Source of the DNA: a virus
Length of the DNA: 64,000 bases
Direction: 5' to 3' (one strand)
IMG/VR virus record: IMGVR_UViG_3300037760_000179
Location: 1-64,000 of that record
How positions within the stretch are numbered: the stretch's first letter is position 1; every line of letters starts with the position of its first letter. Both the position numbers and the translations under genes were made by a program. This document shows positions 1 through 64,000 of the stretch, in pieces. The notes beneath the pieces were generated by a model, which saw only the letters and a program-made list of their open reading frames with translations, searched no databases and was not told the origin of the DNA.

Positions 1-4
1 CGAG

Positions 5-451
5 ATGGGGGTGGACGAGGCGGCCGGGTCGGCGCTCGACCAGTTCCGCGCCGGGCGGATCCGGCTGGCCGACGGCACCGAGCTGGTACGCGGTGGCACG
101 CTGGATTGCGTCTGGGCGGTCGCCCCGCCGCCGCTGGCCGTGCTGAACACCTCGATCGTCACCGAGGACGGGGCATACGAGATGCGGACCGTCGACCTGG
201 ACGAGGCCCGCAAGCTGGTCGCCGACGCACCGGCGATCGACTCGGCGGTGGGTCACGACGCGACCGCCGCCGTGTTGTCCGAACTGCTCGGCGAGGTGGT
301 GCCGTTGAACCGGCAGCAGTTCCGGCAGCGCCCGGGGCAGTCCGCCCTGGTGCTCAAGCTGCACGGCCGGCCGCCGGAGGGGGTCATCCTGGACCGTACG
401 GCGATGGACAGCATCGGGTACTCGCTGAAGGTGCTGACCCGCACCGCCTGA
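5..451 (+). CDS. DUF1874/YddF-family protein, AcrIII-1-like cyclic oligoadenylate ring nuclease (N-terminus may extend beyond window)
   Basis: C-terminal ~105 aa match the family pattern: AVLNTSIV...GAYEMRTVDLDEAR...IDSAVGHDATAAVLSELLG..VPLNR....Q.PGQSALVLKLHGRPPEGVIL (SAxGH catalytic motif; RxPEG motif). Confidence 0.82.
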   Translation: MGVDEAAGSALDQFRAGRIRLADGTELVRGGTLDCVWAVAPPPLAVLNTSIVTEDGAYEMRTVDLDEARKLVADAPAIDSAVGHDATAAVLSELLGEVVPLNRQQFRQRPGQSALVLKLHGRPPEGVILDRTAMDSIGYSLKVLTRTA

Positions 452-460
452 CGACGACAA

Positions 461-516
461 AGAGCGGCCCCGGTCCCCCCTGGGAGGTGATCCCAGAAGG
501 GGGCTGGGGCCGTTCT
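461..516. terminator. Long hairpin, probable bidirectional intrinsic terminator
   Basis: AGAGCGGCCCCGG...TGGGA-GGTGA-TCCCA...CTGGGGCCGTTCT inverted repeat between convergent genes. Confidence 0.65.
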
Positions 517-539
517 GCTGCGCTGTTCTCCCGGCGGGC

Positions 540-701
540 CTACCGGCTGTAGCCCTCCTGCTGGATCTCCCGCCGCACCTGCCGGGCCTCTACCCGTCTC
601 GCCGCCCGGGTTCCCCTGCCGGTTGCCGGGCAGTCGGGTCCGGGTGGTAGCCGGCAGACGGGGCACTGGGCCGGCCAGGTGCGGCCGAGCATGCGGGCCA
701 T
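540..701 (-). CDS. Small Cys-containing hypothetical protein
   Basis: MARMLGRTWPAQCPVCRLPPGPDC...; directly follows the HTH gene on the same strand. Confidence 0.4.
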   Translation of the reverse strand: MARMLGRTWPAQCPVCRLPPGPDCPATGRGTRAARRVEARQVRREIQQEGYSR

Positions 702-711
702 GGACAGGAGG

Positions 712-978
712 CTACCCGGACGGGGGCGGGCCGTCGCCGGGCTGGTCGACACCGTTGCGGCGTTCCCGCCGGTACTCGTCCAGCTCCCGGCGCACATCCT
801 CGGGATGTAGGAACCGGTCCCCCCTCGGCCCGCGGCGGCGGTAGCGGAACCGGCCGTCCCGGACCCACCGGTCGACACTCGCCCTGGCCGCGTCGAGTAG
901 TACGGCGACCTCGCTCAGGCGCAGCCACTCCCCGGCGTCGAGCCGCCGCTCAAGGTCGGCTCGGTCGGGTTCGGGCAT
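712..978 (-). CDS. HTH_17/excisionase-like DNA-binding protein (probable regulator of the transfer module)
   Basis: EWLRLSEVAVLLDAARASVDRWVRDG; RBS AGGAG upstream; divergent from tra genes. Confidence 0.75.
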   Translation of the reverse strand: MPEPDRADLERRLDAGEWLRLSEVAVLLDAARASVDRWVRDGRFRYRRRGPRGDRFLHPEDVRRELDEYRRERRNGVDQPGDGPPPSG

Positions 979-1070
979 CCTGCCTGCTCCTGTCGCTTCG
1001 GGGGTTGCGCTGATCGTACCGGCTGCCGCGCCTGTCTTGAACCACCCAAACGGCGCAAGTTGATCTAGTC

Positions 1071-1124
1071 GTCTCGTTTCGCCCGGTTGTCTCGCTTGCC
1101 CCGTGCGTCTCAGTCAGTCAGAAT
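1071..1124 (+). promoter_or_regulatory. Divergent promoter region with three GTCTC repeats at 18-bp spacing
   Basis: GTCTC at 1071, 1089, 1107; -10-like CAGAAT at 1119-1124. Confidence 0.4.
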
Positions 1125-2214
1125 GGTCGGCGTGACTGACCCCCGACCGACCGACCGACCGACCACCCGACCGACCACGCCCGACCAACCGGTGGAACAC
1201 CCCGACCCGCAGTGGCTAGCGGTCGCCTTGCCGGTCGCCATCTGGACCCTCACCGTGGTCGTCACCTTCCTGGCCCTGTCCGGGCAGGTCGAGTTCGCCG
1301 AGTGGGCGGGTATCACCGACGGCCGTAAGTACCTCGTCCCGGCCGGGCTGGAGCTGGCCGCGGTCGGGTTCCTGCTGGTCGGCTACCGGCGCGCCCGCCG
1401 CGGTTACTCCCCGCTGGGCATGTGGGCGCTGGCCGGGCTGGTCGGGTCGTTCGCGGTCTGGACCAACGTGGTCCACGCGGGCGACCGCGCCGGCCCGGTC
1501 TTCGGCGCCTTCACGGTGGTCGCGCTGCTGCTGTGGTTCGTGAAGTTCCGTGACGACTACGCCGAGCACCAGCGCCGCACCGGGCAGGCCACCCCCCGGC
1601 GGCCCAAGTTCGGCTGGCGGATGTGGGCCTCCGCACCCCGGCTGACCTGGCGCGCCCGGCTGGTCGCGATCCGGCTCCAGCTCTCGGAGGTGCGGCTCGC
1701 CACGGTGTACGCCGAGCTGTGGCTGACCGTGTACGACGACGCGGCCGGCCAGCCGGGCAAGCTCCGCCGCCGCACCGCCTGGCGGACGGTGATGGTCGCC
1801 GCCTGCCACCCCGTGGCGGACCTACCGACCACGGTCGAGGTAGCCACCGTTGCGGTCGTCGACCGGCCGCCCCCGCCGGGCGCCGAGCCGGAGCCGACCG
1901 CGGTTGCCGACCGGGCCACCCCCGCCGGGCCGACCAAGCCGAGCCGACCACACCGCAGCCGGAAGGCGACCAAGGGCCGACCGCTGCGGATGGTGTGGTC
2001 GCCGACCGTGGTCGCCAACGCCCGCGCCCTACGGGACACCTTCGGCGACCGGCTGCCAACCGACCGGCAGGTACGCGACCAGATGGGCTGGTCCTACGAC
2101 CGCGCCCGGCCGGCGATCGAGGCGCACCGGGCGGGGGCCGACCGGGAACCGACCGACCGCGGAACGCCCGACCGGTCCGACGGCGACGACATGGAGAGTG
2201 AGGCGGCCGCATGA
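1123..2214 (+). CDS. DUF2637-family membrane protein with C-terminal HTH (Spd-like spread/transfer protein)
   Basis: Four TM segments, GITDGRKYLVPAGLELAAV, C-terminal LPTDRQVRDQMGWSYDRAR HTH-like segment; start could be GTG 1132. Confidence 0.7.
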   Translation: MVGVTDPRPTDRPTTRPTTPDQPVEHPDPQWLAVALPVAIWTLTVVVTFLALSGQVEFAEWAGITDGRKYLVPAGLELAAVGFLLVGYRRARRGYSPLGMWALAGLVGSFAVWTNVVHAGDRAGPVFGAFTVVALLLWFVKFRDDYAEHQRRTGQATPRRPKFGWRMWASAPRLTWRARLVAIRLQLSEVRLATVYAELWLTVYDDAAGQPGKLRRRTAWRTVMVAACHPVADLPTTVEVATVAVVDRPPPPGAEPEPTAVADRATPAGPTKPSRPHRSRKATKGRPLRMVWSPTVVANARALRDTFGDRLPTDRQVRDQMGWSYDRARPAIEAHRAGADREPTDRGTPDRSDGDDMESEAAA

Positions 2215-2330
2215 GGACGCAGCGAAAGTCGGTGGCGACCGGGCCGCGTGTTAGCCGGCTGATGGTGGTACTCGGCGCGGCGATGATGCTGGCCGGCGCG
2301 GTCGGGCACCTGATGGGGCGGTTCCTGTGA
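2211..2330 (+). CDS. 39-aa single-TM protein (not in ORF track)
   Basis: ATGA overlap with upstream stop and GTGA overlap with next gene; MRTQRKSVATGPRVSRLMVVLGAAMMLAGAVGHLMGRFL. Confidence 0.6.
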   Translation: MRTQRKSVATGPRVSRLMVVLGAAMMLAGAVGHLMGRFL

Positions 2331-2602
2331 CCGCCCCGGCTCCGCCCCGGCGGCGGGGGCGGCGGGCGCGGTGGGGCACGGCGGACGTGGCGATGCTGCT
2401 GGCCGCGGTGTTTGCGCTGGTGGGGGCGGGTGGGTTGCCACTGTCGCCCGGCTGGTTCTGGGCGTGGATGGCCGCGGCGGCGGGGCTGATGCTGGTCGGT
2501 GCCGCCGCAGCGGCCGGGGAGGGCGTATCGCGTGTGTCGCGGTCTCGCGTATCGCCGGTATCGCCCCGCCGGCCGGCGGGTTTCCGCAGGTCAAAGAGCT
2601 GA
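2327..2602 (+). CDS. Small membrane protein (Spd-like)
   Basis: Two hydrophobic segments, translationally coupled. Confidence 0.55.
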   Translation: MTAPAPPRRRGRRARWGTADVAMLLAAVFALVGAGGLPLSPGWFWAWMAAAAGLMLVGAAAAAGEGVSRVSRSRVSPVSPRRPAGFRRSKS

Positions 2603-2615
2603 CAGGGGGGTAGGT

Positions 2616-3899
2616 GTGGTGACGCGATACGGCGATGACGCGACACGGCGACCCGGGCGGCAGGCCCGGCCGGGGGCGTTGCCCGCGGGGATGGTGGTGC
2701 TGGGCGCGGCCAACGCGGTGGTGATCGCCGGGGCGACGGTGGCGCACCTGGCCGGGCTGGTCGGGCTGGCGGTGGCCACGGGCGGGACAGCGGCTGCCGG
2801 TGCGGCGGGGGCTGTGGCGCGGCGGCGGGTGCGTGGCCGGTGGCGGATGGTCAACGGCCGGCCGGTGCGCGTCGACGGCCCCCGCCGGCCCCAGCCGGGC
2901 CGGCCGACCGGGGCGGCGGGTTCGGGTGGTGCCCGGTCGGAGGGGCTGCCGCCTCGGTCCGGCGGGGCGGCCGGGCAGGTGCGTCGTGGGGCTCGGGCGG
3001 CGGGTGAGTGGCTGGGGCTGGTGGAGCCGCGGAAGTCTCCGCCGCCGGGTGCGCGGCAGGTGCCGCCGGCGCCCGGTGGCCGGGCGGGCGCGCCGGGCCA
3101 GGGCCAGGGTGCCGCGGTGCGTCCCCGGACTGCGCCCGCTACCGGACGGTCGGGCCGGGCTCGGCAACTGGTGGCGGGGGCGTGGCGTGCGTGGCAGCGC
3201 CGCGACGCGCCGGAACCGGCTCCGGCGCGGCCGGGACGCCGCCCGTCGCCACGTCCACGGCCCGGCGCACCCGGCCGACCCACCGGACCGACCGGCCCGC
3301 CGACCAACCCGGCCGGACCGGTGGGGGATGACCCGTCCCGGCGCCAGCCGGTCGACCAGCGGCCGGAGCGGCGCCCCGGCCAGACCACCGACCCCGAGCC
3401 CGAGCCCGCCGGAGAGCCGGACCTCGGCGGGAACCCGCCGGGCGCCCGACCGGATCCGGCCGACCAGCCGACACCCGAACCGACCACCACCCGGCCCACC
3501 GTGGCCGCACCAACTGGAGGAACCATGTCCCAGACGCCGATGCTGCAAGTGCAAGAGGCGGCCGACCAGATCGTGGCGATCCTGACCCGGTGGGAGCCGG
3601 AGGGGATGCTGGAGGTGCTGTACGCCTACCGGCACTGGCCGGACGCGCTGAACCGGCTGGTGGAGGCGTGGGCGATCCTGCACCGCAAGGCCACCAACGG
3701 GCTGGCCGGCTACCCGCTGCACCCCGCGGTCACCGACCTGATCGAGTCGGTGTCCCGACACCAGCGGCTGACCGCCACCGCCGCGGAGGAGATCGCCCCG
3801 ACCGCGCACGCGCTGCACCGGGAGCAGATCGAGGCGCTGGAGGATCCGCGGAAGGCGATGTGGGACCACCGCGCCAACCGGGACCGGTCGGTGGCATGA
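2616..3899 (+). CDS. TraA-like plasmid/AICE transfer protein (TM + Pro-rich linker + C-terminal helical domain)
   Basis: C-terminus AEEIAPTAHALHREQIEALEDPRKAMWD resembles actinomycete transfer proteins found upstream of traB; internal RBS GGAGG before ATG 3525. Confidence 0.55.
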   Translation: MVTRYGDDATRRPGRQARPGALPAGMVVLGAANAVVIAGATVAHLAGLVGLAVATGGTAAAGAAGAVARRRVRGRWRMVNGRPVRVDGPRRPQPGRPTGAAGSGGARSEGLPPRSGGAAGQVRRGARAAGEWLGLVEPRKSPPPGARQVPPAPGGRAGAPGQGQGAAVRPRTAPATGRSGRARQLVAGAWRAWQRRDAPEPAPARPGRRPSPRPRPGAPGRPTGPTGPPTNPAGPVGDDPSRRQPVDQRPERRPGQTTDPEPEPAGEPDLGGNPPGARPDPADQPTPEPTTTRPTVAAPTGGTMSQTPMLQVQEAADQIVAILTRWEPEGMLEVLYAYRHWPDALNRLVEAWAILHRKATNGLAGYPLHPAVTDLIESVSRHQRLTATAAEEIAPTAHALHREQIEALEDPRKAMWDHRANRDRSVA

Positions 3900-5959
3900 C
3901 CCGGCGGCTGGTGGTGGACTGGGGCGACTGGTCGTTCGGGCCGGGCAGGCACCCGGTGGTCGGTGCGGCGATGGCCGGCGGCATCGCCCTGGCGGTGACG
4001 ATGCTCGGGGCGCTGACCGGGCTGCTGGTGCCGTGGTGGCCCCTGCTGGCCGGGGCGGTGCTGGGCTGCGCCGCCGCGGTCACCGGGGCGTGGCAGGCCG
4101 CACCCGGGCAGGCGGTGGCCTACCGCGGGCTGTGCTGGCTGGCAGCCGGCGGCTGGTCGGCCGGGACGCTCGCGTTCGCCGACCCATGGTCGCGGTGGCC
4201 GCTGCTCACCCTGACCACCGGCGTGGCCCTGGCCGCGGTGGTCGGGTCCGGGTTGGCGTGGCTGGACCGGCGGGACCAGCCCGCCGCCGACGCGGCGGAC
4301 CAGCCGACCCCGGGGCTGGACAAGCTCGCCGCCCGGTGGGAGGCGAAGCTGCGGCAGATCACCCGCCGGCAGGTCAGCGTGCTGCGGCTGGACTGGTGGG
4401 AGCCGCGGACCGGGTTCAGCCTGGAGTGCCGGCTACCCGACGACGGCACCACCCTTGCCGATGTCAAGGCGTACGAGGCGCAGCTGGCCGCCGCGGCGAA
4501 CCTGCCACCGGGCTGCAACGTGGAGGTGCTGGCCGGCGGCGGCGGGCGGCGGGCGGTGCGGATCCGGGTGGCCACCGAGAACGCCATGGCGCAGGTGCTG
4601 CCGATCCCCGACGACACCGCCCCGCTGACGGTCTGCCGGCCGCTGCCGCTGGGGGTCCACGCCGACCGCACCCCCGGGTCGGTGGACCTGCGGTACGCCT
4701 GCGCCGTGCTGGTGGGGCAGACCGACTCCGGCAAGTCCAACACCCTCAACGTGATCACCCACCAGCTGGTCCGCTGCCCGGACGCGCTGGTGTGGGCGAT
4801 CGACCTGTCGGGCAACGGCCGCTACCCGCGGCCGTGGGTGCGGGCGTGGCGGGAGGGCGAGGCGGAGGCGCCGGCGATCGACTGGGCGGCGGTCACCGCC
4901 GAGGAGGCGCTGGCGATGTGCCGCGCCGCGGTGGCGGTCGTCAACGGGCGCACCGCCGCGTACGAGCAGCTGATGCACGAACGCAACGTCGACCTGATCC
5001 CGGTCGGGCCGGACCTGCCGGAGATCGTGATCGTCACCGACGAGTTCGCGGACCTGCCCGAGCAGGTCAAGGCGATGCTGGAGACGATCTCGAACACGGG
5101 CCGCGGCGCGGCCGTGCGGGAAGTCACGAGCGTGCTGCGGGCGACCGGGCAGTACATCTCCCGGGCGATGATCGTGCAGGCGCGGGAGCGGATCGCCATG
5201 CGCGTCAGCGACGAAGCCGAGTTGCAGTACCTGTTCGACCAGCAGTGGGGGCGTGGCCGGGTCGACCCGGCGTCCGTGCCCTACCAGGGGTCGGGGCTGA
5301 TCTCCACCGGCACCAGCCCGATCGCCCCGTTCAAGGCGTGGCGGGTCGACCCGGCCCGGATTCAGGCGGTGGCGGTAGCGGTGGCTGGGCGGCGCCCCGA
5401 CCTTGACCCGATCTCCGCGCAGCTCGCCGGCCCGGAGTACGCGGACCGGTGGGAGCGGACGCTGCCGCTGATGTTCCCCGGCGCGGACCCGCCGGCCAGG
5501 CCCGCCCGACCGGTGCCGGCCGCCGGCGGGGCGACGCTGACCCGACCGAAGGAGGAGACGGTGAACCTGGACGAGGCCGCAGACGACCTGCGGCGGGCGT
5601 TGAAGCAGGCCCGGCTGGCACGTGAGCAGGCCGAGGCCGGGCAGCCGGTGGCGTCGGTGGCCGACTGGTCCGTGGTGGAGGGGTGGCTGGCTGAGGCCAC
5701 CCCTGGCCAGGACCGGCCGCAGGTGCCGCCGCGGGTGCGGATGCGGGAGCTGGTCGAGCAGCACCGCCGTGACGGGATCGGCCCGCGGGCGGTGTGGCAG
5801 ACCCTGCGTGAGGAGGGGCACCCGACCGCCGAGCAGACGGTGATCACGTGGATGCGGCGGGACGCCGAGGCGGGAATCCTGGCCCAGCCCGGCGGCCGGG
5901 GCCAGCCGTACGTGCCGGGTCTGCGGTTCACGCTCCGGCAGGAGGACGAACCGTCATGA
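3896..5959 (+). CDS. traB: FtsK/SpoIIIE-type conjugative dsDNA translocase TraB
   Basis: N-terminal TM helices, Walker A GQTDSGKS, Walker B IVIVTDE, GRGAAVR motif, C-terminal winged-helix-like domain; ATGA-coupled start. Confidence 0.85.
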   Translation: MTRRLVVDWGDWSFGPGRHPVVGAAMAGGIALAVTMLGALTGLLVPWWPLLAGAVLGCAAAVTGAWQAAPGQAVAYRGLCWLAAGGWSAGTLAFADPWSRWPLLTLTTGVALAAVVGSGLAWLDRRDQPAADAADQPTPGLDKLAARWEAKLRQITRRQVSVLRLDWWEPRTGFSLECRLPDDGTTLADVKAYEAQLAAAANLPPGCNVEVLAGGGGRRAVRIRVATENAMAQVLPIPDDTAPLTVCRPLPLGVHADRTPGSVDLRYACAVLVGQTDSGKSNTLNVITHQLVRCPDALVWAIDLSGNGRYPRPWVRAWREGEAEAPAIDWAAVTAEEALAMCRAAVAVVNGRTAAYEQLMHERNVDLIPVGPDLPEIVIVTDEFADLPEQVKAMLETISNTGRGAAVREVTSVLRATGQYISRAMIVQARERIAMRVSDEAELQYLFDQQWGRGRVDPASVPYQGSGLISTGTSPIAPFKAWRVDPARIQAVAVAVAGRRPDLDPISAQLAGPEYADRWERTLPLMFPGADPPARPARPVPAAGGATLTRPKEETVNLDEAADDLRRALKQARLAREQAEAGQPVASVADWSVVEGWLAEATPGQDRPQVPPRVRMRELVEQHRRDGIGPRAVWQTLREEGHPTAEQTVITWMRRDAEAGILAQPGGRGQPYVPGLRFTLRQEDEPS

Positions 5960-6246
5960 TCGTGATCTGGCTGGGGCTGATGGGCGCCACCGGGTGGCTG
6001 GTGTGGCCGCACACGGACCAGCACGAGGTGCTGCTGGTGCTGCTCGGCATCGGGGTGGTGTCCGGGCTGGTGCTGAACCGGGACAACGGCCACGGCCTCG
6101 GGTGGGTGTGCGGCTTCGGCGCCGGCCTGCTGATGATCTTCGCAGCTTGGACGCTGCCGGACGGGCACCCGGGCGCGGCGGCGCTGGCGCTGGGCGGGCT
6201 GGCGCTGTTCCTGGGCTCGCTGGTCGCCACGGCATCCGGCAAGTAG
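5956..6246 (+). CDS. Small membrane protein
   Basis: ATGA overlap with traB stop; 3-4 hydrophobic segments. Confidence 0.6.
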   Translation: MIVIWLGLMGATGWLVWPHTDQHEVLLVLLGIGVVSGLVLNRDNGHGLGWVCGFGAGLLMIFAAWTLPDGHPGAAALALGGLALFLGSLVATASGK

Positions 6247-6282
6247 CAGCCGACCAACCACACCAGAGGGGAGGTGACAGAC

Positions 6283-6450
6283 ATGGGACGTAGGCAGCAG
6301 CAGGAGGACCAGGAGGCAGCCGACACGGCCACCGTGGCGATCCTGCGCGGGTTGTCGCGTAACGGGCACCAGCGGGGCGTGCTCGCCGAGCTGACCCCGG
6401 CCGAGCAGGCCGAGGTGTTCGCCGCGGAGGCGCGGCACCGCCGGCGGTGA
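6283..6450 (+). CDS. 55-aa hypothetical protein (not in ORF track)
   Basis: RBS GGGGAGGTG before ATG; MGRRQQQEDQEAADTATVAILRGL... Confidence 0.55.
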   Translation: MGRRQQQEDQEAADTATVAILRGLSRNGHQRGVLAELTPAEQAEVFAAEARHRRR

Positions 6451-6517
6451 AGGTGCGGCATCCGGGCGACGCGTCCGGGTGCCGGGCCTTGACCAGCCGG
6501 AACCTGAGGAGGGCAAC

Positions 6518-6778
6518 GTGAGGCTGATTGGACAGGAGATCGCCCCGGTGCGGGCGCTGCCGGCGGTCGCCTCGGACCCGGACGGGCCGGGGCTGGCGCT
6601 GTGGCACCGGTGCGACCACTGCGGGCACCCGGTGGTGTCCGCCGCCAATCTGGTCGACCGACCCTGCCGCAGGTGCCGGCCGTATGGGCGGCTGCTGGCG
6701 GCCGGGTACTGCACCGTGGACCCGACACCGCCGGGTACGGCGGTCGCGTACCCTGGCCGTGTGGCGCCCGCCGGGTAG
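6518..6778 (+). CDS. Zinc-ribbon hypothetical protein
   Basis: CDHC...CRRC; RBS GAGGAGG. Confidence 0.5.
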   Translation: MRLIGQEIAPVRALPAVASDPDGPGLALWHRCDHCGHPVVSAANLVDRPCRRCRPYGRLLAAGYCTVDPTPPGTAVAYPGRVAPAG

Positions 6779-6823
6779 GGCCGGCGGGGCGCCCACCCTC
6801 AGCCCTACCTGAGTGGAGCGCAC

Positions 6824-7816
6824 ATGCACCACGTCATCGTGGATCCCCGTTTCGCCGCCCGGCTGCGCGAGTTGCGTTCGGCTGCCGGTCTATCGCTGCG
6901 GGACCTGTCCCGATCCGCCTACCTGGGGAAGTCGACCCTGTCTGAACTGGAGAACGGGCGCACCGTGCCGAGCATGGAAACTGCCGCCCACCTAGACGAC
7001 GTGCTGTCGGCCGGTGGTGAGCTGGCCGGCATGGTCGCCGAGCGGCAACCGGCCCCCGCCGAGCAGGTAGAACGGGTCGAGTACGCCCTGACCCACCCGG
7101 CCGCTGTGGATCGGGCGGCGGTGGAGGCGCTAACCGACGTGCTGGCCGCCCACCGCCGGCTCGACGACGCGCTGGACTCCCGCCTTCTGCTGCCGGCGGT
7201 GCGGGCGGAACGGGCCACGCTGCTGGGGCTGGCGGACGCGGTCCGTGGCCCGCAGGCAACGGCGGTGCGGCGGCTGGCGGCCGAGTGGACACTGTTCTCC
7301 GGCTGGCTGCACGCCGAGTCGCGCCACGACGGTGCCGCTGTGCGGCTGCTCGCGGACGCTGCGGACGCTGCGGACGAACTCGACGACGGGCATCTGGCGG
7401 CGCAGGCCGCCGACTTCTGCGGCTACGTGGCGCGGCAGGCTGGCAGGCACCGGGCCACCATCCGCTGGTGCCTGTCAGCCCACCACACGGCGGGTGCGGC
7501 CGAGTTGCAGCGGGCGATGAACGCGGCACATGCTGCGGGTGGGTATGCCCGGCTTGGGGACCGCCAGGAGGCGCAACGGCTCCTCGCGGCAGCCACCGAC
7601 CTGGCCGAGGCTGCCGACGGCCCCGCTCCGCCGGTCGCGTACTGGCTGACCCGGCAGTTCATCCACCTCGGCATCGGGGTGGCGTGGCTCGGCCTGGGTG
7701 ATCGGCCTCGCGCGGCGGATCACCTGCGCAACGGGCTTGGCTCGCTGCCGGACGGGCACGCAGAGGCGGAGTGGGCCGCCGAGTACCGAGAGGCGCTCGC
7801 GTCCGCTGTCCAGTAG
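6824..7816 (+). CDS. XRE-family HTH transcriptional regulator with helical-repeat C-terminus
   Basis: FAARLRELRSAAGLSLRDLSRSAYLGKSTLSELENGR; actinomycete XRE architecture. Confidence 0.85.
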   Translation: MHHVIVDPRFAARLRELRSAAGLSLRDLSRSAYLGKSTLSELENGRTVPSMETAAHLDDVLSAGGELAGMVAERQPAPAEQVERVEYALTHPAAVDRAAVEALTDVLAAHRRLDDALDSRLLLPAVRAERATLLGLADAVRGPQATAVRRLAAEWTLFSGWLHAESRHDGAAVRLLADAADAADELDDGHLAAQAADFCGYVARQAGRHRATIRWCLSAHHTAGAAELQRAMNAAHAAGGYARLGDRQEAQRLLAAATDLAEAADGPAPPVAYWLTRQFIHLGIGVAWLGLGDRPRAADHLRNGLGSLPDGHAEAEWAAEYREALASAVQ

Positions 7817-8023
7817 CGACCCGGACACCGAACCGCTTCCGATCATGGCTGCCGCCGTGTGACGGTGCTGGGTAGGTCGGCGCGGTTCGTCCCGTCCCCG
7901 TGACATGCCCGTCCGGGGGAAGCGGGCTGCGCCGGCCGCAAGCGGGGGGGATGGCCGGGGCACCGCGTGCCGGTGAAACGGAACCCTCGGCCGCCCCCCC
8001 ACCCCCGTGCGGAGGGAGCGACG

Positions 8024-8254
8024 ATGCTCAAGCTGTGGCGCACAGTGCGGCAGTGGTGGTCCGGCCCGGACCCCGGTGAGGGTGTGGCCCGTTGGGCCGG
8101 CCCGCCGCACCCGCTGCCCGGCCCGGGAGCCGGGCGGCGCGACGGGGACGTGTGGCGCCAGCCGGCGTGGACCGGCGACACCCAGTGGCTGCCCACCGTG
8201 CCGCGGCGCACCTTGGCGCAGGAATGGCGCGGACGGGGGGCCGGTGCCCGATGA
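8024..8254 (+). CDS. Hypothetical protein
   Basis: RBS GGAGGGAG; first of a coupled run of small ORFs. Confidence 0.5.
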   Translation: MLKLWRTVRQWWSGPDPGEGVARWAGPPHPLPGPGAGRRDGDVWRQPAWTGDTQWLPTVPRRTLAQEWRGRGAGAR

Positions 8255-8457
8255 TGCAGACGGTGCGCATCCCCGCCGGGCAGTGGACGGGCATCCCCGC
8301 CCTGGACGGCCAGGAACTGACGATCCAGCCGACCCATGTCGGCACGATCGTCGACGGCTGGATCAGCTTGCGCGGCTGGGTGGCCATCCCCGGCGAGCTG
8401 CAACGGGTCCAGCATTGGGTGCGGGTGTCGATCGGGGCGTGGGAGGCGGTGTCGTGA
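8251..8457 (+). CDS. Hypothetical protein
   Basis: ATGA overlap; good GC3 bias. Confidence 0.55.
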   Translation: MMQTVRIPAGQWTGIPALDGQELTIQPTHVGTIVDGWISLRGWVAIPGELQRVQHWVRVSIGAWEAVS

Positions 8458-8663
8458 CCGGGCCGCGGGAGCTGTGGCTGGAGCCGGCCCGCTGGGTGCC
8501 GCTGCCCGGCACCGAGCTTGAGGTGATGCTGCACGGCAAGCACCGCACCGGGGCCGGACCCGCCGCGGTGGTCACCCGCACGGGTGACACCACCGGCCGC
8601 AGCGGAGGGTGGGACCTGCGCCCGCTCGCCGGACGCGCGTTCGTACGGCAGGCTCGGCAGTGA
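8454..8663 (+). CDS. Hypothetical protein
   Basis: GTGA overlap. Confidence 0.5.
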   Translation: MTGPRELWLEPARWVPLPGTELEVMLHGKHRTGAGPAAVVTRTGDTTGRSGGWDLRPLAGRAFVRQARQ

Positions 8664-9034
8664 TGGACACGCTGCCGCGGCTGCTGCCCGGCCCACACCG
8701 CCCGGCCCGACCCGGGTGGGACTGCTCCTGCTGCGACCTGCCCTACCCGTGCCCGCGCGGCCGGCAGCTGATGTGGCAGGCGCACGGACCGGCCGTGGCC
8801 ACGGTCGCCGCTGGGCTGCTCGAAGCCGCCGCCGCCGAACTCGACGCGACCCCGGCGGAGCTGTTCGCCCGGTTCATCGCCTGGACCGCGCCCAGCCTGC
8901 CGTGGTGTCCGCCACGGGCGCGAGCCGAAGCCGGGCACCAGCTGTCCGCAGATGTCCCTGTCTCACCGCGGACGGCACTGGCACCGGCCGGGGGTCTGAT
9001 ACCCGGCCGGTGCCGCCCCCCGGGCCGGCCCTGA
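8663..9034 (+). CDS. Small Zn-binding protein (H-x-P-x-x-P-x-W-x-C..C..P-W/Y-P-C family common in Micromonosporaceae)
   Basis: PHRPARPGWDCSCCDLPYPCP...LFARFIAW. Confidence 0.6.
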   Translation: MDTLPRLLPGPHRPARPGWDCSCCDLPYPCPRGRQLMWQAHGPAVATVAAGLLEAAAAELDATPAELFARFIAWTAPSLPWCPPRARAEAGHQLSADVPVSPRTALAPAGGLIPGRCRPPGRP

Positions 9035-9144
9035 CCGACCCTTCGCACCACCCAGACCCCGGCCCCGGGGTGCCGAGCGCCCTCCCTAGGCACCGGGAGT
9101 GCTGCGCGATCCCGGGGCCGGCCAACCCCCCCAGAGCTGAGCAG

Positions 9145-9456
9145 ATGAGACATCCGGTAGTCGTGGACCTTCCGGCGCCGCTGGTGGTGGCCGCGCGCAT
9201 GCCCGCACCGGCTGAAGCGCGTCGGCTGCGGATGGACCGGGACCGGCCGGTGCCGGTGCTGGTGGCCGGCGGGCGGCTGTGGCGGGCCGATCTGCACGAG
9301 CTGCGGATCGGCGGCCCCGCCCCGGCGCACCGGCACTTGGTGCGCGCCGGCCGGACGGTGTGCCGGGGGCTGCCGTGGACCCCGCCGCCCGACGTGCGGC
9401 TGCTGCCGTGGTGCACCGCGTGCGTGTACGGCGCCGCTTTCGGTGCCGCCCGCTGA
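9145..9456 (+). CDS. Hypothetical protein with His/Cys motif
   Basis: HRHLV...TVC...WCTAC. Confidence 0.4.
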   Translation: MRHPVVVDLPAPLVVAARMPAPAEARRLRMDRDRPVPVLVAGGRLWRADLHELRIGGPAPAHRHLVRAGRTVCRGLPWTPPPDVRLLPWCTACVYGAAFGAAR

Positions 9457-9610
9457 GCACCAACCGGCCCGACTAGCCGAGCCGGGACTACCCGGACAGG
9501 CGACGCGGAACCGGCCGGGCCGGGCATATGGTGCACCGGTCCGCACAAAGCCCACGGGGGGAACGAGCCGCCGGCCGGCCGGGCCGGGGCGCAGGTGAGA
9601 TGGGAGCGGG

Positions 9611-9991
9611 ATGAGGATCAGGATGTGGGCCGCTGCGGTGGCTGTCGGGCTGGTCGCCGTGGCCGGGTTGGCCGGGCCGGCGCAGGCGCAGGATCTGGAC
9701 TGTGCCGACTTCGCCACCCAGGAGGAGGCGCAGGCCGAACTGGAGCGGGACGGCACAGACCCGCACGGCCTGGACCGTGACGGGGACGGGGTGGCGTGCG
9801 AGGCCCTGCCGTCCGGTGGGCCGGTCGACAGCGGCGACGGGGACGACGGGGGCGGGCAGGACCAGGAAACCCTGCCCGAGACGTCCGGTGACGCCTGGGC
9901 GCTGTACGCCGGTGGCGCCGTCGCGCTGGGTCTGCTCGGCGCCGGGCTGTGGCTGGTCGCCCGGCGGCGGCGGGTCACCTTCACCGCCTGA
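9611..9991 (+). CDS. Secreted Excalibur calcium-binding domain protein with sortase-type anchor
   Basis: Signal peptide AQA; [14 protein letters not shown]...[15 protein letters not shown]; LPETSG + TM + RRRR tail. Confidence 0.85.
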
Positions 9992-10008
9992 CCCCCGGGC
10001 ACAGCGAA

Positions 10009-10040
10009 AGCGCCCCCCAGCCCGAAGGCTGGGGGGCGCT
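10009..10040. terminator. Perfect 14-bp hairpin, bidirectional terminator between convergent units
   Basis: AGCGCCCCCCAGCC-CGAA-GGCTGGGGGGCGCT. Confidence 0.8.
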
Positions 10041-10168
10041 GTCGTTCCGGGTCCTGGGGAGGGTCCGGACTTGCGACGCTACCGGGTGCCGGCCCGGAAA
10101 CGGCGGAGGCGCCCGGGCGAGCCGAAGCTCACCCGGGCGCCGCCTTCCGCCTTACCCCTACCGGCAGG

Positions 10169-10462
10169 CTACCCGCCTTCCACGCTGTCCTCGCGGCGCC
10201 TCTCCCATGGCCAGCCGCGGCGGAGGTGAACGGGAAACCACACCGCGAACCCGCCCAGCAGCACGGTCAGCACCACCCAGCCGGCGGTCACCCCACCGGA
10301 CTCGGTACCCAGCCACTCGCGGGTCATCTCGCTCAGCGTGCCGCCCTCACCCGGGGCGACGATCGCGATGGTCTCCGGTACAGCGAATGCGAGCGCGGCG
10401 ATCACCAGCCCGAGCGGCCACCAGCGGCGCAGCCAGCCGGGGTCGCGTCGCGGCTCGGTCAC
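10169..10462 (-). CDS. Two-TM membrane protein, lysis region
   Basis: GTGA-coupled; two hydrophobic helices. Confidence 0.6.
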   Translation of the reverse strand: MTEPRRDPGWLRRWWPLGLVIAALAFAVPETIAIVAPGEGGTLSEMTREWLGTESGGVTAGWVVLTVLLGGFAVWFPVHLRRGWPWERRREDSVEGG

Positions 10463-10806
10463 GACCCCACCAACGGGTCGAGGCTCGGCGACTGCTGCTC
10501 CGGCTTGGCCGGGTCCACCCAGTGGAACTCGGCTACGGGGCGGTGCCGCTGGCAGGTCGTGCAGTAGGTGGAGCCGTAGAACTTCGGGTCCCGCGCGTAC
10601 GTCTCCGCGATCTCCCGCGACATCGTGGTCACCGCGCCGCACACCTCATGCCAGTAGGACTGGCGAACCGGTCGCACGAAGCCCTTGGCGCGCTCGTCCT
10701 CCGACAGCACCAGATACACCGGAGCCTGCTCCACGGGCGGCCCTCCATCCGGGTCCGCGCCGTGGGTCAGGTCCGGGTCGCCCGGGTCCGTGGTGAGGCG
10801 GCTCAC
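10459..10806 (-). CDS. Conserved phage Zn-binding hypothetical protein
   Basis: YLVLSEDERAKGFVRPVRQSYWHEVCG...IAETYARDPKFYGSTYCTTCQRH. Confidence 0.7.
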   Translation of the reverse strand: MSRLTTDPGDPDLTHGADPDGGPPVEQAPVYLVLSEDERAKGFVRPVRQSYWHEVCGAVTTMSREIAETYARDPKFYGSTYCTTCQRHRPVAEFHWVDPAKPEQQSPSLDPLVGS

Positions 10807-11084
10807 CGGCGGTCCCTGGCCGCAGCGTCCAACACGCTGGACACCGACCGGCCCGACCACGCCTTCCGGCGGGCCAGCCACCCGGCCGCCAGCGGAGCCA
10901 CCACTGTCGTCAGGGTCAGGATCGAGCCCAGCTGGGCCTGTGTCAGGTCGAACCCGAACGACACCGCCAACGCCAGGACCGCACCGACGGCGGCAACGAT
11001 CGTCGCCGGCTTGAGCACCGGCTCGGTGGAGTGCTCGTCCAACTCCAGCCGCTGGCCGGTCGCGTCGACAACAAGCTTGGTCAT
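10803..11084 (-). CDS. Holin
   Basis: Two TMs, FGFDLTQAQ loop, basic C-terminus, within lysis cassette; RBS GGAGG. Confidence 0.65.
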   Translation of the reverse strand: MTKLVVDATGQRLELDEHSTEPVLKPATIVAAVGAVLALAVSFGFDLTQAQLGSILTLTTVVAPLAAGWLARRKAWSGRSVSSVLDAAARDRR

Positions 11085-11145
11085 GACCCCTCCGATGAGG
11101 TCTCGATCCGGCGGACCGTCCGCCGGCACATCCCACGCGGGACCG

Positions 11146-11487
11146 TCAGCCCCGCTGCGCCAGCCACACGCCCACGATCGCCGCCAACGCCGCCACGCCG
11201 CCGATGATGGCGAGGACCCGCGCCACCGGCGACCAGCTGCGGTCCGCGCGGGCACGCCGTGCGGCCTCGTCCTTGGCCAGCGCCGCAGCGGTGGCGACCG
11301 CCGTTGCGGCGTCGGCGTCCAGCCGGTCGGCCAGCCGCTGCGTCGCCAGCACCATCAGGTGCATCTCCTTGGCGAAGTCCGCTATCGACCCGTTGATCTT
11401 GGCAAGGTGCCCGGCGTGCTCCAGCAACGTCTGCTCCACCCGGCCCTGCTCCACACCCCGCTTGAACTCGCTCGCCTCGTCAGCCAC
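11146..11487 (-). CDS. Coiled-coil protein with C-terminal TM (lysis accessory)
   Basis: HLAKINGSI; C-terminal TM. Confidence 0.6.
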   Translation of the reverse strand: MADEASEFKRGVEQGRVEQTLLEHAGHLAKINGSIADFAKEMHLMVLATQRLADRLDADAATAVATAAALAKDEAARRARADRSWSPVARVLAIIGGVAALAAIVGVWLAQRG

Positions 11488-11776
11488 TGCGGACCTTCCT
11501 GGCCCGCACCAGCAGCACCAGCCAGCGCACCATCACCACATCAGCGGCCAGGTACACCGCGGCCAGCACCGGCCACATCACCGGAGACCACAGCCCGAGC
11601 CCGACCAGCAGCAGCGCCGCCGCCTCCATCGCCACCACCACGGCCATGGCCAGCAGCTGCCGCCACGTGGCCCGCTCCTCCGGGCTGTCCGGCGGCCGGC
11701 GGCGGCCGTGGATCGCCGCGAACGCCACCGCGCAGCCCAGCACCACCAGCAACTCGGCGATCACCACCCAGCGCAT
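11480..11776 (-). CDS. Three-TM membrane protein, putative holin-like
   Basis: Three hydrophobic segments; TGATG coupling. Confidence 0.6.
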   Translation of the reverse strand: MRWVVIAELLVVLGCAVAFAAIHGRRRPPDSPEERATWRQLLAMAVVVAMEAAALLLVGLGLWSPVMWPVLAAVYLAADVVMVRWLVLLVRARKVRSG

Positions 11777-11958
11777 CAGACACCCCCCCGTAGTGCCTGA
11801 TCCACCCAAGCCGCCAGCTCGTCATGGGCGCGGCGCACCTGCGGCCACTGCCGGCGCGTCTCCCGCAGCCGCCGCTCAGCGTCGTCGCGGGCCTGCTCCG
11901 CGCGGCAGCCGTTGCCGGCTATCCGCCACGGCCACTGCCACCGCCACCGGCGGGTCAC
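11776..11958 (-). CDS. Small lysis-region protein
   Basis: Coupled to neighbouring genes. Confidence 0.5.
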   Translation of the reverse strand: MTRRWRWQWPWRIAGNGCRAEQARDDAERRLRETRRQWPQVRRAHDELAAWVDQALRGGV

Positions 11959-12227
11959 ATCGGACCGGCCTCACCCGGCGCCGTCACCCGCGACAGCGCG
12001 GCAATCAGCTGATCCGCGTCCTTGGACGCGACGGCGGCGAGCACGTGCATAAGCTGCCGGCTCCTCTCGTCGGCCCGGGCCGAATGCAAGTCGGACGACG
12101 CGTGCCAGTCGTCGGCCCGCTGCTCGTGGGCGCGGATCGCGGACCGGTGCAGCATCACCCCCACCCAGGCGAGGATGCCCACGACGCCGCCCTGCGCCAG
12201 CCACGGCACCAGGTCAGCGGCGGTCAT
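11955..12227 (-). CDS. Single-TM lysis-region protein
   Basis: WLAQGGVVGILAWVGVML + coiled coil; start could be 12296. Confidence 0.55.
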   Translation of the reverse strand: MTAADLVPWLAQGGVVGILAWVGVMLHRSAIRAHEQRADDWHASSDLHSARADERSRQLMHVLAAVASKDADQLIAALSRVTAPGEAGPM

Positions 12228-12310
12228 GGCACACCGCACGCCAGGTGGTGATGGGACCGCCCCGGGGTCTGGGGGGCGCACATACCCATCGGCCAACTCC
12301 TATGAGGTCG

Positions 12311-13261
12311 CTACTCCGGCGCGTCGGGTGGCTGCTCCACCGCCAGCCGGATCCCGCCCAGCTCCTCCCGCAGCGCCTGCCGCACCTGCTCCGGGCTGGA
12401 CTGCTCGGTCAGCCGCGCCGCCACCCGGTCGGCCACGTCATCGCCCAACTGGGCGACCAGCTCGGCCCGGTGCTCGGCAAGCGCAGCCCGGAACACCACG
12501 TCCGGGTCCTGCCCGGCCACCACGGCGTGTGTGGCCTTCGAGAGCGCCAGCTGCTGCGCGGCGACCTCCCGGCCCCGGTAGGCGGCCTCGTACCCGCCGT
12601 TGAGCACCGTGCCGACCAGGGACACCTCTTTGCCGCTGACCCGGCTGACCACCTTCGTAGCCAGCAGCCGGTCTATCGTCGCCTTCGCGACCTCGTCAGC
12701 TGTGGGCATGTCGTCCTCCCCCTCCACTATCTGCTTGGCGCGGGCCACGATCGCCGGCTTCTGCGCCACGATCGCCGCACCCGGGCACTCGTCATGACCC
12801 CACTGCTCGTCCAGCCACTCCCGGTCCATGCTGTGATGCCCGAGTCCCCGCTCTCCCGGGTGGGTGGCGATCCGCAGCGGCACGCCGTACACCTGGTGCG
12901 CCTTGGCGAGGATGCGAGCGTTGGCCTCGACCTGCCACGGCGACAGCCGCTCCCAGCCGCCCGGGTTGCGGGAGTCCCTGGCCAGGAAGCCTTCGTTTTC
13001 CGAGCTGAGCCAGCGGCCATTGCCGTCGCCCTGGGTCCATGCCCGGGTAGCGGTGTCGACCATCTGCGCCAACTCGCCCTGCTCCCGGCCCACCACGAAG
13101 TGGGAGGAGACCCGGGACGCCGGGTTGTGCTGCCAGGCGATGGTGCCCCCGAACCAGCCAACGGCGATGTGCAGCACCAGGCCCCGCTGCTCGACCATGC
13201 CACCCGGCCCCTGGTTCTGGCCGTTACCCCGCCAGGTTGCGATGTCCGTCCAGCGTCCCAT
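12311..13261 (-). CDS. Endolysin, N-acetylmuramoyl-L-alanine amidase (Amidase_2)
   Basis: LVLHIA, SSHFVVG, AWTQG, SENEG, GHHS...HDECPG zinc-amidase motifs. Confidence 0.9.
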   Translation of the reverse strand: MGRWTDIATWRGNGQNQGPGGMVEQRGLVLHIAVGWFGGTIAWQHNPASRVSSHFVVGREQGELAQMVDTATRAWTQGDGNGRWLSSENEGFLARDSRNPGGWERLSPWQVEANARILAKAHQVYGVPLRIATHPGERGLGHHSMDREWLDEQWGHDECPGAAIVAQKPAIVARAKQIVEGEDDMPTADEVAKATIDRLLATKVVSRVSGKEVSLVGTVLNGGYEAAYRGREVAAQQLALSKATHAVVAGQDPDVVFRAALAEHRAELVAQLGDDVADRVAARLTEQSSPEQVRQALREELGGIRLAVEQPPDAPE

Positions 13262-13268
13262 GTAGCTC

Positions 13269-13361
13269 CTATCCGGACTCGTAGCGGGTACGCCACCCCG
13301 GGTACTCCCGGACGGTCAGCCCCGCGGCGCGCAGCACAGCGGGCAGCCACAACAGCCTCAT
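13269..13361 (-). pseudogene. 30-aa remnant of the N-terminus of a different endolysin
   Basis: MRLLWLPAVLRAAGLTVREYPGWRTR is a typical actinophage amidase N-terminus; own RBS GGGGAGG; stop overlaps the RBS of the intact lysin. Confidence 0.65.
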
Positions 13362-13419
13362 CCGGATCCTCCCCCTTGTGCGGTCGGGCGCGAGCCGGTA
13401 GCAGGCGTTCGCTGGTGGA

Positions 13420-13887
13420 TCAGGCCACGACACCGACGACGTAGATCGCCAGCCGATGCACGAAGCTGGCACCGCCTGACCCCCGGAAACCGGCGTGGCC
13501 GGTCCAGCTGGGAGTGCCGCCCCGGGCGCCGACCAGAGCCACCGTGTACGTGTCCGTGGTGGCGGGGGTGTAGGCCGGGTGCTCGGGTGTCGCCCAGTTG
13601 GTCGCCGCGGTGCTTGTGGAGCTGGCCGTGTTGTTGCGGGCTTCGTCGATCGCGGTCCCATCCACGGTGATCCGCACGACGAGCAGCTTCCCGAAGTCGT
13701 CGCTGTCCTCGGCGTGGGCGCGGGAGCGGCCGTAGATCCGGTACACCAGGTCGCCCCGCAGCAGCACATCGGTGCTGATCAGCGTGGCGGGGTCCGTGGT
13801 GGAGGTGCTGAAGTTGTTCGCGCTCTCCTGGTATGTGACCAGCTGGCCAACTTCGGACCCGCGGATGGTCGCGCCGGGCAACGGCAT
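13420..13887 (-). CDS. Tail-associated hypothetical protein
   Basis: Beta-rich; position after minor tail gene. Confidence 0.6.
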   Translation of the reverse strand: MPLPGATIRGSEVGQLVTYQESANNFSTSTTDPATLISTDVLLRGDLVYRIYGRSRAHAEDSDDFGKLLVVRITVDGTAIDEARNNTASSTSTAATNWATPEHPAYTPATTDTYTVALVGARGGTPSWTGHAGFRGSGGASFVHRLAIYVVGVVA

Positions 13888-13900
13888 GCTGCCACCTTCC

Positions 13901-16900
13901 TCACAGGGCGTATCTGGCTGGCTGCCACAGCTGCACCGGCTCCCCGACGGCGATGGTGATCCCGGCGTCGTCCAGCCCGTTCACGCTGGCCTGCTGGACC
14001 GTCATCGTCTGTACCGCGCCCGCTGGGGCGCCGACCGCGGTCACCCGCAACCTGACCCCCCGGACCTGGAGGTCGAACGGGAAGTCGGCGGTCTGGGACC
14101 ACAGGTCGGCTCCGCCGGTCTGGTCCTCCACGGACAGGCTGGTGCCGGTGCCCACGACGAAGGCGGTCTGGACGCGGGAGTCGTACGGGGAGTAGCGCTT
14201 CGGCTCGGCCTCGTCGGGGGTTTCCGCGTCCCCCGCGTACACCCCCACCACCCACGGCGCGTACGGCGTGCCCGAGTCCCCGACCAGCCAGGCGCGGGAA
14301 CCCAGCACCTCCGTGTATGAGGTCAGCACCCGGTCTACGTCACCCGGGGGGTAGATGGCGGGCAGGTTGGTGCGGGCGATCCGGTCGCCCAGCTCCACCC
14401 CGAGCCACGTGTCGATCAGGTCCGGGTTGGCGGCGAGGTTGATCTGCCGGGTGGGGGCGCGCATCTCCGCCACCACACCCTTGCCGACCTGCCAAGAGGC
14501 CAGGCCGGGCAGCTGCTGGTCCGCGAGCGCGTTGAAAAGCCCGGACGAGCCGTACAGCTGATGCCTGGCGGTGTGTGCCTGGTCCTGCACGACCGCCTCG
14601 GAGCCTTCGGGCCGCTGCGCCGCGAACGTGTTGACCATCTGCTGGTCGTCCAGCAGCCCCTGAAGCACCTGCTTGGCGTCGCCGGAGTAGCGGTAGGTGG
14701 ACATGTCCACGGTCAGCGCCGCGTCAAGGTTGTAACGGCGCAGCCGGGGCAGGAACCCCAGCCCGAACCCGTGCTCGTACAGGATCGCGTCATCGACGGT
14801 GGCGCATTCCTGCCAGGCTTGCACGAGGGTGGACTGCGGCTGCGGCCCCATCGGCTCCGTTTCGTCCAGCACCGACTGGCTACCCCACTGCTCGTACGCG
14901 ACCTCGTTCGGCGTGGTGGCGTCCGACGGGCCACGGCGGGCGTAGACCCCCACCCGGCCGGCGGTCAGGGTCGGGTCGACGCCGATGGTCTGCCACACCA
15001 TCGGCTCCGGGTCGCCGTCACGCCACGCCCGGCCGTACAACGCGGAGCCGTGGCCGCGGGCACGCAGCCAGAACCGGTCACCGGCGGCGTACGTGCCCAG
15101 GTCCACGGCCTCAGCGGCTGGCAGGAGCGTCCCGGATCCGGTGGCGTCGGTCAGCCACAGCTGCGCCTGGTTGCTGATCAGCCGCAGCCGCAGCCGGTAG
15201 TGGGTGGACGCGTCGGCCCAGCGCAGCAGCAGACCGGCGTCGTAGCCGACCGCACCGCCGGACTGCACCGCCGGGACCGCCACCAGCACCCGGGCGTCGA
15301 AGTCGCCGACCACGGGGCCGATCAGCACCCCCCGCAGCGCGGAAGTGGTCGGCTGGTCGATCAGCCCCTGCCCGGACGCGACGCTGAAGTCGCCTGCCGA
15401 GCCACCGTCCGTGGTCCACGTCTGGCCGGTGGTGGCGTCGCCCCAGCCGCTGGCCTCCGTGCGGTCAAAGCCGTCAGTCAGGTCGTACTCGTCGACGACC
15501 TGCAACTGGATGCCGACCTCGTCGGCGAGCCGTTCGACACGGCGGCCGGCCGCCTCCCGGTCGTACCCGGTCACGGCGGCCCACGTGTACGGCGCCCCGG
15601 CGGCACCGTCCGCCCCGGCCGGCTCGTACACCGCCATGTGCCCGACGCGCAGCCCGTCGGCGAGGATCTCCCCGAACTTGGGCCAGGCGGTGGTGGCGGA
15701 GGTGACGGTGCCGACGTCGGTCACCAGCCCGTCCACGTGGAACTGCCAGGAGATGTTGGCGCCGGACTGGACCACGTGCATGCGCAGTTGGTGGAACGTC
15801 CCACGTGGGACCACCTCGGAGGCCAGCAGCGTGACCGCCGACTCGTCGTCGGCGGCCCGGGACAGGCCCACCGTCAGGTCGTCCCCGTCGATCTGCGCCC
15901 GGCTGATCCACACCGCCCCGGCGCCGTCCACCACGGTCATCCCCCATACGGGGGTCCCCGTCGGGGTGTCTTCGTCGAAGGCGAGCACCGACTCGGCCGC
16001 CCACACGTCGTTGACCCGGCCGGGGATGGGGAACCGCAGCGACCCGGCGACAGTGACCCCGGCAGTGAGCCGGATCGACGGGCCGGACCCCGGCGACACC
16101 GGTTCGGCGCCGGTTTCCACCTCGGTCACGCCGTAGATCCGCGCCGGGGCGACCCCCGGTACGGCGGATGCGGCGAACCCTGCCGCGGTGCCATCCTCCA
16201 GCGGCCAGTACGCGGCCAGGGTGTTCTCTGCGACGGTGGCCCGGTAGATGGCAGAGCGCAGCGGCGGATCACCCTGGCCGAGCCGCCGCAGCGGCCCGTT
16301 CGCCTCCACCGTCACGGACGAGCTGAACTGTCCGCCACCGGACGGGATGAAGGTGGGCTGCCAAGAGTTGACGTGGCCGGCGAACCGGACGCTGCGCAGC
16401 CGCAGCTCGTCACCGTGGAGCGTGTCGCTGCCGGCCGGGGAGCCGGTGACCGTGAGCCACACCCGGGCGTACGCCACCCCGGCGGGGATCTCCACCCACA
16501 GCTCATGGTAGGTCCAGGTGGCCGCGGCCAGGGCCACGGTGGACGCCTGCGTCAGCGACACCCGCGTCTGTGACCCGTCGAGCAGTTCCAGCGCCACCCC
16601 CGCCGGGTCGGCGTACCCGCCCGGGGAGTACACCCACCCGGAGCACAGCCACGACCGGCCCGGCGTCACCGGCACGTACCCAGAGTTGGCCGAGGCTGCG
16701 GCGGCTACCCCGTCCGGCGTCAGCAGCAGCGAGGCGACACCTGCCCGCGCCTGCGCCGTCGACCGGGCAGCCGTCCCGCCGGCGGCCGTCCAATCCTCGG
16801 CGCTGACCTCGAAGTCGTGGTTGAGGTTGCGGGTCACCGTCAGCCGCAGCGGGGTGCCCACGTCCACGTCCGGCCACCACTGGGACGCCGGGTGCAGCGG

Positions 16901-17122
16901 GGTCAACTGCCCGTCGTCGTTGTCCAGCACGATCCGGCAGCTTGCCGCCGCCGCCTCGGTCGCCCCCGGCTGCTGGCCCCGGCTGATCGGGATCGGCTGG
17001 TCCAGCCGCCGCGGCGACAGATCGGTCCACTGCCACGTCACCGGATCCGCCGCCCGGTCCACCCCGAACCCGGCCTCGACCATGACTGGCAGGTCCACAT
17101 CGGGGAAGCTCGGCAGGGTCAT
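13901..17122 (-). CDS. Minor tail protein with carbohydrate-binding/LamG-like modules
   Basis: WTDLS..ISRG..LDNDDGQLTP, NHDFE CBM-like segment, AYWPLEDG, DGFDRT..GWG; follows tape measure. Confidence 0.85.
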   Translation of the reverse strand: MTLPSFPDVDLPVMVEAGFGVDRAADPVTWQWTDLSPRRLDQPIPISRGQQPGATEAAAASCRIVLDNDDGQLTPLHPASQWWPDVDVGTPLRLTVTRNLNHDFEVSAEDWTAAGGTAARSTAQARAGVASLLLTPDGVAAAASANSGYVPVTPGRSWLCSGWVYSPGGYADPAGVALELLDGSQTRVSLTQASTVALAAATWTYHELWVEIPAGVAYARVWLTVTGSPAGSDTLHGDELRLRSVRFAGHVNSWQPTFIPSGGGQFSSSVTVEANGPLRRLGQGDPPLRSAIYRATVAENTLAAYWPLEDGTAAGFAASAVPGVAPARIYGVTEVETGAEPVSPGSGPSIRLTAGVTVAGSLRFPIPGRVNDVWAAESVLAFDEDTPTGTPVWGMTVVDGAGAVWISRAQIDGDDLTVGLSRAADDESAVTLLASEVVPRGTFHQLRMHVVQSGANISWQFHVDGLVTDVGTVTSATTAWPKFGEILADGLRVGHMAVYEPAGADGAAGAPYTWAAVTGYDREAAGRRVERLADEVGIQLQVVDEYDLTDGFDRTEASGWGDATTGQTWTTDGGSAGDFSVASGQGLIDQPTTSALRGVLIGPVVGDFDARVLVAVPAVQSGGAVGYDAGLLLRWADASTHYRLRLRLISNQAQLWLTDATGSGTLLPAAEAVDLGTYAAGDRFWLRARGHGSALYGRAWRDGDPEPMVWQTIGVDPTLTAGRVGVYARRGPSDATTPNEVAYEQWGSQSVLDETEPMGPQPQSTLVQAWQECATVDDAILYEHGFGLGFLPRLRRYNLDAALTVDMSTYRYSGDAKQVLQGLLDDQQMVNTFAAQRPEGSEAVVQDQAHTARHQLYGSSGLFNALADQQLPGLASWQVGKGVVAEMRAPTRQINLAANPDLIDTWLGVELGDRIARTNLPAIYPPGDVDRVLTSYTEVLGSRAWLVGDSGTPYAPWVVGVYAGDAETPDEAEPKRYSPYDSRVQTAFVVGTGTSLSVEDQTGGADLWSQTADFPFDLQVRGVRLRVTAVGAPAGAVQTMTVQQASVNGLDDAGITIAVGEPVQLWQPARYAL

Positions 17123-20100
17123 GTGGTCGCCAGCGCCCTGGTGGGGCTGCCCTGGTAGCGGACCCGGATCAGTTCGCGGATGGCGTCCAGCAGCGGGTCA
17201 CCGGACGCGCCTGGCGCCCAGCCAAGCTCGGCACGGGCCGGGACCGGTTCGGCGGCGGCGGCGGTGAGCCCGTCGGCGGCTGCCAGCGGGTCATGCCGGG
17301 CGGCGAACGCGGCCGCGACGTCACCGATCTGCGCCCGGCCGGCCAGCCGGTCCGCCGCGCCGGACACCACCGCGAGGCGGGACTGCATGCCCTCGGCCAA
17401 CCTGGTCCCGATCCGCTGCCCGGACAGGCGCGGGTCGCCAGAACCGGACAGCGGCCCGGTTTTGGCCGGGCTGGACGGGAACCGGTCGGCGATCGCCTTC
17501 GCTGCCAGGGCGGCCACCCCGCCGAGGGCGCCGAGCTTGTCACGGATGCCGTTGATGAGCCCTTGGATGACGTTGCGGCCGGCGGCGTACAGCAGCCGGC
17601 CGAGGTCCCCGACCGCGGAGCGGATCCGGGAGGCCAGCCCGCCCAGCCACGACCTCACGGCCGAGTACCGGTCGATCACCCCTCGCCGTAGCCCGGAGAG
17701 CAGGTCGCGGCCCTTGCCGATAAGCGTCCTGGCGGTGTCCCCGACCGCGGCCCGCACCCGCCCGGCCAGCCCGCCCAGCCACGACCGCACGTCCCGGTAC
17801 CTGCCGGTGATCCCGTTCAGCAGCCCGGTCACCATCTGCCGGCCCTTGCGGACCAGAGCCGTCCCGACATCCCCGACCGCCTCGGTGATCCGGTCGGACA
17901 ACATCGTCAGCCATGCCCACAGGTCGCCGAAGAACCCGGAGACCGCCTTCCACGCCTTGGTGAACGCGCCGCCGATGGCACCGCCGAGATTGCCCCAGTC
18001 GATACGGGACAGGGCGGTCAGGGGGCCGACCACCGACAGCAGCACCGGCCCGGCCAACTTCAGCCCGAGGGCCAGGCTGTTCACCAACGTGGTCAGCGTG
18101 GCCAGGGCCTGCGGGGTGGCCAGCCGCAGCACCAGCAGCAGCAGATCGGTCAACGGCGGGACCAGCGGCACCAGCGCCACGAGCAGATCCGCCATCGCCA
18201 CTGCCAGCTCCACCGCGGCCATGGCGATGGTCGGCAGCTCCGGCGCCAGCTTGACGAACGCGTCAACGATCGCGGTCCACAGCTCCGCGTCCATTTCGGC
18301 GATCGCCGCTACGAGCGCGACGAACGCGTCGACCAACCCGGGCAGGGCATCAGCCAGGCTGCCCGCGAACTGCTCCGCCAGGTCAGCGATCACAGGGATC
18401 AGCGGCTTGAACGCGTCCAGCACCCGCTGCCCAACCCGGGCGAACACGGGCATCAGGTCCTGGGCCAGCTCAGCCAGCACCGGCAGCAGCCGCGACGCCC
18501 ACTCCGAGGCCAGCTCGGCGAACACGGTCAGCAGCTCCCCGACCGGGGTCACCAGGGCGGTCAGCACCGGAGCCAGCCCGCCGAGCAGGCTCGCCACCAG
18601 CGCCCCCAGGACAGGCAGCAGCGGCGCCACGGCGGTGAGCACGTCACCTAGCGCCCGGCCGACCGTCTCGGCGAACGGCACCAGGAACTCCAGCCCCTCG
18701 GTCAGGGCGAACAGGAACGCCTCCACCCCGGGGGCGATCCCGACGACCAGCCCGGAGAGGATTTCCGCCAGCGGCACCAGCGCCTGGCCCAGCCGCAGCA
18801 CCGATGGACCCAGGGCGATGAACCCGGGCGCCAGGGCAGCGAGGGCGTCACCGAGTAGCACCAGGAACGCCGCCAGCGGGGACGCAGTCTCCACGGCGAT
18901 GTCCGCGATCGCCCGGGAGACGACGGCGATCGCCGAACCCAGCGCCAGCAGCACCGGCTGGAGCGCATCACCGATACGGGCCAGCTCGGTGAAGAAGTCC
19001 GTCAGGACCCGCTGCCCGGCGATCGAGTTGATCGTCTCGTTGAGTCGATCCAGGAACCCGAAGATGCCGCCGCCGCCGGCCTCCCCGGCGGCACGGAACA
19101 GCCCGCCGAAAATCCCCACGATGTCGCCCAGGGCGGACCCGAGCAGCTTCAGCGCGTCCAGCCCATCCAGGATCAGCTGACGCAACGCCCCCGACTCGGC
19201 CATCTCCGTGATGCGGTCGGCGAACCGGGTCAGCACCCCCGCCGCCCCGCCGGACAGGTCCGCGACAACCCGGGCGCCGACGGCGGACAGGTCCAGCAGG
19301 GCGCGCAGCAGCGGACGCACCGCCGTTGATAGCGCACCCAGGGCATCCCGGGCGGAGGTGAAGATCTCCGCGAGGCGGATCTGGCTGGAGCGGGTGGCGA
19401 GTTGCTGTAGCCCGGCGCGCATCGCCCCGTTCAGCACGGTCGCCACACCGACGAGCCCGTCGCGGAGTACGGGAAGCTGCGCCCGTGCCAGGTTGCGGAT
19501 CTCGACCGCGACCCCCTGCCACAGGGCCTGTTGCACGTCCAACCGCAGCGCGTCCCACGCCGGTTTCAGCGCCAGCAGTGTGCGCACAAGCTCCTGCGCG
19601 GCCGGTGCCAACGCTGCCATGGCCGAGGCTGCCCCGCCGCCGGAGGCGCCCACCGACCGCTGCGCCTCGGCCAGGTCGAGCTGCGCCTGGGTCAGCTGGT
19701 ACGCCGCGTCCTGCGCGGACTGGTGCGCCTTCCGCAGGTCGTACTCGGCATCGGCCAGCCCGACGGCGGCTTCCTGCTGCCGGGCCAGCGCCCGCTGAAC
19801 CTCCTCGGAGCCCTCGACGCCGGCGGCGGCTGCGGTGGCCTGCTCCTCGCCCAGGTCCTCCAGCCGGTCCCGGACCTCGGCCAGGGTCTGCTCGGCCTGC
19901 CGGTACCGCAGGTCGGCCCGCTCCACTTCCCGCGGGTCGGCGAGTCCGGCGCCGCGTAGCTGCTCCAGCTCCAGCCGGGCATCCCGCACCGCCAACACCG
20001 CGGCTTCTTCGTCCAGGCGGGCACCGGCCAGGGCCAGGGTGAGGTCTTCGATGCGTTCCTTGGCCTCTTTGCGTGCCCGGTTCAGGTCCTGCTGGACGCT

Positions 20101-21024
20101 GCGGGCCTCGCGTTGCGCGTCGGTCAGCCGCCGCTCGGCCAGTTCCACCCCCCGGGCGGCGTCGACGATGCCACGCCGGGCCAGCACCACCTGCCGGGCG
20201 GCCCGCTCGATCTGCCGGCCCATGTCGGTCGCGGCCCCGCCGGCTCCACCTGCCTGCTTGCCGGCCTCTTTCAGCGCCGCGCCGAGCCCGCCGCCGCCGA
20301 TGACCAGGGCGGCGATGCCGGCGACGACGATCGCCAACGCCCCGGGCAGGGCAGCCAGGGCACCGGCGGCGGCCACGGCCACGGCCACGAGCTGGCCGAG
20401 GATGGGGATCAGCCCGGCGGCGGCGGCGGTGATCCCGGCCAGGGCGGCGGACACGCCGGAGCCCAGGGCGCCGATCGCAGCCAGCCCACCCGCACCGAGT
20501 AGCGCAGCCCGCGCCGCCGTGCCCAGCACCGACACGGCCCGGCCGACCGACGACCGGTCCACATCAGCCCTGAGCCGCACCGGCCCGGCCGCCGCGGTCG
20601 CCGTGGTCGATGCTGTACGCCCGGCAGCTGCCGCACCGGTCACCCGGGCCGGGAGGTTGACCGACCCGGCCGCCCGGGTCGCCGCCCGGGCCGCGGCCCG
20701 GCCCTGCTGGGCGGCCTGCGCCTGCGGGATCTCGACGCGCATCCGCACCGGCCCGGCGTCGCGGAACACCCGCCGTGCCGTGGTCAGGGCACGCCGCGCC
20801 TCACGCTGCACCTGCGCGTCGTCGATCCGGATGCGGATCTGCGGCCGGTTGCCGGCACCCCGGCCGCCCATCTCCCGGTTTAGGGTCCGCTGTAGATCCT
20901 TGCCGACGCCCTTGAACGCCTGGTTTACCTCGCGGCGTAGCGACCGGGCGAAACCCCGCGCCGAGGCGGTAACCTCAACGGCCACGCTGCCGACGACCAC
21001 CTGGTCGCCACCTGGTGCGGTCAC
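17119..21024 (-). CDS. Tape measure protein
   Basis: 1301 aa Ala/Leu-rich helical; VGSVAVEV start; FPSSPAKTGPLSG C-terminal motif. Confidence 0.92.
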   Translation of the reverse strand: MTAPGGDQVVVGSVAVEVTASARGFARSLRREVNQAFKGVGKDLQRTLNREMGGRGAGNRPQIRIRIDDAQVQREARRALTTARRVFRDAGPVRMRVEIPQAQAAQQGRAAARAATRAAGSVNLPARVTGAAAAGRTASTTATAAAGPVRLRADVDRSSVGRAVSVLGTAARAALLGAGGLAAIGALGSGVSAALAGITAAAAGLIPILGQLVAVAVAAAGALAALPGALAIVVAGIAALVIGGGGLGAALKEAGKQAGGAGGAATDMGRQIERAARQVVLARRGIVDAARGVELAERRLTDAQREARSVQQDLNRARKEAKERIEDLTLALAGARLDEEAAVLAVRDARLELEQLRGAGLADPREVERADLRYRQAEQTLAEVRDRLEDLGEEQATAAAAGVEGSEEVQRALARQQEAAVGLADAEYDLRKAHQSAQDAAYQLTQAQLDLAEAQRSVGASGGGAASAMAALAPAAQELVRTLLALKPAWDALRLDVQQALWQGVAVEIRNLARAQLPVLRDGLVGVATVLNGAMRAGLQQLATRSSQIRLAEIFTSARDALGALSTAVRPLLRALLDLSAVGARVVADLSGGAAGVLTRFADRITEMAESGALRQLILDGLDALKLLGSALGDIVGIFGGLFRAAGEAGGGGIFGFLDRLNETINSIAGQRVLTDFFTELARIGDALQPVLLALGSAIAVVSRAIADIAVETASPLAAFLVLLGDALAALAPGFIALGPSVLRLGQALVPLAEILSGLVVGIAPGVEAFLFALTEGLEFLVPFAETVGRALGDVLTAVAPLLPVLGALVASLLGGLAPVLTALVTPVGELLTVFAELASEWASRLLPVLAELAQDLMPVFARVGQRVLDAFKPLIPVIADLAEQFAGSLADALPGLVDAFVALVAAIAEMDAELWTAIVDAFVKLAPELPTIAMAAVELAVAMADLLVALVPLVPPLTDLLLLVLRLATPQALATLTTLVNSLALGLKLAGPVLLSVVGPLTALSRIDWGNLGGAIGGAFTKAWKAVSGFFGDLWAWLTMLSDRITEAVGDVGTALVRKGRQMVTGLLNGITGRYRDVRSWLGGLAGRVRAAVGDTARTLIGKGRDLLSGLRRGVIDRYSAVRSWLGGLASRIRSAVGDLGRLLYAAGRNVIQGLINGIRDKLGALGGVAALAAKAIADRFPSSPAKTGPLSGSGDPRLSGQRIGTRLAEGMQSRLAVVSGAADRLAGRAQIGDVAAAFAARHDPLAAADGLTAAAAEPVPARAELGWAPGASGDPLLDAIRELIRVRYQGSPTRALATT

Positions 21025-21052
21025 AGCAGGGTCACCCCCCGCCGTGGTCAGG

Positions 21053-21547
21053 TCAGCTCAGGTCCGGCTTGTTACGCTGCTGCGCGGCCTCGATCGCCGC
21101 CGCTAGTGCCCGCTCCCGGGCGGTCACCGGCCCCGGCAGCGGCTGGTGGCCGGGTAGCAGCCCCAGGTTGCCCAGCCGCCGGGCGGCGTCGGCGCCCCGG
21201 TCCCGCCGCCGGCGCCCGTCGCGTGGCGCCCCGGGCGGCTTGACCGGCTTGGGCCGTGGCCCCTTCCCCCCGCCACGCTGCCAGTTCCCGGCCGCCAGCA
21301 GATACGCCACCCGCGCCAACAGGTACGTGTCCACACTCCACTCCACCCGCTCACCCAGGACCTGCCGGGCGAACGCCGACTCGCGGGGCAGGTGCCGGAT
21401 CAGCGAGAGGAGTTCACGCGGCGAGTAGCGGCCTTCCGCCGGGCCGTAGAGCGCCCGGCCGAGCCGGATGCCGTGGTAGCGCGAGAGGTCCGCTTCGAGG
21501 GCTCCGCCGTACTCCCGGAGGAGCCGTTGGAGCTCGGCGCTTCCCCC
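21053..21547 (-). CDS. Tail assembly chaperone, -1 frameshift extension
   Basis: ALEADLSRYHGI...RELLSLIRHLPRESA...NWQRGGGKGPRPKPV; reached by slippage at G GGG GAA (21547-21541). Confidence 0.8.
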   Translation of the reverse strand, partial: GGSAELQRLLREYGGALEADLSRYHGIRLGRALYGPAEGRYSPRELLSLIRHLPRESAFARQVLGERVEWSVDTYLLARVAYLLAAGNWQRGGGKGPRPKPVKPPGAPRDGRRRRDRGADAARRLGNLGLLPGHQPLPGPVTARERALAAAIEAAQQRNKPDLS

Positions 21548-21954
21548 GGGTCCACCCCGCTGTGGTTCTTCCACTGGTTGAACAGCATCAGCAGCTTCAG
21601 CGGCGGCTGCGGGGTTTCGGCGAACGCTGCGGCCGTCGCCTCGTCGTCGCCGAACGCCGCCCGCAGCACGTCGCCGACCCGGTCGGCGATCGCTTCCAGG
21701 TCGTCGCTGTCCGGCATCTGCGCCAGGGCGTTGAACTTGCCGAGGGCGCGACGGTCCAGCTCCAGGAAGTGCGGCAGCTCCCACCACCTGCCGGCCCACC
21801 GGAACCGGAACGGCCCACTGACGACCTCGCTGTAGGCGGCGTCCAGGTCCAGGCCGTCGCTGCTGCGGTACTGCTCCACGTCGACCTGCGCCTTGGCGGT
21901 CAGGTCGACAGCCGGGGCATCCTCGGGCTCGGTGGCGGTGCGCGGGTCGGTCAC
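21400..21954 (-). CDS. Tail assembly chaperone
   Basis: PFRFRWAG...W..HSGVDPGE; position before tape measure. Confidence 0.8.
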   Translation of the reverse strand: MTDPRTATEPEDAPAVDLTAKAQVDVEQYRSSDGLDLDAAYSEVVSGPFRFRWAGRWWELPHFLELDRRALGKFNALAQMPDSDDLEAIADRVGDVLRAAFGDDEATAAAFAETPQPPLKLLMLFNQWKNHSGVDPGEAPSSNGSSGSTAEPSKRTSRATTASGSAGRSTARRKAATRRVNSSR

Positions 21955-22307
21955 TGCGGGTCTCCTTGTGCGAGTTGCTGGCGTCCCTGCCAGCTGCGGG
22001 CCAACTTGCCCTCGGTGGTGTTCGCCGGGGGCAGCTTCGGCGGCTGCTGGGGCGGCTGGCTCGCGGCGCGGAACCCTGCCGCGAGCTGCTGCGCCAACTC
22101 CTCGTCCTGCCCGTCGATGCCGGCGTCCGGGGCGACGTCCACGGTGCCGGACAGCACAACGCAGCCCTGCGCACCCGCCTCGTGGGCGAAAGCGCGCAGG
22201 GCTTCACGATCCGGCCCGGACAGGCCATCAGCCTGGTCGGCCACCAGCGCCCACCGGGAGTTGCCGGCGGCGTCGCTGGGCAGGTACAGCAGCTGAATGC
22301 GGGTCAT
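21951..22307 (-). CDS. Hypothetical protein inserted in tail operon
   Basis: RBS AAGGAG; GTGA overlap. Confidence 0.6.
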   Translation of the reverse strand: MTRIQLLYLPSDAAGNSRWALVADQADGLSGPDREALRAFAHEAGAQGCVVLSGTVDVAPDAGIDGQDEELAQQLAAGFRAASQPPQQPPKLPPANTTEGKLARSWQGRQQLAQGDPQ

Positions 22308-22399
22308 GCGGGTCTCCTTGCGGGTTCGCGGGTCGGTTGCGGGTCTAGATCACGGGGCCGGCGGCGACCCGCATCGCGCCGGCCCCGTGAGATGTAGGG

Positions 22400-22963
22400 C
22401 TAGGAGCCGGAAAGCGAACTGTCCAGGTAGTAGCGGTACGCGACGTTGCCGCTGCTGTCGACGTAGCAACGCAGCGTCCAGGCGTAGATCGTCACCCCTT
22501 CGGCCGACCACACCACGTCGCCGCGTTCGGCCACCTCACCACGGGGGATCACCAGCCGCAGCGCCCGGTTCCCGTCGATGCCGTGCAGCACCCAGTTGCG
22601 CACGTCCGCCACCGGAGGCTTCTCCGCGATGGTCAGACCTTCGGCGGTTGGGGTGATGGTCGAACCGGCGAACTGCACCCCCAGCGTGATCAGGTTCGTC
22701 TCCTGGGCCTCGAACACGAACGACTTCGTGAACTGGCCCTTCAACGTGCGGACCAGGGCGTTCTGCTGCCACTGGTACACGTCGGTGGTGTCCTGCGCGG
22801 TCTGCTCGGTGATCCCGTCGGAGGAGATCGACCCGACCTCGGAGAACGCCCCGTCCAGGGCCGAGGACGCGTCGGTGGGCAGGGTGGCGTTGATGACCTG
22901 GAAAGCCGAGCAGGCCACCAGACCGTCCTGATATGCGCGGACCAGATCGACATCGACCGCCAT
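22400..22963 (-). CDS. Major tail (tube) protein
   Basis: EVGSISSDGI..WQQNALVR..FEAQETN..RLVIPRGEVAERGD. Confidence 0.88.
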   Translation of the reverse strand: MAVDVDLVRAYQDGLVACSAFQVINATLPTDASSALDGAFSEVGSISSDGITEQTAQDTTDVYQWQQNALVRTLKGQFTKSFVFEAQETNLITLGVQFAGSTITPTAEGLTIAEKPPVADVRNWVLHGIDGNRALRLVIPRGEVAERGDVVWSAEGVTIYAWTLRCYVDSSGNVAYRYYLDSSLSGS

Positions 22964-23035
22964 CGGTCACTCCTAACGTTGCATGGGTGTGGCCCGGCGG
23001 TCGCGCCGGGTTGCGGGCAAAGGTGCGGGTCGCAG

Positions 23036-23464
23036 CTATACGGGTGAGTGGTGCAGCCAGATCCGGTACGTGGCCAGGTAGCGGGACGTGTCCGCCGACT
23101 CCCACGGCGCCTCAGCCGGCGGCGCCAGGGCACGGACCTGCTTCACGAACGCCCCGGTGGACGGGTCGGTGTGGCCGGGCAGCTGGTAGCGCAACCCGGC
23201 CCGCACCTGCTCGGCTACCGTGCGAGCGCGTAGCCGGTTGCGGGCGTAGGCGTTGACCTCAAGGTCTGCGATGTCCAAAGTGGGCACCGCGTCGCCGGGA
23301 CTGGACTGGATCTTCTCCACTGTCACCAGCCGCTCGGCGTGGATGACGTTGTCGGGCAGGTCCGACCCGCCCTCGCCGACCCGCACCCGGCTCGTACCGG
23401 CGCCGGGGAACACGTTGGCGATCAGCCAGCCGATGACGATCTGCTCAAGGTCGGCGTACGCCAC
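23036..23464 (-). CDS. Tail terminator
   Basis: YADLEQIVIGWL...RYLATY; position before tail tube gene. Confidence 0.75.
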   Translation of the reverse strand: MAYADLEQIVIGWLIANVFPGAGTSRVRVGEGGSDLPDNVIHAERLVTVEKIQSSPGDAVPTLDIADLEVNAYARNRLRARTVAEQVRAGLRYQLPGHTDPSTGAFVKQVRALAPPAEAPWESADTSRYLATYRIWLHHSPV

Positions 23465-23482
23465 CGGGCACCCCCTCGGGGA

Positions 23483-23836
23483 TCAGCGGAGTGCGACGTG
23501 CAGGGCGGTGCGGAGGATCCGCTGGGCGCGCATCCGCGAGTTGCCGACCTCCAGCGCGTAGCCGTAGGCGTACCCGCCGGGTTCCTGCGGGTTCTTGGCG
23601 TCGTTGTCGAGACGCGCGAACGCCGCCCCGCGCCCGTTGACACCCGACTCCACCGCGTCCTCGCGGAAGAACCGGGACACGTAGTTTCCGGTCACGACCG
23701 GGGCGATGACGATCGCGTACAGCCGGACCAGCTGGATCTTCCGGTCCATGGCGTCGACCATGAAGGGGGCGCCGAGCATCCGCCGCACCCCGGACCGGTG
23801 GACCCGCACCCGGCCGACGGTCAGGGCTGAGGGCAT
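23483..23836 (-). CDS. HK97 gp10-like neck/tail completion protein
   Basis: APVVTGNY...YALEVGNSRMRAQRIL. Confidence 0.7.
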   Translation of the reverse strand: MPSALTVGRVRVHRSGVRRMLGAPFMVDAMDRKIQLVRLYAIVIAPVVTGNYVSRFFREDAVESGVNGRGAAFARLDNDAKNPQEPGGYAYGYALEVGNSRMRAQRILRTALHVALR

Positions 23837-23997
23837 CAGTAGCGGGTGCGGCGCCGCGCTGGACGCGCCGGCGTGCCGGAGGTCTTCCGCGCCCGGGTGG
23901 GCATCTCGGAGTCGGGCATGCACGACCCGTCGGGCATCCGGTGATGGCCCGGCGGGCACGACTTCGGCGCGGCCTTCGCCGTCTTCTTCGCTGCCAT
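23836..23997 (-). CDS. 53-aa basic protein with His/Met/Cys motif (not in ORF track)
   Basis: RBS GGAGG; MAAKKTAKAAPKSCPPGHHRMPDGSCMPDSEMPTRARK...RRRTRY; TGATG coupling to next gene. Confidence 0.65.
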   Translation of the reverse strand: MAAKKTAKAAPKSCPPGHHRMPDGSCMPDSEMPTRARKTSGTPARPARRRTRY

Positions 23998-24019
23998 CAG
24001 CAACCTCCGTACTGCTGGG

Positions 24020-24751
24020 TTACAGGTCCCCGATCGGGAAGTTGGTGTCCCCCCAGGGCACGCTGGCCGGGAAGGAGTAGACGGGCGACAGGGCGCCGAC
24101 GCTGCCCGGGTCGTCCGGCCGCTGGTTGGCGACCACCAGGTCGTCGAGCATCTGCCGGGCCTGCTTGCACAGGTCCTGCGCCCGGGTCAGCGAACGTTCC
24201 TGCGACAGCGCCGGATACCCCCGTTCCACGGCGCAGGCGGCCATCACAGCGGCGCACGCGCCGGCCGCCTCGTCCAGGCTGGTGTCGACGTCGCCGGTGC
24301 GGGCCAGGATGGTGGCGACCGCGTCGGCGATCAGCCGGTCGACAACCACCCCAGTCGGCAGGGTGGTCGAGTCGAAGGTGAGGGCGTGCGTTTCCACGTC
24401 CCGGCCCAGGGTGCGGTTGGGCACGTAGTTGGCCACCCGTGACCGGCCGGGTCGCCACGTCGGCCCCCCCGCGGTCGGGGCGGGCACGACGTACACCTCC
24501 TCGTCCTCCTGGGAGGCGCCTGTGCCGGTGACCACCCAGTGCAGCACCCACAGGCCGGGGGCGTCGTAGGTGACCGGGGCGGCGGTCAGCCGCACCACGC
24601 CGTCGACCGGGGCGCCGGGGGTGGCGGCGGGCGCCTGGTCGGTGCCGTCCGGGGGGGCGATCACCTGCAAGGTTCCGGCGGTCGTTGCGTCGCCGGGCTG
24701 CACGTCCAGGTGCGGCTGTTCGATGTCTCCGACGCCGACGTCGCTAGCCAC
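24020..24751 (-). CDS. Head-to-tail adaptor with N-terminal Ig-like domain
   Basis: YDAPGLWVLHW beta domain + FDSTTLPT..V..LI..A helical adaptor; PVYSFP end. Confidence 0.65.
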   Translation of the reverse strand: MASDVGVGDIEQPHLDVQPGDATTAGTLQVIAPPDGTDQAPAATPGAPVDGVVRLTAAPVTYDAPGLWVLHWVVTGTGASQEDEEVYVVPAPTAGGPTWRPGRSRVANYVPNRTLGRDVETHALTFDSTTLPTGVVVDRLIADAVATILARTGDVDTSLDEAAGACAAVMAACAVERGYPALSQERSLTRAQDLCKQARQMLDDLVVANQRPDDPGSVGALSPVYSFPASVPWGDTNFPIGDL

Positions 24752-27700
24752 CTGGTGACCTCCCTGGAGTCAGCACCGGCCTGGTGCAGCCGGCCGTCAG
24801 GCGGGGCCACTCCTGTGACACCGGACTGGGAAGGGTCGGCGCCCGGACGGTGTGGGTGTGTGAGGCGTCGGCGGGAACGAGTTGGTGGAGCTGGCCCAGC
24901 GCGGCCTGCTCAGCGGCGTGGGCGTGGGCGGCCGGGGTGATCGCGACGGCGTAGAGCTGCGCCACCGCCGGCTGGTCGGTCGTGTGGCCATGCGTGGTGC
25001 TGTCGGGGGTGAGGGTGGAGCCGCCGGCCGCTGTCGGCTGGTCCGCGGTGTGCCCGTGGGATGCGTCGGCCGGGACGCACTCGTGGGTCTGGGTCACCGC
25101 CGGCTGGTCCGCCGCGTGGGCGTGGGTGGTGCTGTCGGCTGCCAGCACCTGGCCGCTGCTGATCGCCGGCTGCTGCACGGCATGGCCGTGGACGGCAGGA
25201 TCCGGGCTGAGCTGATGGACCTGGGTCAGTGCCGGCTGCCCGGCCGTGTGCGGATGCGCGGCGTCATCTGCCAGCAGCTGGTGGTCCTGGGTCGGCGTGG
25301 ACGCCCCGGCGGTGTGCCCATGGGCGGAGCCGTCGACCAGCACGTCCCCGGCGCCGGTCAGGGCCGGCTGGCCTGCGGTGTGCCCGTGCGCGGTGCCGTC
25401 CGCGGCGACCGCGTGGACCTGCGCGAGCACCGGCTGGTCGGCCGTTTGCCCGTGCGCGGCATCGGCGGCTACCAGCCCGTGGGCCTGGACCAGCACCGGG
25501 GAGCCGGCGGTGTGGGTGTGACCAGCCGGGTCAGCGGCCAGCTCGTGGAGCTGCACCACCGCCGGGTCTGTGGCCGCGTGGGGGTGGGTTGCCCCGTCCG
25601 CGGCCAGGGCGTGGACCTGCGCCAGGGTGGGTTCGCCCGCCGCTGTGGCGTGGGTGGCGTCCGCTGCCGCTACGGCGTGGGCCTGGGTGAGTGCCGGCTG
25701 CGTGGCGGCGTGGCCGTGGGATGCGTCGGCGGCGGCAACCTGGTGGATGTGCGCCAGGGTCGGCTCGTCGGCGGTCTGCGCGTGCGTCGCGTCTGCCGCC
25801 GCCACCTCGTGCTGCTGCGCGACTGCTGGCGCCTCGACCGTGTGACCATGGGCCGCGTCCGCCGGGGCGATCTCGTGGACCTGCGTCAGCGTCGGCTCGT
25901 CGGCGGCATGCCCGTGCGACGCGCCGGCCGGGGTGACCTCCGTCGCGGCCTCGCCGAAGCTGAACCCCGGCGGCGGATCATCAGTGACCACCGTGGAGCC
26001 GACCAGGGTCGTCTGGTCGGCCCCGTTACCGGTCTGGTCGTCGATCGCCTCAGATGTGGACGCCTGGTCGAACCGCCACGCGTCGATGGGGCCGGCGGCA
26101 AGCCAGTCGGCCCAGTTGTCCCGCAGCGCCTGAATCGCGGTGTCGTCGAGGACCGAGCTGTAGGCCGCGAGCGCGGCACGGCGACCGCGTAGGACCAGGT
26201 CCCCGTCGCCGTTTGGCCGGGTGCTGGCGAACGTGCACGTGTTGTCGTCATCGTCGATGGTGCCGGCCGAGTCCTGGTGGGTCCACGCGTCCGTTGACAT
26301 CACGCACTTGTGGTAGCGGACCACTGCGGTGCCGGCGGCTTTGGTCCAGGCGACTATGACCCACCCGTCGGCGGCTGTCCACGATGGCCCGTCACCGGGG
26401 GAGTCGAAGCTGCCGCGCAGGTAGCGCATCGCCCCGCCGGATGTGTGCCCGAACAGCGCCCGCGAGGTGCCAGCGTTGGACAGGTCGAACACGCAGCCGT
26501 CGTCAGCCAATGTGACGATCTTCGCTATGGCGACGACCGTGAACGCCCCCTGGGCGAGGGTCGCCAGCCCGCCAGTGCCGATCGACCACTGCACGTACTG
26601 GCCCTGCGTGAACTCGCGGACATCGATCGCCGAGGCGCCCGTGAGTGCCGGCTGCGTGGCGGCGTGGCCGTGGGATGCGTCGGCCGGAGCCAGTGCATGA
26701 ACCTGGGCCACGGCCGGCTGGTCGGTCGCCGCCGCGTGGTCGGCGTCTTCCGGGGTGAGCGTGTGGGTCTGCGTGAGCGTCGGAGAGTCGGCCGCCTGCG
26801 CGTGGCCGGCGTCGGCCGGTGCCACGCTGGCCACGGACGCCAGCGCCGGCTCAGCGGCGGTATGGCCATGGGCCGAGTCGGCGGGTTGGATCTGGTGGGC
26901 CTGGGTCAGCGCCGGCTGGTCCGCCGCGTGGCCGTGGCCGGTGTCAGCGGGGGTGACATCGGTGGGTGTCGCAACCGCCAGCTCGAAGTCGGCGAACGAG
27001 TTGGCGTCGTTGACATCGATGGTCGCCGACCGGTTACCGCCGCCGCCGGCCTTGCGCAACTCGAACGCCAGAGCCAGCCGGTCCCCGGCCACCCAGGTCG
27101 TCGACAGCACCAGCGTGGACACCTTGATGCCTGCGGTGCTGTGCTCGCCGGAGTAGCCCGAGGTGGCCTGCTCCACCCCGGACGAGTCCAGCCGCACCAC
27201 CCGCCAGCGGCACGCCGCCTGCGACGAGATCGAGTCGATGCTGACCTGTGTCGATATCGTCGCCGCGCCCACGGTGTCGCCCACCGTCCGCTGCCAGCGG
27301 AGCATCTCCGTGTAGCCGCCGGAGCTGGTGTTGCCCGTGCCCAGCGTCGCCGCCGTGCCCTGCGTCTCCGACAGGTCCCACACCGGGTCCCCGGTGCCCG
27401 GCTCCGTGGCGACATTCCGCAGGAAGTTGCGCGTCGTCTGCTGGGTCGACGTCGTCTCGTACTGGAAATCCAGGTCCGCCGCATCGATCGGCGTGCCCAC
27501 ACCGGTGCTGGTCTCGTCGGCCCGGTTGAGGGTGAAGTCCTCGATGGAGTAGTTGTTGTCCGGGACGCCGAAGCCCCAGCCGGACGACGGCGCGGCGTCG
27601 ACCCAGTTGTCGAGGTGATCCTCAAGGCCGGCCGACTCAATCTCGGCGTCCCCGAACGTGTCAGCCGCCCAGGGCAGCTCATTCGCCCACACGGCCATGG

Positions 27701-28151
27701 CCGCGTAGTCGCAACCCGGCCCCCACGAAGAGACCAGGTCGTGCGTGTGCAGCGACCCGCCGGAGAAAGACGCCCAGTCGGGAAGAGTGCCGGCGGTGCT
27801 GCTATGTGTCCATATGCCAGTGGACTCGTTCTTCACGCTGAACCGCACGTTGGCGGTTCCGGTCTGCTTCCGAACCACCAGCGTGTGCCAGTCGCCAGCG
27901 GTCAGAGTCGGCCCGGTGCCCCCTGAGCCGCCAGAGTGCCACACAAGCTTGTTGGTCAGGTTGAGAGCGATCTTCCCGACCTGCGCTACCGCCAAGTCGT
28001 AGGCCGCCAGCAGCGTCCGGTTGGTGGAGTCGTAGGCGGCCAGCGGCCGGAACAGGATCGCGACCGTGCCGTAGGTCATCCCGTCGACCCCGCCGAGGCC
28101 GGTGGAGAAGACCAGGTCGTCTACATCGGACAGCCGGCGGACGATCGGCAC
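24744..28151 (-). CDS. Large virion-associated protein: LamG-like domains plus His-rich ~21-aa repeats
   Basis: Two beta-sandwich domains interleaved with ADAxHGHxADQPxLxQxH repeats. Confidence 0.75.
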   Translation of the reverse strand: MPIVRRLSDVDDLVFSTGLGGVDGMTYGTVAILFRPLAAYDSTNRTLLAAYDLAVAQVGKIALNLTNKLVWHSGGSGGTGPTLTAGDWHTLVVRKQTGTANVRFSVKNESTGIWTHSSTAGTLPDWASFSGGSLHTHDLVSSWGPGCDYAAMAVWANELPWAADTFGDAEIESAGLEDHLDNWVDAAPSSGWGFGVPDNNYSIEDFTLNRADETSTGVGTPIDAADLDFQYETTSTQQTTRNFLRNVATEPGTGDPVWDLSETQGTAATLGTGNTSSGGYTEMLRWQRTVGDTVGAATISTQVSIDSISSQAACRWRVVRLDSSGVEQATSGYSGEHSTAGIKVSTLVLSTTWVAGDRLALAFELRKAGGGGNRSATIDVNDANSFADFELAVATPTDVTPADTGHGHAADQPALTQAHQIQPADSAHGHTAAEPALASVASVAPADAGHAQAADSPTLTQTHTLTPEDADHAAATDQPAVAQVHALAPADASHGHAATQPALTGASAIDVREFTQGQYVQWSIGTGGLATLAQGAFTVVAIAKIVTLADDGCVFDLSNAGTSRALFGHTSGGAMRYLRGSFDSPGDGPSWTAADGWVIVAWTKAAGTAVVRYHKCVMSTDAWTHQDSAGTIDDDDNTCTFASTRPNGDGDLVLRGRRAALAAYSSVLDDTAIQALRDNWADWLAAGPIDAWRFDQASTSEAIDDQTGNGADQTTLVGSTVVTDDPPPGFSFGEAATEVTPAGASHGHAADEPTLTQVHEIAPADAAHGHTVEAPAVAQQHEVAAADATHAQTADEPTLAHIHQVAAADASHGHAATQPALTQAHAVAAADATHATAAGEPTLAQVHALAADGATHPHAATDPAVVQLHELAADPAGHTHTAGSPVLVQAHGLVAADAAHGQTADQPVLAQVHAVAADGTAHGHTAGQPALTGAGDVLVDGSAHGHTAGASTPTQDHQLLADDAAHPHTAGQPALTQVHQLSPDPAVHGHAVQQPAISSGQVLAADSTTHAHAADQPAVTQTHECVPADASHGHTADQPTAAGGSTLTPDSTTHGHTTDQPAVAQLYAVAITPAAHAHAAEQAALGQLHQLVPADASHTHTVRAPTLPSPVSQEWPRLTAGCTRPVLTPGRSPGG

Positions 28152-28163
28152 AGCTCAGGCCCC

Positions 28164-28478
28164 CTACCGCAGGGCTTCGACCTGCGGCGCGAACTCGCGG
28201 AAGTCCACGGCAGGGTCCACGGTCTGCACGCCCAGGTAGACCTGCCGCAGCAGCTCATACAGGTTGTTCACCGTGCCGATCAGGTTCGCGTCGGGCATCC
28301 CAGTCGGGTCGGCCGCGTCAAACCCGAAGTTGTCGCGCAACCCAGTCGCACCCTCCGACTGGAAAAACGCGTTGAACTTCTCAACCTCGTCGAAGATGTC
28401 CCGCAGCTGTACCGAGATCCGGCCGATGGTCTGGTTGATCTGGTCCTTCGTCGTCAATGCCTTGAATCCAGCCGCCAT
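28164..28478 (-). CDS. Hypothetical protein
   Basis: RBS AAGGGGAG; clean ORF. Confidence 0.65.
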   Translation of the reverse strand: MAAGFKALTTKDQINQTIGRISVQLRDIFDEVEKFNAFFQSEGATGLRDNFGFDAADPTGMPDANLIGTVNNLYELLRQVYLGVQTVDPAVDFREFAPQVEALR

Positions 28479-28524
28479 GCGGTTACTCCCCTTCCTAGTG
28501 CCTTGTCGCTACCCGGCTAGACCG

Positions 28525-28914
28525 CTACTCCGGGTCCTCGATCTCGATCGCCCACGCGCCCACGTTGGCGGTGTTGCCGGAGGTCAGCGCCTGTGAAGCG
28601 CAGGTGGTGACGTAGCGGAGCAGGTCGGTGGCGCCGCCGGTGGCCAGCACCACATGCGTGGCGGTGCCGGAGGTGCCAACGGACGCCCCGTTCTGCGCGG
28701 TGACCGTGATCTTCCGCCCACTGACATCCCCGTCGGCCAGGGTGAAGTCGCCGTTGCCGGCCCCAGGGGTCAGCGCCACCGGGCCGACCAGGTCCACATT
28801 GGCAATGTCGGCGTAGTTGGTCGGCTCGTCGGAGCACACGTACAGCTCGTCGGCCAGTGCCGCCTGAGCCAGCGAGCCGTCGTCGTAGAAGGTGTCGGGT
28901 GCGGCCTTCGCCAT
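28525..28914 (-). CDS. Virion structural protein (fibre/whisker base-like)
   Basis: DFTLADGDVSGRKITV..GTATHV..SQALTSGNT. Confidence 0.65.
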   Translation of the reverse strand: MAKAAPDTFYDDGSLAQAALADELYVCSDEPTNYADIANVDLVGPVALTPGAGNGDFTLADGDVSGRKITVTAQNGASVGTSGTATHVVLATGGATDLLRYVTTCASQALTSGNTANVGAWAIEIEDPE

Positions 28915-28917
28915 CGC

Positions 28918-29136
28918 TCAGCGCTCCTTCGTCTTGGCCTTGTGGGTGACGCTGTCCGGCTGCACATCCGCAGCCGCAGCCACCGGCGGGGTAGCACCCG
29001 GCGGGGTGTAGTCGGGCGAGGCGGCCCAGCCAGACCGCACGAAGTACGCGCCGTCCACGTCGTCCACTTCGTACTCGGTGCCGGGGTCGTAGGTGGTGTT
29101 CCCGTCGCGGAACCGCTGAGCAGGTTTGATCTTCAC
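28918..29136 (-). CDS. Small hypothetical head-region protein
   Basis: VKIKPAQRFRDG..Y..G.EYEV..GAYFVRSGWA; RBS GGAGG. Confidence 0.6.
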   Translation of the reverse strand: MKIKPAQRFRDGNTTYDPGTEYEVDDVDGAYFVRSGWAASPDYTPPGATPPVAAAADVQPDSVTHKAKTKER

Positions 29137-29996
29137 GTTGCCTCCACTGGGCCAAAATCGGACACGGGCTCGATCAGCCCGATAGACATCAGGTGCATCA
29201 CTTCGACAACCGGAACCCCGGACAGGACCGAGCCGCGGAAGAACAGCTGCCGGGCTCGGCCGGTGGCGGTGGCGACGGAGGCGTGGCAGGCGTGCCCGAC
29301 GACCCGCCACATCCCGTCGTGGATTTCCTCCGGGCGGCCCAGCGGGGCCAGCGCCGGCACGGACACGACCCGGCCGCACCAGTCCTGGTCGAGCGCGGAC
29401 ACCTCAGCGCCGAGGAACCGGTGGGCCTTCCGAACCGACGTGCGGCCGGGGACCAGGCTGGGTGCGTCGCGGTGGTCCACCAGCGACGGCCACGGGCAGT
29501 AGACGGTCAGGTTGCGCTGCTGAAACCAGCGGGAGATCCGCGTGTCGTAGTTCTCGACCTCGCCGTACCGGTCGACCCAAGCCAGCATCTCGTCGATGTA
29601 CCGGGTGGGCATGACGACGCCGACGCCCCAGTGCAGCTGCCCCATGGCCAGCCACGAGGTACCCGGCCCGGCGGCGTTTACCAGCCCCTGCACCAGCTCC
29701 CGGTACGGACGGACCTTCCCGACGTACAGGCACAGAGGCGAACCGTCCGGGACATGCTGCAACGCCTGCTCGATGCCGGCGACCAGGTCTCGGCAGGGGA
29801 TCGCATCATCCTGGACAACCAGGCCGTGCGACGTGGTCCGGTCTATCGCCTGCCAGGCCCGGCGGCCGGTGTCCCACCGGTCGCCCTTGCGGTCCCACAC
29901 CACCTCGGCTGGCCGGTCCAGCCAGCCGAGCAGCTCCTCCACCATCGCCGCCCGGCGGGGATCGGCCATCACCACCACGGAAACGGTCGGGGTCAA
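29133..29996 (-). CDS. Glycosyltransferase (GT-A fold, actinophage type)
   Basis: VSVVVMADPRR, GLVVQDDAIPCRD, PWPSLVDHRD; TTGA-coupled start. Confidence 0.8.
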   Translation of the reverse strand: MTPTVSVVVMADPRRAAMVEELLGWLDRPAEVVWDRKGDRWDTGRRAWQAIDRTTSHGLVVQDDAIPCRDLVAGIEQALQHVPDGSPLCLYVGKVRPYRELVQGLVNAAGPGTSWLAMGQLHWGVGVVMPTRYIDEMLAWVDRYGEVENYDTRISRWFQQRNLTVYCPWPSLVDHRDAPSLVPGRTSVRKAHRFLGAEVSALDQDWCGRVVSVPALAPLGRPEEIHDGMWRVVGHACHASVATATGRARQLFFRGSVLSGVPVVEVMHLMSIGLIEPVSDFGPVEAT

Positions 29997-30619
29997 CGCG
30001 GGTCCCACCGCTGCTGGTGCCAGCGGAACCGGCGTACCCTGCGGTAGCCGAGCGGTTCCAGGAGCTTGCCGGTGGCGTCGCTGTACGTGTCGTCCCAGGC
30101 TTCGGCGTAGATCGTCGGCCGGCAGCGTTCGATGGTGGCCAGGCCGCCGCGGATGACCGCCGGTTCCATGCCCTCCACGTCGATCTTCACCAGGGTCACG
30201 TCGGTGAGCTGGTAGCTGTCGAGGGTGCGCACCTCCACGGCACCGGCGGCGGCGGGGTTGAGACGGCCCTTCGACAGCTGCTTCGCGGTGCCCGCCGCCG
30301 CGCCCAGCGCCACCGGATGCACCCGCACCCGCCCGCCGAACCCGTTCAGCGCGACGTTGGCGCGCATCTTGGCCAGCTGCTCCTCGCGCGGCTCGAACGC
30401 CTCCACCCGCAGCCCACACACCGCCGCCAACCACAGCGTGTGGTTGCCGATGTTGGCGCCCACGTCGACCGCCGTACCGGCCAGGTCGAGTGCGGCCATG
30501 TCGGCCAGCACGTCCACCTCGTACGGCTGCCCGCCGCGGATCATCTTCGCGATGCGGCCGCCGCCGCCCGGGTCGTGGATGCGGTAACGCGCGCCGACCG
30601 GTCCGAGTTCGATCACCAT
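29993..30619 (-). CDS. FkbM-family methyltransferase
   Basis: VDVGANIGNHT, AFEP, LVKIDVEGME. Confidence 0.92.
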   Translation of the reverse strand: MVIELGPVGARYRIHDPGGGGRIAKMIRGGQPYEVDVLADMAALDLAGTAVDVGANIGNHTLWLAAVCGLRVEAFEPREEQLAKMRANVALNGFGGRVRVHPVALGAAAGTAKQLSKGRLNPAAAGAVEVRTLDSYQLTDVTLVKIDVEGMEPAVIRGGLATIERCRPTIYAEAWDDTYSDATGKLLEPLGYRRVRRFRWHQQRWDPR

Positions 30620-31155
30620 CGGCGCCTCCTGCGGTTGTGGCGGATCTCCAGCTCGGCGTGGGCGGCCCGCAGGTCACCCTGGGCGCCGATCCGCTGCCAC
30701 ATGTCGTCGAATCCCGGCCGCAGGTCCGGCAGCGACGCCTGGACCACCTTGGATTTGCCGCGCAGGAACAGGGCGATGTTGTCCTCGACCGTCTCCACGC
30801 ACAGCTCCGCCAGCCCGTGCCAGTCCTGCTGCGGGGGACGTTGCAGGATGCCCCGGTCCATCGCCCGCAGCAGGCTCGCCCCGTCCCGCCAGCGGACCTG
30901 CATGGAGGCGACGACCTGCCCGCGGGGCCTGGTCAGGTGCACGTACAGCGGCTCGTCGCCGTAGAGCCGGTCCAGGGTGCCGAGGAACCAGCTGAGCCGG
31001 TTGGCGACCTCGATGTGCCCGTCCGGGAACTGGCAGCGGCCTTCGGTGAGGTGGCAGCGGGACTCGTGCGCCGAGGTGTAGTTGGTGATGTGCCCGCAGG
31101 CACGGGCGAAGGTTGTCGAGCCGGTCTTGCCCGTGGTGAGCACGAAAACCCTCAC
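30613..31155 (-). CDS. Sulfotransferase-like P-loop protein
   Basis: VFVLTTGKTGSTT, AHES, YVHLTR...VVAS. Confidence 0.65.
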   Translation of the reverse strand: MRVFVLTTGKTGSTTFARACGHITNYTSAHESRCHLTEGRCQFPDGHIEVANRLSWFLGTLDRLYGDEPLYVHLTRPRGQVVASMQVRWRDGASLLRAMDRGILQRPPQQDWHGLAELCVETVEDNIALFLRGKSKVVQASLPDLRPGFDDMWQRIGAQGDLRAAHAELEIRHNRRRRRW

Positions 31156-31571
31156 GGCGTCGGCCCGAGTCTCCGTTTCAGCTCGGTCGTGGAGATCCCC
31201 GCCGTGTACGGGATGTACACGGCGGCGATGCCGAGGGCGTCCAGGGTGGCCTGACCCACCTCGATGCGGCCCAGCCAGTCACGCCCGGCGGCCCAGTCGG
31301 ACCCGACCGCCAGAACATCCGGCCGGATCTCGCCGACCAGCCCGCACCCCGGTTCCGTGCTTTCCCGCACCTCGTACCCGAGTGCGGCGATCAGCGCCGC
31401 CCGCTCCCGGTAGGCGAACACCGGCGCGTGGCCGCGGAGACGGAGCACCATGGCGTCGGACCGGACCGCCACGACCACCCGGTCGGCGTGGCGTTCGCAG
31501 CGACGCAGAAACGCCGCGTGCCCGGCGTGAGGGCAATCGAAGGTCCCGAAGGTGAGGAGCACGCTGGTCAC
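31152..31571 (-). CDS. Cytidylyltransferase (TagD-like)
   Basis: TFGTFDCPHAGH (HxGH), AVGSDW, YTAGISTT. Confidence 0.88.
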   Translation of the reverse strand: MTSVLLTFGTFDCPHAGHAAFLRRCERHADRVVVAVRSDAMVLRLRGHAPVFAYRERAALIAALGYEVRESTEPGCGLVGEIRPDVLAVGSDWAAGRDWLGRIEVGQATLDALGIAAVYIPYTAGISTTELKRRLGPTP

Positions 31572-32704
31572 AGCCGGCGCATGTTCCTCGGGCTGCTGTC
31601 CCACTTCCACTCCCGCTGCGGGGTGAGCCAGCCGGGGCCGTACTGGCACTCCAGGTACTCCTCCGGCGGGGAGGGCATCAGGCAGCGGCGCAGGTAGTAG
31701 ATCGTCGGCTGGAGGACATCGAACAGCCGTGCCGGGTAGTCCATGCGCAGCGTCTGCGCCTTGCCGTGCAGCTTGTAGACGGTGCTCCCGTCGCGGTAGT
31801 GCGTGTGAATGTCGATCTTCGTGGTGCCGTGGACCGGCCACATCTGCGAATCGTGGTCGCGGCGGAACTGCCACCCGGCCTTCCGGAACGCCGCCCGGAC
31901 CCGGTCCACGTCAGCCGGCCAGATCCCCAGATCCACGTCGAGGTCCCACGGAATCCACGCCCCGTCGCGGATGTGCCCCAGCAGCACCCCCGAGGTGAGC
32001 CACCACCGCACCCGGGCGCCGTCCAGCACGTCGGCGGCGGCCCGAAACGCGGCCACCTGCTCCCGGGCCGTCCGTTGCCGGGCGGTGTTGTCGTAGTGGT
32101 GCGCGACGTACGCGCGGCTCAGGTCCGGCGGCTTACCGGCGTCACGGTCCCGGATCGACCGGCCGGCGAACATCCACCACGGATGCACCGTCACATCGGC
32201 CGGCTTCAGCCGCTGGTACTCGCGGTCCACAAGCCGGGTCCCAACCATGTCGTGGATGCGGCCGCCTCGGTTAGTCTCCACGCTGGCCGGCATCACGTCG
32301 AGCAGGTGGGCCAGGAACGGGTGGCCGGCGGTCGCCGCGCACACGGCCTGCGTGATGCCATCGGTGCGGTTCGCCGAGAACGGGAACCACGCGTCGGCGT
32401 CTAGCAGCGGGTCCAGCGGGCGCAGGCACTCGGCGTCGGTGTCGACGTACACCCCGCCGTGCGCGTGCAGCACCTCCAGCCGGGCGACGTCGGCGCGGAA
32501 CCGGAGCCAGTCCTTCGGGGCCAGCTCCTCCGCCCGGTCGTACAGGTCCCGGTTGACCATGTCGAGCTGGTCCAGCTCGGCCGGGGTCCACAGCCGGTGC
32601 TCCCACCCGGGATGATGCTCCAGCCAGGTGTCGGCGTTGCGGCGGTACCGGTAGGGGATCGGGTCTTCGCCCGGCCAAACCCGGTGGACGACACGGGAGA
32701 TCAT
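31568..32704 (-). CDS. GT32-like glycosyltransferase fused to LicD-family phosphotransferase
   Basis: VVHRVW, ADVARLEVL..HGGVYVDTD; then WLTSGVLLGHIRDG..IPWDLDVDLG, YL..QYGPGW.TP. Confidence 0.85.
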   Translation of the reverse strand: MISRVVHRVWPGEDPIPYRYRRNADTWLEHHPGWEHRLWTPAELDQLDMVNRDLYDRAEELAPKDWLRFRADVARLEVLHAHGGVYVDTDAECLRPLDPLLDADAWFPFSANRTDGITQAVCAATAGHPFLAHLLDVMPASVETNRGGRIHDMVGTRLVDREYQRLKPADVTVHPWWMFAGRSIRDRDAGKPPDLSRAYVAHHYDNTARQRTAREQVAAFRAAADVLDGARVRWWLTSGVLLGHIRDGAWIPWDLDVDLGIWPADVDRVRAAFRKAGWQFRRDHDSQMWPVHGTTKIDIHTHYRDGSTVYKLHGKAQTLRMDYPARLFDVLQPTIYYLRRCLMPSPPEEYLECQYGPGWLTPQREWKWDSSPRNMRRL

Positions 32705-33384
32705 GCCGCCGCCCGCGACGCCTCGACCACCAGGCCGGCCAGCGGATGGTCCAGCAGCGCCATGCTCGGGATGATGCAGTGCCCGCCGATCGGGCCAGGC
32801 ATGTGCCGCAGCACCGGCTGCACGAACTGGGGCAGGCCCATGGCGATGTAGCCGTCGTTGTAGCTGTGGCGGAACGCCGCGTAGACGACGCCGAAGTCCA
32901 AGCCGCGCTCAGCGCAGTAGGCGTGCACGGCCTTCTCGAACGCGATGGCCTGCGCGTAGGCCGCAAGCTCGAACAGCTTCGCAGCCTCTGTGTCGGCCGC
33001 CCGCGGGTGGGTGGCCACGTCACACCCGGCCACCTCGAACGCCTTCGCCGCCTCGTCGGCGCGCTGCCCGCCGAAGTGCTTCACGAACGTGAGCAGCGAC
33101 TCGGCCAGGTCCGGGTGCCGTCCCCGCACCGGGGAATGGACCCAGCCTTCCGGGTCGCACGTGCCCACCGGCACGGTCGAGTGCACCACCACCAGCCCGG
33201 CGCCGTGCCACCGCCGGTACGCCCGCACATCGGCCGCGAACCGGTCGGACCACGGGAAGCAGATGTGCAGCACGTCAGCCTGCACGTCCACCGGGGCCAC
33301 GTCGCGGGTGTGCACCGGGTGGGCGCGGGCGAGCACCGCGGCGACAGCAGTGCCCACCTCGCCCGCGCCCACCACCAGGTGCAC
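32701..33384 (-). CDS. UDP-glucose/GDP-mannose dehydrogenase-like protein (short phage form)
   Basis: VVGAGEVG, HSTVPVGT, HSPVRG, EAAKL, GPIGGHC. Confidence 0.8.
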   Translation of the reverse strand: MHLVVGAGEVGTAVAAVLARAHPVHTRDVAPVDVQADVLHICFPWSDRFAADVRAYRRWHGAGLVVVHSTVPVGTCDPEGWVHSPVRGRHPDLAESLLTFVKHFGGQRADEAAKAFEVAGCDVATHPRAADTEAAKLFELAAYAQAIAFEKAVHAYCAERGLDFGVVYAAFRHSYNDGYIAMGLPQFVQPVLRHMPGPIGGHCIIPSMALLDHPLAGLVVEASRAAA

Positions 33385-33386
33385 GG

Positions 33387-33935
33387 TCAGCTGTCCAGCC
33401 CGTCGACCAGCTTCAGCAGCTCCGACTTCTCAGCGGAGGCGGTCTGCTCCCGGCTGTAGCCCTTGAGTACCAGCCACTCGGCGATTACCGACTCGCCGTG
33501 CCGGCCGTTGGGCTTGGACCCGGACTCGATGAGCGCCTGCGCCTTGGCGGTAGCCTCGGCCTGCTTGCGCTCGTCGTCCGGGTCCGCCGCCGCTCCGGTC
33601 TCGCCGGGGTCGGCGATGTCGGGCTCGGTGGTGGTGTCGCCGGGGTCGCCCGGCCCAGGCGGGCCGTCGCCGTCCGCGTCGGGGGCGGGGGCCGCGGTTG
33701 GCTCCCCACCCCCCGACGCGGGCTCGGCGGTGGTGACCGGTTCGGCCGGGGTCGGCTCGGCGGTGGTCTGCCCGACCAGCGGCACGATGGCGTTGATCGA
33801 CAGATGGTGTTCGATCTCCGCCGCCGTGGCCGACGGGGGAACCAGCTGCCCCTTGAACAGCATCTGCCTGCCCATCCGCCCGTCCGGAAGTTGGACGGAG
33901 AAGTTGGCGCAGTGGCCGATCACCTGGTACTGCAT
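33387..33935 (-). CDS. Hypothetical head-region protein with Pro/acidic linker
   Basis: RBS AAGGAG; follows capsid gene. Confidence 0.65.
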   Translation of the reverse strand: MQYQVIGHCANFSVQLPDGRMGRQMLFKGQLVPPSATAAEIEHHLSINAIVPLVGQTTAEPTPAEPVTTAEPASGGGEPTAAPAPDADGDGPPGPGDPGDTTTEPDIADPGETGAAADPDDERKQAEATAKAQALIESGSKPNGRHGESVIAEWLVLKGYSREQTASAEKSELLKLVDGLDS

Positions 33936-33964
33936 GCGGGTCGTCTCCTTCTCTAGTCCGGCGG

Positions 33965-34906
33965 TCAGCTGCCGACGGTGCCGGTGATACGGACGGCGGC
34001 GGACGGCTCCAGGACCACCGGGACGGTGATGCGCCGGCCCCACAGGTCCCACCCGTCGCGGCGGGCGATCCGCTCCGTCTGCACCTGAGTGCCGTTGTTG
34101 GAGGTGGCGTAGCCCGGGTCCACGTCGGCCTCGTCCGCCATGCCGCCGAGCTGGGTCCGGTCGAAGATCCACACGTCGTCGGTGGGCAGGTTCGCCACCG
34201 CCGTCGAGATGACCAGGTACTTGCCGATCTGCTCGATATCGGCGCCGTACACCGGGTTCCGCATGGTCTCCCGGCGCCGCAGGTTCGCGATCTTCTCATC
34301 CGATGCCATCAGCGCGTAGTTGTTGGTGGACATGAGGATCGTGTCCGGCATGAACCCTTCGTTGGTGTCCACGATCACCGCAGCCGCCAACTCGATGTCC
34401 CGGTAGATCTGCGCGTTCGCGACGCTGTCCCACGTGGCGATCGCCGCCGAGGTGGCGGTCACCGCCGACGCGACCGCCGCGGTGGTGAGCCGGTCGACCT
34501 TCCGAACGACGGTGTTGACGACCTTCCGCAGGGCGATGTCGACCTCGTCGCCCATCCGCACCGACCGCTTGATCTTCTCGTCGGACAGGAACACCGCCTG
34601 GCCCCACTTGGACACGGCGGCCAGGTTCGCCACCGGCGCCGAGGGGGTGTCGCGGGGGTACTCGGCCCCCGGCGCAACCGCCTCGATGTCACGCTCGTTG
34701 TAGACGGACTCGCCGGTCTCGTACAGAACCGCACCGCCGGAGGTCCGCAGCCGGCGGGTCAGAATCTGGTCGGCGACGAACCGGGAGTCTGCGATAGTCC
34801 GCAGCCGCCGGGAGATCCGGTTCGGGCTCTTCAAGAACTGGTGGATGGACACCAACTGCGTGTTGGTGTCGATGGTCGGCGCTGCCGGAGGGTACGACCC
34901 GGGCAT
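33965..34906 (-). CDS. Major capsid protein
   Basis: FLKSPNRI, SGGAVLY, EAVAPGAEYP, KWG, PVVLEPSA; position in head module. Confidence 0.9.
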   Translation of the reverse strand: MPGSYPPAAPTIDTNTQLVSIHQFLKSPNRISRRLRTIADSRFVADQILTRRLRTSGGAVLYETGESVYNERDIEAVAPGAEYPRDTPSAPVANLAAVSKWGQAVFLSDEKIKRSVRMGDEVDIALRKVVNTVVRKVDRLTTAAVASAVTATSAAIATWDSVANAQIYRDIELAAAVIVDTNEGFMPDTILMSTNNYALMASDEKIANLRRRETMRNPVYGADIEQIGKYLVISTAVANLPTDDVWIFDRTQLGGMADEADVDPGYATSNNGTQVQTERIARRDGWDLWGRRITVPVVLEPSAAVRITGTVGS

Positions 34907-35045
34907 TTTCGATCACTTCCTCGGATTGGGTAGGCCCGGGTGCCCGGGCATGGGAAGGCCCCCACCAGGTGCGCCCCGGTGGGGGCCTCGAAGCTCGAAG
35001 GAACTATGTGGACTGTGCGCGGGTCGCTGGACGGCCAGGGGCGGG

Positions 35046-35408
35046 CTAGAACTCCATCCACTCCGCCAGCGCGGCCGCGTCGGCGGAGGTCAGGAACACG
35101 CCCAGCAGCGGGTCCGAACCGGCGTCGTCGTCGACCGTGCCCGCCGCACCGGCGGACACGCCGGCACCTGCCACGACCGCACCAGCGGTGGTGGTGATGT
35201 GGACCTTCCCCCGGGGGAAGTACGACACCAGCGCACCGATGGCGGCGTCCTGGGCAGCCACGCCGATCACGGTCACGTCGGCAGCGTCAGGGGCCGGGCC
35301 GACGGTGCCGTTGCCGGACACGACCAGCACCTGCCCGCCGGTGATCGCGGCCGAGGCGGTACCGGTGACCGTCTCGCCGTAAAGGAACTTCGGGGCGTAG
35401 TCGGCCAT
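35046..35408 (-). CDS. Capsid cement/decoration protein (DUF2190-like)
   Basis: TASAAITGGQVL..VIGVAAQDAA. Confidence 0.8.
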   Translation of the reverse strand: MADYAPKFLYGETVTGTASAAITGGQVLVVSGNGTVGPAPDAADVTVIGVAAQDAAIGALVSYFPRGKVHITTTAGAVVAGAGVSAGAAGTVDDDAGSDPLLGVFLTSADAAALAEWMEF

Positions 35409-35410
35409 CG

Positions 35411-38400
35411 CTAGTTCTCCTCCGTGTTGGCGCCGGTCAGGGCCGGCAGCTTGCTGAAGATCCGCTCGTCCTCGTCGGCCTCGGCAGCGGCCACGTCCTG
35501 CGGCTCACCCACCTTGCCCTTCGGCTCGACCGGAACGACCAGACCCGGCTCCAGGCTGGCCAGCACCTCGCGGGCGCCGTCCGGGTCGGCCTCCCACGCC
35601 TTGGCCCAGTGGTCCCGGCGGGCGGGGGCGATACGCCCGTCGCCGACCGCGGCCTCGATGATGCGGTCCCGGTCCTCGACCCGCTGCCGCTCGGCGGCCT
35701 GCGCGCCCAGTTCGGCCTTGGACCGCAGGTCCTCCAGGGTGGCCGCCTCGATGGTGACCACCCCCTCGGGCAGGCTGGCCGCGACATTGGCCGGCTCCGG
35801 CGGCTGCTCGGCCTTGTCCGCCAGGGCGAGCACGGCAGCATTCACCTCGTCCGGGTCCGCGTCTTCGGCCAGGCCGAGCCGCTCCAGCGCCTCATTGCTC
35901 AGAGGCATGTCATCCTCCTCGGTTGATGGGTTTCCCGGCTCGGCGGCCGGCGTCTTGGTGTGCGGGTCTGCTGCGGAAGCCTGGGTCGTCCGGTCGAAGT
36001 CGAGCGACTCGAACTTCGCCACCGATGCCGCCAGCCGCAGCACCTCGTCGATCGGCCGGTCTACGACCAGCCCGGTGACGGTCATGTCCGGGCGTGCCCC
36101 GGATGCGCGCACCGCGGCGGCACCGGACCACCGGTGGTGCCCGTCGACCACGTACCCGTCGTTGGAAGTAACCAGCAGCCCGCCGGGTAGCCATCCGTCC
36201 TTGGCCATGAACCCGTACAGCTTCCCGGTCTTCGCGCCGGAGATCTCCGACTGCGACGGCTTGAGCGTCGTCGGGTCGATCGTCTCCTGCCAGACTTCGA
36301 CACCCTGCGCACGCAACAGGTCCAGGAACGGCCGCATCTCCTCCTCGTTGGTGCCGAGCTGCGGCATCTTGGACCGGTCGAGGGCGTCGGTCTTGTCGGT
36401 TGCGAACAGGGTGCCGTACCCGCCGACATCCAGGCGGGCGAGGTTGGCGCGTTTGGCTTCGTCGCCGCCGCCGGTCAGCGTCTTCAGGAGCCCATCCAGC
36501 TCGGTGGCGTCAATGGATGCGCCCTCGCCGCGGGCCAGGGCGTCGTAGGCGCCGCGGATGGCCCTGTCGCCACCGCTGGCCTTGCCGCCTGGGCGCCGCT
36601 GGGCGGTCCGCCGGAGCAGCTTCCCGTCCGGGCCGTACCGGCGGCCGTGGGTCATCTGGTTGTGGCTGGCGTGCGCCTCCACATCCGGCCGGGACTCGGC
36701 GGCCGACGCGTACACCATCCGGGACGCGGCCACCCGCTCCGCGTCGTCACCCTGTTCCACGTATTCGACCCGCACCGGCACCGGCGGGCTGAACCGGATC
36801 GCGCCGTCGTCGTCGACGTCGAAGTCGACCCGCGCCACGGTGCCGTCGCCGTCGTTGGCGACGATCAGCCGCCTCGGCTGGGTATGGAACTCGCGAATCC
36901 ACGCCCGGTCCGGCGCCTGCGCGTAGTAGGCGGTGCGCACATCATCGACCGACACCGCCGCGGCGGCGTGCACCATCGTCGGGTTCGGGTTCGGCAAGGT
37001 CATCTCCCCCTCGGAGGCGTCCACAGTCCGCCCGTCGTCGTCTTCGTCGTCCGGGTCCGGGTCAACGGCCGGGATGCCGGTGGCGGGCCTGTCGAAGCTG
37101 ACGGTGGCAAACCAGCCGGCCAGGAGCTGCTTCTCTTCGGCCCGGCCGACCGCAGCGTCCTCGCCTGCAACGGCGGCAGCGGCGACCCACGCCGGGTCAC
37201 GCACCCAGCCGGCAAACACCGTCGGATTGATATAGCTCGATAGAGCCAGGGTGGGGGTGTTGCCAAGCGCGGCAGAGACCTTCTCGGCCACCTCGCGGCG
37301 GCGCTGCTGAAACTCCCGCTTCGTCTTCGGCACGCTCCGCCGCTTCGCCACCTCCCGCAACGCGACCATGTTGGCGTGCACCGTGCGGAGATCCTTGAGC
37401 AGGAACCCCGCTGGCACACCGGTGGAGTGCATGTAGTCGCGGGTGTGGGCCTCGGTGGTGTCGAGCAGCCGGTCGTCACCTGTCCGGGTGGACAACCGCC
37501 GCGACAACGCGGAGACGATCACCGGGTCGGCGGTCTCCAGCTGGATGTGGACACCCTTCTTGCCGATGAAGTCGAACCGGGCGGTGCCGCCCTCGACGGT
37601 GACGTGCCGGGCCAGCAGCGTGGTCGCCCCGTACGCCTGCTGCGACGCGCCGGTGTCGCGGGTCGACCCCGGCCGCATCCCGAGCCGTCGGATCAGCAGC
37701 AACGCCGCAGCGTCGTCGTTCGTCGCCGCGTCGCGTTCCACCGCATGGTCCAGCTTGTCCAGGTGCTCGTTCAGCTCCCGCACCCGCTGAAACTTGGCCG
37801 CCGCCTGCCCCTGCGTGTGCGCGGTCGAGTAGATCGCCTGCCGGCGGCCCTTGCCGTCGCGGCCGGTCACCAGCAGCGGCGCGTTGTCGAGGTCGTCGGC
37901 GAGGTGAACGTCGGTCCACGCCGGGGGGATGGACTTGCCGAACCGCTCCCGGAAGCTGCCGATCTCATCCGGTGTGGCCGGGTGCATCAGATCGACCCAC
38001 CGGCCGTCGCGGGGGTCACGCGGCTGGTCCGGGTCGAACGCGGCTACGTCACCCGCCGCGGACACCTTGCCCACGTTGCGCCGGTCACCGGGATAGACGC
38101 CTGTAAACTGCTTGTGGTAGACGCTGCACAGACCCTTCGGGTCCCGGACATACTTCCGGAGCTGCCGTACGCACCGCGTCCAGTCCCCGGGAGTGTTCCA
38201 CCGGATCTTCAGGCCGCCTTTGCCGGCGGGGCTCCAGTACCGCCGCAGCGGCGCGTCGGAGCGGGTGATCCGGCGGGACTGCTGCGCCTGCACCTCGACG
38301 GCCGGGGCTGGCATATCGTCGTCGGTCAGACCATCCACGTCCAGGTCCGAGCCCTCACCGGAAAGCGGGGTGTCGACGTTCTCGCCAGCGAACGCGACCC

Positions 38401-40759
38401 TGATCCGGTCCATCCTGACCGGCCCGGCCCGGTCGGCGAGGTGGGCCACGTTCATCAGGTCGTCGGAGTAGACCAGCGTCAGGTGCGGCCGGTAGGGGGC
38501 GTGCTGTTCCGGCAGGGCCAGCCCGTGCTGCCTGGCGGCCTCGGCAACAGCGGCCTCGGTCATGCCTTGCACGTCTTCGAGCCCGTCGCCGCCCAGCTCC
38601 AGCACGATCGCCGTGTCCTTGTCGGCCCGGTGCGGGTTGAACGCGGCCAGAGCCATGCCGTCGACCTCGCCCGGTGGGATCACCTCGGCCAGGTCCCGGA
38701 CGGCCTCGACGATCGCCTGCCGCGCGTCGGGCGGGTAGGCGTCGGCGTCACCGAGGAACAGCAGCGTCACGTGCAACTGGTCCTGGTCTTCGCCGCCGTC
38801 GGTGGCCAGCCGTTCGGCGTCGGCGGGTGACGGGAGCAGGGCAACCATCGCCCCCGACTTCACGTCGGACGCGGCAGCAACCTGCACCAGCGGGGGTGCC
38901 CCGCTGCCCGACCCGGCCGCCACCGTGACGCCCCGGGAGGTCGACCGGCGGACGGAGGAGAAGTAGAACAGGTCGGCAGCCTCGGCGACCTCCTCGACGT
39001 TGTCGAAGGCGCGGGGCAGAGGATGGTTCAGCGTGTTCGGCCACGACATTGACCAGCCGCCAACCTCGGCGCGCATCGTCAAGGCCGAGGGCGGTCCACC
39101 AGGCTCGCCGGGTGGGCCGTCGCGGGACACGACCACCGCACCGCCGGGCAGGTCCACCCGCAACGCGGTCAGGTCCGCCTCCGGGTCGGCAGTCTGGCCG
39201 AACTCGTCGAAACCCTCGTCGACGATGTTGATCGCGTAGCCGATGCGCTGCCAGTCGGCGAAGCTGTACCGCAGGTCCACCTGCCCGCCGTCGGGGGTGG
39301 GGGCACGCAGCCCCACCTGGTTGCCGTCGAGGAACACGTCCACCGGTCCGGAGGCGGTGTCGGCGCGGCCAGCGGCCGACAGCAGCACCACCGTGTCGGC
39401 GAGCTGCCGGGCCTCGCCCCGGGTCAGCCGGTGGGTGGTGTCGTCGGCGAGCAGCTCCAGCTGCCAGCCGTCGCCGTCGGGGGTGATCTGCGCGAACCCG
39501 GTCGGCGGGCTGGTGCCGGGGGTGTAGGTGGCGGCGGACACCGTGCCGTCGATTTCTTGCGGTCGCAGGTTCAGCAGCCGGCTCAGCTTCCCCGTCGCCT
39601 CCGCGTCCAGCGCCCCGGACGAGTTGGACCCGTAGGACAGGTGAACACCGTCTGGGCGGGCGTCCACGGTCAACGCCCCGGCGGCGGTTTCCAGGACGGT
39701 CGACAGGATGCTGCCAGCCGGTCCGTCGGTCCACCGGCCGTCGCGGGGGTCACGCGGCTGGTCCGGGTCGAACGCGGCTACCGCCGTACCGGCCAGGGCG
39801 GCGAACACCGGGCCGAGTACCTCGTCCACCACCCGCTGCAACGCGTCCCGCACCGGCTCCACGTCGTCCGGGTCCAGCTGGATCTCGGCCTGCTCCTCGT
39901 CACCTTCCCAGCCGATGGTGACCAGCCCGTTGCCGTACAACGCCAGCTCGACTTCGCTCCTCAGGCCCACCGAGTAGATCAGGGTGTTGGATGCGGCGTT
40001 GTCGGGGATGTCCACGTCGAGCAGGTCGTCCAGCCCGTCGACCAGCTCCTGCGTCTCGTCGGTGGTGAGGGTGGTTCCGACGGTTCCGGCGGCGCCGAAG
40101 GTCAGGTCCACGTCGCCGACGTCGTCGGCGCGCAGGTGCAGGTCTCCGGAGGACGTTTCCAAGGTGACGCGTGGCAGGCCGGGACCGCCGCGGCCGCGGT
40201 TGCCGTGGGTCTGCTGGTTGTGCCCGCCGCGCAGGTGCGCCACCACGGCGGTGCCGGCGTCAGCCTGGACCCCGTACAGGGCACCCACATCCTGCAACGA
40301 CTTGAGGGTGCCCACCCCGGGTGGGGTCACGCCGAGCAGCGCCACCGCGGTCAGCACGAACGGGTGGGTGTGGCCGATCTGGCAGCGGTGGTCGTAGGAG
40401 CCCTCCACGGACCGGTCCGGGTAGGCCGATGCGGCGATGTCACCCAACCAGCCGGGCATGCCCACGAAGTCGCCGACGAGGGTGTGGCCCTGGTTCGTCA
40501 GGGCCAGGTTGTCAACCCAGCCGACGGCGGGGACACCGGTCGGGTTGCCGGCCCACAGCGGCGTCTCACCGCGGGAGTGGCCCAGCTTCAGCACCGGCCG
40601 GCGGACGGCAGGGCACTTCAGCGCGGCGGCTGCGGCTACCAGGTCGTCACGGGAGGCGGTCCACTGCCCGGTGCTGATCTTCCACTGGCCGGTGTGGACC
40701 AGCTCGACCCGGTTCAGCCGGGCCAGCGGCGGGGCGGTGGGCACGGCGATCTCGACCAC
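35411..40759 (-). CDS. Prohead protease/scaffold polyprotein with 2H phosphoesterase, topoisomerase IB and ParB-like modules
   Basis: N-terminal Mu gpI-like protease (LKLGH, PAVGWV, YPDRSVE, LTAVALLG..PPGV); HVT/HLT motifs; TopIB motifs; DGHHRW; C-terminal scaffold AVGDGRIAPARRDHW. Confidence 0.85.
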   Translation of the reverse strand: MVEIAVPTAPPLARLNRVELVHTGQWKISTGQWTASRDDLVAAAAALKCPAVRRPVLKLGHSRGETPLWAGNPTGVPAVGWVDNLALTNQGHTLVGDFVGMPGWLGDIAASAYPDRSVEGSYDHRCQIGHTHPFVLTAVALLGVTPPGVGTLKSLQDVGALYGVQADAGTAVVAHLRGGHNQQTHGNRGRGGPGLPRVTLETSSGDLHLRADDVGDVDLTFGAAGTVGTTLTTDETQELVDGLDDLLDVDIPDNAASNTLIYSVGLRSEVELALYGNGLVTIGWEGDEEQAEIQLDPDDVEPVRDALQRVVDEVLGPVFAALAGTAVAAFDPDQPRDPRDGRWTDGPAGSILSTVLETAAGALTVDARPDGVHLSYGSNSSGALDAEATGKLSRLLNLRPQEIDGTVSAATYTPGTSPPTGFAQITPDGDGWQLELLADDTTHRLTRGEARQLADTVVLLSAAGRADTASGPVDVFLDGNQVGLRAPTPDGGQVDLRYSFADWQRIGYAINIVDEGFDEFGQTADPEADLTALRVDLPGGAVVVSRDGPPGEPGGPPSALTMRAEVGGWSMSWPNTLNHPLPRAFDNVEEVAEAADLFYFSSVRRSTSRGVTVAAGSGSGAPPLVQVAAASDVKSGAMVALLPSPADAERLATDGGEDQDQLHVTLLFLGDADAYPPDARQAIVEAVRDLAEVIPPGEVDGMALAAFNPHRADKDTAIVLELGGDGLEDVQGMTEAAVAEAARQHGLALPEQHAPYRPHLTLVYSDDLMNVAHLADRAGPVRMDRIRVAFAGENVDTPLSGEGSDLDVDGLTDDDMPAPAVEVQAQQSRRITRSDAPLRRYWSPAGKGGLKIRWNTPGDWTRCVRQLRKYVRDPKGLCSVYHKQFTGVYPGDRRNVGKVSAAGDVAAFDPDQPRDPRDGRWVDLMHPATPDEIGSFRERFGKSIPPAWTDVHLADDLDNAPLLVTGRDGKGRRQAIYSTAHTQGQAAAKFQRVRELNEHLDKLDHAVERDAATNDDAAALLLIRRLGMRPGSTRDTGASQQAYGATTLLARHVTVEGGTARFDFIGKKGVHIQLETADPVIVSALSRRLSTRTGDDRLLDTTEAHTRDYMHSTGVPAGFLLKDLRTVHANMVALREVAKRRSVPKTKREFQQRRREVAEKVSAALGNTPTLALSSYINPTVFAGWVRDPAWVAAAAVAGEDAAVGRAEEKQLLAGWFATVSFDRPATGIPAVDPDPDDEDDDGRTVDASEGEMTLPNPNPTMVHAAAAVSVDDVRTAYYAQAPDRAWIREFHTQPRRLIVANDGDGTVARVDFDVDDDGAIRFSPPVPVRVEYVEQGDDAERVAASRMVYASAAESRPDVEAHASHNQMTHGRRYGPDGKLLRRTAQRRPGGKASGGDRAIRGAYDALARGEGASIDATELDGLLKTLTGGGDEAKRANLARLDVGGYGTLFATDKTDALDRSKMPQLGTNEEEMRPFLDLLRAQGVEVWQETIDPTTLKPSQSEISGAKTGKLYGFMAKDGWLPGGLLVTSNDGYVVDGHHRWSGAAAVRASGARPDMTVTGLVVDRPIDEVLRLAASVAKFESLDFDRTTQASAADPHTKTPAAEPGNPSTEEDDMPLSNEALERLGLAEDADPDEVNAAVLALADKAEQPPEPANVAASLPEGVVTIEAATLEDLRSKAELGAQAAERQRVEDRDRIIEAAVGDGRIAPARRDHWAKAWEADPDGAREVLASLEPGLVVPVEPKGKVGEPQDVAAAEADEDERIFSKLPALTGANTEEN
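37997..38047. repeat. 51-bp exact direct repeat, copy 1
   Basis: Identical to 39731-39781; encodes VAAFDPDQPRDPRDGRW on the minus strand. Confidence 0.9.
39731..39781. repeat. 51-bp exact direct repeat, copy 2
   Basis: Identical to 37997-38047. Confidence 0.9.
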
Positions 40760-40831
40760 AAGGCACCTCCAGGGGGGAGAGCGTGCCCGTAGGCGAAACC
40801 TACTGTGGGACGAAACGCAGCGGGCCGACCG

Positions 40832-41008
40832 TCAGCGGGCCGACTCCAGCGGCTCCCGATCCTCCGGGTCGTCCACCACAACCTTCTTCCACCCGACCTC
40901 AGGACCGAACCAGGTCAGTCCCGGCTCCGGCGGCGGCCCCGGAGGGGGCGAGGAGAGGTCAACCTTCTTGGCGTTCGGGTCCCTGCGGAACTCTCGGTTG
41001 GTGGCCAT
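40832..41008 (-). CDS. Small hypothetical protein
   Basis: RBS GAGGAGG; MATNREFRRDPNAKKVDL. Confidence 0.5.
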   Translation of the reverse strand: MATNREFRRDPNAKKVDLSSPPPGPPPEPGLTWFGPEVGWKKVVVDDPEDREPLESAR

Positions 41009-41061
41009 CTGACCTCCTCTTTCATCTCCCATTGTACCCCTGGGAGCGGGTCGGCGCAGGC

Positions 41062-44000
41062 TCAGGTTCCCCTGCTGGCAAAGGCGTCGAGCACATCCGC
41101 GAGGCTGCTGGCGACGTCCGCCGCCTCCCGCGAGCCGTACGGGTTGCGCTGCTTGTCCCGCACCTCGTCAACGATCGCACGCAGTTTCGCCGACGCTGCG
41201 GCGAAGTCACCGGTTGCGTCGCCCTCGGCCAGGATCTGTTCGATCCGGGGCAGGTCAACCGAGTACCGGATCCGGTCGAAGTCTCTCTGGAACCGGCTGC
41301 GCACCCCGTCGAGCGGCTGCGGGACCCGCTGCCGGTAGTCATTCTCCAGCCGCCGGGCGGCGGACAGAGCGAACCGTCGCGCCTCGTAGCCGTTGTCCCT
41401 GGCCTCGGTCAGTCCGTACTCGCGTAGCCGTGCGGCGGTAGCCAGATCACGGTCCGGGTCGCTGCCGGCCCGCAGCATTTCGATGATCTCGTCTCGGTGC
41501 TGCGGGTCCAACCCAACCAGGGACATAGCGCCGAGCCCGTCGCCCCGGTACTGGCCCTGTAGCAGCGGCTCCCGCAGCCTTTCGGGCACACTGCGGTCGA
41601 CTTTCGCCTTGACCGCGAGCATGTTCCACGTACCGCTCCGGTCCAGACCGGGAGTCTGCGCACGCAGCATGCCGACCACCTCGCCGACACCAGCCCCATC
41701 GGCCCTGCGCCACTCGGCCAGGTCGATGCCGGTGTTCCACGGGATGCCCGCCCCCTCGACGGCCTCGGCGAACGCTCTGGCTTCCTTCTGGGTGCGGAAA
41801 CCGCTCAGAACTGGAGCGTTGCGCATGACACGCGGGACAACGATGTCGTAGCCGCTTCTACCCTTCATCACCAGCAGTTGGCCGCTCGGGGACAGCAAGC
41901 CCCACTTGGCCCCGGCGTCATCCGGAATCCGGTCCGCGAGCGCCTCGTCGGCCTCTAGCCACGCGGTCAACTCGCCGAGCCCCTGGAATCCCTCACCGGA
42001 GTCCAGCCGGGTCTTGATGTCGGCAAGTTCGGCGGCCTTCCTCGCCGCCGCCTTCTCCGCCGGATCCGTGGGCTCCGGCGTCTCGCCCCGCCGGGCCAGT
42101 TCCTGTTTGAGGTTCCGGTCGACCCGCATGAAGCGTTCCTGCGCCTGCTCCAGGGCGTCCTGGTCGCGGAACGGCCGACCCACCCGGGCGCGCAGTGCCT
42201 CAATGTCCTGGCGGGCCTCGCGGGTTCTGGCGACGTGGCGGGTGAGGGTCCTCTCCATGCGGCCGAGGGCGTTCTGAAGATCGCCGATGACGTCGGTCGA
42301 GTTGAGGTCGCCGCGGCGAACACTGACGGACCCGGGTACGCCGACCAGCTCGACGCTGAAGCCGGTTTCTGTCCGGCCGGCCCGCAGCGGGAACCCCCGA
42401 AACTCTCCGATCACGGTGGGCGCGTCGCGTGCTGTCCGGATCTGCTTGCGCAGCTGCTGCTGCGCCTCGGTCCGGTCCCGGTAGTCGGTGCCGCCGAGGG
42501 ATATCTTGAACCTCTTGCCATCGACACGCTTGGGAAGCGCTTCGTTGATCTGGGCGATGGCCTGTTCGGACCGGGCGACGTCGGCCTCACCGTCGGTGAT
42601 CCGCTTAGCGATGTTGCGCTGGTCAGCCTCGTGGTTACGCCGCGCCCGCTGCAACCGCGTCAGATCGGCGCTGGCGTCGGCGTGCTCGATCAGCCACCGG
42701 TTGCCGGTCCCGAGGGCGGTGACTTCCTGCGCGGTCAGCGCGAACTCGCCGACATCGTCCACCTCGCGCACATCCAGCCGGCCCCGCATGACCTGGTTGA
42801 TGAACGTGCTCTTGGTCGTGATCGCCTGCCAGATGTACGCGTCGAACGACTGCTCGGTCACGTACCGGATGACCTCTACTTCGGGGTTCTTGTTGCCCTG
42901 CCTGACGATGCGGCCGTCGCGCTGCTGCACGTCGACCGGCCGCCACGGCGCGTCCACATGGTGCAGCGCAACCGCCCGGTCCTGCACGTTGGTCCCGACG
43001 CCCATCTTGGCAGTGCTGCCGACCAGAACAGCCACCCGGCCGTCTCGGGCAGCGGCGAACAACTCGGCCTTCTCCTGGTCGGTGTTCGCCTCGTGGATGA
43101 ACCGGACCCTGTTGCGGGGGACGCCCCGCTCGACCAGCTTGTCCCGCAGCGCCTCGTAGGCGACGAAGTCGGCCAGGCCGCTACCAGCCTCGTCCTGGTC
43201 GGACCCGCTGGTCTTCTTCCTCTTGCCGCCGGGGGTGCCGATGTCGCTGAACACCAGTTGCAGCGCACCCGGGACGCCGACGGGGTTGCCGGCTCGGTCG
43301 GTGTACACCGCATCCTTGTTCTTCTCGTAGATGGCCGCGATCTTGCCGGCGGCGACGTCCAGCTTCGTCGGCTCGGCGGTGTCGCGTCCCACCATCTGAA
43401 GGTCCAGCGCGGCGGCCCGCCCCTCGCCGGTGATCTTCAGCATGTTGTCGCCGCCCTTTTCGGGCGGGTACGGAATCGTCTTGGCGCGGGCGACCAGCTG
43501 CTCCATGAAGTCCAGCAGTTCCTGGCTGGGCGGCACCACCACGGTCTCCGGCGCCCGGGTACGGTTGCCGTCGGCGTCGACCCGCTCCACCAGGTCGGGA
43601 GTCTTGACGATGTCCTTCAGGTCATCGGCGGTCTTCACGTCGGAGGCGACCAGCCACGGCCGCAGGAACTCCGGCAGGTTCACGAACTTCGCGAACCGGG
43701 AGTGCTGCCGCAGCCCGCCGGTCGGCGCGACCTCCAGCCTGGTGGTCATCTCGCCGAAGTTCGCCGCCCACTCGTCGAATGTCTCGACGCCCATGTCCTC
43801 AAGCAGGTCCGGACGCAGGTAACGCATCATCGTGTACGCCTCGGACACCGAGTTGGCGATCGGTGTCGCGGTGGCCAGCGTCGCCACCCGGTCGTTACGC
43901 GAACGCAGGTGGTGCAGCTTCATGTGCAGATCGGTGGCGATCTGACTGCCGGGAATGCCCAGGCCCTGAATGCCCGACGGGGTACGGAGGTTCTTGTAGG

Positions 44001-47000
44001 TGTGGGCCTCGTCCATGAACAGGTAGTCGATGCCGGTGCTCTCGAACGTCAGCCCCGGGTCCCGGTCGGTGCTGCCGACCTGGTCCTTGATGCGCTGCTC
44101 GGCCTTCTCGACCTGCCCCTCAAGCTCCTTGACGGTCGGGTCGTTGTCCAGCGCCTCCCCTACCAGCTTCCGAAGCGCCTCGTCGCTGGCGCCTTCGTTG
44201 TCGGCGCGGACCCTCTCCACCACCTGGGCGCGGCGCCTGGCGGCCGACCGCCGCAGCGGCTCAACCTCCCCCGCCAGGTAGTCCCGCTCGGTCTCGCTGG
44301 ACACCGGAATCCGCTTGAACGCGCCCTGGGTGAGGATCACCGCGTCCCAGTCGCCGGTGGCTGCCTTGGCGACGATCTCGCGCCGCTTCTCGCCGCCCTT
44401 GTCGCCCTTCAGGTCGTCGGACCCGATCGCGAGCACACGCGCCTGCGGGTAGCGCTCCAGGAACTCGCTGGTCATCTGCTCCAGCATGTGGTTGGGCACG
44501 ACGATGGCGGGCTTGCGCACCAGACCCAACCGGCGCATCTCCATCGCACCGATGACCATGGTGGTGGTCTTGCCGGACCCGACCTCGTGCCACAGGCCAA
44601 CCGAGGGCTCGGCGATGATCCGCCGGACAGCCGCGCTGCGGTGCGGGAAGGCGTAGAAGCCGTCCCGGTTCAACCCTGGCAACTCCAGGTCCGAACCGTC
44701 GTACGAACGCAGCACCAACGAGTTGAACCGGCGGTTGTACGTGTCCTGAAGGTCCCTCTGCCGGGTGGGGTCTTCCCACAGCCACTCGGCGAAGCGGTCT
44801 GCCATCTCCTGGGCCTTCGCCTGCGCCTGCTCGGTCTTGTCCCGGTTGAGCTTGCCGTCCTCGGTGACCCGGATCGGCTTCTGCCCCAGGATGTCCTCGG
44901 CGATGTCGACGCCGGACATCTCCCGGATGCCCCACTCGGTGGTCGCGGCGGTGCTCCGCTTGCGGTCCGACCTGACCTTCCAGGCGTTCGCGTGCGGACG
45001 CTCAACGGTCAGCGTCGGGTCCCGCAGGATCTCCCGCAGGAACTGCTGCACGTACGCCGGTTCGATCCACCCGGCGCCCATCTTGGCGTTGATGTCAACC
45101 GGGGTCAGGTCCGGCGGCAGGACCCGCTCCAACGCCTCCACGTTCGGCGCGAACGCGTCCGGGTCCTCGGCCGCAGCCAGGCGGGCCACGTCGAGCTTCT
45201 GCCGCACGTTGCCTGACAGGTACTCGGCCGCCGGTGCGAGCCGGCCGCTACCTGGCTCGTCGAAGACCAACGTACCGAGACGGTCCCGGGCGGTCGGCTC
45301 GTCGACGTCGAGCAGGTCAGCGATGTGGGCCAGGTCGACCTCGCCGAGCTGGTCCACGGTGATCGCCAGCGCGTCTGCGGCGCTTTCCGCGCTGGTCCTG
45401 GGGGTGCGGGGGGCGATCGTGCGACGGTGGAAGATGTCGGTCTTGGTGGCGTTGCCCGTGAGCGGGTCGTAGTTCTCCAGGGCGCGCACCGCGGCCGAGA
45501 ACGGGTCGCTGCGGAATCCGCCCTGCGGTGGGCGGGTGCGGGTGACCCGCTGCTCCTCAACGTCGTCCTCGTCCTCGCCGCCCTTCGGGGCGCGCCGCTT
45601 CTCCGTGAAGCGGCTGACCGGCCCCCACTTGGCGACGTAGCCGTCGTAGATCTCGTTGAGGTCTTCGCGGAGCCGCTTCATCTGCTCGGTGTCGTCGCCG
45701 CTGGAAGCCTCGGCGTTGACCAGGTCGATGCTGGTGTCGCGCAGCCGCAACAGCTCCCGCAGCTCCTCCCGCTGTGTCGCGGGAACCTCGTGCGGCTGCT
45801 CCACCCCGCGGGTGACACGGCTGAAGGTGCCGTCCGGGAGGGCACGCAGGAACCCCTCGGGCACACGGTCCGGCCCGGTTTCGGCGAACGCGGGACGCGG
45901 GCGCTGCCCGGGGGTCTGGGTCAGCCCCATCGCCTGAGCCCGTGAGACGACCTTGTCCAGCGCCTCCCTCAGCGCCGGCCCAGCGTCCGCGTCGCCGCGA
46001 ACACCGAAGGCATCCTTTGGTCCGCTGCCCATGACCATCGTCCCGAGCACCATGTCGGGGTTGTCGAGGAAGTGCCCGTTGACCGACACTTCCCGGTCGT
46101 CGTCGCCGATGGTGATCTTCCGGGCAGCCTGGAACGGCAGCCCGGCATACGGCGTGTCGGGCTCGCGGCGGCGGAACACCAGCAGGTCGGTCACCACCGC
46201 CGTGCCGGCCGCCTTCTCGTGCGCCCGCGACGGCAGCCGCACCGCCCCGACGAGGTCAGCCAGTTCGGCCATTTCCTCCCGCGCGGCCGGGCTCATCGAG
46301 TCCATCGTGTACCGGGAGGTGATGAACGCCCCGATCCCGCCCGGGCGGGTCATCCGCAGCGACTTGAGGATGAAGTGGTTGTGCATGTTGTGACGGCGGC
46401 CCGGGTTGTACTCCGGGTCAACCAGCTTGGTGTCGGAGAACGGCACGTTGCCGATGGCGGCATCGAAGGCACCGTCGCGCGTCTTGGTGTCAGTGAACGA
46501 CTCTGCCCGCACGTCCGCGTTCGGGTACAGGGCGGCCGCGATCGAGGCGGTGATCGGGTCCAGTTCCACCCCGGTCACGTGGGTGTCGGGTGCGACGTCC
46601 TCCGGCACCATCCCCATGAACGTGCCCGACCCGCTGCCCGGCTCCAGCACCTCGCCGCCGTGGAAACCGAGGCCTCGCACGGCGTCCCAAATCGCGGCGA
46701 CGTAGTCCGCGTCGGTGTAGTGCCCGGTGCGGGTCGTTCGCCGCGCCGCCGCGAACTCCTCCGGCGTGAGCAGGTCCTTCAGCTCGGCCTGCGCGTCGGC
46801 GAACCTGCCACGCGGGGGTGGCTCCTTGAACACGTTGGGCAGCGAACCCCACCCGGACCAGCGGGCCAGTTTCGCCTGGTCCTCAGCCGACGCCGGCCGG
46901 CCGGATTCTTGCAGGTCCCGCAGGGTCCGCAGCGCCACAAGGTTGGCGTCCAGCCGCTTGGTCGCCGTGTTCGGCGCGAGGTCGGCCTGACTGCGCGGGC

Positions 47001-49950
47001 GGAAAACCTGGGTGGCGTCTACTCGCCAGTCTCGCCCTCCGGCGCCTCGTCGTCCTCCGCCCGGGGCAGCATCTCCGCCAGCACTTCCCGCTCCGCGGTC
47101 GGCCGGGCCGCCATCATCCGTTCCCACCGCTCCTGGAACGGCCGGTCCGCCGGGATCGTCTCCTCCAGCGCCTCCGCCCGGTCGAGTACCCGGGTCTCGA
47201 TCTGTTCCCCCAGGTTCTGGAAGAACGTCTCCCGGCTGCTCATCTGGGCGTACTCCGCCGGCCGGTACTTCTGCCAGTGCGCCATCGCCATCCGGCCGTA
47301 CTGATTCATCCGAACCCGGCCCCCCTCTGTCGACCTCTGGCAGGACGGATCGTAGCAGCGCCTGGCCGATCTCCTCCCGCGTCGCCGATTTCGACACCTC
47401 GACTCCACGGCGGACGGCGGTGCGGCGCAGCTGGTCCCCGCTGAACCCTTCCAGCGGGTCACCGGCCTGGTTACCGGCCTTCCAGGTCTCGATGCGGGCG
47501 GCCAACCGCTCGCGGAACTGGCCACCCTTGCCGCCTAGGGTGCCTTTAGGCCAGCGTGGATGGTGGTCAGCATTCCATGCCGCCTCGACGTCGCCATCGC
47601 CGTCGAGTTCGCCAGCCACGCGGGCCAGCGCCCACAGCAAGTCCTCGATGTCATCGTCGGCTGCGCCGTCCGCACTGTCAGCCCGGCGGCGGCGGCTGAT
47701 CCGCGCCCGCAACTGGCCTCGGCAGCGGCTGCGCCCCTCGCACTGCCAGTACCGGCCCACCGGGTAGTCAGCCAGCGCCCCGGCCAGCGTCTCGTACACG
47801 GTGCCGTCGATCTCGCGGCACGGACCGCACGTGTTGGTGTCGTTGCGCTCGTCCGCCACCCACACCACCGGCACGCCCAGCGCCTGTAGCCCGCGGAACA
47901 CCGCCGCACGGCCCAGATGCACCGCAGCGTGCACAGCAGCTGCAAGCTCCCCGGCGACAAACCCCCGCGCCGCGCCGCGCTGCTGGGTGGTGGCGGTGGA
48001 AGTCAGATCCTCGGCCGCCCGGGTGACCGCGGCGGCGGCGTCGTCGGGGTCGGCGTCGGGGCCGGCTGCCAACACGGCCCGGGCAGCGGCGGACGTGTAG
48101 CCGCCGACGATCAGGTGGGCGGTGGCGTCGGCCAGCTGGTCCAGCCGTGCCGTGTCCACGTCGGGTAGGCCCGGGTCGGCCCCCTGTGCGGCGACCGCGG
48201 ACCGGGCGGTGCGGGCCGACGTGGCGGCCACGTCACGTAGCTGCGCCCGCAGCCCACCGGCCACCGCCCCGACCAGGCTGGGGCCGACCGTCAGTGTCGC
48301 CAGGGTGGCGACGGTTCCGGCGGAGGCGGCTTCGGCTGCGGCCTGGGCCAGCGGCGGCACGATGGGCGCGGCCAGCAGCGGCCAGGCGGCCAGCAACGCC
48401 AGCAGCGCGGCGGACGAGTCTTCCTCGACCTGCCGCATCTCGTCCTCGGCCTGCTGCTGCTCGTCCTGTTCGGTCTGGGCGGCGACGAACAGGTCCGGCT
48501 GCTCGTACCGCACCGGGCCGGGCGGTGCGGCAGCCTGCACCGGGCCGGATGGCGCCGGCTTGGGCTCAGGCCCGGGCGGGGTCGGCCCGGGTGCGGGACT
48601 GCCTCCGGCCGGCGGGTCCTGGCCGGGCACCTGCACCGGCCGACTGCGGTCCGGCGCCGGCAGCCGGTACTCTTTGCGGACCCACTCCTCCAGCCCCGGA
48701 TCGGCTGACAGGGCACCGGAGGCCAGCAGCAGCTGCAACGACTCGGCGGTCACCTCACGGCGTGAGGCGATCCCCGACGCCCACACCTTCGGCACCGGCT
48801 CGTCTTCGTCGTCCCAGTTCCACGCGACCAGCCGGGCGGCGACCTGCCGGGTCACCACGTCGGCGATCTCCTCAGCGATGGACTCCAGGGCCAGCGTCCA
48901 AGCGTCGATGAACGCGACGCCCAGCGCCCTGTTGCCGGTGGCGGTCTGCCCGAGGTCGAGGTGGCCCATCAGCGCCATGGTGGACATCTGCTGGTCCAGC
49001 CACTTCACGAAGCCCATCGTGTCCGGGGTGCCACCGGACAGGCCCACCAGCTCCAGCCACGCACCGGGTGGCATCGCCGCGCCGGCGGTGTCCCCGGCCC
49101 GGGCGGCAGAGGCCATCTGCTGCGCCTGGGTCATCTGCGCCGGGGTCGGTGACATCGACTCCGGCCAGCGGACCACCGGCACACCCATGCCGAACCGGCG
49201 GGAGGAGGTGGCGAGGACCCGCATCATCTCCCGCTTGAACAGCCACGGCGCGAACGCCGGCCTAAGCAGCGAGGTGCCGAACCAGGACGCGCCCTCACGT
49301 TCGTGGCAGTACCACGCCAGCCGGTCCGCGCCGATCTCCGGCTTGTCGAACGGCCCGGCTGCCATCTCCTGGGAGATGCCGGCGAACGTGCCCCGCCGGG
49401 GCTCCACGTGGATCTGGGTGATGGTGTGCTGCGGCCGGTCCCACAGGCCGACCAGGTGCGCCCGCCCGTCGCCGCCGATCTTGGCCTCAAGCTCGAACCC
49501 GGCATGCCCGAACGGGAGCATCGTCAACGCCGAGCGGAGGTGGTCGTGCCACGACAGGCCGTGGGCCGTTCCCACACCCGGGTTGTCGCGGCCGATCACC
49601 GGCAGGTCCAGGTCGTGGGCCACCAGGTCGACCACCTCGCGGCGGCAGCCGGTGGCGTCGATCTGCCAGGTGGCACGCAGCAGCATGTGGCAGTAGCCGG
49701 CCAGCACCGCCGCCAGCTTCGCATCCCGCCGCATCGCGTTGTAGGTGGTCACGGACTGGGGCCACGCCACGTCCGGTACGGTCTCCAGGGCGTCGACCAG
49801 CAGCCCCTCGTACGCCGAGTCCTCGACGTACCCGCGCAGCGACGTGGGCGGCTTGAACACCTTGGCGCCGTTGGCGTGGGCGGCCATGATGTCCGCCGGG
49901 TGCGCCATCACCGTGGCGCCGTTGACCGGTCCGTCTGGCAGCGGGTCCAC
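41062..49950 (-). CDS. Portal (DUF935/Mu gp29-like)-MuF-N6 adenine methyltransferase-SNF2 helicase (DarB-like) polyprotein
   Basis: Portal (YNAMRRDAKL, GTSLLRPAF.PW..K, RFGMGVP); MuF (DTNTCGPC..IDG, CEG..RCRG); MTase (LEPGSGSG, GVELDP, GNVPF); helicase (HEVGSGKT, DEAH, ATATP, QRDGRIVRQGN). Confidence 0.85.
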   Translation of the reverse strand: MDPLPDGPVNGATVMAHPADIMAAHANGAKVFKPPTSLRGYVEDSAYEGLLVDALETVPDVAWPQSVTTYNAMRRDAKLAAVLAGYCHMLLRATWQIDATGCRREVVDLVAHDLDLPVIGRDNPGVGTAHGLSWHDHLRSALTMLPFGHAGFELEAKIGGDGRAHLVGLWDRPQHTITQIHVEPRRGTFAGISQEMAAGPFDKPEIGADRLAWYCHEREGASWFGTSLLRPAFAPWLFKREMMRVLATSSRRFGMGVPVVRWPESMSPTPAQMTQAQQMASAARAGDTAGAAMPPGAWLELVGLSGGTPDTMGFVKWLDQQMSTMALMGHLDLGQTATGNRALGVAFIDAWTLALESIAEEIADVVTRQVAARLVAWNWDDEDEPVPKVWASGIASRREVTAESLQLLLASGALSADPGLEEWVRKEYRLPAPDRSRPVQVPGQDPPAGGSPAPGPTPPGPEPKPAPSGPVQAAAPPGPVRYEQPDLFVAAQTEQDEQQQAEDEMRQVEEDSSAALLALLAAWPLLAAPIVPPLAQAAAEAASAGTVATLATLTVGPSLVGAVAGGLRAQLRDVAATSARTARSAVAAQGADPGLPDVDTARLDQLADATAHLIVGGYTSAAARAVLAAGPDADPDDAAAAVTRAAEDLTSTATTQQRGAARGFVAGELAAAVHAAVHLGRAAVFRGLQALGVPVVWVADERNDTNTCGPCREIDGTVYETLAGALADYPVGRYWQCEGRSRCRGQLRARISRRRRADSADGAADDDIEDLLWALARVAGELDGDGDVEAAWNADHHPRWPKGTLGGKGGQFRERLAARIETWKAGNQAGDPLEGFSGDQLRRTAVRRGVEVSKSATREEIGQALLRSVLPEVDRGGPGSDESVRPDGDGALAEVPAGGVRPDEQPGDVLPEPGGTDRDPGTRPGGGAGGDDPGGPAVPGAVGTDDGGPADRGAGSAGGDAAPGGGRRGAGGRDWRVDATQVFRPRSQADLAPNTATKRLDANLVALRTLRDLQESGRPASAEDQAKLARWSGWGSLPNVFKEPPPRGRFADAQAELKDLLTPEEFAAARRTTRTGHYTDADYVAAIWDAVRGLGFHGGEVLEPGSGSGTFMGMVPEDVAPDTHVTGVELDPITASIAAALYPNADVRAESFTDTKTRDGAFDAAIGNVPFSDTKLVDPEYNPGRRHNMHNHFILKSLRMTRPGGIGAFITSRYTMDSMSPAAREEMAELADLVGAVRLPSRAHEKAAGTAVVTDLLVFRRREPDTPYAGLPFQAARKITIGDDDREVSVNGHFLDNPDMVLGTMVMGSGPKDAFGVRGDADAGPALREALDKVVSRAQAMGLTQTPGQRPRPAFAETGPDRVPEGFLRALPDGTFSRVTRGVEQPHEVPATQREELRELLRLRDTSIDLVNAEASSGDDTEQMKRLREDLNEIYDGYVAKWGPVSRFTEKRRAPKGGEDEDDVEEQRVTRTRPPQGGFRSDPFSAAVRALENYDPLTGNATKTDIFHRRTIAPRTPRTSAESAADALAITVDQLGEVDLAHIADLLDVDEPTARDRLGTLVFDEPGSGRLAPAAEYLSGNVRQKLDVARLAAAEDPDAFAPNVEALERVLPPDLTPVDINAKMGAGWIEPAYVQQFLREILRDPTLTVERPHANAWKVRSDRKRSTAATTEWGIREMSGVDIAEDILGQKPIRVTEDGKLNRDKTEQAQAKAQEMADRFAEWLWEDPTRQRDLQDTYNRRFNSLVLRSYDGSDLELPGLNRDGFYAFPHRSAAVRRIIAEPSVGLWHEVGSGKTTTMVIGAMEMRRLGLVRKPAIVVPNHMLEQMTSEFLERYPQARVLAIGSDDLKGDKGGEKRREIVAKAATGDWDAVILTQGAFKRIPVSSETERDYLAGEVEPLRRSAARRRAQVVERVRADNEGASDEALRKLVGEALDNDPTVKELEGQVEKAEQRIKDQVGSTDRDPGLTFESTGIDYLFMDEAHTYKNLRTPSGIQGLGIPGSQIATDLHMKLHHLRSRNDRVATLATATPIANSVSEAYTMMRYLRPDLLEDMGVETFDEWAANFGEMTTRLEVAPTGGLRQHSRFAKFVNLPEFLRPWLVASDVKTADDLKDIVKTPDLVERVDADGNRTRAPETVVVPPSQELLDFMEQLVARAKTIPYPPEKGGDNMLKITGEGRAAALDLQMVGRDTAEPTKLDVAAGKIAAIYEKNKDAVYTDRAGNPVGVPGALQLVFSDIGTPGGKRKKTSGSDQDEAGSGLADFVAYEALRDKLVERGVPRNRVRFIHEANTDQEKAELFAAARDGRVAVLVGSTAKMGVGTNVQDRAVALHHVDAPWRPVDVQQRDGRIVRQGNKNPEVEVIRYVTEQSFDAYIWQAITTKSTFINQVMRGRLDVREVDDVGEFALTAQEVTALGTGNRWLIEHADASADLTRLQRARRNHEADQRNIAKRITDGEADVARSEQAIAQINEALPKRVDGKRFKISLGGTDYRDRTEAQQQLRKQIRTARDAPTVIGEFRGFPLRAGRTETGFSVELVGVPGSVSVRRGDLNSTDVIGDLQNALGRMERTLTRHVARTREARQDIEALRARVGRPFRDQDALEQAQERFMRVDRNLKQELARRGETPEPTDPAEKAAARKAAELADIKTRLDSGEGFQGLGELTAWLEADEALADRIPDDAGAKWGLLSPSGQLLVMKGRSGYDIVVPRVMRNAPVLSGFRTQKEARAFAEAVEGAGIPWNTGIDLAEWRRADGAGVGEVVGMLRAQTPGLDRSGTWNMLAVKAKVDRSVPERLREPLLQGQYRGDGLGAMSLVGLDPQHRDEIIEMLRAGSDPDRDLATAARLREYGLTEARDNGYEARRFALSAARRLENDYRQRVPQPLDGVRSRFQRDFDRIRYSVDLPRIEQILAEGDATGDFAAASAKLRAIVDEVRDKQRNPYGSREAADVASSLADVLDAFASRGT
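47019..47309 (-). CDS. TnpV-like small protein nested in an alternative frame of the portal polyprotein
   Basis: MNQYGRMAMAHWQKYRPAEYAQM...FFQNLGEQI...AEREVLAEML; purine-rich RBS; host frame here is low-complexity G/P/D. Confidence 0.7.
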   Translation of the reverse strand: MNQYGRMAMAHWQKYRPAEYAQMSSRETFFQNLGEQIETRVLDRAEALEETIPADRPFQERWERMMAARPTAEREVLAEMLPRAEDDEAPEGETGE

Positions 49951-50109
49951 AACCCACCCCCCTCGGTGCCGGGTCGGTCCGGGAGTTCAGCCGGTCGGGT
50001 GTCGGATACCGGACGCGGGGGTTGCCCGGGCGCTACCCATGCGAGGACCATGGCCGGGAAGTGGGCGCACCCCCGGCGCCCCTCCAGACCCGCGCAGGAG
50101 ACGCCGATC

Positions 50110-50358
50110 ATGGGCATGTGGCAGAACCATCGAGCCCGGCAGGCCGGGAAGTACCAGAAGGTGGTAGCACAGCAGCAGGCGCAGCTCTTGCGGCAGCAGG
50201 TCGCCATGTCCCAGCCGGCCCACACGCAGGCCACCTGGCAGGCCGGCTACGAGCAGGCGCGGGCCGACGGCTGGCTTGACGGCTGGCGCGCCGGGCAGGC
50301 TGACCTGATTAACGCGCTGAAGACCGGCCGGGTCCGATGGGAGGACATCTCCCGGTGA
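50110..50358 (+). CDS. Antisense-oriented small protein between terminase and portal
   Basis: RBS AGGAG; Q-rich, GYEQARADGWLDGWRAG. Confidence 0.55.
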   Translation: MGMWQNHRARQAGKYQKVVAQQQAQLLRQQVAMSQPAHTQATWQAGYEQARADGWLDGWRAGQADLINALKTGRVRWEDISR

Positions 50359-50380
50359 TCGCGCTGGGCTGCCTGGACGG

Positions 50381-52930
50381 CTAGAACGACACCGTCTCCA
50401 GGTCCACCTGGCCGTTGCCGCCGAACGGGTCCGGGTCGGGGTCCGGCGCACCTCCTACGGTGGCGTGCCCGGCCCGGTTCAGCAGCGGCGCCCACTTGGT
50501 GATCGACACCCGCGTCGCCAGCGACCCGACGTCCACGGTGTCGTCGTGCGCCGCCGCCGGGAACGCCGCGTGCTCATCGATCCACGTCGGCAGCCAGTGA
50601 GCACCGGCCGGCAGCCACACCCGCCCACCCGAGCACCACGCCGAGTACGGCAACGCCCGGGACAGCTTGTCCTGCTCGGCCTGAACCGGCGAGACCGGCA
50701 CGCCACTCTGGGTGGCCTCCTTCACCAACGTGAACCCGTACTGGGACGCCTCCGCAAACAGGGTGTCCAGTTGCCACCGCTCCACCAGCGGCCGGGCCTG
50801 CGCGAAGTGCTGCTCCTCGCCGATCTGCGCCCGGGTCACGTCCAGCAACACCAGGTCCCCGGCCAGCGTCCGCGCCCATGCGGCGATCACCGTGTAGTCG
50901 GCCGAAGTGCGGGTGGACGCGGCAAGGTCGACCGTGCCGAACCGCCACGAGTCCCGCAGGTCCGCAACCCGGCCACCGAGGTAGATCCGGTGCTCTCCGG
51001 CGGGGGTCCAGTACCGCCACCAGAGGCGCTTGAACAGGTTCCCCTCGGCGGGTGCCGGCCGCTGCTGGAACAGAGCCGCCCACACGTACTCGCCGACGTC
51101 TTTGCGGCGTTCTTCCCAGTCCTTCGCGGTCCGGCCGCGGGCGGAGGTCATGTACTCGCCCTCGGCGCGACCGAGCAGGTCCGTTTTCGGGTTCTCGCAC
51201 TGGGCGGGGATCGAGACGACCCGCCACTTTCCGCCGGCGGCCTTGTCGCCCTCGGTCTCCAGCAGCTTGCCAGCGAGGTCGGATTCGTGCCAGCGTGTCG
51301 TCATCAGCAGCACTTTGCTGTTCGGGCCGAGCCGGGGAATGGCCACGGCCTGCCAGAACCGCCACGCGCGCTCGCGGTATTTGACCGAATTCGCCTGTTC
51401 GAGGTCTTTGTGAGGATCGTCTATAATGAGCAGATCCACAGCCTTGCCAGATAGACTGCCAGCGATCCCTACGCATGAGACACTCCCATGTGTACCTCTG
51501 ACCCGCCAGTAACCTGCGGCTGGGCGCTCATAGAGCCGCAGCCCAAGGTCGATCTGATCCTCGGCCCCACTGAACGTCTCCACGTCCAGCCGCAGCTGCC
51601 AGCCCCACCGTCGCGCTATGTCATCGGAGTACGACACTATGGCAACGCGAGTCCCGGCGTCCTGCGTGAGGGTCCATAGGGGAAAGAAGCGGGAGCACCG
51701 CTCGCTATTGTGGGTCGGCAGCATCCCTTCGCCGACCAGGTACAGCCCGTCATCGGTGTCGACCGTGATGCAGCGGCCGACGTTCGGGGCCTCTGCCGCG
51801 ATGGCGGTTATCGAGGTGCGCTTCCGGGCGCCTCCCAGCCGTACCGCAGCCTTGCGCTCCAGTCGTGCCGGCCCTTGGTCGTGCGGAGTGAAGGTGACCC
51901 GCCACATCGCGAGCTTCCCCTGAATCCCCGACGACGAGAGCTTCGGAGGCGTCGGACGGTGCACATGGGCTCGGTAGCCGAGCGTACGGATCAACTCGGC
52001 GGTACTGCGGACCAGGCCCTCGTTGGCGTTGTCGAAACTGACCTGCCCACTCGCGGACACATGCCCGTCCGTGTCGATCAGACCGGCCAGCAGCGCCCTA
52101 CGCTGCCGAGTGGAGGCCCGCAGGTACGCCGCCGGGATGTGCTTGTTGCCGAAAACGCCGGCCTCACGCAGGTCACGCTGCATTTGGCCGCTGTAGTACG
52201 TGGTGATGATCCCGGTGGTTGGATGGACGCAGCGCGCGGTCGCGGTGTAGGCCATCTCGTAGCAGTCGTCCGGGTGGTGCGTGATGGCGGGCTTGGTCGT
52301 GCTGCCATCGCCGAGCCACACGCCAAGCGTGTACGGCTCGACGGGAAGGTCGACATCCGGGCAGTCAAGGGCCTCACGCAGCGGCAGGAAGAAGCGGTAC
52401 CAGTGGCCGCGCTTTCCCGGCGGCCCCGACGATAGAGGGACGGCGGCGAGCTGCCTGGTCTCCATCGTGAGCCAGCGTCCACGCTTACGATCCCAGACCG
52501 TCCACTCATGCGCAGGGTGGACCAGGATTGATGTGTGGTCGCTGAAGTGGACGCGCAGCGAGGCCATCGCGGGCTCGTGGACCTCCGCCACCTTGACCTG
52601 CCGCCCACTGGGGTGGAACACGACCGACCCAGGACGCAAGTCACCGTGCCGGACCCACCCATCAGGCGTTGGTACGCGGGTGTCGTCCGCTACCAGCTTG
52701 CCTTCCTGAGGTGGAGCGAAGATCATCAATCTCTTGTCGCGCCCGTCGGCGAGATCCAGCAACGCCTGGTCGACGAGCCGCAGCGCCGGGGTCTGGATCA
52801 TCCGGTTGTCAAGCTCAACCGCCATGTCCCCGGGCGCGGCCCAGCGGCGCGGCTTGGACTCGAACGAGCGGGCGGCATACTCCCAAGGTGACAGCTCGGG
52901 GCGCCTGTCCATCATCACCATGCGAACCAC
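50381..52930 (-). CDS. terL: Terminase large subunit (intein-containing)
   Basis: PPQEGK|S Walker A split by intein; LIIDDPHK, TRWHESDL, FQQRP, VDLA, HDDTVD. Confidence 0.95.
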   Translation of the reverse strand: MVRMVMMDRRPELSPWEYAARSFESKPRRWAAPGDMAVELDNRMIQTPALRLVDQALLDLADGRDKRLMIFAPPQEGKLVADDTRVPTPDGWVRHGDLRPGSVVFHPSGRQVKVAEVHEPAMASLRVHFSDHTSILVHPAHEWTVWDRKRGRWLTMETRQLAAVPLSSGPPGKRGHWYRFFLPLREALDCPDVDLPVEPYTLGVWLGDGSTTKPAITHHPDDCYEMAYTATARCVHPTTGIITTYYSGQMQRDLREAGVFGNKHIPAAYLRASTRQRRALLAGLIDTDGHVSASGQVSFDNANEGLVRSTAELIRTLGYRAHVHRPTPPKLSSSGIQGKLAMWRVTFTPHDQGPARLERKAAVRLGGARKRTSITAIAAEAPNVGRCITVDTDDGLYLVGEGMLPTHNSERCSRFFPLWTLTQDAGTRVAIVSYSDDIARRWGWQLRLDVETFSGAEDQIDLGLRLYERPAAGYWRVRGTHGSVSCVGIAGSLSGKAVDLLIIDDPHKDLEQANSVKYRERAWRFWQAVAIPRLGPNSKVLLMTTRWHESDLAGKLLETEGDKAAGGKWRVVSIPAQCENPKTDLLGRAEGEYMTSARGRTAKDWEERRKDVGEYVWAALFQQRPAPAEGNLFKRLWWRYWTPAGEHRIYLGGRVADLRDSWRFGTVDLAASTRTSADYTVIAAWARTLAGDLVLLDVTRAQIGEEQHFAQARPLVERWQLDTLFAEASQYGFTLVKEATQSGVPVSPVQAEQDKLSRALPYSAWCSGGRVWLPAGAHWLPTWIDEHAAFPAAAHDDTVDVGSLATRVSITKWAPLLNRAGHATVGGAPDPDPDPFGGNGQVDLETVSF
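51707..52696 (-). mobile_element. 330-aa intein with LAGLIDADG homing endonuclease, class-3 signature
   Basis: LVADDTRVPTPDGW ... HPAHEW ... LGVWLGDG ... LLAGLIDTDG ... RCITVD ... PTHN|S. Confidence 0.9.
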
Positions 52931-53064
52931 CGCCGGACGGCAGCACGGGCACGGGTAACCTCAGCCATGTCGACTCCAACCAGTCGGCGACAGCCCGGTG
53001 GGTGTTAGCCGCACCTGCCGGGCCTTACGTTGATGTCATTATCGCACGTCGGTGCGACAGCGGG

Positions 53065-53724
53065 TCAGGCGGCGAGCCCCCCCGCGATCGCCCGCAGATG
53101 CCGCACCACCACGTCCGGGGCGCGCTGCTGCTGCTCCGGCGTCAACGCCAGATCGGCCAGAATCCGGCGGATCACATCCGACAACAACGCGCCCTGCTCC
53201 TCAGCAAGGCGGACCTTCCGCTCCTCGATGCCGGCCGCGATCGCCGCCTTGACCACGGCGAGCAGGTGTTTCCGCTCCTCCTGCCACAGCCGTATCCAGG
53301 CGTGCGCGGTCGCCGAGTAGGTGGTGTCGGTACCCGGGAACTCGCCAGAGTCGCGGGCCACTTCCTCGGTGCGTCCCCAGATCACCTCGTCGGGGGTCAG
53401 CGCCTGGACCTGCTTGTGCAGCCAGTCCACGGCCCCGGCGGTGCGGTACACCTCCTCCAGGAGGGCGTCGCGGGGGTCGATCTCACGGGGGAGGCCGAAG
53501 GTCTTCACCGCCGCGGCGGCCTGCGCCTTGGCGGCATGCTTGTTGTGATTCTCGGTGTTGCCCCCGTGGAGCTTGCAACAGCCGACGCCGCGATGCGCGG
53601 TACCCCAGCCGGCCGGGCGTTCACAGGGCTCGCCGGTGCCGCCACGCTTCTTGTCCCGCTTCGGCGCGCCACAGAACGGACTGTCATGACCTTGACTGGA
53701 AGGTGTGTCTGTCAAGACCTTCAC
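53065..53724 (-). CDS. Terminase small subunit (HGG-motif type)
   Basis: CGA...C..PAGWGT.H.G.G.CKLHGG; directly upstream of terL. Confidence 0.75.
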   Translation of the reverse strand: MKVLTDTPSSQGHDSPFCGAPKRDKKRGGTGEPCERPAGWGTAHRGVGCCKLHGGNTENHNKHAAKAQAAAAVKTFGLPREIDPRDALLEEVYRTAGAVDWLHKQVQALTPDEVIWGRTEEVARDSGEFPGTDTTYSATAHAWIRLWQEERKHLLAVVKAAIAAGIEERKVRLAEEQGALLSDVIRRILADLALTPEQQQRAPDVVVRHLRAIAGGLAA

Positions 53725-53733
53725 CTCCAGCGA

Positions 53734-54141
53734 TCATGGACCGGCAGCCGCCACCTCGGACAACGTTTCGTAGATCTCATGCCAACCCGCTGGTGGCGCC
53801 TCCCCGGCGTGCCGCCACTCCGACTCGGCGATATCCATCACGGACAGCAGCAGCAGGGCACCCTCGGGGCCAACCACTAGCGTCGGCCCGGTGACTACCC
53901 GAATGTCGAGCTCGCCCCCTGCTGGGACGGCGTCCGCCGGGATCGCCCCGGCTGGTTGCTGCTCATCCATCTCCCGTAGTGCACGGGCCCGATGGGTTGG
54001 AGTGCAGCCCCCGTGGAACTTGCAGCGGCCGATGCCTGGGTGGTCGGTCCCGTAGCCAGCGGCCATGCCGCAGTCCTGCTGCGACCCGTCGCGCTTCCTG
54101 GCTCCGCACTTCTTGGTTGCCGGCTTGGTCGCGGTGGTCAC
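53734..54141 (-). CDS. Second HGG-motif Zn-binding protein
   Basis: CGARKR...CGMAAGYGTDHPGIGRCKFHGG. Confidence 0.65.
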   Translation of the reverse strand: MTTATKPATKKCGARKRDGSQQDCGMAAGYGTDHPGIGRCKFHGGCTPTHRARALREMDEQQPAGAIPADAVPAGGELDIRVVTGPTLVVGPEGALLLLSVMDIAESEWRHAGEAPPAGWHEIYETLSEVAAAGP

Positions 54142-54389
54142 GCCGCCAGCTCCTCGTCCAGCCCCACTGCACGCAGCCAACGGGCGGTATTGATCCGAAC
54201 CGACGTGCCGATCCGGATGCTCGGCCACTCGCCGCTCTTTGCGGCCGCATAACCGTGGCGCTTCGACACACCTACGACTGCGGCGGCGCGCTCAACAGTG
54301 ATCATCGGCTCGGTCGCCGGATCAGGGATGCTGCGCTCGACCGGCAGGTCGTTTTTCGTGACAGAGTTGTCGTGAGTCACGGAGTTCAT
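54138..54389 (-). CDS. Excisionase-like HTH protein
   Basis: ITVERAAAVVGVSKRHGYAAAKSGEWPSIRIG. Confidence 0.75.
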   Translation of the reverse strand: MNSVTHDNSVTKNDLPVERSIPDPATEPMITVERAAAVVGVSKRHGYAAAKSGEWPSIRIGTSVRINTARWLRAVGLDEELAA

Positions 54390-54460
54390 TCTACGCGCAG
54401 GTGTTGGCCCGACCCACCCAGCGCGCCGAACGCTTGCGGTGCCAGGTGGAGCCGTCGGCC

Positions 54461-54667
54461 TCATTCGCGGAGCGGGAAGAACACGTCCATCGGCACGCTG
54501 GAGTCGCGCGGGTACGGCTTGTCGAGCGTCTCCAGCCACACCGCGTCGTCCGGATGGTGGCAGGCGTCCACGGCGTTCTCGCGGGTGGAGAACACGCCGC
54601 CCAGCTCCCAGTAGCCGGTCTCGGTGTTCTTGACCTGGGCGACGATCCAGACAGTGTCCACTGCCAC
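54461..54667 (-). CDS. Hypothetical protein
   Basis: VWIV...GVFSTRENA pattern common in phage early proteins. Confidence 0.55.
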   Translation of the reverse strand: MAVDTVWIVAQVKNTETGYWELGGVFSTRENAVDACHHPDDAVWLETLDKPYPRDSSVPMDVFFPLRE

Positions 54668-54679
54668 CCCCCGGGGGCG

Positions 54680-54934
54680 CTACGCCCGGTCGATCGTTCC
54701 GCAGTCGGGGCATGCCCGTAGCCTGCCCAGCTCCATGACCCCGTGCTCGTGCAGGCCGTGGATGGGCAGCTCGACAGCGGACGGGAGCAGGCAGCGGTCG
54801 CACCAGTAGCCGGGTTCCGGGTCGCCGGCGGTGACGTGGACGGTGACCGTGGCGGCGTTGCGTGGCGCGGTGGCGGTCAGCTCGTCGCGGATCTGGCCGG
54901 TGACACGCCGCACGCCGGGCCCGAAGTCGGTCAC
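54680..54934 (-). CDS. Small Zn-finger protein
   Basis: CDRC...CPDC. Confidence 0.5.
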   Translation of the reverse strand: MTDFGPGVRRVTGQIRDELTATAPRNAATVTVHVTAGDPEPGYWCDRCLLPSAVELPIHGLHEHGVMELGRLRACPDCGTIDRA

Positions 54935-54965
54935 GACGGTGCCGCCAACTCACCGACGCGCCGGT

Positions 54966-55190
54966 TCAGCCACCACCGGCCGCAGGGGATGCACATCGGC
55001 ACGTCGGTACGGCTTCCCGCTCCGGCCAGTACAGGGCCGGGCGGCCGGAGCCGTCGAGGTAGACGATCCAGGACTTGCCGGCGGTGTCCTCGCCCTCGAC
55101 CCAGCCGGCCCACGTCTCCGTGAGCGGCCGGTCCCCGGACGGGGTGTGCTCGATGCAGCCGTCGTAGCGGCCGATGGTGATGTTGGACAT
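54966..55190 (-). CDS. Hypothetical protein
   Basis: RBS AAGGGA; WAGWVEG...WIVYLD. Confidence 0.5.
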   Translation of the reverse strand: MSNITIGRYDGCIEHTPSGDRPLTETWAGWVEGEDTAGKSWIVYLDGSGRPALYWPEREAVPTCRCASPAAGGG

Positions 55191-55452
55191 GGGGATGATC
55201 CCTTCGTGGCGAATCGGATGTGACTCGCCGGGCTCATCCCGCCCGGACGTTTGGTGGCGGCCCCACGATCAGCCCCGTAGTGGCGCGCGGGGGCTCGCGG
55301 GGGTTGCAGGGCCACACGGGGCCGCCAGCTCATGGGGAGGGGAGGGTATAACGCTTCGTGCCACCTTTGGCTAGCTGAACGGCTATCGCATATCTGGCGC
55401 TTATGCTGAGTCGTTAGGCTCCGAAACCAACCCGCAACGAAAGAGACGGCCT

Positions 55453-55869
55453 ATGGCAACCGTTCAGGAGGTCCGCTACACCGACGACCTCACCGGCATG
55501 CAGCTCGACAGCGGCGCCTTCCGGACCGTGCGCCTGGTAGTGGACGACCGGGCCTACGAGCTTCACCTGTCCCCGTCGTCGGCCGCCGAGCTGGAGCAGG
55601 CGCTAGCCCCGTTCATCGGGAACGCGGCCAGCGGGAAAGCGAAGCCGCCGGCCCACACCCATCGGATCGGCCTGCCCACCCAGCGGCGGGCGGCGGTGGA
55701 CCGTGAGCGGCGCCGGGCGATACGTGTCTGGCTTGTCGACAACTGGCGGGCCGCCGGGCTCGACCCGCCCTCGAACAAGGGTCGTATCCCACGGGCGTCG
55801 GTGAACGCTTACCACCGCTACGGCGGGGGGAAGGTTCCGCAGCCGGCCCCCAAGGGGCGGTCCAAATAA
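55453..55869 (+). CDS. lsr2: Lsr2-family nucleoid-associated protein
   Basis: YTDDLTG, YELHLS, LAPFI, IRVW...KGRIP..V.AY. Confidence 0.85.
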   Translation: MATVQEVRYTDDLTGMQLDSGAFRTVRLVVDDRAYELHLSPSSAAELEQALAPFIGNAASGKAKPPAHTHRIGLPTQRRAAVDRERRRAIRVWLVDNWRAAGLDPPSNKGRIPRASVNAYHRYGGGKVPQPAPKGRSK

Positions 55870-55946
55870 GGCAGCGGCCCGCCAGTTAGCCGAGTTGTGA
55901 TTGTGAGGCTTCGGCCCCCGCCTTTCGGGCGTGGGTACCGGCCGGA

Positions 55947-55994
55947 TCAGCAGCAGAGCAGGATCACCTTCACGCAAAGGCTGATCAGCAGCAT
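55947..55994 (-). CDS. 15-aa hydrophobic peptide MLLISLCVKVILLCC
   Basis: Strong RBS AAGGGAGGTG a few nt upstream; flanked by hairpins. Confidence 0.45.
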   Translation of the reverse strand: MLLISLCVKVILLCC

Positions 55995-56086
55995 GGGGAG
56001 CCACCTCCCTTCGGGGGGAAAGGGTGAAGCCCCGGCCCGCTTTCGAGGCGTACGACCGGGGCTCCATGCAACTTCCAACGGCTGCG

Positions 56087-56160
56087 TGGCGGTGACGGGA
56101 TTTGAACCCGTGTCCTTCGGGTTATGAGCCCGACGAGCTACCGAACTGCTCCACACCGCT
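56087..56160 (-). tRNA. tRNA-Met(CAT), initiator type, no encoded CCA
   Basis: Cloverleaf; anticodon arm TCGGG-CTCATAA-CCCGA with three G-C pairs; A1:C72 mismatch; TTCAAAT T-loop. Confidence 0.92.
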
Positions 56161-56242
56161 GCGCTTGTGGGGGCGGGGGCCGTGGCCGGTGCGGAAGCCG
56201 GGCATGGTGCCCGGCCGGCACGACCACCCGCCGGGGTCCAGC

Positions 56243-56488
56243 CTACGACAGGGCGGCGACAGGGGACCGGCGGAACGAGCCAGCGTTGGCCTGCTCGCTG
56301 CGACGGGTTTGCTGCTCCGCCTCGACCGCGTCCACGTAGCGGTACAACGGCCGGCCGTCCGGGGCGCGCACGTACGGGCAGAGTTTGCCGCGTCGCACCC
56401 AGTCCGCGAACAGCTGCCGGGACACACCCAGGCGACGGGCGACCATCGCCGCCGGTAGGGGCTGGTGCGGGTCGTTGACGTCCACCAC
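56243..56488 (-). CDS. MerR-like HTH DNA-binding protein
   Basis: AAMVARRLGVSRQLFADWVRRGKL...GRPLYR. Confidence 0.7.
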   Translation of the reverse strand: MVDVNDPHQPLPAAMVARRLGVSRQLFADWVRRGKLCPYVRAPDGRPLYRYVDAVEAEQQTRRSEQANAGSFRRSPVAALS

Positions 56489-56613
56489 GGCGGCCACCAC
56501 CGCCAACCGACATGCGAAAGCCCCGCGCCTCAGGCGGGGGCCGGCTGTTTCTGGGCAGGATTCGCCGTTTCGACCATCGTAAAGGGGACAGGTGATCATG
56601 CCAAGTTGCGGGG

Positions 56614-57933
56614 TCAGGTCAGCGTGTCGGCGGGACGCCGGTAGGTCGGCCGCAGCAGCTCCCGCACCTGTTCGGGGGACCGCAGCGACGCCTCGTAGAC
56701 ACCCTGCCGTTTCGCCCATTCCGTGTAGTCCCCAGCGGTGAGGATCTTCCCGCACGATTGGCACTCCACATCCCCGGTGCCGTCGTTGCGCCGGTACAGC
56801 AGCCGCTTGTCGCACCGGTTGCACTCCACCCCCACGCACAGCTCCGGCGGCGGGTCGAACTCGTCCAACACGCCCATGAGCGTGCCCCGCAGCCGTTGCA
56901 GGGTGATGCGGAACTCGTCGATCGGGCCGTAGCGTTCCCTGGCCCAGGGCAGCCGGTTGGTCAGCCACCGGCCCAGCTCCGGCACGGTGGGCACCGGCAG
57001 CCGGCCGGAGCCCGGGGCGCCCGCGTCGGCCCAGGCCCGCACCTCCTGGTCCAGGACCGCGGCAACCGGGACGTGACCCACCTGGTCGTCGGCGGAAACC
57101 CACACCACCCCGCCCAGCACGGTACGCACGAACGGCGGCTCGAACGGCGGGTTGCGGGGCAGGTGCGCGATCAGGTCGGCCACCTCGGCCGGGGTCGGGG
57201 CGCGACCGGCCGCGGGCACCGGCTGGCGCTGCCGGACCGCGAACGTGCGGACCTGCTCCACCAGCTCCTCGCCGATGATCCAGTTGGTTTCCTGGTCGCG
57301 GACCGGCACCATCCGCAGCTCCCGCAGGGTGTGCTCCGCTGGTTCGCCAGCGGCAAGCTTCGGCACCTTCTCACCCGACACCGAATCCAACGGCTGCCCG
57401 TCCGGGCCACGTACCACCGGGCCGAGCAGGTCCAGCACGTCCAGCCTGACCGGGGCGGGGGAGCCGGTGCGGCTACGTGACACCCTCGGGTCCTTGCGGC
57501 GGCCCGGCGTAAGGCCGGCGCCGCCGACCGCCGACAGCGGATCCGCCCGGCGCCACTCGCCTTCCGGCGGCAGCCACTCCCGCGTCTGCGGGTCACGGCG
57601 GCGGGGGTGCCAGTGCCAGTACCACCGGTCGTCCGCCTCCCAGTGCTCCGGCAGGATCAGCTCCGGCAGCTCGGCGGTCTTGTCCGGGATCGAGGCGACC
57701 AGGATCGGCAGCCACCGCTCACACGGTCCGCACACCCGGCCGTCGCCCTTGGACGGGTCGGGGTTTCGGCTCCAGCAGCACGGGCAGGAGCCGCGGGTGC
57801 GCCGCTGCCGACCGCAGCCCTCCGAGCCGCAGCCGCCGGGCACGCTACAGGCGACGAAGGGACCCGAGTGGCAATCGCACCGGGCCGGGCAAGCGGTCGC
57901 TGAGCTGGTGGCGGTGGTGGCGGTTGGCGGCAT
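56614..57933 (-). CDS. Multi-Zn-finger phage protein (possible late-gene regulator)
   Basis: N-terminal CxxC pairs, C-terminal CNRC...CQSC; position before packaging genes. Confidence 0.6.
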   Translation of the reverse strand: MPPTATTATSSATACPARCDCHSGPFVACSVPGGCGSEGCGRQRRTRGSCPCCWSRNPDPSKGDGRVCGPCERWLPILVASIPDKTAELPELILPEHWEADDRWYWHWHPRRRDPQTREWLPPEGEWRRADPLSAVGGAGLTPGRRKDPRVSRSRTGSPAPVRLDVLDLLGPVVRGPDGQPLDSVSGEKVPKLAAGEPAEHTLRELRMVPVRDQETNWIIGEELVEQVRTFAVRQRQPVPAAGRAPTPAEVADLIAHLPRNPPFEPPFVRTVLGGVVWVSADDQVGHVPVAAVLDQEVRAWADAGAPGSGRLPVPTVPELGRWLTNRLPWARERYGPIDEFRITLQRLRGTLMGVLDEFDPPPELCVGVECNRCDKRLLYRRNDGTGDVECQSCGKILTAGDYTEWAKRQGVYEASLRSPEQVRELLRPTYRRPADTLT

Positions 57934-58252
57934 GGTGTGGTCTCCCCGGCTAGGCTGGCGGTCAGCCGCCGGGGATTCAAGCGCCGTGCGGGGGTGGGTA
58001 CGCGGACGGCCCGGACCGCAGCGGGGGAGCCGGGTCCGGGCCGTCCGGGTATCGTCCGTGCCCTTGCCGGGGAGCCTACCGGCTGGTAGGCGGGCAGGAT
58101 GCGCAGCTCAGCCGGTGTGTCGGCCGGTGCCGGTAGGCTCGTGGGATGCCGAGCCGGCTACGGCGGCCCAGCGCCACACCCGGTAGGCCGCAGCCCGGCA
58201 GAGCTGAGGCCACGCCCCGGTAGCCCAACAAGCGCCGGGGCGCCCCAACCGC

Positions 58253-58438
58253 TCAGCTCTCACCTCGCGTCGGCCGGTCCAGCAGCCCCAGCAGCCCCCA
58301 GCCGCCGAACAGCAGCACCACCACAACCAGCATCCACCACCCACCCGCAACTCCGGCAGCAACGAGCGCCACGAACCAGGCCACGAAGCCGACCGCGGCC
58401 CAGGTCGTGACCCGCGCGTCGGAACGGCGGGCGGTCAC
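58253..58438 (-). CDS. Small membrane protein
   Basis: Two TMs; GTGA coupling. Confidence 0.5.
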   Translation of the reverse strand: MTARRSDARVTTWAAVGFVAWFVALVAAGVAGGWWMLVVVVLLFGGWGLLGLLDRPTRGES

Positions 58439-58638
58439 TCCGCGCTCCAGTCGGGCGCGGTCACGTCCACGAAGCCCCGCCACTGCCAGCCGCCCTCGAC
58501 CGGCACCATGATGTTCAGATTCCCGACCGGGTTGCGGGTCAGCCGCGCGTCGGGGAACCGCTCGGCAACCTGCCGCAGCACCTCGGCCAGCTCAGCCGGG
58601 GACGCGCTCGGGTCCAGGCGGTCAACGACGTAGCTCAC
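58435..58638 (-). CDS. Hypothetical protein
   Basis: GTGA coupling; RNPVGNLNI. Confidence 0.5.
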   Translation of the reverse strand: MSYVVDRLDPSASPAELAEVLRQVAERFPDARLTRNPVGNLNIMVPVEGGWQWRGFVDVTAPDWSAE

Positions 58639-59120
58639 CGCGGCCTCCAAGCCTCGTCGTACCCGTCCCGGCCGGCATACCCCGCAGCCAGCAGCCTGAC
58701 CCGCCGGAGCACCCGAGCGTCCCGGCCGCAGTCGCACGCCTTGCCGCGCTCCTCGTCGTTGCAGGTCTCGCCGCCGTCCCGCTCCTCGGTGGCGGCGCGG
58801 CAGGTGTACCAGCAGTCGTCTTCCAGGACGAAGTGCTTCTCGGCGAGGATGTCGGCCAGGATCGCCCGGTGGGCTGCTACCAGGCCGAGCGCCGACGCAG
58901 GGCTGTAGCGGGTGAAGTGCCACTCCGCTGCTAGGTCACCCTCGACAACCACCATCCCGTCCTCAGCGGCGTGACGCATCCGACCGTGCGTGAACTGGTC
59001 GTCAAGGCGCTTCCCGCCCATGTCGTAGACGTGGTCGAGCGGTCGGACTGCCTGCGCCACCCGCTCATCCTCGTCGATCTGGGCTCGGGTCCACTCCACG
59101 ATCTCGTCAGGTTCCGCCAT
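58635..59120 (-). CDS. DUF6221-family protein
   Basis: VEWTRAQIDEDERVA...RLLAAGYAGRDGYDEAWRP. Confidence 0.75.
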   Translation of the reverse strand: MAEPDEIVEWTRAQIDEDERVAQAVRPLDHVYDMGGKRLDDQFTHGRMRHAAEDGMVVVEGDLAAEWHFTRYSPASALGLVAAHRAILADILAEKHFVLEDDCWYTCRAATEERDGGETCNDEERGKACDCGRDARVLRRVRLLAAGYAGRDGYDEAWRPR

Positions 59121-59472
59121 CGTTGCCCCTCTCCGTCAGCCACCGTTCCACCTGTAGCCCACCCTGCCGTGGGCAGCCGTCCCGGTGTAGGTACGGGTCG
59201 GTGCCGTCGATCCGGGCCGGGCACCCACAGGCGGCTGTCGGCCCGTGCTCGGCGTGGTGCCGGGCGCCGCGCTCCAGGGCATCGGTCATCAGCTCCAGCT
59301 CGACCGCCTCGGCGGCCAGGTCCGGGCGCATCCGCCGGCCGGCGAAGTCCACCACCGAGTTGGCGCCCATAGCGCGGGCGACCTCGGGGGAGTTGGTGCG
59401 ACCGACCAGCTCCCAACCTCCGCCGATCGGCTCCCGACGCTCGTACCAGCAGGTCCCGTCAGGCTGTCCCAC
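59107..59472 (-). CDS. Hypothetical protein
   Basis: In coupled run; CGCP...HRDGC. Confidence 0.45.
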   Translation of the reverse strand: MGQPDGTCWYERREPIGGGWELVGRTNSPEVARAMGANSVVDFAGRRMRPDLAAEAVELELMTDALERGARHHAEHGPTAACGCPARIDGTDPYLHRDGCPRQGGLQVERWLTERGNDGGT

Positions 59473-59842
59473 CGGCGCTCACCTTCCCGTCCATCATCTG
59501 CCGCACCAACCACCACCAGCATGCCGCCGCGTACCAGGCCGCGAAGTACAGCCACGCCCCGGCGACGGCTTGCGAGAGCCCGGCCCACGGCGACGGGAGC
59601 CAGCCGGTGGCCCACCCGAGCGGCCACCACACGACCGCTCCCACCACCGCTGCGGCGAGCAGCCCGAAGGCCACCGGGGTCCGGCGGGGCAGCAGCGACC
59701 CGTACCAGCGCCACACCAGGGCGGACAGCAGCGGCCGGTCACCCAGCCACCCGAGAGCACGCAGCGCCAGGTCGTGGACCCGCTCCGGGTCGCCCCGGGC
59801 CGCCGCGTACAACGCCGGACGCACCACCCGCTCGTAGATCAC
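59459..59842 (-). CDS. Membrane protein with PyrD-like N-terminal helices
   Basis: IYERVVRPALY....DPERVHDLAL followed by TMs. Confidence 0.5.
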   Translation of the reverse strand: MIYERVVRPALYAAARGDPERVHDLALRALGWLGDRPLLSALVWRWYGSLLPRRTPVAFGLLAAAVVGAVVWWPLGWATGWLPSPWAGLSQAVAGAWLYFAAWYAAACWWWLVRQMMDGKVSAGGTA

Positions 59843-60054
59843 CGGCGGCCTGTCCAGTCCGGCCGGCACCAGCCTAGGAACCGGTCACCCCACCAGCCCG
59901 CGGCGGCCGAGACGGTCAGCGTCGTCGCGGCCAGCAGCGGCAGCGACCCGGGCACCAGCAGCGCCCCGGCGGCCAGCCCGGCGAACGAGGCCACGGCCAG
60001 CAGCAGGTAGCGAGACGACCACGGCGGGCCGGTGAGGGTCCGGTCAGGCTGCAC
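59839..60054 (-). CDS. Small membrane protein
   Basis: Two TMs. Confidence 0.45.
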   Translation of the reverse strand: MQPDRTLTGPPWSSRYLLLAVASFAGLAAGALLVPGSLPLLAATTLTVSAAAGWWGDRFLGWCRPDWTGRR

Positions 60055-60259
60055 GGCGCACCTCCTCCCGGATCACCTTGACAGCCGCATCGAACCCGTC
60101 ACGCCACGCCCAGCGCAGCCGGTTCCGCTCGGCTTCGTCAGCCACGTCGGCATACTCCGGTGGCTCCAGGCGTGGGTCCACGTCTGTCCGGGCAAGCTGC
60201 GCAGCTGCCCACTGCTCGACAACACCGAACAGCGAGGTCGCCTGCGGGTCAGGCTGCAT
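60044..60259 (-). CDS. Hypothetical protein
   Basis: RBS GGAGGTG. Confidence 0.5.
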   Translation of the reverse strand: MQPDPQATSLFGVVEQWAAAQLARTDVDPRLEPPEYADVADEAERNRLRWAWRDGFDAAVKVIREEVRRAA

Positions 60260-60458
60260 GGACGTACACCTCCCCAGCCGGCACCGACGGATCGACGGCT
60301 ATCCGCGTCGGCCCGCCTAGAACTCGGTGCACGCGCACCCCGCACGGCGGAGTCTGGCCGGCACCAGCCAACGCAGCGTCCAGGATCGCGTCATCCTCCG
60401 CCCGGAGGGCACGCTCGACGTGCTGCTGGATGTCCTCCCGCTGAGTTTCAGGCTGCAT
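60249..60458 (-). CDS. Hypothetical protein
   Basis: Overlapping coupled run. Confidence 0.45.
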   Translation of the reverse strand: MQPETQREDIQQHVERALRAEDDAILDAALAGAGQTPPCGVRVHRVLGGPTRIAVDPSVPAGEVYVHAA

Positions 60459-60816
60459 CGTCGCCGCCCTCGGCCGGTCGAAGGTCCGCCAACGGGCAGC
60501 CGAACTGGCCCCCACCGAGGTCCACCATCGCCCACCCGTCGTCGTCGATCGACACGATCGGACCGGGCTCGGCGTAGAGCCGGACAGCCGACCCGTAGCC
60601 AGGATGGCCCGGCTTGAGTCGGTTCGGCACGAACACCAGCGACCCGACGGCCAGGGTCTCCACGGCCCGGCGGGCGATGCCGTCGGCGGCACGCAGCTCG
60701 GTCTCGTTGGCGCGTCCCTGCCGGCGCAGCTTGTCCGGGTCGGCGGTGCCGTACCGGTCGATCAGGGTCTCGCGGGCAAGCTCGAACGCGTCCTTCTTGC
60801 GGGTCTGTTCAGGCAT
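60448..60816 (-). CDS. Hypothetical protein
   Basis: RBS GGAGG; SH3-like C-terminus. Confidence 0.5.
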   Translation of the reverse strand: MPEQTRKKDAFELARETLIDRYGTADPDKLRRQGRANETELRAADGIARRAVETLAVGSLVFVPNRLKPGHPGYGSAVRLYAEPGPIVSIDDDGWAMVDLGGGQFGCPLADLRPAEGGDDAA

Positions 60817-61924
60817 GGCTCCCATCCTCCCGTACTCGAGCGCCCGCTTCCGCCACCGCAGCGGCTACCAGATAGGCCGGATCGGTATCCAAGGTCAGCT
60901 TCGCCCGGTCGTAGCCCTGCGTGGTGCGTGGGTCCTTGTGACCCAGGGCGTGCTGGCGGGCTTCGAGGGAAGCGCCGGCAACTCGGGCGGTGGTGGCCCA
61001 GGCGTGGCGGAACGAGTGCGGGGTGATCTTCGCCGCTGAGGGTATGCCGGCCGCTCGAGCGGCGCGGCGGACGAACCGGTACACGGCGTGCCGGTCCAGC
61101 GGCCGGCCACTCGAGTCGACGAACAGCGGCGCGGCCGGGTCGTCCCGGCCGGGGCGGGCCTCGAGCATGGCGTCGATCGCGGCCACCGCGGCCGGGGGGA
61201 GGGGGCGGGTGCGTCTCCGGCCGCCCTTCATCCGCTCGAGCCGCAGCACCCGGTGACCGTCGGCGTAGCCCAGGTCCTCGAGGCGGGCCAGGCACAGCTC
61301 CGTCACTCGAGCGCCGAGGGCCACCATGGTCTCGGCCAGGGCGGTCGCGCACAGCGGGCCGAGCGGCTCGTCCGCTCGAGCAGCAGCAACGATCGCGGCG
61401 GCTTCGGCTGCGGAGAACCCGACGGTGGTGGTGTCGTCGCGGTCCACCCTCGGCCGGTCGGCACCGCCGACCGGGTTGGTGGCGACGGCCTCGAGGCGGA
61501 CCAGGAAGGTGTACCAGCTCGAGACGGACGACAGCCGCCGGGCCACGGTGCTGGGGGAGAGCCCGGCAGCCTCGATGTTGCGGGCGAACTTGTTGACGTG
61601 GGTGAATCTTGCTTCGAGCGGACGCAGCCCGGTCGACTCGCACCACGTCAGGTAGCCCTCGAGGTCACGCCGGTACGCGAGGCGGGTCAGTTCCGACAGG
61701 CGGCGGTTCGCCAGCCATCGGTCGGTGAACTCGAGCAGCTCCGGGATGGTTGCCAGGACGCCGGGCGGTGCGATGCGCTCGGGGTCTGCTCCCCCATCCA
61801 ACCCCGAGAACGCATATGCGTCATTATGCGCTAGATCATCTTGGGTGGAGGGGAGTACCTCGTCGGGCTCGAGGACGACAGGATACTGACCGTTATCCTG
61901 CACTTGATCTAGCCGGACGGTCAC
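60809..61924 (-). CDS. XerC/D-like tyrosine recombinase (start uncertain)
   Basis: SAM-like domain (TRLAYRRDL, STVARRLSSV..WY); catalytic R (GARVTEL), K (KGG), HxxR (PHSFRH), LGH, Y (TTQGY). Confidence 0.92.
   Translation of the reverse strand: MTVRLDQVQDNGQYPVVLEPDEVLPSTQDDLAHNDAYAFSGLDGGADPERIAPPGVLATIPELLEFTDRWLANRRLSELTRLAYRRDLEGYLTWCESTGLRPLEARFTHVNKFARNIEAAGLSPSTVARRLSSVSSWYTFLVRLEAVATNPVGGADRPRVDRDDTTTVGFSAAEAAAIVAAARADEPLGPLCATALAETMVALGARVTELCLARLEDLGYADGHRVLRLERMKGGRRRTRPLPPAAVAAIDAMLEARPGRDDPAAPLFVDSSGRPLDRHAVYRFVRRAARAAGIPSAAKITPHSFRHAWATTARVAGASLEARQHALGHKDPRTTQGYDRAKLTLDTDPAYLVAAAVAEAGARVREDGSHA
61807..61903. promoter_or_regulatory. Two dif-like 11-6-11 recombinase sites
   Basis: CTAGCGCATAA-TGACGC-ATATGCGTTCT (minus strand, 61834-61807) and CGACAGGATAC-TGACCG-TTATCCTGCAC (61876-61903). 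Confidence 0.55.
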
Positions 61925-62148
61925 GACGGCCTCGCATCCATCCGGTCCGAAGCCTCCACGAACACGTCGCACGGCCACGGCAGATTGCACCGCACACACC
62001 ACGGCATCACGCCGCCCGGCCACTCGGCGATGTCGTCCGTCGGTACCGGCTCGGCTCCGTGCGCGTCCATCACCGCCGAGTCGGCTCGGCCAGCGATCAG
62101 GTCGGGCAGGTCCCGCAGGAACGCCCACAGATCACGCAGCAGGTTCAT
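61921..62148 (-). CDS. Hypothetical protein (CxxC..WPC)
   Basis: WCVRCNLPWPC. Confidence 0.5.
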   Translation of the reverse strand: MNLLRDLWAFLRDLPDLIAGRADSAVMDAHGAEPVPTDDIAEWPGGVMPWCVRCNLPWPCDVFVEASDRMDARPS

Positions 62149-62314
62149 GCCGTTCCCCTTCCCGCTCCGCAGCCTCCCAGCCAGCCAGGAACCCGCGCTC
62201 GAAGCCAACCTCGTACGCGGCGCCGGACTGCTCGCGTACCTCGGTCCGGCGCTCGTCAGCGATGGCCCGCCGCAGCGCGCCCACGGCGGCGTCCACCGTC
62301 GTCGCTTCCTTCAT
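62132..62314 (-). CDS. Hypothetical protein
   Basis: AYEVGFERGFLAGW. Confidence 0.45.
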   Translation of the reverse strand: MKEATTVDAAVGALRRAIADERRTEVREQSGAAYEVGFERGFLAGWEAAEREGERHEPAA

Positions 62315-62395
62315 GGCCTCAACCTCGCATTCCTGACGAGAACTGTTATTCTCGCGTGTTTCTTTCGTCCCGATTTGCGGCCGACAGTCGCGGCG

Positions 62396-62692
62396 CTATC
62401 GGCTGTCACGTCGCGCCTCCCACCAGTCCCGGACCCGCCACCGCAGCCGGCGCGACAGCACAAACCACCACCACGACGGGTCCAGCCACTTCGTGACGTT
62501 TGGCAGTGCCACCGTCTCGCAAGTCGGGCAGCGGTGGAACCGCCACCCGAACCACCGGCCCTCCGCCGACAGCTCCCGGGCGAAGGCGCCACCCCGGCAC
62601 ACATCCCGCGACGGGCGCGGATACCGCCACCCGCCACCGGCCCAGCCCGGGCAGCGCCACGGCTTGTCGTAGCAGGTCCGGCGCAGCCTCAT
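62396..62692 (-). CDS. Cys-rich hypothetical protein
   Basis: CYDKPWRCPGWAGGG...HRCPTC. Confidence 0.55.
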   Translation of the reverse strand: MRLRRTCYDKPWRCPGWAGGGWRYPRPSRDVCRGGAFARELSAEGRWFGWRFHRCPTCETVALPNVTKWLDPSWWWFVLSRRLRWRVRDWWEARRDSR

Positions 62693-63954
62693 GACTGACC
62701 GCCCGCCATCATGAGCAGGGCGGTCAACGTGACTTCCTGCCGCTGCGTACCCGTGGCGGCGACATTGCGGGCCGTGCGCAGCAGCGCCGTGCGCGTCTCG
62801 GCGGGCAGCGAGCACCACGCCTCGTACGCGTTCGGCGGAAGCTGGGTGTACTCCGGCACTGGGAACCTACCGGTCGGATCCACGTCATCGTCGGTAAACG
62901 GTGCCGCAGGCACCCAGCCGTGCTCGGTGTACCAGCCAACCGCCACCGCGTCGACCATCGTCCGTACCGACCAGCCGCCCTCACTGGCTGCGGCCAGGGC
63001 ACGCTCGTACATCGCCGCGTCGGTGCAGACCGCCCAGAGTGCCACCCGGTCGGACTCCGCCTGCGCCGCAGCAGCGACCGCCCGACGGACCCCCGCCGGC
63101 AGTACCCCGAACGCGGCGACCGCCCCGGCGCCGGCCCTGACGATCTGCTCGCCGACCCTACGGATCGCGGTCACGGTCCCGTCGCGGTCGGCCGGGCCAG
63201 TGACCACGCCTCCGTCCGGACGGACCTCGGTCACCTCCAGTTCGGTCACCTCCGGCGAGCCGGGCGATGCGCGTACCGTGATCCGGTCGCCCGGCGCCAG
63301 CCGGAGCGAGGGCGGCGGCGCGAACTGCCACGTAGCGGTCGGGTGCGCCACATAAGGCGTCAGGTCAATGCCGCCTGCCAGCTCCGCCAAGGTGGGCGCC
63401 TCCGGGTCGGCTGGCGGGTCCGGCGTCCAGAACACGGTGCCCGCTGCGGCCAGGTGGGCGTACGCCGCCGCCCGCTCCGCCAGGGTCGGCACTGCGGGAT
63501 CGCGCGACGGTATGGGTTGCCTGTCGAGCCGGCGCGGGTTGCCCAGCTCCCGCTCCAACCGCCGCCACAGGTCGTCCCGCTGCTGCTCGGTGGCATCATC
63601 CGGCACCCAGGCGCCGACGAACCGGTGGAAGTCGTCCAGCCGCAGGAACCAGCGTCCGTCGGCGTGCCGGTACCAGCGGCGGGTCCGGCTCTGCAAACGG
63701 TCAGCGATCTCCTCCACCAACTCCAGTCCCGTGTCGTCGAACGCGGTCACCAGGTCCGGGCGCCAGCGCATCGCCGGCGGGTCGACCTCCCGGGAACCGC
63801 GCACCGGGGCGGAGCCGGGTGACGGCCGGCCGACTTGGACCCGCTGCCACGACTCCTGACAGCCCGGCGAACACCAATACGCGCTGGCCGAGTGCCCGCC
63901 CAGCGCCGTCCCGCAGCCGGGACCGGCACAACGGCCCTCCACCGCAGCGTCCAC
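62689..63954 (-). CDS. Hypothetical protein with N-terminal Zn finger
   Basis: CAGPGC...WCSPGCQ. Confidence 0.55.
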   Translation of the reverse strand: MDAAVEGRCAGPGCGTALGGHSASAYWCSPGCQESWQRVQVGRPSPGSAPVRGSREVDPPAMRWRPDLVTAFDDTGLELVEEIADRLQSRTRRWYRHADGRWFLRLDDFHRFVGAWVPDDATEQQRDDLWRRLERELGNPRRLDRQPIPSRDPAVPTLAERAAAYAHLAAAGTVFWTPDPPADPEAPTLAELAGGIDLTPYVAHPTATWQFAPPPSLRLAPGDRITVRASPGSPEVTELEVTEVRPDGGVVTGPADRDGTVTAIRRVGEQIVRAGAGAVAAFGVLPAGVRRAVAAAAQAESDRVALWAVCTDAAMYERALAAASEGGWSVRTMVDAVAVGWYTEHGWVPAAPFTDDDVDPTGRFPVPEYTQLPPNAYEAWCSLPAETRTALLRTARNVAATGTQRQEVTLTALLMMAGGQS

Positions 63955-64000
63955 CGCCGCCAGGATCTCGTCAGCGCTCTGGTCCGGCTTATCCCCGTTC

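What the first reader, a model, noticed from the sequence alone, without database searches (positions are those of the whole stretch)
35411..49950. Candidate virion payload system: portal and prohead protease both act as carriers for enzyme cargo
Seen: two nearly adjacent giant ORFs begin with core head-assembly proteins (portal+MuF; Mu gpI-like protease) and continue in frame into at least five non-structural enzymes: adenine MTase, SNF2 helicase, 2H phosphoesterase, topoisomerase IB and a ParB/Srx-like domain. Short recurring peptides mark many module junctions. Known: MuF proteins and phage 'polyvalent' proteins carry such domains, and P1 DarB is packaged and co-injected. Inference: fusion to portal/protease forces the cargo into the prohead, the protease releases it during maturation, and it enters the cell with the DNA to counter restriction or nucleotide-signalling defences and to condition the incoming genome.
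Basis: partly seen in the sequence, partly recalled or inferred. Interest (0 to 1): 0.92.

Follow-up and report, generated by a model that had tools for sequence, protein, structure and literature searches.

The report
Phage head proteins carrying enzyme cargo
An uncultured high-GC phage has built DNA- and RNA-acting enzymes into its portal protein and into its capsid protease-scaffold protein, probably so that they are loaded into the capsid; this is a known strategy in an unusual form, and loading has not been shown.

Summary
Both giant ORFs are real: 41062-49950(-), 2962 aa, and 35411-40759(-), 1782 aa. They lie in a terminase / portal / protease / cement protein / capsid operon of a 93.7-kb viral record.

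ORF1 is a Mu-type portal, a weak MuF-like motif and a DarB-like methylase-SNF2 helicase. Its junction reads out of frame across a nested, plasmid-type tnpV-like gene (47019-47309). The fusion is still open in four diverged relatives.

ORF2 is not a protease with a tail. It has a three-part backbone: an assemblin-fold protease, a middle domain and a C-terminal scaffold. The two linkers hold a 2H phosphoesterase, a topoisomerase IB with its full catalytic pentad, and a ParB/Srx-like module.

The scaffold part has its own conserved internal ribosome site and start, as in lambda C/Nu3, Mu I/Z and herpesvirus UL26/UL26.5. That gives a precedented loading route.

About a quarter of the 150 nearest protease clusters carry inserts at the same three sites, with variable content. 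A junction peptide (VxAHLxGxHNQxxHG) occurs only in expanded members.

Packaging, cleavage and injection are inferred, not shown. Portal/MuF cargo is published (Iyer 2017). This scan noted similar 2H-topoisomerase cargo on other DNA. I rate it a new variant of a known kind.

The parts
41062..49950 (-). ORF1 (P0001), 2962 aa: portal, MuF-like motif, linker, DarB-like methylase/helicase, unknown C-terminal region
   Evidence: relatives P0037-39 have the same architecture
48631..49848 (-). Mu-type portal domain (residues ~35-440)
   Evidence: PF06074 E 1e-43; 34% identity to the Rhodococcus phage Mbo4 portal; solved portal structures E 4e-8
47710..47871 (-). MuF-like Cys motif (residues 694-747). 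Cargo-free relatives end their portal-MuF protein about 5 aa after this point
   Evidence: 50-60% identity to Arthrobacter phage MuF-like proteins over 52 aa; no Pfam hit here; PF04233 sub-threshold in L007, L009, L011 and P0039; relatives 693-710 aa
47506..47589 (-). Junction peptide VEAA-WN.DHHPRWPKG..GGKGGQFR (residues 788-815), start of the extension beyond MuF
   Evidence: conserved in all four portal-DarB relatives
47019..47309 (-). Nested tnpV-like gene X (96 aa) in the +1 frame inside ORF1. ORF1 residues ~881-977 are its off-frame reading
   Evidence: frame plot; translation, ribosome site and ATG; 54 actinobacterial plasmids carry homologs, directly upstream of DarB-like helicases in the two regions inspected; Pfam TnpV E 0.006
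42031..47013 (-). DarB-like module: N6-adenine methylase plus SNF2/DEAH helicase (residues ~980-2640)
   Evidence: phrog_10089 E 0, 1310 bits; Pfam methylase/SNF2/Helicase_C; 32-36% identity to DarB-like genes of many phages; 43% to a Kocuria plasmid helicase
41062..42030 (-). C-terminal ~320 aa of ORF1, function unknown
   Evidence: no Pfam hit; 36-62% identity among the relatives
35411..40759 (-). ORF2 (P0002), 1782 aa: protease, cargo, middle domain, cargo, scaffold
   Evidence: frame plot clean
40226..40759 (-). Prohead protease domain P (residues 1-178); invariant H61, S117, E119, H132
   Evidence: phrog_3894 E 5e-97; 57% identity to the Mbo4 protease; alignments; model pLDDT 82; best folds VZV protease Z 7.7, T4 gp21 Z 6.8, HCMV protease Z 5.7, next <=4.3
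40184..40246 (-). Junction peptide 1, VVAHLRGGHNQQTHGNRGRGG (residues 172-192), directly after P
38900..40183 (-). Unknown modules (residues 193-620), including the first FDPDQPRDPRDGRW peptide (39725-39772)
   Evidence: no family hit; no internal repeat; partly shared with P0007 and P0014
38360..38887 (-). 2H phosphoesterase (residues 625-800), both HxT motifs present
   Evidence: PF13563 E 1.5e-8, 35.2 bits; phrog_2659 and phrog_18402; the sequence itself
38066..38266 (-). Small conserved module phrog_6439 (residues 832-898), function unknown
   Evidence: E 6e-25; also present in Microbacterium and Gordonia phage protease/MuF fusions
37190..38044 (-). Second FDPDQPRDPRDGRW peptide followed by type IB topoisomerase (residues 906-1190)
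   Evidence: PF01028 E 2e-15; D. radiodurans TopIB 2f4q E 3e-19 with R, K, R, N, Y aligned
36680..36997 (-). Backbone middle domain M (residues 1255-1360)
   Evidence: 41% identity to Mbo4 protease residues 184-300; present in cargo-free relatives
36620..36682 (-). Junction peptide 2, VEAHASHNQMTHGRRYGPDGK (residues 1360-1380), directly after M
35990..36577 (-). ParB/Srx-like module (residues ~1395-1590), DGHHRW motif
   Evidence: phrog_2859; invariant motif; model pLDDT 89; ParB-N/Noc/sulfiredoxin top rows, E >= 0.045; stand-alone, MuF-fused and zeta-fused homologs
35411..35908 (-). Scaffold domain C, also a nested in-frame gene (165 aa): ATG at residue 1618 with GAGGAGG 5 nt upstream
   Evidence: PF10123 positions 158-291, E 1e-7; internal ribosome site and start, conserved at the homologous position in 12 of 14 relatives
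35046..35408 (-). Cement/decoration protein (120 aa). It is not a scaffold, so domain C is the only recognisable scaffold
   Evidence: PF09956 27.3 bits against cut-off 24; PHROG labels it 'head scaffolding'
33965..34906 (-). Major capsid protein (313 aa), conserved from residue 1
   Evidence: phrog_1650 E 6e-70; alignment A5
50381..52930 (-). Large terminase (849 aa), interrupted by a LAGLIDADG homing-endonuclease/intein-like insert

Best explanation
This is the head-assembly operon of an uncultured actinobacterial siphophage. Two of its core proteins have become carriers of nucleic-acid enzymes, so they are virion-associated polyvalent proteins.

ORF2:
- Shown: it is a herpesvirus-UL26-like or lambda-C/Nu3-like polyprotein. 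It has an assemblin-fold serine protease (P), a middle domain (M) and a C-terminal scaffold (C). C is also made alone from a conserved internal ribosome site and start.
- Inferred: full-length ORF2 co-assembles with the abundant nested scaffold into the procapsid core. That drags in whatever sits in its P|M and M|C linkers: unknown modules, a 2H phosphoesterase, topoisomerase IB and a ParB-like module.
- Inferred: on activation the protease cuts at V-x-A|(S/A/H) sites, which are enriched at module borders and resemble assemblin R and M sites. The freed folded domains are too large to leave the shell. They stay with the DNA and probably enter the next host with it.

ORF1:
- Shown: it places a DarB-like methylase/helicase behind portal-MuF, on the C-terminal side that faces the capsid interior. 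The join came from capture of a plasmid-type tnpV-darB cassette, and the reading frame runs across tnpV.
- Inferred: cutting at VEA|A (residue 790) would free a ~235-kDa DarB-like protein.

Likely roles, all inferred:
- DarB-like module: anti-restriction.
- 2H module: removal of 2',3'-cyclic or 2'-5' nucleotide signals or RNA ends.
- Topoisomerase IB and ParB-like module: handling of the incoming genome.
For: - Synteny with Mbo4 and 14 viral loci. There the portal is 413-555 aa (693-710 aa with the MuF motif) and the protease is about 400-520 aa by first start, with no cargo.
- The backbone P|M|C maps to ORF2 residues 1-178, 1255-1358 and 1626-1770.
- 34 long homologs carry different Pfam cargo. 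Inserts occur only N-terminal to P, at P|M or at M|C, and C is always within 50 aa of the C-terminus.
- About 35 of the 150 nearest 50%-identity clusters are >= 800 aa.
- The P-domain tree needs at least 25 gains or losses of expansion, against ~53 for shuffled labels.
- Protease fold and invariant His/Ser.
- Nested scaffold start is conserved in 12 of 14 relatives. The neighbouring 120-aa gene is a cement protein, not a scaffold.
- Junction motif: 19 observed against 0.08 expected, and only in expanded proteins. V.A[AH] occurs 12 times in ORF2 against 3.0 +/- 1.7. V.A[SAHT] follows P in 114 of 170 homologs against a 27% background.
- Precedent: UL26/UL26.5, R site YLQA-T, M site VQA-S, and the protease staying in the nucleocapsid (PMC4498786). 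Fusion to the scaffold ensures co-incorporation (PMC11565193).
- ORF1: the open frame is kept in four relatives, all indels are multiples of three, and no start codon lies between the tnpV stop and the conserved DarB N-terminus. Only 11.5% of synonymous recodings of tnpV leave the frame open.
- Enzymes look active: topoisomerase pentad, HxT x2, GSGKT/DEAH, NVPF.
Against: - There is no proteomic, read-level or expression evidence.
- Fold matches for the protease are below Z 8. Those for ParB have non-significant E-values.
- The V-x-A cleavage rule is an analogy. The C-terminal (M-site-like) enrichment is weak: 61 of 125 against roughly a third expected.
- The junction peptides could be recombination scars or folding elements rather than signals.
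- In ORF1 the linker has off-frame composition. An unrelated Micromonospora plasmid also shows an annotated ORF running over its tnpV, so long open frames there can be incidental. V-x-A is not enriched in ORF1 (5 against 4.2).
- Twelve portal subunits each carrying 2500 extra residues might hinder packaging unless they are cut.
- In one relative the polyprotein seems split into two ORFs (P0005 plus P0182), so continuity is not obligatory.
Confidence: 0.55

Rival explanations
1. The enzymes are packaged but act on the phage's own DNA in or at the capsid and are not injected effectors. For example, topoisomerase IB could relieve torsional strain during packaging or ejection, the ParB-like module could organise DNA, and the methylase could protect the genome before release.
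For: All the cargo acts on nucleic acids. The cargo is tethered to the two proteins nearest the packaged DNA. By general knowledge, poxviruses carry topoisomerase IB in the core.
Against: Relatives carry zeta toxin and peptidoglycan-binding modules at the same sites, which fits host-directed effectors better. The 2H domain has no obvious role inside a capsid. P1 DarB is known to be injected (PMC5512222).
Confidence: 0.15
2. The portal-DarB continuity is an incidental read-through made by capture of a plasmid tnpV-darB cassette. Functionally the portal-MuF part and DarB are separate: DarB is made from an internal start or is inert as a tail, and only ORF2 is a true carrier.
For: - Off-frame codon composition over residues 861-980.
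- The nested tnpV-like gene has its own ribosome site.
- In the two plasmid regions inspected, tnpV lies directly upstream of a DarB-like helicase. One plasmid annotation also runs over tnpV out of frame.
- In-frame GTG codons exist at residues 942 and 1005.
- Only 4 clusters of this fusion were found.
Against: No stop codon in four relatives diverged to 52-70% identity in the linker. Indels keep the phase. The chance of an open frame is 0.115 per lineage, before the one-in-three chance of matching phase. The conserved DarB N-terminal segment 984-1004 has no start of its own. GTG942 has its ribosome site only 2 nt away and GTG1005 has none.
Confidence: 0.2
3. The long ORFs are polyproteins made for co-expression only. 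They are cut in the cytoplasm and the enzymes work late in the producing cell without entering capsids.
For: Polyprotein economy is common in viruses. One relative seems to have the polyprotein split in two.
Against: The scaffold domain is always kept at the extreme C-terminus and cargo is always upstream of it. By general knowledge, prohead proteases of this fold are active only after assembly. The same modules occur fused to MuF, a head protein.
Confidence: 0.08
4. An assembly or frameshift artefact hides stops between the modules.
For: Read data could not be examined. The contig is metagenomic.
Against: Independent assemblies give the same architectures. ORF2 shows uniform coding composition. 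Module order is collinear with the cargo-free backbones.
Confidence: 0.02

Closest known systems
Polyvalent proteins of phages and conjugative elements (Iyer et al. 2017, PMC5512222), including portal/MuF fusions to 2H, PBECR and InPase domains
   Same: Several unrelated effector domains sit in one polypeptide next to head genes. The repertoire is the same: adenine methylase plus SWI2/SNF2, 2H, DdrB-type ParB, MuF and portal. Packaging and injection are likewise predicted.
   Different: The paper's text does not mention topoisomerase IB as cargo or the prohead protease-scaffold as carrier. Here the cargo is inserted in internal linkers rather than appended.
Phage P1 DarB and the Dar anti-restriction system
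   Same: A giant methylase-helicase. The PHROG 'DarB-like antirestriction' match has E 0.
   Different: P1 DarB is a free protein loaded through DarA/Hdf. Here it is covalently continuous with portal-MuF, and I did not search for DarA or Hdf.
Herpesvirus UL26/UL26.5, lambda C/Nu3 and Mu I/Z protease-scaffold genes
   Same: An assemblin-fold protease at the N-terminus, a scaffold at the C-terminus, a nested in-frame scaffold gene, and V-x-A|S-like motifs at the domain end and near the C-terminus. PF10123 matches the scaffold half.
   Different: The known examples have only a short linker. Here about 1300 residues of enzymes fill the two linkers.
T4 internal proteins and Alt with the capsid-targeting sequence; SPN3US ejection proteins
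   Same: Enzymes are loaded into the scaffold core, trimmed by the prohead protease and injected (papers listed).
   Different: Those are separate proteins with a short N-terminal tag cut at LxE-type sites. Here loading would be by covalent fusion, and no such tag is present.
Actinophage 'capsid maturation protease and MuF-like fusion protein' genes and MuF-VIP2 fusions (PMC7302621)
   Same: Fused head genes are well known in actinophages. TurkishDelight gp15 (1147 aa) and MelBins gp19 contain the same 2H module.
   Different: They are annotated only as protease or MuF, and their enzyme content is not discussed. They have a different backbone order.
MuF polymorphic toxins of temperate phages (Jamet et al. 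2017, PMC5576092)
   Same: A conserved head-protein carrier with variable C-terminal effector modules.
   Different: That carrier is MuF and the cargo is toxins.

Membership tests
Polyvalent proteins (Iyer 2017) | Two or more unrelated effector domains in one polypeptide of a phage or conjugative element | tested here: met
Polyvalent proteins (Iyer 2017) | Encoded among packaging/late genes of a portal-terminase phage | tested here: met
Polyvalent proteins (Iyer 2017) | Delivered into the recipient cell with the DNA | not testable with these tools
   needs virion and infected-cell proteomics
Mu-type portal (PF06074) | Profile match above the curated cut-off | tested here: met
   150 bits against 23.9
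MuF / SPP1 gp7 (PF04233) | Profile match above the curated cut-off | tested here: inconclusive
   No hit in the window at E <= 1. Sub-threshold hits of 15-19 bits at the homologous motif in L007, L009, L011 and P0039. A 52-aa match to annotated MuF-like proteins.
P1 DarB-like | N6-adenine methylase plus SF2 helicase in one giant protein | tested here: met
   phrog_10089, 1310 bits; motifs
P1 DarB-like | Loading through DarA/Hdf and protection against type I restriction | not tested
   no search for darA or hdf was made; function needs experiments
Assemblin / prohead serine protease fold (herpesvirus protease, T4 gp21, HK97 gp4) | Fold match and conserved His/Ser catalytic pair | tested here: met
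   Z 7.7, 6.8 and 5.7 for the three protease entries, next <= 4.3. H61 and S117 are invariant in 50 sequences. Z is below 8, so support is moderate.
Protease-scaffold with nested scaffold gene (UL26/UL26.5, C/Nu3, I/Z) | In-frame internal start producing the C-terminal scaffold alone | tested here: met
   Ribosome site plus ATG at residue 1618. Conserved in 12 of 14 relatives. Expression not shown.
Mu gpI (PF10123) | Full-length profile match | tested here: inconclusive
   Only profile positions 110-291 of 330 (the scaffold half) match, at 31.6 bits against 25.2. The N-terminal part is not matched.
Type IB topoisomerase | Catalytic pentad R-K-R-(H/N)-Y | tested here: met
   All five residues align to D. 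radiodurans TopIB.
2H phosphoesterase | Two HxT/S motifs and a profile match | tested here: met
   PF13563, 35.2 bits against 27; HVT and HLT in the sequence
ParB/Srx superfamily | Fold and conserved Arg-containing active-site motif | tested here: inconclusive
   No Pfam hit. DGHHRW is invariant. Top Foldseek rows are all ParB-N, Noc or Srx but with E >= 0.045.
T4-type capsid-targeting sequence cargo | Short N-terminal tag removed at L/I-x-E | tested here: not met
   The cargo is internal to a polyprotein and no such tag is seen. It may work like this system but is not a member.

The most novel reading that the evidence does not exclude
The P|M|C protease-scaffold of this actinophage family is a general capsid-loading chassis. 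Any module dropped into one of three permissive sites and headed by the VxA|H-LxGxHNQxxHG or FDPxQPRDxxGRW peptide would be encapsidated through the nested scaffold, cut free by the protease and ejected. The leader peptides would serve as combined cleavage and ejection signals. Cargo would have been swapped dozens of times, and the pairing of 2H with topoisomerase IB, which recurs in unrelated phages, would be a functional unit that prepares the incoming genome.
Probability: 0.3. Interest if true: 0.8.

Novelty: new variant of a known kind. Interest (0 to 1): 0.62.

Why it matters
If the cargo is really encapsidated, this family shows a second, covalent way of loading proteins into tailed-phage capsids, beside the T4-type tag and P1 Dar routes. 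It would use the ancient protease-scaffold gene shared with herpesviruses.

It would also add topoisomerase IB to the list of phage virion enzymes, in parallel with poxviruses.

It gives exact, testable fragment borders.

It offers a natural template for packaging foreign proteins in phage heads.

The nested tnpV case is a clear example of a new fusion made by reading through a captured gene in another frame.

Tried and rejected
The scaffold-capsid alignments A4 and A5 had been prepared but were not run.

Searches that gave nothing or little:
- The genome-contig scan gave only 3 cargo-free loci.
- The genome search cannot draw relatives for a virus record.
- Pfam on ORF1 residues 440-1000, 755-880 and 2600-2962, and on ORF2 residues 179-640, gave nothing usable. 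A helix-extended-helix (SAP-like) look of ORF1 residues 833-870 is therefore only my impression.
- No internal repeats in ORF2 residues 186-625.
- No solved-structure sequence match for the 2H module.
- Foldseek against the PDB gave no significant row for either model. The protease assignment rests on the wide VIA-align search.

Readings rejected:
- The 120-aa gene as scaffold. It is a cement protein.
- Cargo 'behind' the protease.
- Junction motifs elsewhere in the genome. There are none in six frames.
- V-x-A enrichment in ORF1. It is absent.
Full report
**Setting.** The window is the first 64 kb of a 93.7-kb linear IMG/VR virus record that CheckV rates 99% complete. GC content is about 71%. 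From about 11 kb onward nearly all genes with coding-type composition lie on the minus strand.

The finding sits in a canonical head operon. In order it holds:
- large terminase, 50381-52930;
- ORF1, 41062-49950;
- ORF2, 35411-40759;
- a 120-aa gene, 35046-35408;
- the major capsid protein, 33965-34906;
- then tail genes, including a tape measure.

Rhodococcus phage Mbo4 has the same order with ordinary sizes: portal 511 aa, protease 493 aa, capsid 309 aa.

**Observation.** Both ORFs exist exactly as stated.

ORF1 contains:
- a Mu-type portal (PF06074, E 1e-43);
- a DarB-like methylase/SNF2 block (phrog_10089, 1310 bits; Pfam methylase, SNF2 and Helicase_C; motifs GSGSGTF, NVPF, GSGKT, DEAH).

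ORF2 contains:
- a head-maturation protease (phrog_3894, E 5e-97);
- a 2H phosphoesterase (PF13563 above its cut-off, both HxT motifs);
- a small conserved module (phrog_6439);
- a type IB topoisomerase (PF01028; E 3e-19 to D. radiodurans TopIB, with all five catalytic residues aligned);
- a module with an invariant DGHHRW motif;
- the C-terminal half of the Mu gpI profile.

The ParB/Srx call has no Pfam support. A pLDDT 89 model gives only ParB-N, Noc and sulfiredoxin chains in its top ~30 Foldseek rows, though at non-significant E-values.

MuF is the weakest item:
- no Pfam hit in the window;
- a 52-aa Cys motif that is 50-60% identical to Arthrobacter phage MuF-like proteins;
- sub-threshold PF04233 hits at the homologous place in four relatives.

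**ORF2 is a backbone with inserts.** Comparison with the Mbo4 protease splits ORF2 into three backbone pieces:
- P, residues 1-178, 57% identity;
- M, residues 1255-1358, 41% identity;
- C, residues 1626-1770, 38% identity.

The cargo therefore lies in two linkers. The P|M linker holds about 1075 residues and the M|C linker about 265.

Fourteen viral and three genomic loci carry the cargo-free P-M-C form. It is about 400-520 aa by first start and sits next to a portal of 413-555 aa, or 693-710 aa with the MuF motif.

The P domain model (pLDDT 82) was compared with 48,161 chains. It matches best the varicella-zoster protease (Z 7.7), T4 gp21 (Z 6.8) and the cytomegalovirus protease (Z 5.7). The next row is at 4.3. 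These Z values are moderate. H61, S117, E119 and H132 are invariant in 50 sequences.

**Nested scaffold.**
- The neighbouring 120-aa gene, often labelled scaffold, is a cement protein (PF09956). Domain C is therefore the only recognisable scaffold, and it matches the gpZ-like half of PF10123.
- Inside ORF2, an ATG at residue 1618 (nt 35908) has GAGGAGG 5 nt upstream.
- An in-frame start with a strong ribosome site lies at the homologous position (within 2 codons) in 10 of 14 relatives, and 20 codons upstream in two more.
- This is the lambda C/Nu3, Mu I/Z and herpesvirus UL26/UL26.5 arrangement.
- In those systems, fusion to the scaffold takes a few protease molecules into the procapsid, and the cut protease stays in the capsid (PMC4498786 and PMC11565193).
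- It supplies a precedented route by which everything upstream of C in ORF2 would be encapsidated. Expression of the nested gene is not shown.

**Family survey.**
- The protease domain finds 1809 library clusters, 846 of them below 1e-10. About 35 of the best 150 are >= 800 aa, against a baseline of 440-540.
- A word-index search found 34 proteins of 980-2439 aa with differing Pfam content: 2H, topoisomerase IB, peptidoglycan-binding domains, zeta toxin and an intein.
- Block mapping shows extra sequence only at three places: N-terminal to P (90-1206 aa), at P|M (100-1800 aa) and at M|C (120-390 aa). C always ends within 50 residues of the C-terminus.
- A rough FastTree of the P domain needs at least 25 changes between expanded and basic forms, against about 53 for shuffled labels. 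That alignment is short and the sample is enriched for long forms.
- The ParB-like module also occurs alone, fused to MuF (PF04233) and together with zeta toxin.
- Cultured phages carry the 2H module inside genes annotated only as protease or protease-MuF fusion. Examples are TurkishDelight gp15 (1147 aa) and MelBins gp19.

**Junction peptides.**
- ORF2 has two copies of FDPDQPRDPRDGRW (residues 330 and 908). It also has two copies of an HNQxTHG peptide (residues 180 and 1366), which lie directly after P and after M.
- In the family the extended motif VxAHLxGxH(N/D)QxxHGxRxGPDGK occurs 19 times against 0.08 in shuffles. It is absent from all 88 proteins under 600 aa and present in 9 of the 37 proteins of 1000 aa or more.
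- These motifs occur nowhere else in the 93.7-kb record in any frame.
- V.A[AH] occurs 12 times in ORF2 against 3.0 +/- 1.7. Most copies lie at module borders (172, 318, 627, 899, 1192, 1263, 1360, 1756). It is not enriched in ORF1.
- A V.A[SAHT] motif, mostly VAAS or VAAA, follows the P domain in 114 of 170 homologs against a 27% background. The enrichment near the C-terminus is weak, 61 of 125.
- The resemblance to assemblin release and maturation sites (YLQA-T and VQA-S in PMC4498786) suggests cutting after the Ala. This is an analogy only.

**ORF1 junction.**
- A frame plot shows that ORF1 residues ~861-980 have GC3 of 0.40-0.57 and GC1 above 0.9.
- The +1 frame there holds a 96-aa gene (47019-47309) with a ribosome site and an ATG.
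- That gene has TnpV-like homologs in 54 actinobacterial plasmids (Pfam TnpV E 0.006).
- In the two plasmid regions I inspected (Kocuria, Micromonospora), it lies directly upstream of a DarB-like helicase.
- The portal-MuF gene has therefore captured a plasmid-type tnpV-darB cassette, and the 'linker' is tnpV read in another frame.

Is the fusion meaningful? Evidence for:
- Four relatives, 66-76% identical in the portal and 52-70% in the linker, all keep the frame open, with indels in multiples of three.
- Only 11.5% of synonymous recodings of tnpV avoid a frame-0 stop.
- The conserved DarB N-terminal segment (residues 984-1004) has no start codon after the tnpV stop.

Evidence against:
- A Micromonospora plasmid annotation also runs over its tnpV out of frame.
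- GTG codons at residues 942 and 1005 could start DarB separately.

I put the incidental-fusion rival at 0.2. A conserved VEAA-WN.DHHPRWPKG..GGKGGQFR peptide (residue 788) marks the start of the extension beyond where cargo-free relatives end.

**Mechanism.**
- Shown: the domain content, the backbone-with-inserts architecture, the nested start signal, the variability across the family, the motif enrichment and the intact catalytic residues.
- Inferred: encapsidation through the scaffold domain and the portal C-terminus, cutting at V-x-A, retention of folded fragments, ejection, and roles in anti-restriction, removal of nucleotide signals or RNA ends, and handling of the incoming DNA.

**Comparison and novelty.**
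- Portal/MuF-fused effectors, DarB-like methylase-helicases, 2H domains and DdrB-type ParB domains as packaged polyvalent proteins are described by Iyer et al. 2017. Its text mentions neither topoisomerase IB cargo nor the prohead protease as carrier.
- Fused head genes in actinophages are well known (PMC7302621).
- Loading of cargo that the prohead protease then trims is known for T4 and SPN3US.
- This scan has noted 2H-topoisomerase head-module proteins and enzyme-protease fusions on other DNA. I did not check those notes.
- New here: enzymes inserted into the linkers of a UL26-like protease-scaffold with a nested scaffold gene; junction peptides specific to expanded members; and a portal-DarB fusion made by reading through a captured gene.

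**Verdict.** It is a new variant of a known kind. Interest is 0.62.

Noticed in passing
window 50381-52930 (-): The large terminase is 849 aa against about 500 in Mbo4. It carries LAGLIDADG/homing-endonuclease matches at residues 265-326 between its ATPase and nuclease parts. This is probably an intein.
   Followed up: partly
window 47019-47309 (-): A complete 96-aa tnpV-like gene with its own ribosome site is nested in the +1 frame inside the portal polyprotein. It is a case of an older gene being read through in another frame.
   Followed up: yes
window 3590-5959 (+): An FtsK/SpoIIIE (TraB-like) gene (phrog_31069, E 1e-92) lies on the opposite strand at the left end, in a slightly higher-GC block. 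It may be a conjugation-type module or flanking DNA next to the phage.
   Followed up: no
window 29993-33384 (-): Directly after the capsid gene lie non-structural-looking genes: a methyltransferase (phrog_8156) and a weak dehydrogenase-like N-terminus. This could be a virion-modification operon.
   Followed up: no
window 24744-28151 (-): A 1135-aa ORF between the head and tail genes has no PHROG match at all.
   Followed up: no
window 13901-17122 (-): A 1073-aa protein downstream of the tape measure has a phosphodiesterase-annotated PHROG match (phrog_24476) in its C-terminal part.
   Followed up: no
proteins P0005 and P0182 (relative phage, contig length 32693): In one relative the protease polyprotein seems to be split into two ORFs: P-2H-topoisomerase (1238 aa) and ParB-like plus scaffold (669 aa). 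That they share a contig is inferred only from the equal contig length.
   Followed up: partly
L006:11928-12860: The capsid gene homolog of this IMG/VR relative has an in-frame stop inside an otherwise 55% identical match.
   Followed up: no
L020 (Micromonospora plasmid NZ_CP108881) 5746-13254: The annotated 2502-aa 'helicase' CDS runs out of frame over the plasmid's own tnpV-like ORF (7001-7288). Either its start is over-extended or the same overlap exists there.
   Followed up: partly

Follow-up and report, generated by a model that had tools for sequence, protein, structure and literature searches.

A phage gene of 2,962 codons joins a portal and a MuF-like domain to a DarB-like methyltransferase-helicase, with a TnpV-like gene apparently nested in the linker

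We analyze a 64,000-nucleotide stretch of viral DNA (positions 1 to 64,000 of IMG/VR record IMGVR_UViG_3300037760_000179; hereafter, the window) in which one reading frame on the minus strand encodes a phage portal, a MuF-like domain and a DarB-like N6-adenine methyltransferase and SNF2 helicase. The frame starts at a GTG and stays open without a break for 2,962 codons in both the ORF listing and the translation, and the fusion is confirmed as a real gene of an uncultured 93.7-kb tailed phage with a genome GC of 70%, whose host is probably actinobacterial. New here, and unexpected, is the nesting of a second gene: as read from the sequence, the linker at aa 881-977 is the off-frame reading of a gene for a TnpV-like protein. 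The portal fusion most likely serves to load an anti-restriction enzyme into every capsid. The features of the locus are collected in Table 1.

Table 1. Features of the portal fusion gene and its neighbors (positions in the window)
Feature	Position	Strand	Basis or remark
Large terminase with LAGLIDADG intein	50381..52930	(-)	Upstream of portal fusion
Shine-Dalgarno-like GAGGGGGG	49957..49964	(-)	6 nt 5' of the GTG start at 49950; read from sequence; rated strong
Portal-MuF-DarB-like ORF (P0001), stop codon included	41062..49950	(-)	2962 aa; full length kept in P0003, P0004, P0005
Portal domain, aa 1-432, Mu / P23-45 type	48655..49950	(-)	Pfam Portal_Mu, phrog_113, PDB portals
Pro/Ala-rich hinge, aa 433-504	48439..48654	(-)	Composition; poorly conserved, indel-rich
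Divergent MuF-like domain, aa 505-752	47695..48438	(-)	Alignment with relatives, AF2/Foldseek, motif; ends in Cys motif
Junction leader, aa 788-814: VEAA-WNADHHPRWPKGTLGGKGGQFRE	47509..47589	(-)	Conservation; recurrence in P0202 and MuF-cargo proteins
Short helix-extended-helix / SAP-like segment (putative domain), aa 835-868 (LRRTAVRRGVEVSKSATREEIGQALLRSV)	47347..47448	(-)	Sequence reading
Dual-coded (predicted) Gly/Pro/Asp-rich linker, aa 881-977	47020..47310	(-)	GC by codon position
Nested +1-frame gene (predicted), 96-aa TnpV-like protein	47019..47309	(-)	ATG start, GAGGGGGG 10 nt upstream, TAG stop
DarB-like module, aa 985-2640	42031..46998	(-)	N-terminal domain, MTase, middle region, SNF2 helicase, post-helicase region
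N6-adenine MTase within DarB-like module	46051-46680	(-)	Part of phrog_10089 match
SNF2 helicase within DarB-like module	42691-44670	(-)	Part of phrog_10089 match
C-terminal 322 aa	41065..42030	(-)	Least conserved cargo part
1782-aa polyprotein P0202: head-maturation protease, 2H/LigT, Topo IB, further domains, scaffold	35411..40759	(-)	Candidate processing enzyme and second cargo carrier
Major capsid protein	33965..34906	(-)	Pfam Phage_capsid_4

The original prediction had placed portal, MuF, methyltransferase and SNF2 helicase in one uninterrupted frame, as the 2962-aa ORF and its translation bear out, and the positions it gave for the four domains all prove right by Pfam and PHROG profile matches and by motif reading. 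It had also considered that close relatives might always encode the portal and the helicase separately, a sequencing error then explaining the fusion. Three independent metagenomic relatives (2930-3119 aa, 64-75% identity) keep the whole fusion, and a sequencing error is therefore discounted, though some close relatives have the cargo unfused: P0203 carries it at 78% identity over aa 741-2962, with the same spacer and leader, outside any portal fusion, and the fusion is therefore dispensable for the cargo. Fused portal-MuF-DarB-like sequences are known in only four cases. Among the cultured phages of INPHARED, none reaches 80% coverage of the 2962-aa protein. When viral contigs, GTDB genomes and JGI metagenomes were scanned with the protein or its alignment, every relative returned was a portal or portal-MuF protein (33-59% identity), and DarB was carried by none.

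The profile scan that had been proposed as a check recovers Portal_Mu and phrog_10089 (“DarB-like antirestriction”) and gives no match to the MuF family PF04233. At the N-terminus, Pfam PF06074 Portal_Mu matches aa 69-430 (E 1.4e-43; 150 bits versus a cut-off of 23.9; profile positions 3-336 of 336), with 155 bits in a six-frame search, and the PDB portals 5ngd, 4zjn and 6ibg match the domain at E about 1e-8. A search of the 93.7-kb record for the two families Portal_Mu and Phage_portal found no second match, and by these profiles the domain is the sole portal found in the phage genome. The order of the locus is Mu-like (terminase, portal(-MuF), protease/scaffold, capsid). Between portal and MuF-like domain, the hinge has 30-49% identity among four homologues, with many gaps. 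Searching the literature for cleavage of gpH, the Mu portal, gave no usable result; gpH was reportedly found by Grimaud in 1996 to be processed at its C-terminus, which we do not use as evidence.

The MuF label of the original prediction holds for residues 505-752 by fold, motif and position, and fails by Pfam. Phage_Mu_F (PF04233) gives no match at E <= 10 in the genome or in the segment, only 2 of 40 members of the MuF-like family match that profile (best 9.1e-6), and an hhalign comparison of the family with Mu gp30 was negative. The AF2 model of the domain (pLDDT 83) finds, in a Foldseek search of BFVD, mostly proteins named “minor capsid protein”, “phage head morphogenesis domain” and actinophage “capsid maturation protease” (probabilities 0.94-1.00, TM 0.30-0.56); the last of these we take to be MuF-protease fusions under SEA-PHAGES naming. 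The domain ends in a Cys motif, D-x-N-x-C-x-P-C ... C-x-G-R-x-R-C-R-G (here CGPC...CEGRSRCRG, aa 708-745), that aligns across 14 portal-fused relatives whose ORFs stop just past it and, in relatives L010, L015, L019 and L022, with classical HxxCRC endings. Eighteen more distant relatives, of 445-766 aa, are portal or portal-MuF ORFs that stop directly behind the motif, and many of the 2201 homologues of the domain are stand-alone or portal-fused. Jamet et al. used context next to the portal and the C-terminal motif as their criterion for MuF3 and MuF4, and described MuF as encoded 3' of the portal, with SPP1 gp7 binding the portal (PMC5576092). We accordingly describe the segment as MuF-like, a reading to which the modeled fold, the motif and the position point.

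The DarB-like module is matched by phrog_10089 over aa 953-2641 with E = 0. BLASTP against P1 DarB gives three colinear segments (2e-16, 1e-19 and 5e-12; 23-28% identity) that span the methyltransferase and both helicase lobes of P1 DarB, so that an EcoKI/TaqI-like N6A methyltransferase lies N-terminal to an SNF2/SF2 helicase, colinear with DarB. The catalytic motifs, which had been described as intact, are so: methyltransferase motif I is EPGSGSGTF at aa 1103 and motif IV is NVPF at aa 1168 (GNVPF, identical to P1 DarB), and the helicase motifs are GSGKT (1791-1795), DEAH (1980-1983), TATP (2027-2030) and QQRDGR (2342-2347). Catalytic and helicase motifs alike are invariant across 9 relatives. 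The nearest relatives of the module are plasmid “helicase-related proteins”, and aa 953-2641 has 43-46% identity to actinobacterial plasmid helicases over 96-98% of the query. Behind the module, the C-terminal 322 aa have 49-61% identity among homologues and no match in Pfam or PHROG.

By homology to P1 DarB, the module would protect DNA against restriction. The packaged cargo could have another role, such as host takeover, genome circularisation or repair, or another kind of counter-defence, exerted alongside the packaged Topo IB and 2H phosphoesterase: the adjacent P0202 includes Topo IB, 2H/LigT and a segment resembling ParB, P1 DarB shares only 23-28% identity with the module, and the closest relatives are plasmid “helicase-related proteins”. 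We consider such a role rather unlikely, since P1 DarB, the one member studied by experiment, guards against type I restriction (PMC5512222 and PMC12810830), and since the catalytic motif of the methyltransferase is conserved.

Third-position GC along the giant ORF is 0.85-0.96 except at aa ~861-980, where it dips because of the nested gene and not because of a frame break. Within the linker at aa 881-977, the main frame has a GC3 of 0.40-0.57 and a GC of 0.88-0.95 at codon position 1, and the segment is gap-free with 58-77% identity among homologues. The +1-frame gene that occupies it has homologues in 14 of the 401 genomes searched, and eight close ones are called as proteins of 91-116 aa. 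Its product gives an AF2 model with pLDDT 86 and no Foldseek match in the PDB with E <= 0.001. Pfam PF14198 TnpV matches it with E 1.2e-3 (19.3 bits, below the 27-bit cut-off), one Atlas cluster (33% TnpV members) scores 0.87, and the positional homologue on Arthrobacter plasmid pA58H1 bears the PGAP label “TnpV protein”.

The offset between the nested gene and the DarB frame is identical at 13 of 13 loci. Over the nested gene these loci have 0 stops in the DarB frame versus 64 in the other sense frame, and a synonymous-shuffle test of the open DarB frame gives a product P of about 10^-10; the window locus alone is uninformative as to the openness of the linker frame (P = 1). From this comparison, the nesting is to be read as an original trait of the DarB-like cassette that actinobacterial plasmids and chromosomes carry, and the segment that joins MuF to DarB as dual-coded, not as an ordinary linker. 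In the one record inspected, PGAP truncates the N-terminus of the helicase, and current annotation appears to miss or mis-start the nested gene.

These data also bear on whether the gene is an artifact, in which an assembly or sequencing indel, or decay to a pseudogene, joined separate portal-MuF and DarB genes. The window comes from a single metagenomic contig, and its joining segment has atypical codon usage. We hold an artifact to be exceedingly improbable: the architecture is uninterrupted in the three independent assemblies described above, the nested gene fully accounts for the codon usage, read-through in the DarB frame is the rule at all 13 loci, and near aa 984 the DarB part lacks a start codon that could be its own.

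The -1 offset at all loci and the lack of a start codon at the junction had suggested a programmed -1 frameshift from the nested ORF into the DarB frame. We set this aside, as the ends of the nested ORFs have no X_XXY_YYZ heptamer nearby; it is also disfavored by the DarB frame being already open upstream of the nested ATG, with a conserved N-terminal peptide in that frame at the ten loci examined (L025-L034). No signal supports a +1 shift out of the portal frame into that of the nested gene, which would give a short product of ~977 aa, and termination-reinitiation is ruled out by the lack of a canonical start codon behind the nested stop.

The DarB-like part might be made mostly as a separate protein from an internal start, the read-through fusion then being a by-product, minor or incidental, of stop-codon loss. 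A GTG at aa 852 is preceded by GGAG 5 nt upstream, P0203 has the same cargo unfused with its own N-terminus, and long open frames arise easily at 70% GC, the openness of the linker frame having P = 1 in the window alone. Against this, no stop occurs for 2,962 codons from position 49950, so the fusion must be made; it is kept in four diverged sequences with the leader 81-85% conserved; V852 varies among the four homologues; and the native N-terminus of the cassette (M-basic-QLSFD..) is absent. The frame offers no start codon from aa 942 to 1005, although the stand-alone DarB-like protein P0006 starts at the equivalent of aa 984. We judge production from an internal start to be improbable.

The junction leader stands out from its surroundings, with that 81-85% conservation among the four homologues set against 37-57% in its flanks. 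Its motif occurs three times in the genome versus 0.14 expected, always at domain joints of two head polyproteins: twice at the cargo joints of the neighboring P0202, once in the portal fusion and nowhere else. The narrower pattern HPR...G.F has one copy only, and the broader motif emerged from the P0202 sequence. In several portal-MuF-cargo proteins the leader follows the consensus A-A-[FWY]-[DN]-P-[DE]-x-P-R-...-G-x-W; it lies immediately behind MuF in P0093, P0131, P0179 and P0150, and farther downstream of MuF in P0186. Downstream of the leader, aa 835-868 match phrog_38661 (unknown function) with E 1.7e-5 and may form a SAP-like segment, as their sequence suggests.

P0202 begins with a head-maturation protease domain (aa 8-177), and since the leader is common to the fusion junction and the cargo joints of this polyprotein, cleavage by the head protease is plausible, at a site predicted from the recurrence of the motif. 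The original prediction had held that a dodecameric portal with about 2500 extra residues per subunit seemed implausible unless processed. Its expectation of processing was sensible, with a head-maturation protease next door and a leader shared with the protease polyprotein. P1 DarB is a head protein of ~45 copies that is ejected with the DNA, its loading depending on Hdf/DarA (PMC12810830). Twelve times ~2,200 residues is less than these ~45 copies, and a 12-copy cargo is therefore not implausible.

The sole portal found in the phage is the first ~430 residues of the 2,962-residue polyprotein, followed in order by the Pro-rich hinge, the MuF-like domain, the ~20-residue leader, the SAP-like segment, the disordered linker and the DarB-like methyltransferase/helicase. 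The C-terminus of a portal points to the capsid interior; everything fused behind it would thus be built into the prohead, entering as the dodecameric portal nucleates assembly, in a dose fixed at 12 copies by the dodecamer. The head-maturation protease would cut at or close to the leader and yield a portal-MuF ring, ~85 kDa per subunit, and a free ~237 kDa DarB-like protein, which would exit with the DNA and, in the manner of P1 DarB, keep the next host from restricting it. The phage would, in effect, have swapped the own start of the DarB-like cassette for an in-frame portal-MuF-leader carrier. The earlier idea that an anti-restriction-type enzyme is placed in the head gains support from the order portal, MuF, DarB in one frame with intact motifs. 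The whole chain, from portal-carried cargo through leader cleavage and release with the DNA to anti-restriction in the next host, seems to us slightly better than an even bet.

The cargo might instead never be released. Twelve DarB-like modules would then stay tethered to the portal crown and act in the head or portal channel during packaging or early ejection, methylating or translocating DNA. The two linkers (aa 433-504 and aa 869-980) have the length and flexibility of a tether, and the C-terminus of the portal lies inside the head. A permanent C-terminal appendage of the portal is also tolerated, to judge from portal-MuF fusions of ~700 aa, which are very common. We still think a lasting tether unlikely: the junction leader matches the cargo joints of the polyprotein that holds the head protease, and the next cell would see no protection unless methylation were finished in the head, where the supply of ATP and SAM is doubtful. 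A bolder picture, which we find hardly probable, has the twelve tethered modules act on the threading genome, with the nested TnpV-like protein as a dedicated partner or regulator and the overlap as ancient, selected dual coding across the actinobacterial DarB-like cassette.

Only for a few phages is it known in detail by what route DarB and other large internal proteins reach the head and are released from it. Under the favored reading of a portal-carried and cleaved cargo, the locus would be a very explicit solution, with a MuF-like domain plus a short conserved leader joining the cargo to the portal, and with the neighboring protease-scaffold gene using the same leader for its own enzyme cargo. 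Such a portal/scaffold-leader-cargo grammar could be put to use for packing selected proteins into capsids in a set number of copies. The conserved same-strand gene that appears nested in the disordered linker of DarB-like genes, in actinobacterial plasmids as well as phages, matters for annotation of the family and offers a clean case for the study of dual coding.

Among known systems, the locus resembles the polyvalent proteins (Iyer, Burroughs, Anand, de Souza, Aravind 2017, J Bacteriol; PMC5512222), passages on which describe several effector domains in one polypeptide encoded by late genes beside the portal and terminase; here, methyltransferase, SNF2 and further regions follow portal-MuF within the head module. 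Those passages name the N6A-MTase and SNF2 dyad as a hub module and describe fusions of effectors (PBECR, 2H, InPase) to “MuF and portal domains”. The present gene differs in that the whole DarB dyad of ~2,000 residues sits on a portal-MuF carrier with a putative nested gene in the linker, and the portal-MuF-DarB dyad combination does not occur in the keyword-matched passages of PMC5512222. As in P1, whose genome of ~94 kb has the same size as that of the 93.7-kb phage, the DarB-like protein would be head-internal (~2,255 aa in P1), and darB there adjoins the portal gene prt and pro. In P1, however, DarB is separate, divergently transcribed from prt and present in ~45 copies, whereas here we propose a portal fusion in 12.

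The MuF polymorphic toxins (Jamet et al. 2017, BMC Biol; PMC5576092) and SPP1 gp7 likewise have a MuF-type domain next to the portal and a variable C-terminal cargo; in our case the MuF-like domain is fused to the portal itself and is too divergent for PF04233, and the cargo is a predicted DNA-modifying enzyme instead of a toxin. The TnpV and “helicase-related protein” cassettes of actinobacterial plasmids (e.g., Arthrobacter pA58H1, NZ_MH067974.1, and Micromonospora, NZ_CP108881.1) share 43-46% identity across nearly the whole DarB module and have the small TnpV-like gene at their 5' end with an identical frame offset, but they have their own N-terminus (M-basic-QLSFDxLLWG) and no link to head genes. 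Natural portal-MuF-cargo fusions elsewhere carry ClpP, ADP-ribosyltransferase or zeta toxin. Metagenomic examples (P0093 with ART, P0102, P0183 and P0041 with zeta toxin, P0088 with ClpP protease) have portal, MuF and cargo in the same order as here, with cargo of 250-700 aa in contrast to ~2,200 aa. The grammar that recurs is portal, MuF, a leader of roughly 20 residues and then cargo, and the DarB-like fusion is a large new example of this known theme.

The giant ORF at 41062..49950 (-) runs for 2,962 codons without a stop, from a GTG start that has GAGGGGGG upstream at a spacer of 6 nt. The window has a GC content of ~70% and corresponds to the opening 64 kb of an IMG/VR virus record of 93.7 kb (completeness 99% by CheckV). 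ORF translation and domain matches put the portal, the MuF Cys motif, the methyltransferase (MTase) and the SNF2 helicase where the original prediction had placed all four, and its reading of one uninterrupted frame with intact catalytic motifs also holds, as EPGSGSGTF, GNVPF, GSGKT, DEAH, TATP and QQRDGR are all present and are invariant in 9 relatives. A search of 5.8 billion proteins returned three full-length relatives (2,930-3,119 aa) that match the window protein over its whole length at 64-75% identity and share its domain order. Since they come from different assemblies, a sequencing error is excluded as the cause of the fusion. The rival reading of an artefact is very unlikely. We regard the gene structure of the portal-MuF-DarB ORF as real with high confidence.

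Features of the giant ORF, the neighboring polyprotein P0202 and the surrounding head module (aa, residues of the protein named)
Feature	Position	Strand	Details
Giant ORF, Mu-type portal	aa 69-430		Pfam/PHROGs, E 1.4e-43
Giant ORF, methyltransferase	~aa 1100-1220		Pfam/PHROGs
Giant ORF, SNF2 + Helicase_C	aa 1787-2352		Pfam/PHROGs
Giant ORF, PHROG 10089 'DarB-like antirestriction'	aa 953-2641		E = 0
Nested ORF	47309..47019	(-)	ATG start, 96 codons, +1 frame; own GAGGGGGG 10 nt upstream of ATG
P0202, 1,782-aa polyprotein	35411-40759	(-)	second enzyme-cargo carrier
P0202, head-maturation protease	aa 8-177		phrog_3894, E 5e-97
P0202, 2H/LigT phosphoesterase	aa ~625-800		
P0202, topoisomerase IB	aa ~976-1185		
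P0202, segment with ParB-like DGHHR motif	aa ~1405-1586		
P0202, scaffold end	aa ~1587-1760		Mu gpI family
56-nt repeat pair in P0202 gene	37992-38047, 39726-39781		96% identical, 1,734 nt apart; each encodes leader VAAFDPDQPRDPRDGRW
Large terminase	50381-52930	(-)	interrupted by LAGLIDADG/Hom_end intein
Glycosyltransferase gene	31568-32704	(-)	Gly_transf_sug plus LicD-like; ~1.3 kb downstream of capsid gene (33965-34906)

The head module reads large terminase (with its LAGLIDADG intein), giant ORF, 1,782-aa protease-cargo-scaffold protein and capsid gene, an order that, compared with phage Mu itself, fits a Mu-like head module. No second Portal_Mu or Phage_portal match was found in the 93.7-kb genome. 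The 430-nt gap between terminase stop and portal start (49951-50380) holds just short overlapping ORFs on either strand. In a Plantactinospora prophage relative, the terminase likewise bears an intein (L004:7010-9994) and a glycosyltransferase also follows the capsid gene (L004:14569-15630); its presence there in both phages may be a sign of virion glycosylation.

Beyond the full-length fusions, genomes, viral contigs and metagenomes supplied 22 portal relatives at a greater distance (33-59% identity). Their ORFs, where complete, measure 445-766 aa, and none of the 22 carries DarB. Those of ~690 aa stop a few residues past a conserved Cys motif, whose aligned counterpart in the window protein is aa 703-745; some of these relatives show the classical MuF ending HxxCRC there. 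Searched against 1.84 billion cluster representatives, a profile of the MuF-like domain matched 2,201 proteins. Among the best 150, many stand alone at 230-350 aa, and in many others the domain spans residues ~430-750 of proteins ~700 aa long, an arrangement that we read as portal-fused. The window domain gets no match from Pfam Phage_Mu_F, which recognizes only 2/40 members of the family, and hhalign of the family against Mu gp30 was negative. The AlphaFold model of the domain (pLDDT 83) matched 'minor capsid protein', 'head morphogenesis' and actinophage 'capsid maturation protease' entries in a Foldseek search of BFVD, with probabilities of 0.94-1.00 across the 50 rows, and 23/40 family members match phrog_595. 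Because fold, motif and position support MuF while the Pfam model does not, we call aa 505-752 a divergent MuF-like domain.

The DarB part aligns with P1 DarB in three colinear BLASTP segments, and the two share the unusual motif IV GNVPF. Its closest relatives are 'helicase-related' genes on actinobacterial plasmids, at 43-46% identity over 96-98% of query aa 953-2641. Of the 15 proteins most closely related to the module (64-83% identity), just the window protein and three others carry a portal. A 2,604-aa protein from a JGI/ENA metagenome, P0203, matches aa 741-2962 of the window protein at 78% identity and retains the spacer and the leader peptide that follow the MuF domain, with its own 95-residue N-terminus in place of a portal fusion and a zeta-toxin/AAA_33 domain at its C-terminus. 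In three further proteins (P0208, P0209 and P0210), homology starts exactly at aa ~881, the ATG of the nested ORF, and the N-terminal regions before it are unrelated. Because these four proteins join the nested gene and DarB to other N-termini, the cassette is mobile among carriers, and the portal fusion is the solution of one lineage; P0203, without a portal and with a zeta toxin, thus shows one cassette on differing carriers.

GC3 along the giant ORF is 0.85-0.96, except at aa ~861-980. Over aa 881-977, main-frame GC3 falls to 0.40-0.57 and GC at the first codon position reaches 0.95, so it is the +1 frame that bears the coding signature. The nested protein encoded there matches the TnpV profile weakly (E 1.2e-3, below cut-off), has 8 close homologues called as 91-116-aa proteins, and has matches in 14/401 genomes of the order containing Plantactinospora. 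Its AlphaFold model is helical and confident (pLDDT 86), and Foldseek against the PDB gave no match at E <= 0.001. Sequence and model together argue for a genuine gene.

We compared 13 loci, namely the window, ten actinobacterial chromosomal loci (L025-L034) and two actinobacterial plasmids (L038, L039). The DarB frame lies at the same -1 offset to the nested ORF in 13/13, opens 85-244 nt ahead of the nested ATG in each of the ten chromosomal loci, and has no stop over the nested ORF in any of the 13, against 64 in the other sense frame. Synonymous-codon shuffles gave a product P(zero) of ~10^-10; for the window alone the test is uninformative (P = 1). In the loci compared, the coding signature changes frame at the nested stop, and most of the 13 lack any start codon in the stretch from the nested ORF to the 'FRP..Q.DLAPSG' start of DarB homology. 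As offset, open frame and stop counts agree across the loci, reading through the nested gene is the native translation mode of the cassette, and the low-complexity 'linker' is a selected dual-coded region rather than the mark of a broken gene. A less likely rival reading, that the DarB part is made mainly by internal initiation, can point to GTG 852, which has GGAG 5 nt upstream. On the Arthrobacter plasmid pA58H1 (L038, NZ_MH067974.1, 2064-7564), PGAP annotates a 'TnpV protein' and a 'helicase-related protein' whose start is placed 237 nt past the TnpV stop; DarB N-terminal homology begins at that stop, where there is no start codon, and the PGAP start probably truncates the protein. Most of the ten chromosomal loci conserve an N-terminal peptide, M-basic-QLSFDxLLWG, 85-244 nt before the nested ATG. 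The QLSFDxLLWG stretch (L025-L033) is reminiscent of motifs that bind the beta clamp, such as QLxLF or the QLPLWG of mycobacterial ImuB. It is missing from the phage version, in which portal, MuF and leader have taken the place of the cassette's own N-terminus, in frame.

The leader, VEAA-WNADHHPRWPKGTLGGKGGQFRE, is 81-85% identical among four homologues, compared with 37-57% for its flanks. Two copies of a motif of this type (V-x-A-A-F-D-P-D-Q-P-R-D-P-R-D-G-R-W) occur in P0202, and a weak third copy of the 56-nt repeat (63%) lies inside the portal fusion at 47399-47454. The leader regular expression has 3 matches in six frames of the genome (two in P0202, one in the portal fusion) versus 0.14 expected. 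Among other MuF-cargo proteins, the leader stands directly behind MuF in P0093, P0131, P0179 and P0150 and further downstream in P0186; by Pfam, such proteins are portal-MuF-cargo fusions with ADP-ribosyltransferase, zeta toxin or ClpP protease. In a Polymorphospora relative (L003), the polyprotein is 650 aa long and has the 2H domain only. Both head-assembly carriers of the window's phage thus bear enzymes and have one leader in common at their joints, which makes proteolytic release of the cargo plausible.

The C-terminal crown of a portal faces the capsid interior, and the portal nucleates prohead assembly, so a C-terminal fusion would place 12 cargo copies in every head. The original prediction had thought such a load implausible unless processed, an objection that is not borne out: P1, with a genome of the same size, is reported to pack ~45 copies of the ~2,000-aa DarB and to co-eject them with its DNA (PMC12810830). 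The real constraint is release, since a tethered protein could not leave the head. In a less likely rival reading, the DarB-like enzyme would stay permanently tethered to the portal. With the leader shared and the protease adjacent, our best guess is cleavage, in which the head protease of P0202 would cut at or near the leader. In another less likely rival reading, the cargo would have a role other than anti-restriction. The full chain, in which DarB-like cargo is loaded, cleaved, ejected and acts against restriction, we favor by a slight degree.

The locus belongs among the polyvalent-protein and MuF-cargo systems. Iyer et al. 2017 (PMC5512222) described polyvalent proteins, the MTase-SNF2 dyad of which DarB is typical, and effectors fused to 'MuF and portal domains'; Jamet et al. 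2017 (PMC5576092) reported MuF-cargo toxins adjoining portals. INPHARED holds no cultured phage covering at least 80% of the window protein. What is new relative to these systems is an entire DarB dyad on a portal-MuF carrier, one leader linking portal-borne and protease/scaffold-borne cargo, and a conserved nested gene within the tether.

Follow-up and report, generated by a model that had tools for sequence, protein, structure and literature searches.

A cluster of CTCGAG palindromes inside the recombinase gene of an actinomycete phage whose genome otherwise excludes the word

The recombinase gene and its surroundings

The stretch of DNA analysed here, which we call the window, comprises positions 1-64,000 of IMG/VR record IMGVR_UViG_3300037760_000179 and is part of a single virus contig of 93,707 bp, which has a G+C content of 72%, an estimated completeness of 99% and no end repeats. 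Its source is a tailed phage of actinomycetes. On the minus strand it carries a gene for a XerD-like tyrosine recombinase, whose product matches Phage_integrase (PF00589, E = 2.2e-24) and Phage_int_SAM_1 (PF02899, E = 2.1e-12) and thus combines the catalytic domain with the N-terminal SAM-like core-binding domain, as XerC/XerD-like proteins do. Box I (ALGARVTEL) and box II (HSFRH...LGH...Y) can be read from the translation together with the catalytic residues, namely the arginine of box I, the H-x-x-R of HSFRH, the later histidine of LGH and the tyrosine nucleophile of QGY. The coordinates of this gene and of the other features are collected in Table 1.

The gene contains 13 copies of the palindrome CTCGAG, one per 86 bp, irregularly spaced (28-219 bp) along 1,040 bp of coding sequence. 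No significant period or phasing was found among them, and a comparison of their flanks revealed no common bases outside the hexamer. The public gene call begins at a TTG at 61801 and ends with a TGA at 60809-60811; the true start is probably the GTG at 61927. The N-terminal extension is kept as protein in relatives; with it, the coding sequence takes in even the outermost site, at 61868, and so contains all 13. Seven of them read as Leu-Glu (CTC GAG), four as Ala-Arg-x (GCT CGA G..) and two as x-Ser-Ser (..C TCG AGy), exactly the use of all three frames that an earlier note on this DNA had described, and the codon of the box I arginine falls within one of them. When the codons of the sites are left aside, along with the first 45 codons, which are AT-rich, the GC3 of the gene is 0.876, which is typical of the genome, so that the gene is compositionally native and not imported.

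Between the recombinase gene and the small-terminase-like gene lies a gene whose product, of 439 residues, has paired-Cys motifs near both ends. We read this protein as zinc-ribbon-like, judging from its motifs; a Pfam search assigned it to no family, and its structure model (pLDDT 54) was too poor for a structure search. The island of CTCGAG sites lies 7.1 kb upstream of the small terminase gene, and no partition gene was seen adjoining it. Further products of the phage are a protein of 2,962 residues in which a Mu-type portal is joined to SNF2 helicase and methyltransferase domains, a fusion of a Mu gpI-type protease with a 2H phosphoesterase and a topoisomerase IB, a capsid protein, an amidase, RusA, Lsr2 and an ECF sigma factor. 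The Mu-type head genes suggest headful packaging.

Table 1. Coordinates of the features discussed (window numbering unless marked as genome)
Feature	Position	Strand	Basis or remark
XerD-like tyrosine recombinase gene	60809..61927	-	Pfam domains, boxes I/II, conserved N-terminal extension
13 CTCGAG palindromes	60835..61873	.	exact search
CTCGAG starts	60835, 61054, 61110, 61160, 61235, 61277, 61306	.	exact search
CTCGAG starts, continued	61375, 61490, 61518, 61658, 61730, 61868	.	exact search
Unused Leu-Glu written CTCGAA, one mismatch off	61613..61618	-	codon contexts
Unused Leu-Glu written CTCGAA; CTCGAG at the same position in L002 and L035	60962..60967	-	codon contexts and relatives
Unused Ala-Arg-Val, GCC CGA GTT giving CCCGAG, one mismatch; rare CGA codon	60982..60987	-	codon contexts
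Gene with paired-Cys motifs near both ends (consensus)	56614..57933	-	between recombinase and small terminase
Small-terminase-like gene	53065..53724	-	homology and gene order
Eco57I/TaqI-type adenine methyltransferase domain, in the portal-fused giant protein	46297..46650	-	
Two further DNA methyltransferases, one C5, one N4/N6	genome 85922-87175 and 91468-92520		outside the window
HerA/FtsK-like ATPase with winged-helix domains	genome 69576-71852		

Distribution of the word and selection on it

The earlier note had listed 13 copies of CTCGAG, all in the recombinase gene, had seen none elsewhere in the window by eye, and had estimated that about 0.3 per kb should be expected. An exact search agrees with this for the window and extends it to the whole 93.7-kb genome, which contains the same 13 copies and no others, whereas Markov and base-composition models predict 27-31. 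Outside the gene there are 0 copies in 92.6 kb, where some 30 are expected, so the suspicion that the word might be equally dense throughout the genome can be put aside. We compute an expected density of about 0.33 per kb; in the gene the word is accumulated approximately 40-fold. The earlier observation holds, and more strongly than first noted. The total for the window, 13 against 21 +/- 5 in shuffles, is unremarkable by itself; the anomaly is in the distribution, and among the 2,080 hexamer classes compared CTCGAG is by far the most clustered in the genome.

Outside the recombinase gene the word is under-represented relative to both composition and codon usage, which is the mark of restriction-site avoidance, and the gene is the exception to this avoidance. 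CTCGAG is not the only word concerned. CTGCAG is absent from the genome, AGGCCT occurs once and GAGCTC three times, with about 31 copies of each expected from base composition, and GGGCCC occurs three times against an expectation of about 206. None of the few remaining copies of AGGCCT, GAGCTC and GGGCCC lies inside the CTCGAG island. A survey of double-stranded DNA phages describes under-representation of palindromic restriction sites, and in its available portion no local islands are reported (Rusinov et al. 2018, PMC6286503). Our phage conforms to the avoidance described in that portion, in that orthodox type II words are eliminated or nearly so outside the recombinase gene, and departs from it in showing the inverse too: a purged word accumulated in one gene up to the limit that the protein allows.

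How close to that limit the gene comes is seen from its codons. There are 18 contexts in which synonymous codons are able to spell CTCGAG, and 13 of them do so, whereas 80 other genes, with 23,661 residues, offer 427 such contexts and use none (Fisher p = 2e-21). Even among the five contexts left unused, three are a single mismatch away from the word. The other genes contain 95 Leu-Glu pairs, none of which is written CTCGAG, against 14.3 expected from codon usage; the spellings are CTGGAG (68), CTTGAG (10), CTGGAA (9) and others, and the ten pairs with the rare CTT codon are footprints of CTCGAG avoidance. The four Ala-Arg pairs in the recombinase gene combine the rare codons GCT (7% usage) and CGA (5% usage). 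When synonymous codons are shuffled within the gene, the mean number of sites is 3.0 and none of 500 shuffles reaches 13. The phage tRNA was considered as an explanation of the rare codons and dropped, being a tRNA-Met and unrelated to them. Repair drive of the VSP type was rejected as well: it produces single transitions only, and CTTGAG and CTCAAG are not depleted.

The protein has also changed. For eight of the sites a compatible amino-acid context is present in at most 12% of 114 outgroup homologs, and two further sites are located in terminal extensions exclusive to this clade; the recombinase has therefore been altered in order to carry CTCGAG. One such site-creating replacement is that of Gly by Glu within a conserved Leu-Gly. 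As a result Leu-Glu makes up 2.7% of the dipeptides of the recombinase, in comparison with 0.40% elsewhere in the genome. The earlier note argued that selection acts on the DNA rather than on codons, and this is strongly supported by the rare GCT-CGA pairs, the near-saturated contexts, the amino-acid replacements that create sites and the recurrence of the trait in a relative. The array is real and is under selection as a DNA word.

A word that overrides the choice of codons and amino acids and is kept in relatives brings to mind HIP1 (GCGATCGC) of cyanobacteria, which is equally a dense, clade-conserved short palindrome with such an effect. However, HIP1 is found genome-wide and the CTCGAG island is confined to one gene; with 0 copies in the 92.6 kb outside it, we rejected a HIP-type genome-wide palindrome as the identity of the island.

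Relatives of the allele and a second island

One relative is found on a 30.9-kb IMG/VR contig (G001), whose recombinase allele is 79.7% identical in DNA (dS 0.56, dN/dS 0.27) and contains eight CTCGAG sites, with one more in the other 30 kb. Thus the prospect raised in the earlier note, that homologs would lack the word, is not realised among close homologs, which share the trait. Seven sites are common to the two alleles, six are present only in the window and one only in G001. Where the residues are conserved, 7 of 10 sites are common, and 72% of codons at synonymous positions overall are identical, so the common sites are no better conserved than synonymous positions generally. The order recombinase, uncharacterised gene, terS, terL is kept in G001, where the island lies 1.65 kb upstream of the small terminase gene, and the immediate flanks of the recombinase gene are unrelated. 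Protein identity between the two phages is 36% for TerL and 58% for TerS, in contrast to 74-81% for the recombinase, which implies that the allele moves between phages.

A metagenome fragment (L035) covers the last 56 residues of a recombinase that is 96% identical over this part; it has two CTCGAG sites, both within the final 170 bp of the gene, and the 3.5 kb beyond are devoid of them. In all three known contexts, then, the flanks of the island alleles are free or nearly free of CTCGAG. Four more relatives are available as protein only (P0003, P0004, P0005 and P0007); they contain 7-10 Leu-Glu pairs, where 110 other homologs average 2.6. A single clade with 100/100 support unites them with the window protein and P0006. 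Nested within this Leu-Glu-rich clade, P0006 has only three such pairs, a pattern that suggests secondary loss. P0019, with 12 Leu-Glu pairs that are partly at new positions and with no close relative, and P0083, with seven, may be independent cases.

Homologs at 70% identity or less, among them genes of Nonomuraea mangrovi, Micromonospora and two near-complete related phages, contain 0-2 CTCGAG and no island. The two island-free phages likewise purge the word (3 found, 29 expected), and the nearest cellular homologs (Nonomuraea at 70%, Micromonospora) have normal CTCGAG densities. All relatives of the recombinase come from actinomycetes or actinophages, with identities that form a smooth gradient. 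A DNA search of cultured phages returned no relative, and a protein search of the same identified nothing above 38% identity; in plasmids only a 66%-identical Micromonospora gene was found, with 0 CTCGAG inside, and a DNA pattern modelled on the Ala-Ala-Arg-Ala site, which is conserved, retrieved no relative beyond the one known. A pattern scan of IMG/VR did reveal other CTCGAG-dense stretches, mostly in contigs that are rich in the word generally, which is a different situation; word-dense genes in other viral contigs include the sliding-clamp gene of L197, with 18 sites. Taken together, the island is dynamic: sites have been both gained and lost, and the allele that bears them is mobile among genomes that exclude the word.

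The fragment L035 also has a second island, made of another word. Downstream of the recombinase gene, 12 copies of GAGCTC, itself a purged word in the genome of the window, occur within 1.5 kb across three genes. The first of these has seven copies against 2.0 by synonymous shuffling, with none of 1,000 shuffles reaching seven, and in its window homolog all seven Glu-Leu pairs are written GAGCTG. The phenomenon is therefore limited neither to one word nor strictly to one gene. Among the genes concerned there is a weak, sub-threshold MerR/HTH_17-like match, and the L035 homolog of the paired-Cys gene carries the GAGCTC island; the paired-Cys family is present in three of three island-bearing contigs and in neither of the two island-free relatives. 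The possibility that such islands are a general property of the DNA upstream of terminase genes was rejected after a survey of 49 loci around related small-terminase genes, in which palindromes were no more clustered than other words and other palindrome islands were not found.

What may read the word

The absence of common flanking bases and of phasing points to a reader of the restriction-modification type rather than to the recombinase. Of the roles suggested in the earlier note, an array of binding sites for the recombinase is unlikely on the same ground, and also because family members at 70% identity or less do without an island. A centromere-like element or topological filter receives no support from irregular, unphased sites, and the first of the "dif-like" sites reported nearby turns out to encode a conserved peptide, H-N-x-x-Y-A. 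The last suggestion, an XhoI-type sensor or decoy, fits best, CTCGAG being purged along with other type II words; the part of it that did not materialise is the reader, as none was found. Two more specific identities were tried and rejected: sites of the dif, lox or att type, with inverted arms of 11-13 bp and a spacer of 6-8 bp, since the copies are not conserved beyond the hexamer, and a partition centromere or iteron array, given distances that vary from 28 to 219 bp, no significant period and no adjoining partition gene.

In the order to which the nearest cellular homolog belongs, 20 of 301 sampled genomes have an XhoI-family nuclease, as against 0 of 14 control genomes, and restriction by the host is thus a sufficient reason for the purge. 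We take this order as that of the candidate host; Nonomuraea and Micromonospora are the candidate genera. The phage genome contains no XhoI-family nuclease gene, and sequence searches of solved structures allowed no specificity to be assigned to any of the three phage methyltransferases. Homologs of the C5 and the N6/N4 enzyme, the two that were searched for, are absent from the two island-free relatives, and no C5 or N4/N6 methyltransferase is present in the 31 kb of G001. The purge itself is still active: from about 500 one-mismatch neighbours outside the island, not a single new CTCGAG has arisen over a dS of 0.56, against some 15 expected under neutrality by a rough estimate. With 13 sites exposed such a purge would be pointless if cuts in the island were neither averted nor tolerated, except insofar as it also keeps the island unique.

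Any explanation has to deal with what is observed, that is, an array under selection at the DNA level, which persists in relatives while the word continues to be purged elsewhere. The one that we tentatively prefer, and which we would call possible rather than probable, is that the island is a cis element read by an enzyme of the restriction-modification type and gated by methylation or cleavage. The array of the XhoI-type word within the native recombinase coding sequence would be positively selected and cis-acting, and its reader would be an enzyme or protein strict for the six-base palindrome, either a methyltransferase, an endonuclease or a derivative of these, encoded by the phage or by the host and distinct from the recombinase itself. 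The state of the 13 close sites, whether unmethylated, hemimethylated, fully methylated or cut, might then gate a local DNA transaction, such as production of the recombinase or a step of replication or packaging. Elsewhere in the genome CTCGAG would be excluded because XhoI-type enzymes of the host cut it, and possibly because stray copies misdirect the reader. Some points speak against this. If the phage methylated CTCGAG itself, the purge elsewhere would seem unnecessary; if the readers belong to the host only, 13 unprotected sites should defeat the purge unless cuts are prevented or tolerated; and no CTCGAG-specific methyltransferase or nuclease has been found. The 31 kb of G001 with no C5 or N4/N6 methyltransferase, the 49 terminase loci with no other palindrome island, and the ordinary degree of conservation of the common sites also weigh against it.

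The closest published analogue is, as analogies go, the packaging site of phage P1. P1 encodes a methylase of its own, a methylase-helicase protein that is delivered with the capsid and, a few kb away from pac, a tyrosine recombinase; GATC is not known to be purged elsewhere in its genome. Clusters of GATC, the Dam site, gate in a similar manner at oriC and at the IS10 transposase gene. In P1, pac is situated inside pacA and contains seven TGATCA/G hexamers in 161 bp, next to IHF sites, and in the model for its action hemimethylated pac is bound while full methylation permits cleavage (as summarised in PMC10028697). Both cases involve a short palindromic word of the methylase type, repeated within a coding sequence of a large phage. 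They differ in that pac occupies 161 bp at a defined cleavage site and the island 1,040 bp of a recombinase gene, and in that the word is absent from the rest of the genome here. More generally, pac and oriC-type clusters are compact (about 160-250 bp) and are located at an origin, packaging site or promoter, and the island is not.

A different use of the same enzymes is that host XhoI-type endonucleases are meant to cut the recombinase gene, as a sacrificial or tolerated target. In our reading the recombinase may serve lysogeny or multimer resolution, and if so it would be dispensable for lytic growth. The cuts would leave compatible TCGA ends and might be resealed, or else would act as a switch or a decoy, as when a foreign host destroys the recombinase gene and the site-free rest of the genome is immune. 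This would make sense of the total purge elsewhere, which is sensible only if cutting within the island does no harm or brings some benefit, and of the near-saturating density, which is just what maximal fragmentation of one gene needs. Enzymes of the XhoI family are common in the order of the candidate host, and the second island of L035 covers neighbour genes that are possibly recombination-related, including the one with the MerR/HTH_17-like match. Nevertheless a genome without any site does at least as well, and positive selection for sites is left unexplained; resealing after several cuts deletes the gene heritably, so the island would not be maintained; and 13 sites cannot titrate an enzyme with turnover. 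Nor is there a sign that the island lies in terminal, redundant or first-entering DNA, given no end repeats and the suggested headful packaging. On balance we consider this unlikely, if still worth keeping in mind.

Also unlikely, and somewhat more so, is that the island is an array bound by some DNA-binding protein of the phage that has no connection with restriction, the purge keeping the platform unique. The array could serve for loading or packaging, for partition, or as a transfer locus at which a translocase of the FtsK/HerA type acts, and a HerA/FtsK-like ATPase with winged-helix domains is indeed encoded by the phage. There are precedents for cis sites within coding sequence, among them the pac hexamers of P1 inside pacA (PMC10028697), the paired-Cys family co-occurs with islands (3/3 versus 0/2), and the island is upstream of the terminase genes in both genomes. 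Yet known protein-binding arrays do not look like this, with six palindromic bases alone, no preference in the flanks and irregular distances of 28-219 bp. It would be a coincidence that CTCGAG and GAGCTC are both classic type II sites, like four other purged words. The distance between island and small terminase is variable (1.65 to 7.1 kb), and 49 related terminase neighbourhoods have no such islands.

It seems quite improbable that the allele was passively imported from a genome in which CTCGAG is hyper-abundant everywhere, and has not yet been purged. The allele does move, as its 74-81% protein identity against 36-58% for the rest of the genomes indicates, and word-dense genes such as the L197 sliding clamp with its 18 sites do exist in other viral contigs. 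On the other hand, the relatives are all of actinomycetes or actinophages, with normal densities in the nearest cellular homologs; GC3 is native, and the flanks are free or nearly free of the word in all three contexts. Alleles separated by a dS of 0.56 still hold 13 and 8 sites at a time when the purge is active, with 0 sites from about 500 one-mismatch neighbours elsewhere, and the GAGCTC island would require a second donor.

Selection at the level of RNA or translation, whereby CUCGAG structures the mRNA or rare GCU-CGA codons throttle translation, we regard as scarcely credible, because the slightly greater stability of the native mRNA over synonymous shuffles is weak (z = -1.7), because most sites are made from GAG, a common codon, and CTC, which is of moderate use (18% among Leu codons elsewhere), in spite of a usage of CGA and GCT about 2-3 times that of other genes, and because the DNA hexamer is the sole feature common to three reading frames and its purge from both strands elsewhere would be left unexplained. 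The remaining probability we assign to explanations not yet considered.

Returning to restriction-modification enzymes as readers of the island, one may go further and speculate that islands of restriction sites are deliberately built by some phages, which purge the word of a host enzyme from all but one gene near the packaging module, and that the type II system of a host, by cutting or methylating them, decides the fate of that module. This would make them a genetic or epigenetic switch coupled to restriction, by which a phage could tell what kind of host it has left or entered, with a word that varies by lineage (CTCGAG, GAGCTC). We hold this broader idea to be doubtful. Literature searches found no published equivalent of such restriction-site islands.

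Phages are known to lose restriction sites; the present case, in which a site lost everywhere else is accumulated in one gene at the price of changes in the protein, shows that words of the restriction type can also be useful signals. If the reader is found, it could reveal a new use by phages of restriction-modification enzymes, the host's or their own, in sensing, timing or controlled cutting. All 13 sites can be recoded synonymously, and the island could become a small, tractable model for highly iterated palindromes, and it illustrates that word statistics at the level of single genes can reveal cis elements hidden in coding DNA.

Genes that accompany the island

A family with paired-Cys motifs was found only in the contigs that bear the island (the phage of the window, its relative G001 and the metagenome fragment L035); G002 and G003, relatives that lack the island, yielded no member. 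The family is small, its motifs lie near either end of the consensus of the window protein and its homologs, and none of these proteins has a Pfam match; the structure model is poor (pLDDT 54). Two DNA methyltransferases of different type, both absent from two near-complete island-free relatives, are also encoded by this phage, and the gene of the N4/N6 enzyme adjoins that of an ECF sigma factor.

Features and word clusters discussed in the text
Feature	Coordinates	Strand	Remarks
Paired-Cys family gene	window 56614-57933	minus	homologs P0183-P0197
Two DNA methyltransferases, one C5, one N4/N6	genome 85922-87175 and 91468-92520 (L057:10922-12175 and L057:16468-17520)		outside the window; L057, locus of the same phage
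HerA/DUF87/TrwB-like ATPase	genome 69576-71852		C-terminal winged-helix domains
ORF once labelled FtsK-type TraB	window 3590-5959		no Pfam match
First dif-like site	window 61807-61834		includes a perfect 12-bp palindrome, ACGCATATGCGT
GAGCTC (SacI-type) island	L035:1969-3501		Ga0299914_10044987; 12 sites
GGTACC (KpnI-type) run	L025:1108-3961		Ga0209069_10013079; 21 sites within 2.9 kb
CTCGAG in DNA polymerase III beta (sliding clamp) gene	L197:4089-5416		IMGVR_UViG_3300036851_000804; 18 sites
CTCGAG cluster	L150:68-4214		viral contig; 44 sites within 4.2 kb, 3 over the 10 kb that follow
CTCGAG cluster	L176:2547-3226		viral contig; 14 sites in 680 bp
Overlapping hexamers	L113:1710-3343		IMGVR_UViG_3300036780_000081

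The dif-like site and the ATPase gene

The earlier note had mentioned dif-like sites. The DNA of the first one codes for an H-N-x-x-Y-A peptide that is conserved in all clade members. Its palindrome is not kept in the relative L002, which makes it doubtful that recombination takes place there. The ORF labelled FtsK-type TraB gives no Pfam match; the HerA/DUF87/TrwB-like ATPase is encoded elsewhere, at genome positions 69576-71852.

Word clusters in other contigs

A second palindrome island is found in L035, a close relative, where three genes lying downstream of the recombinase contain GAGCTC, a word that does not occur in the rest of the 3.75-kb contig. Glu-Leu, written GAG CTC, accounts for 10 of the 12 sites, and one is formed by the rare codon pair CGA GCT.

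The GGTACC run of L025 begins at the start of a recombinase gene of 54% identity and continues across the gene that follows; the first 1.1 kb is free of GGTACC. The word occurs at about 1.5 per kb throughout L022, L031 and L015. L197, an unrelated viral contig of 70% G+C, has 25 CTCGAG sites in 1.3 kb versus about 1.3 per kb over the rest of the locus, and its clamp gene could be derived from a CTCGAG-rich host or be another island. Many sites of L176 are about 24 bp apart, and the cluster looks like a coding tandem repeat. In L113, GGGTAC, CGTACC, CCGTAC and CGGGTA each occur 9-12 times within about 1 kb, and a related small terminase gene lies some 2.5-4 kb downstream of them. These hexamers are non-palindromic and mutually overlapping, as if a single longer motif, at a guess about nine bases long, were repeated in an array.

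Leu-Glu codons outside the recombinase gene

CTCGAG is absent from the phage genome outside the recombinase gene, and 10 of the 95 Leu-Glu pairs encoded there are spelled CTTGAG, with examples throughout window positions 1-60800. The CTT codon is rare (3.7% usage), and CTTGAG is a single transition away from CTCGAG. The pairs written in this way are footprints left by the purge of CTCGAG.
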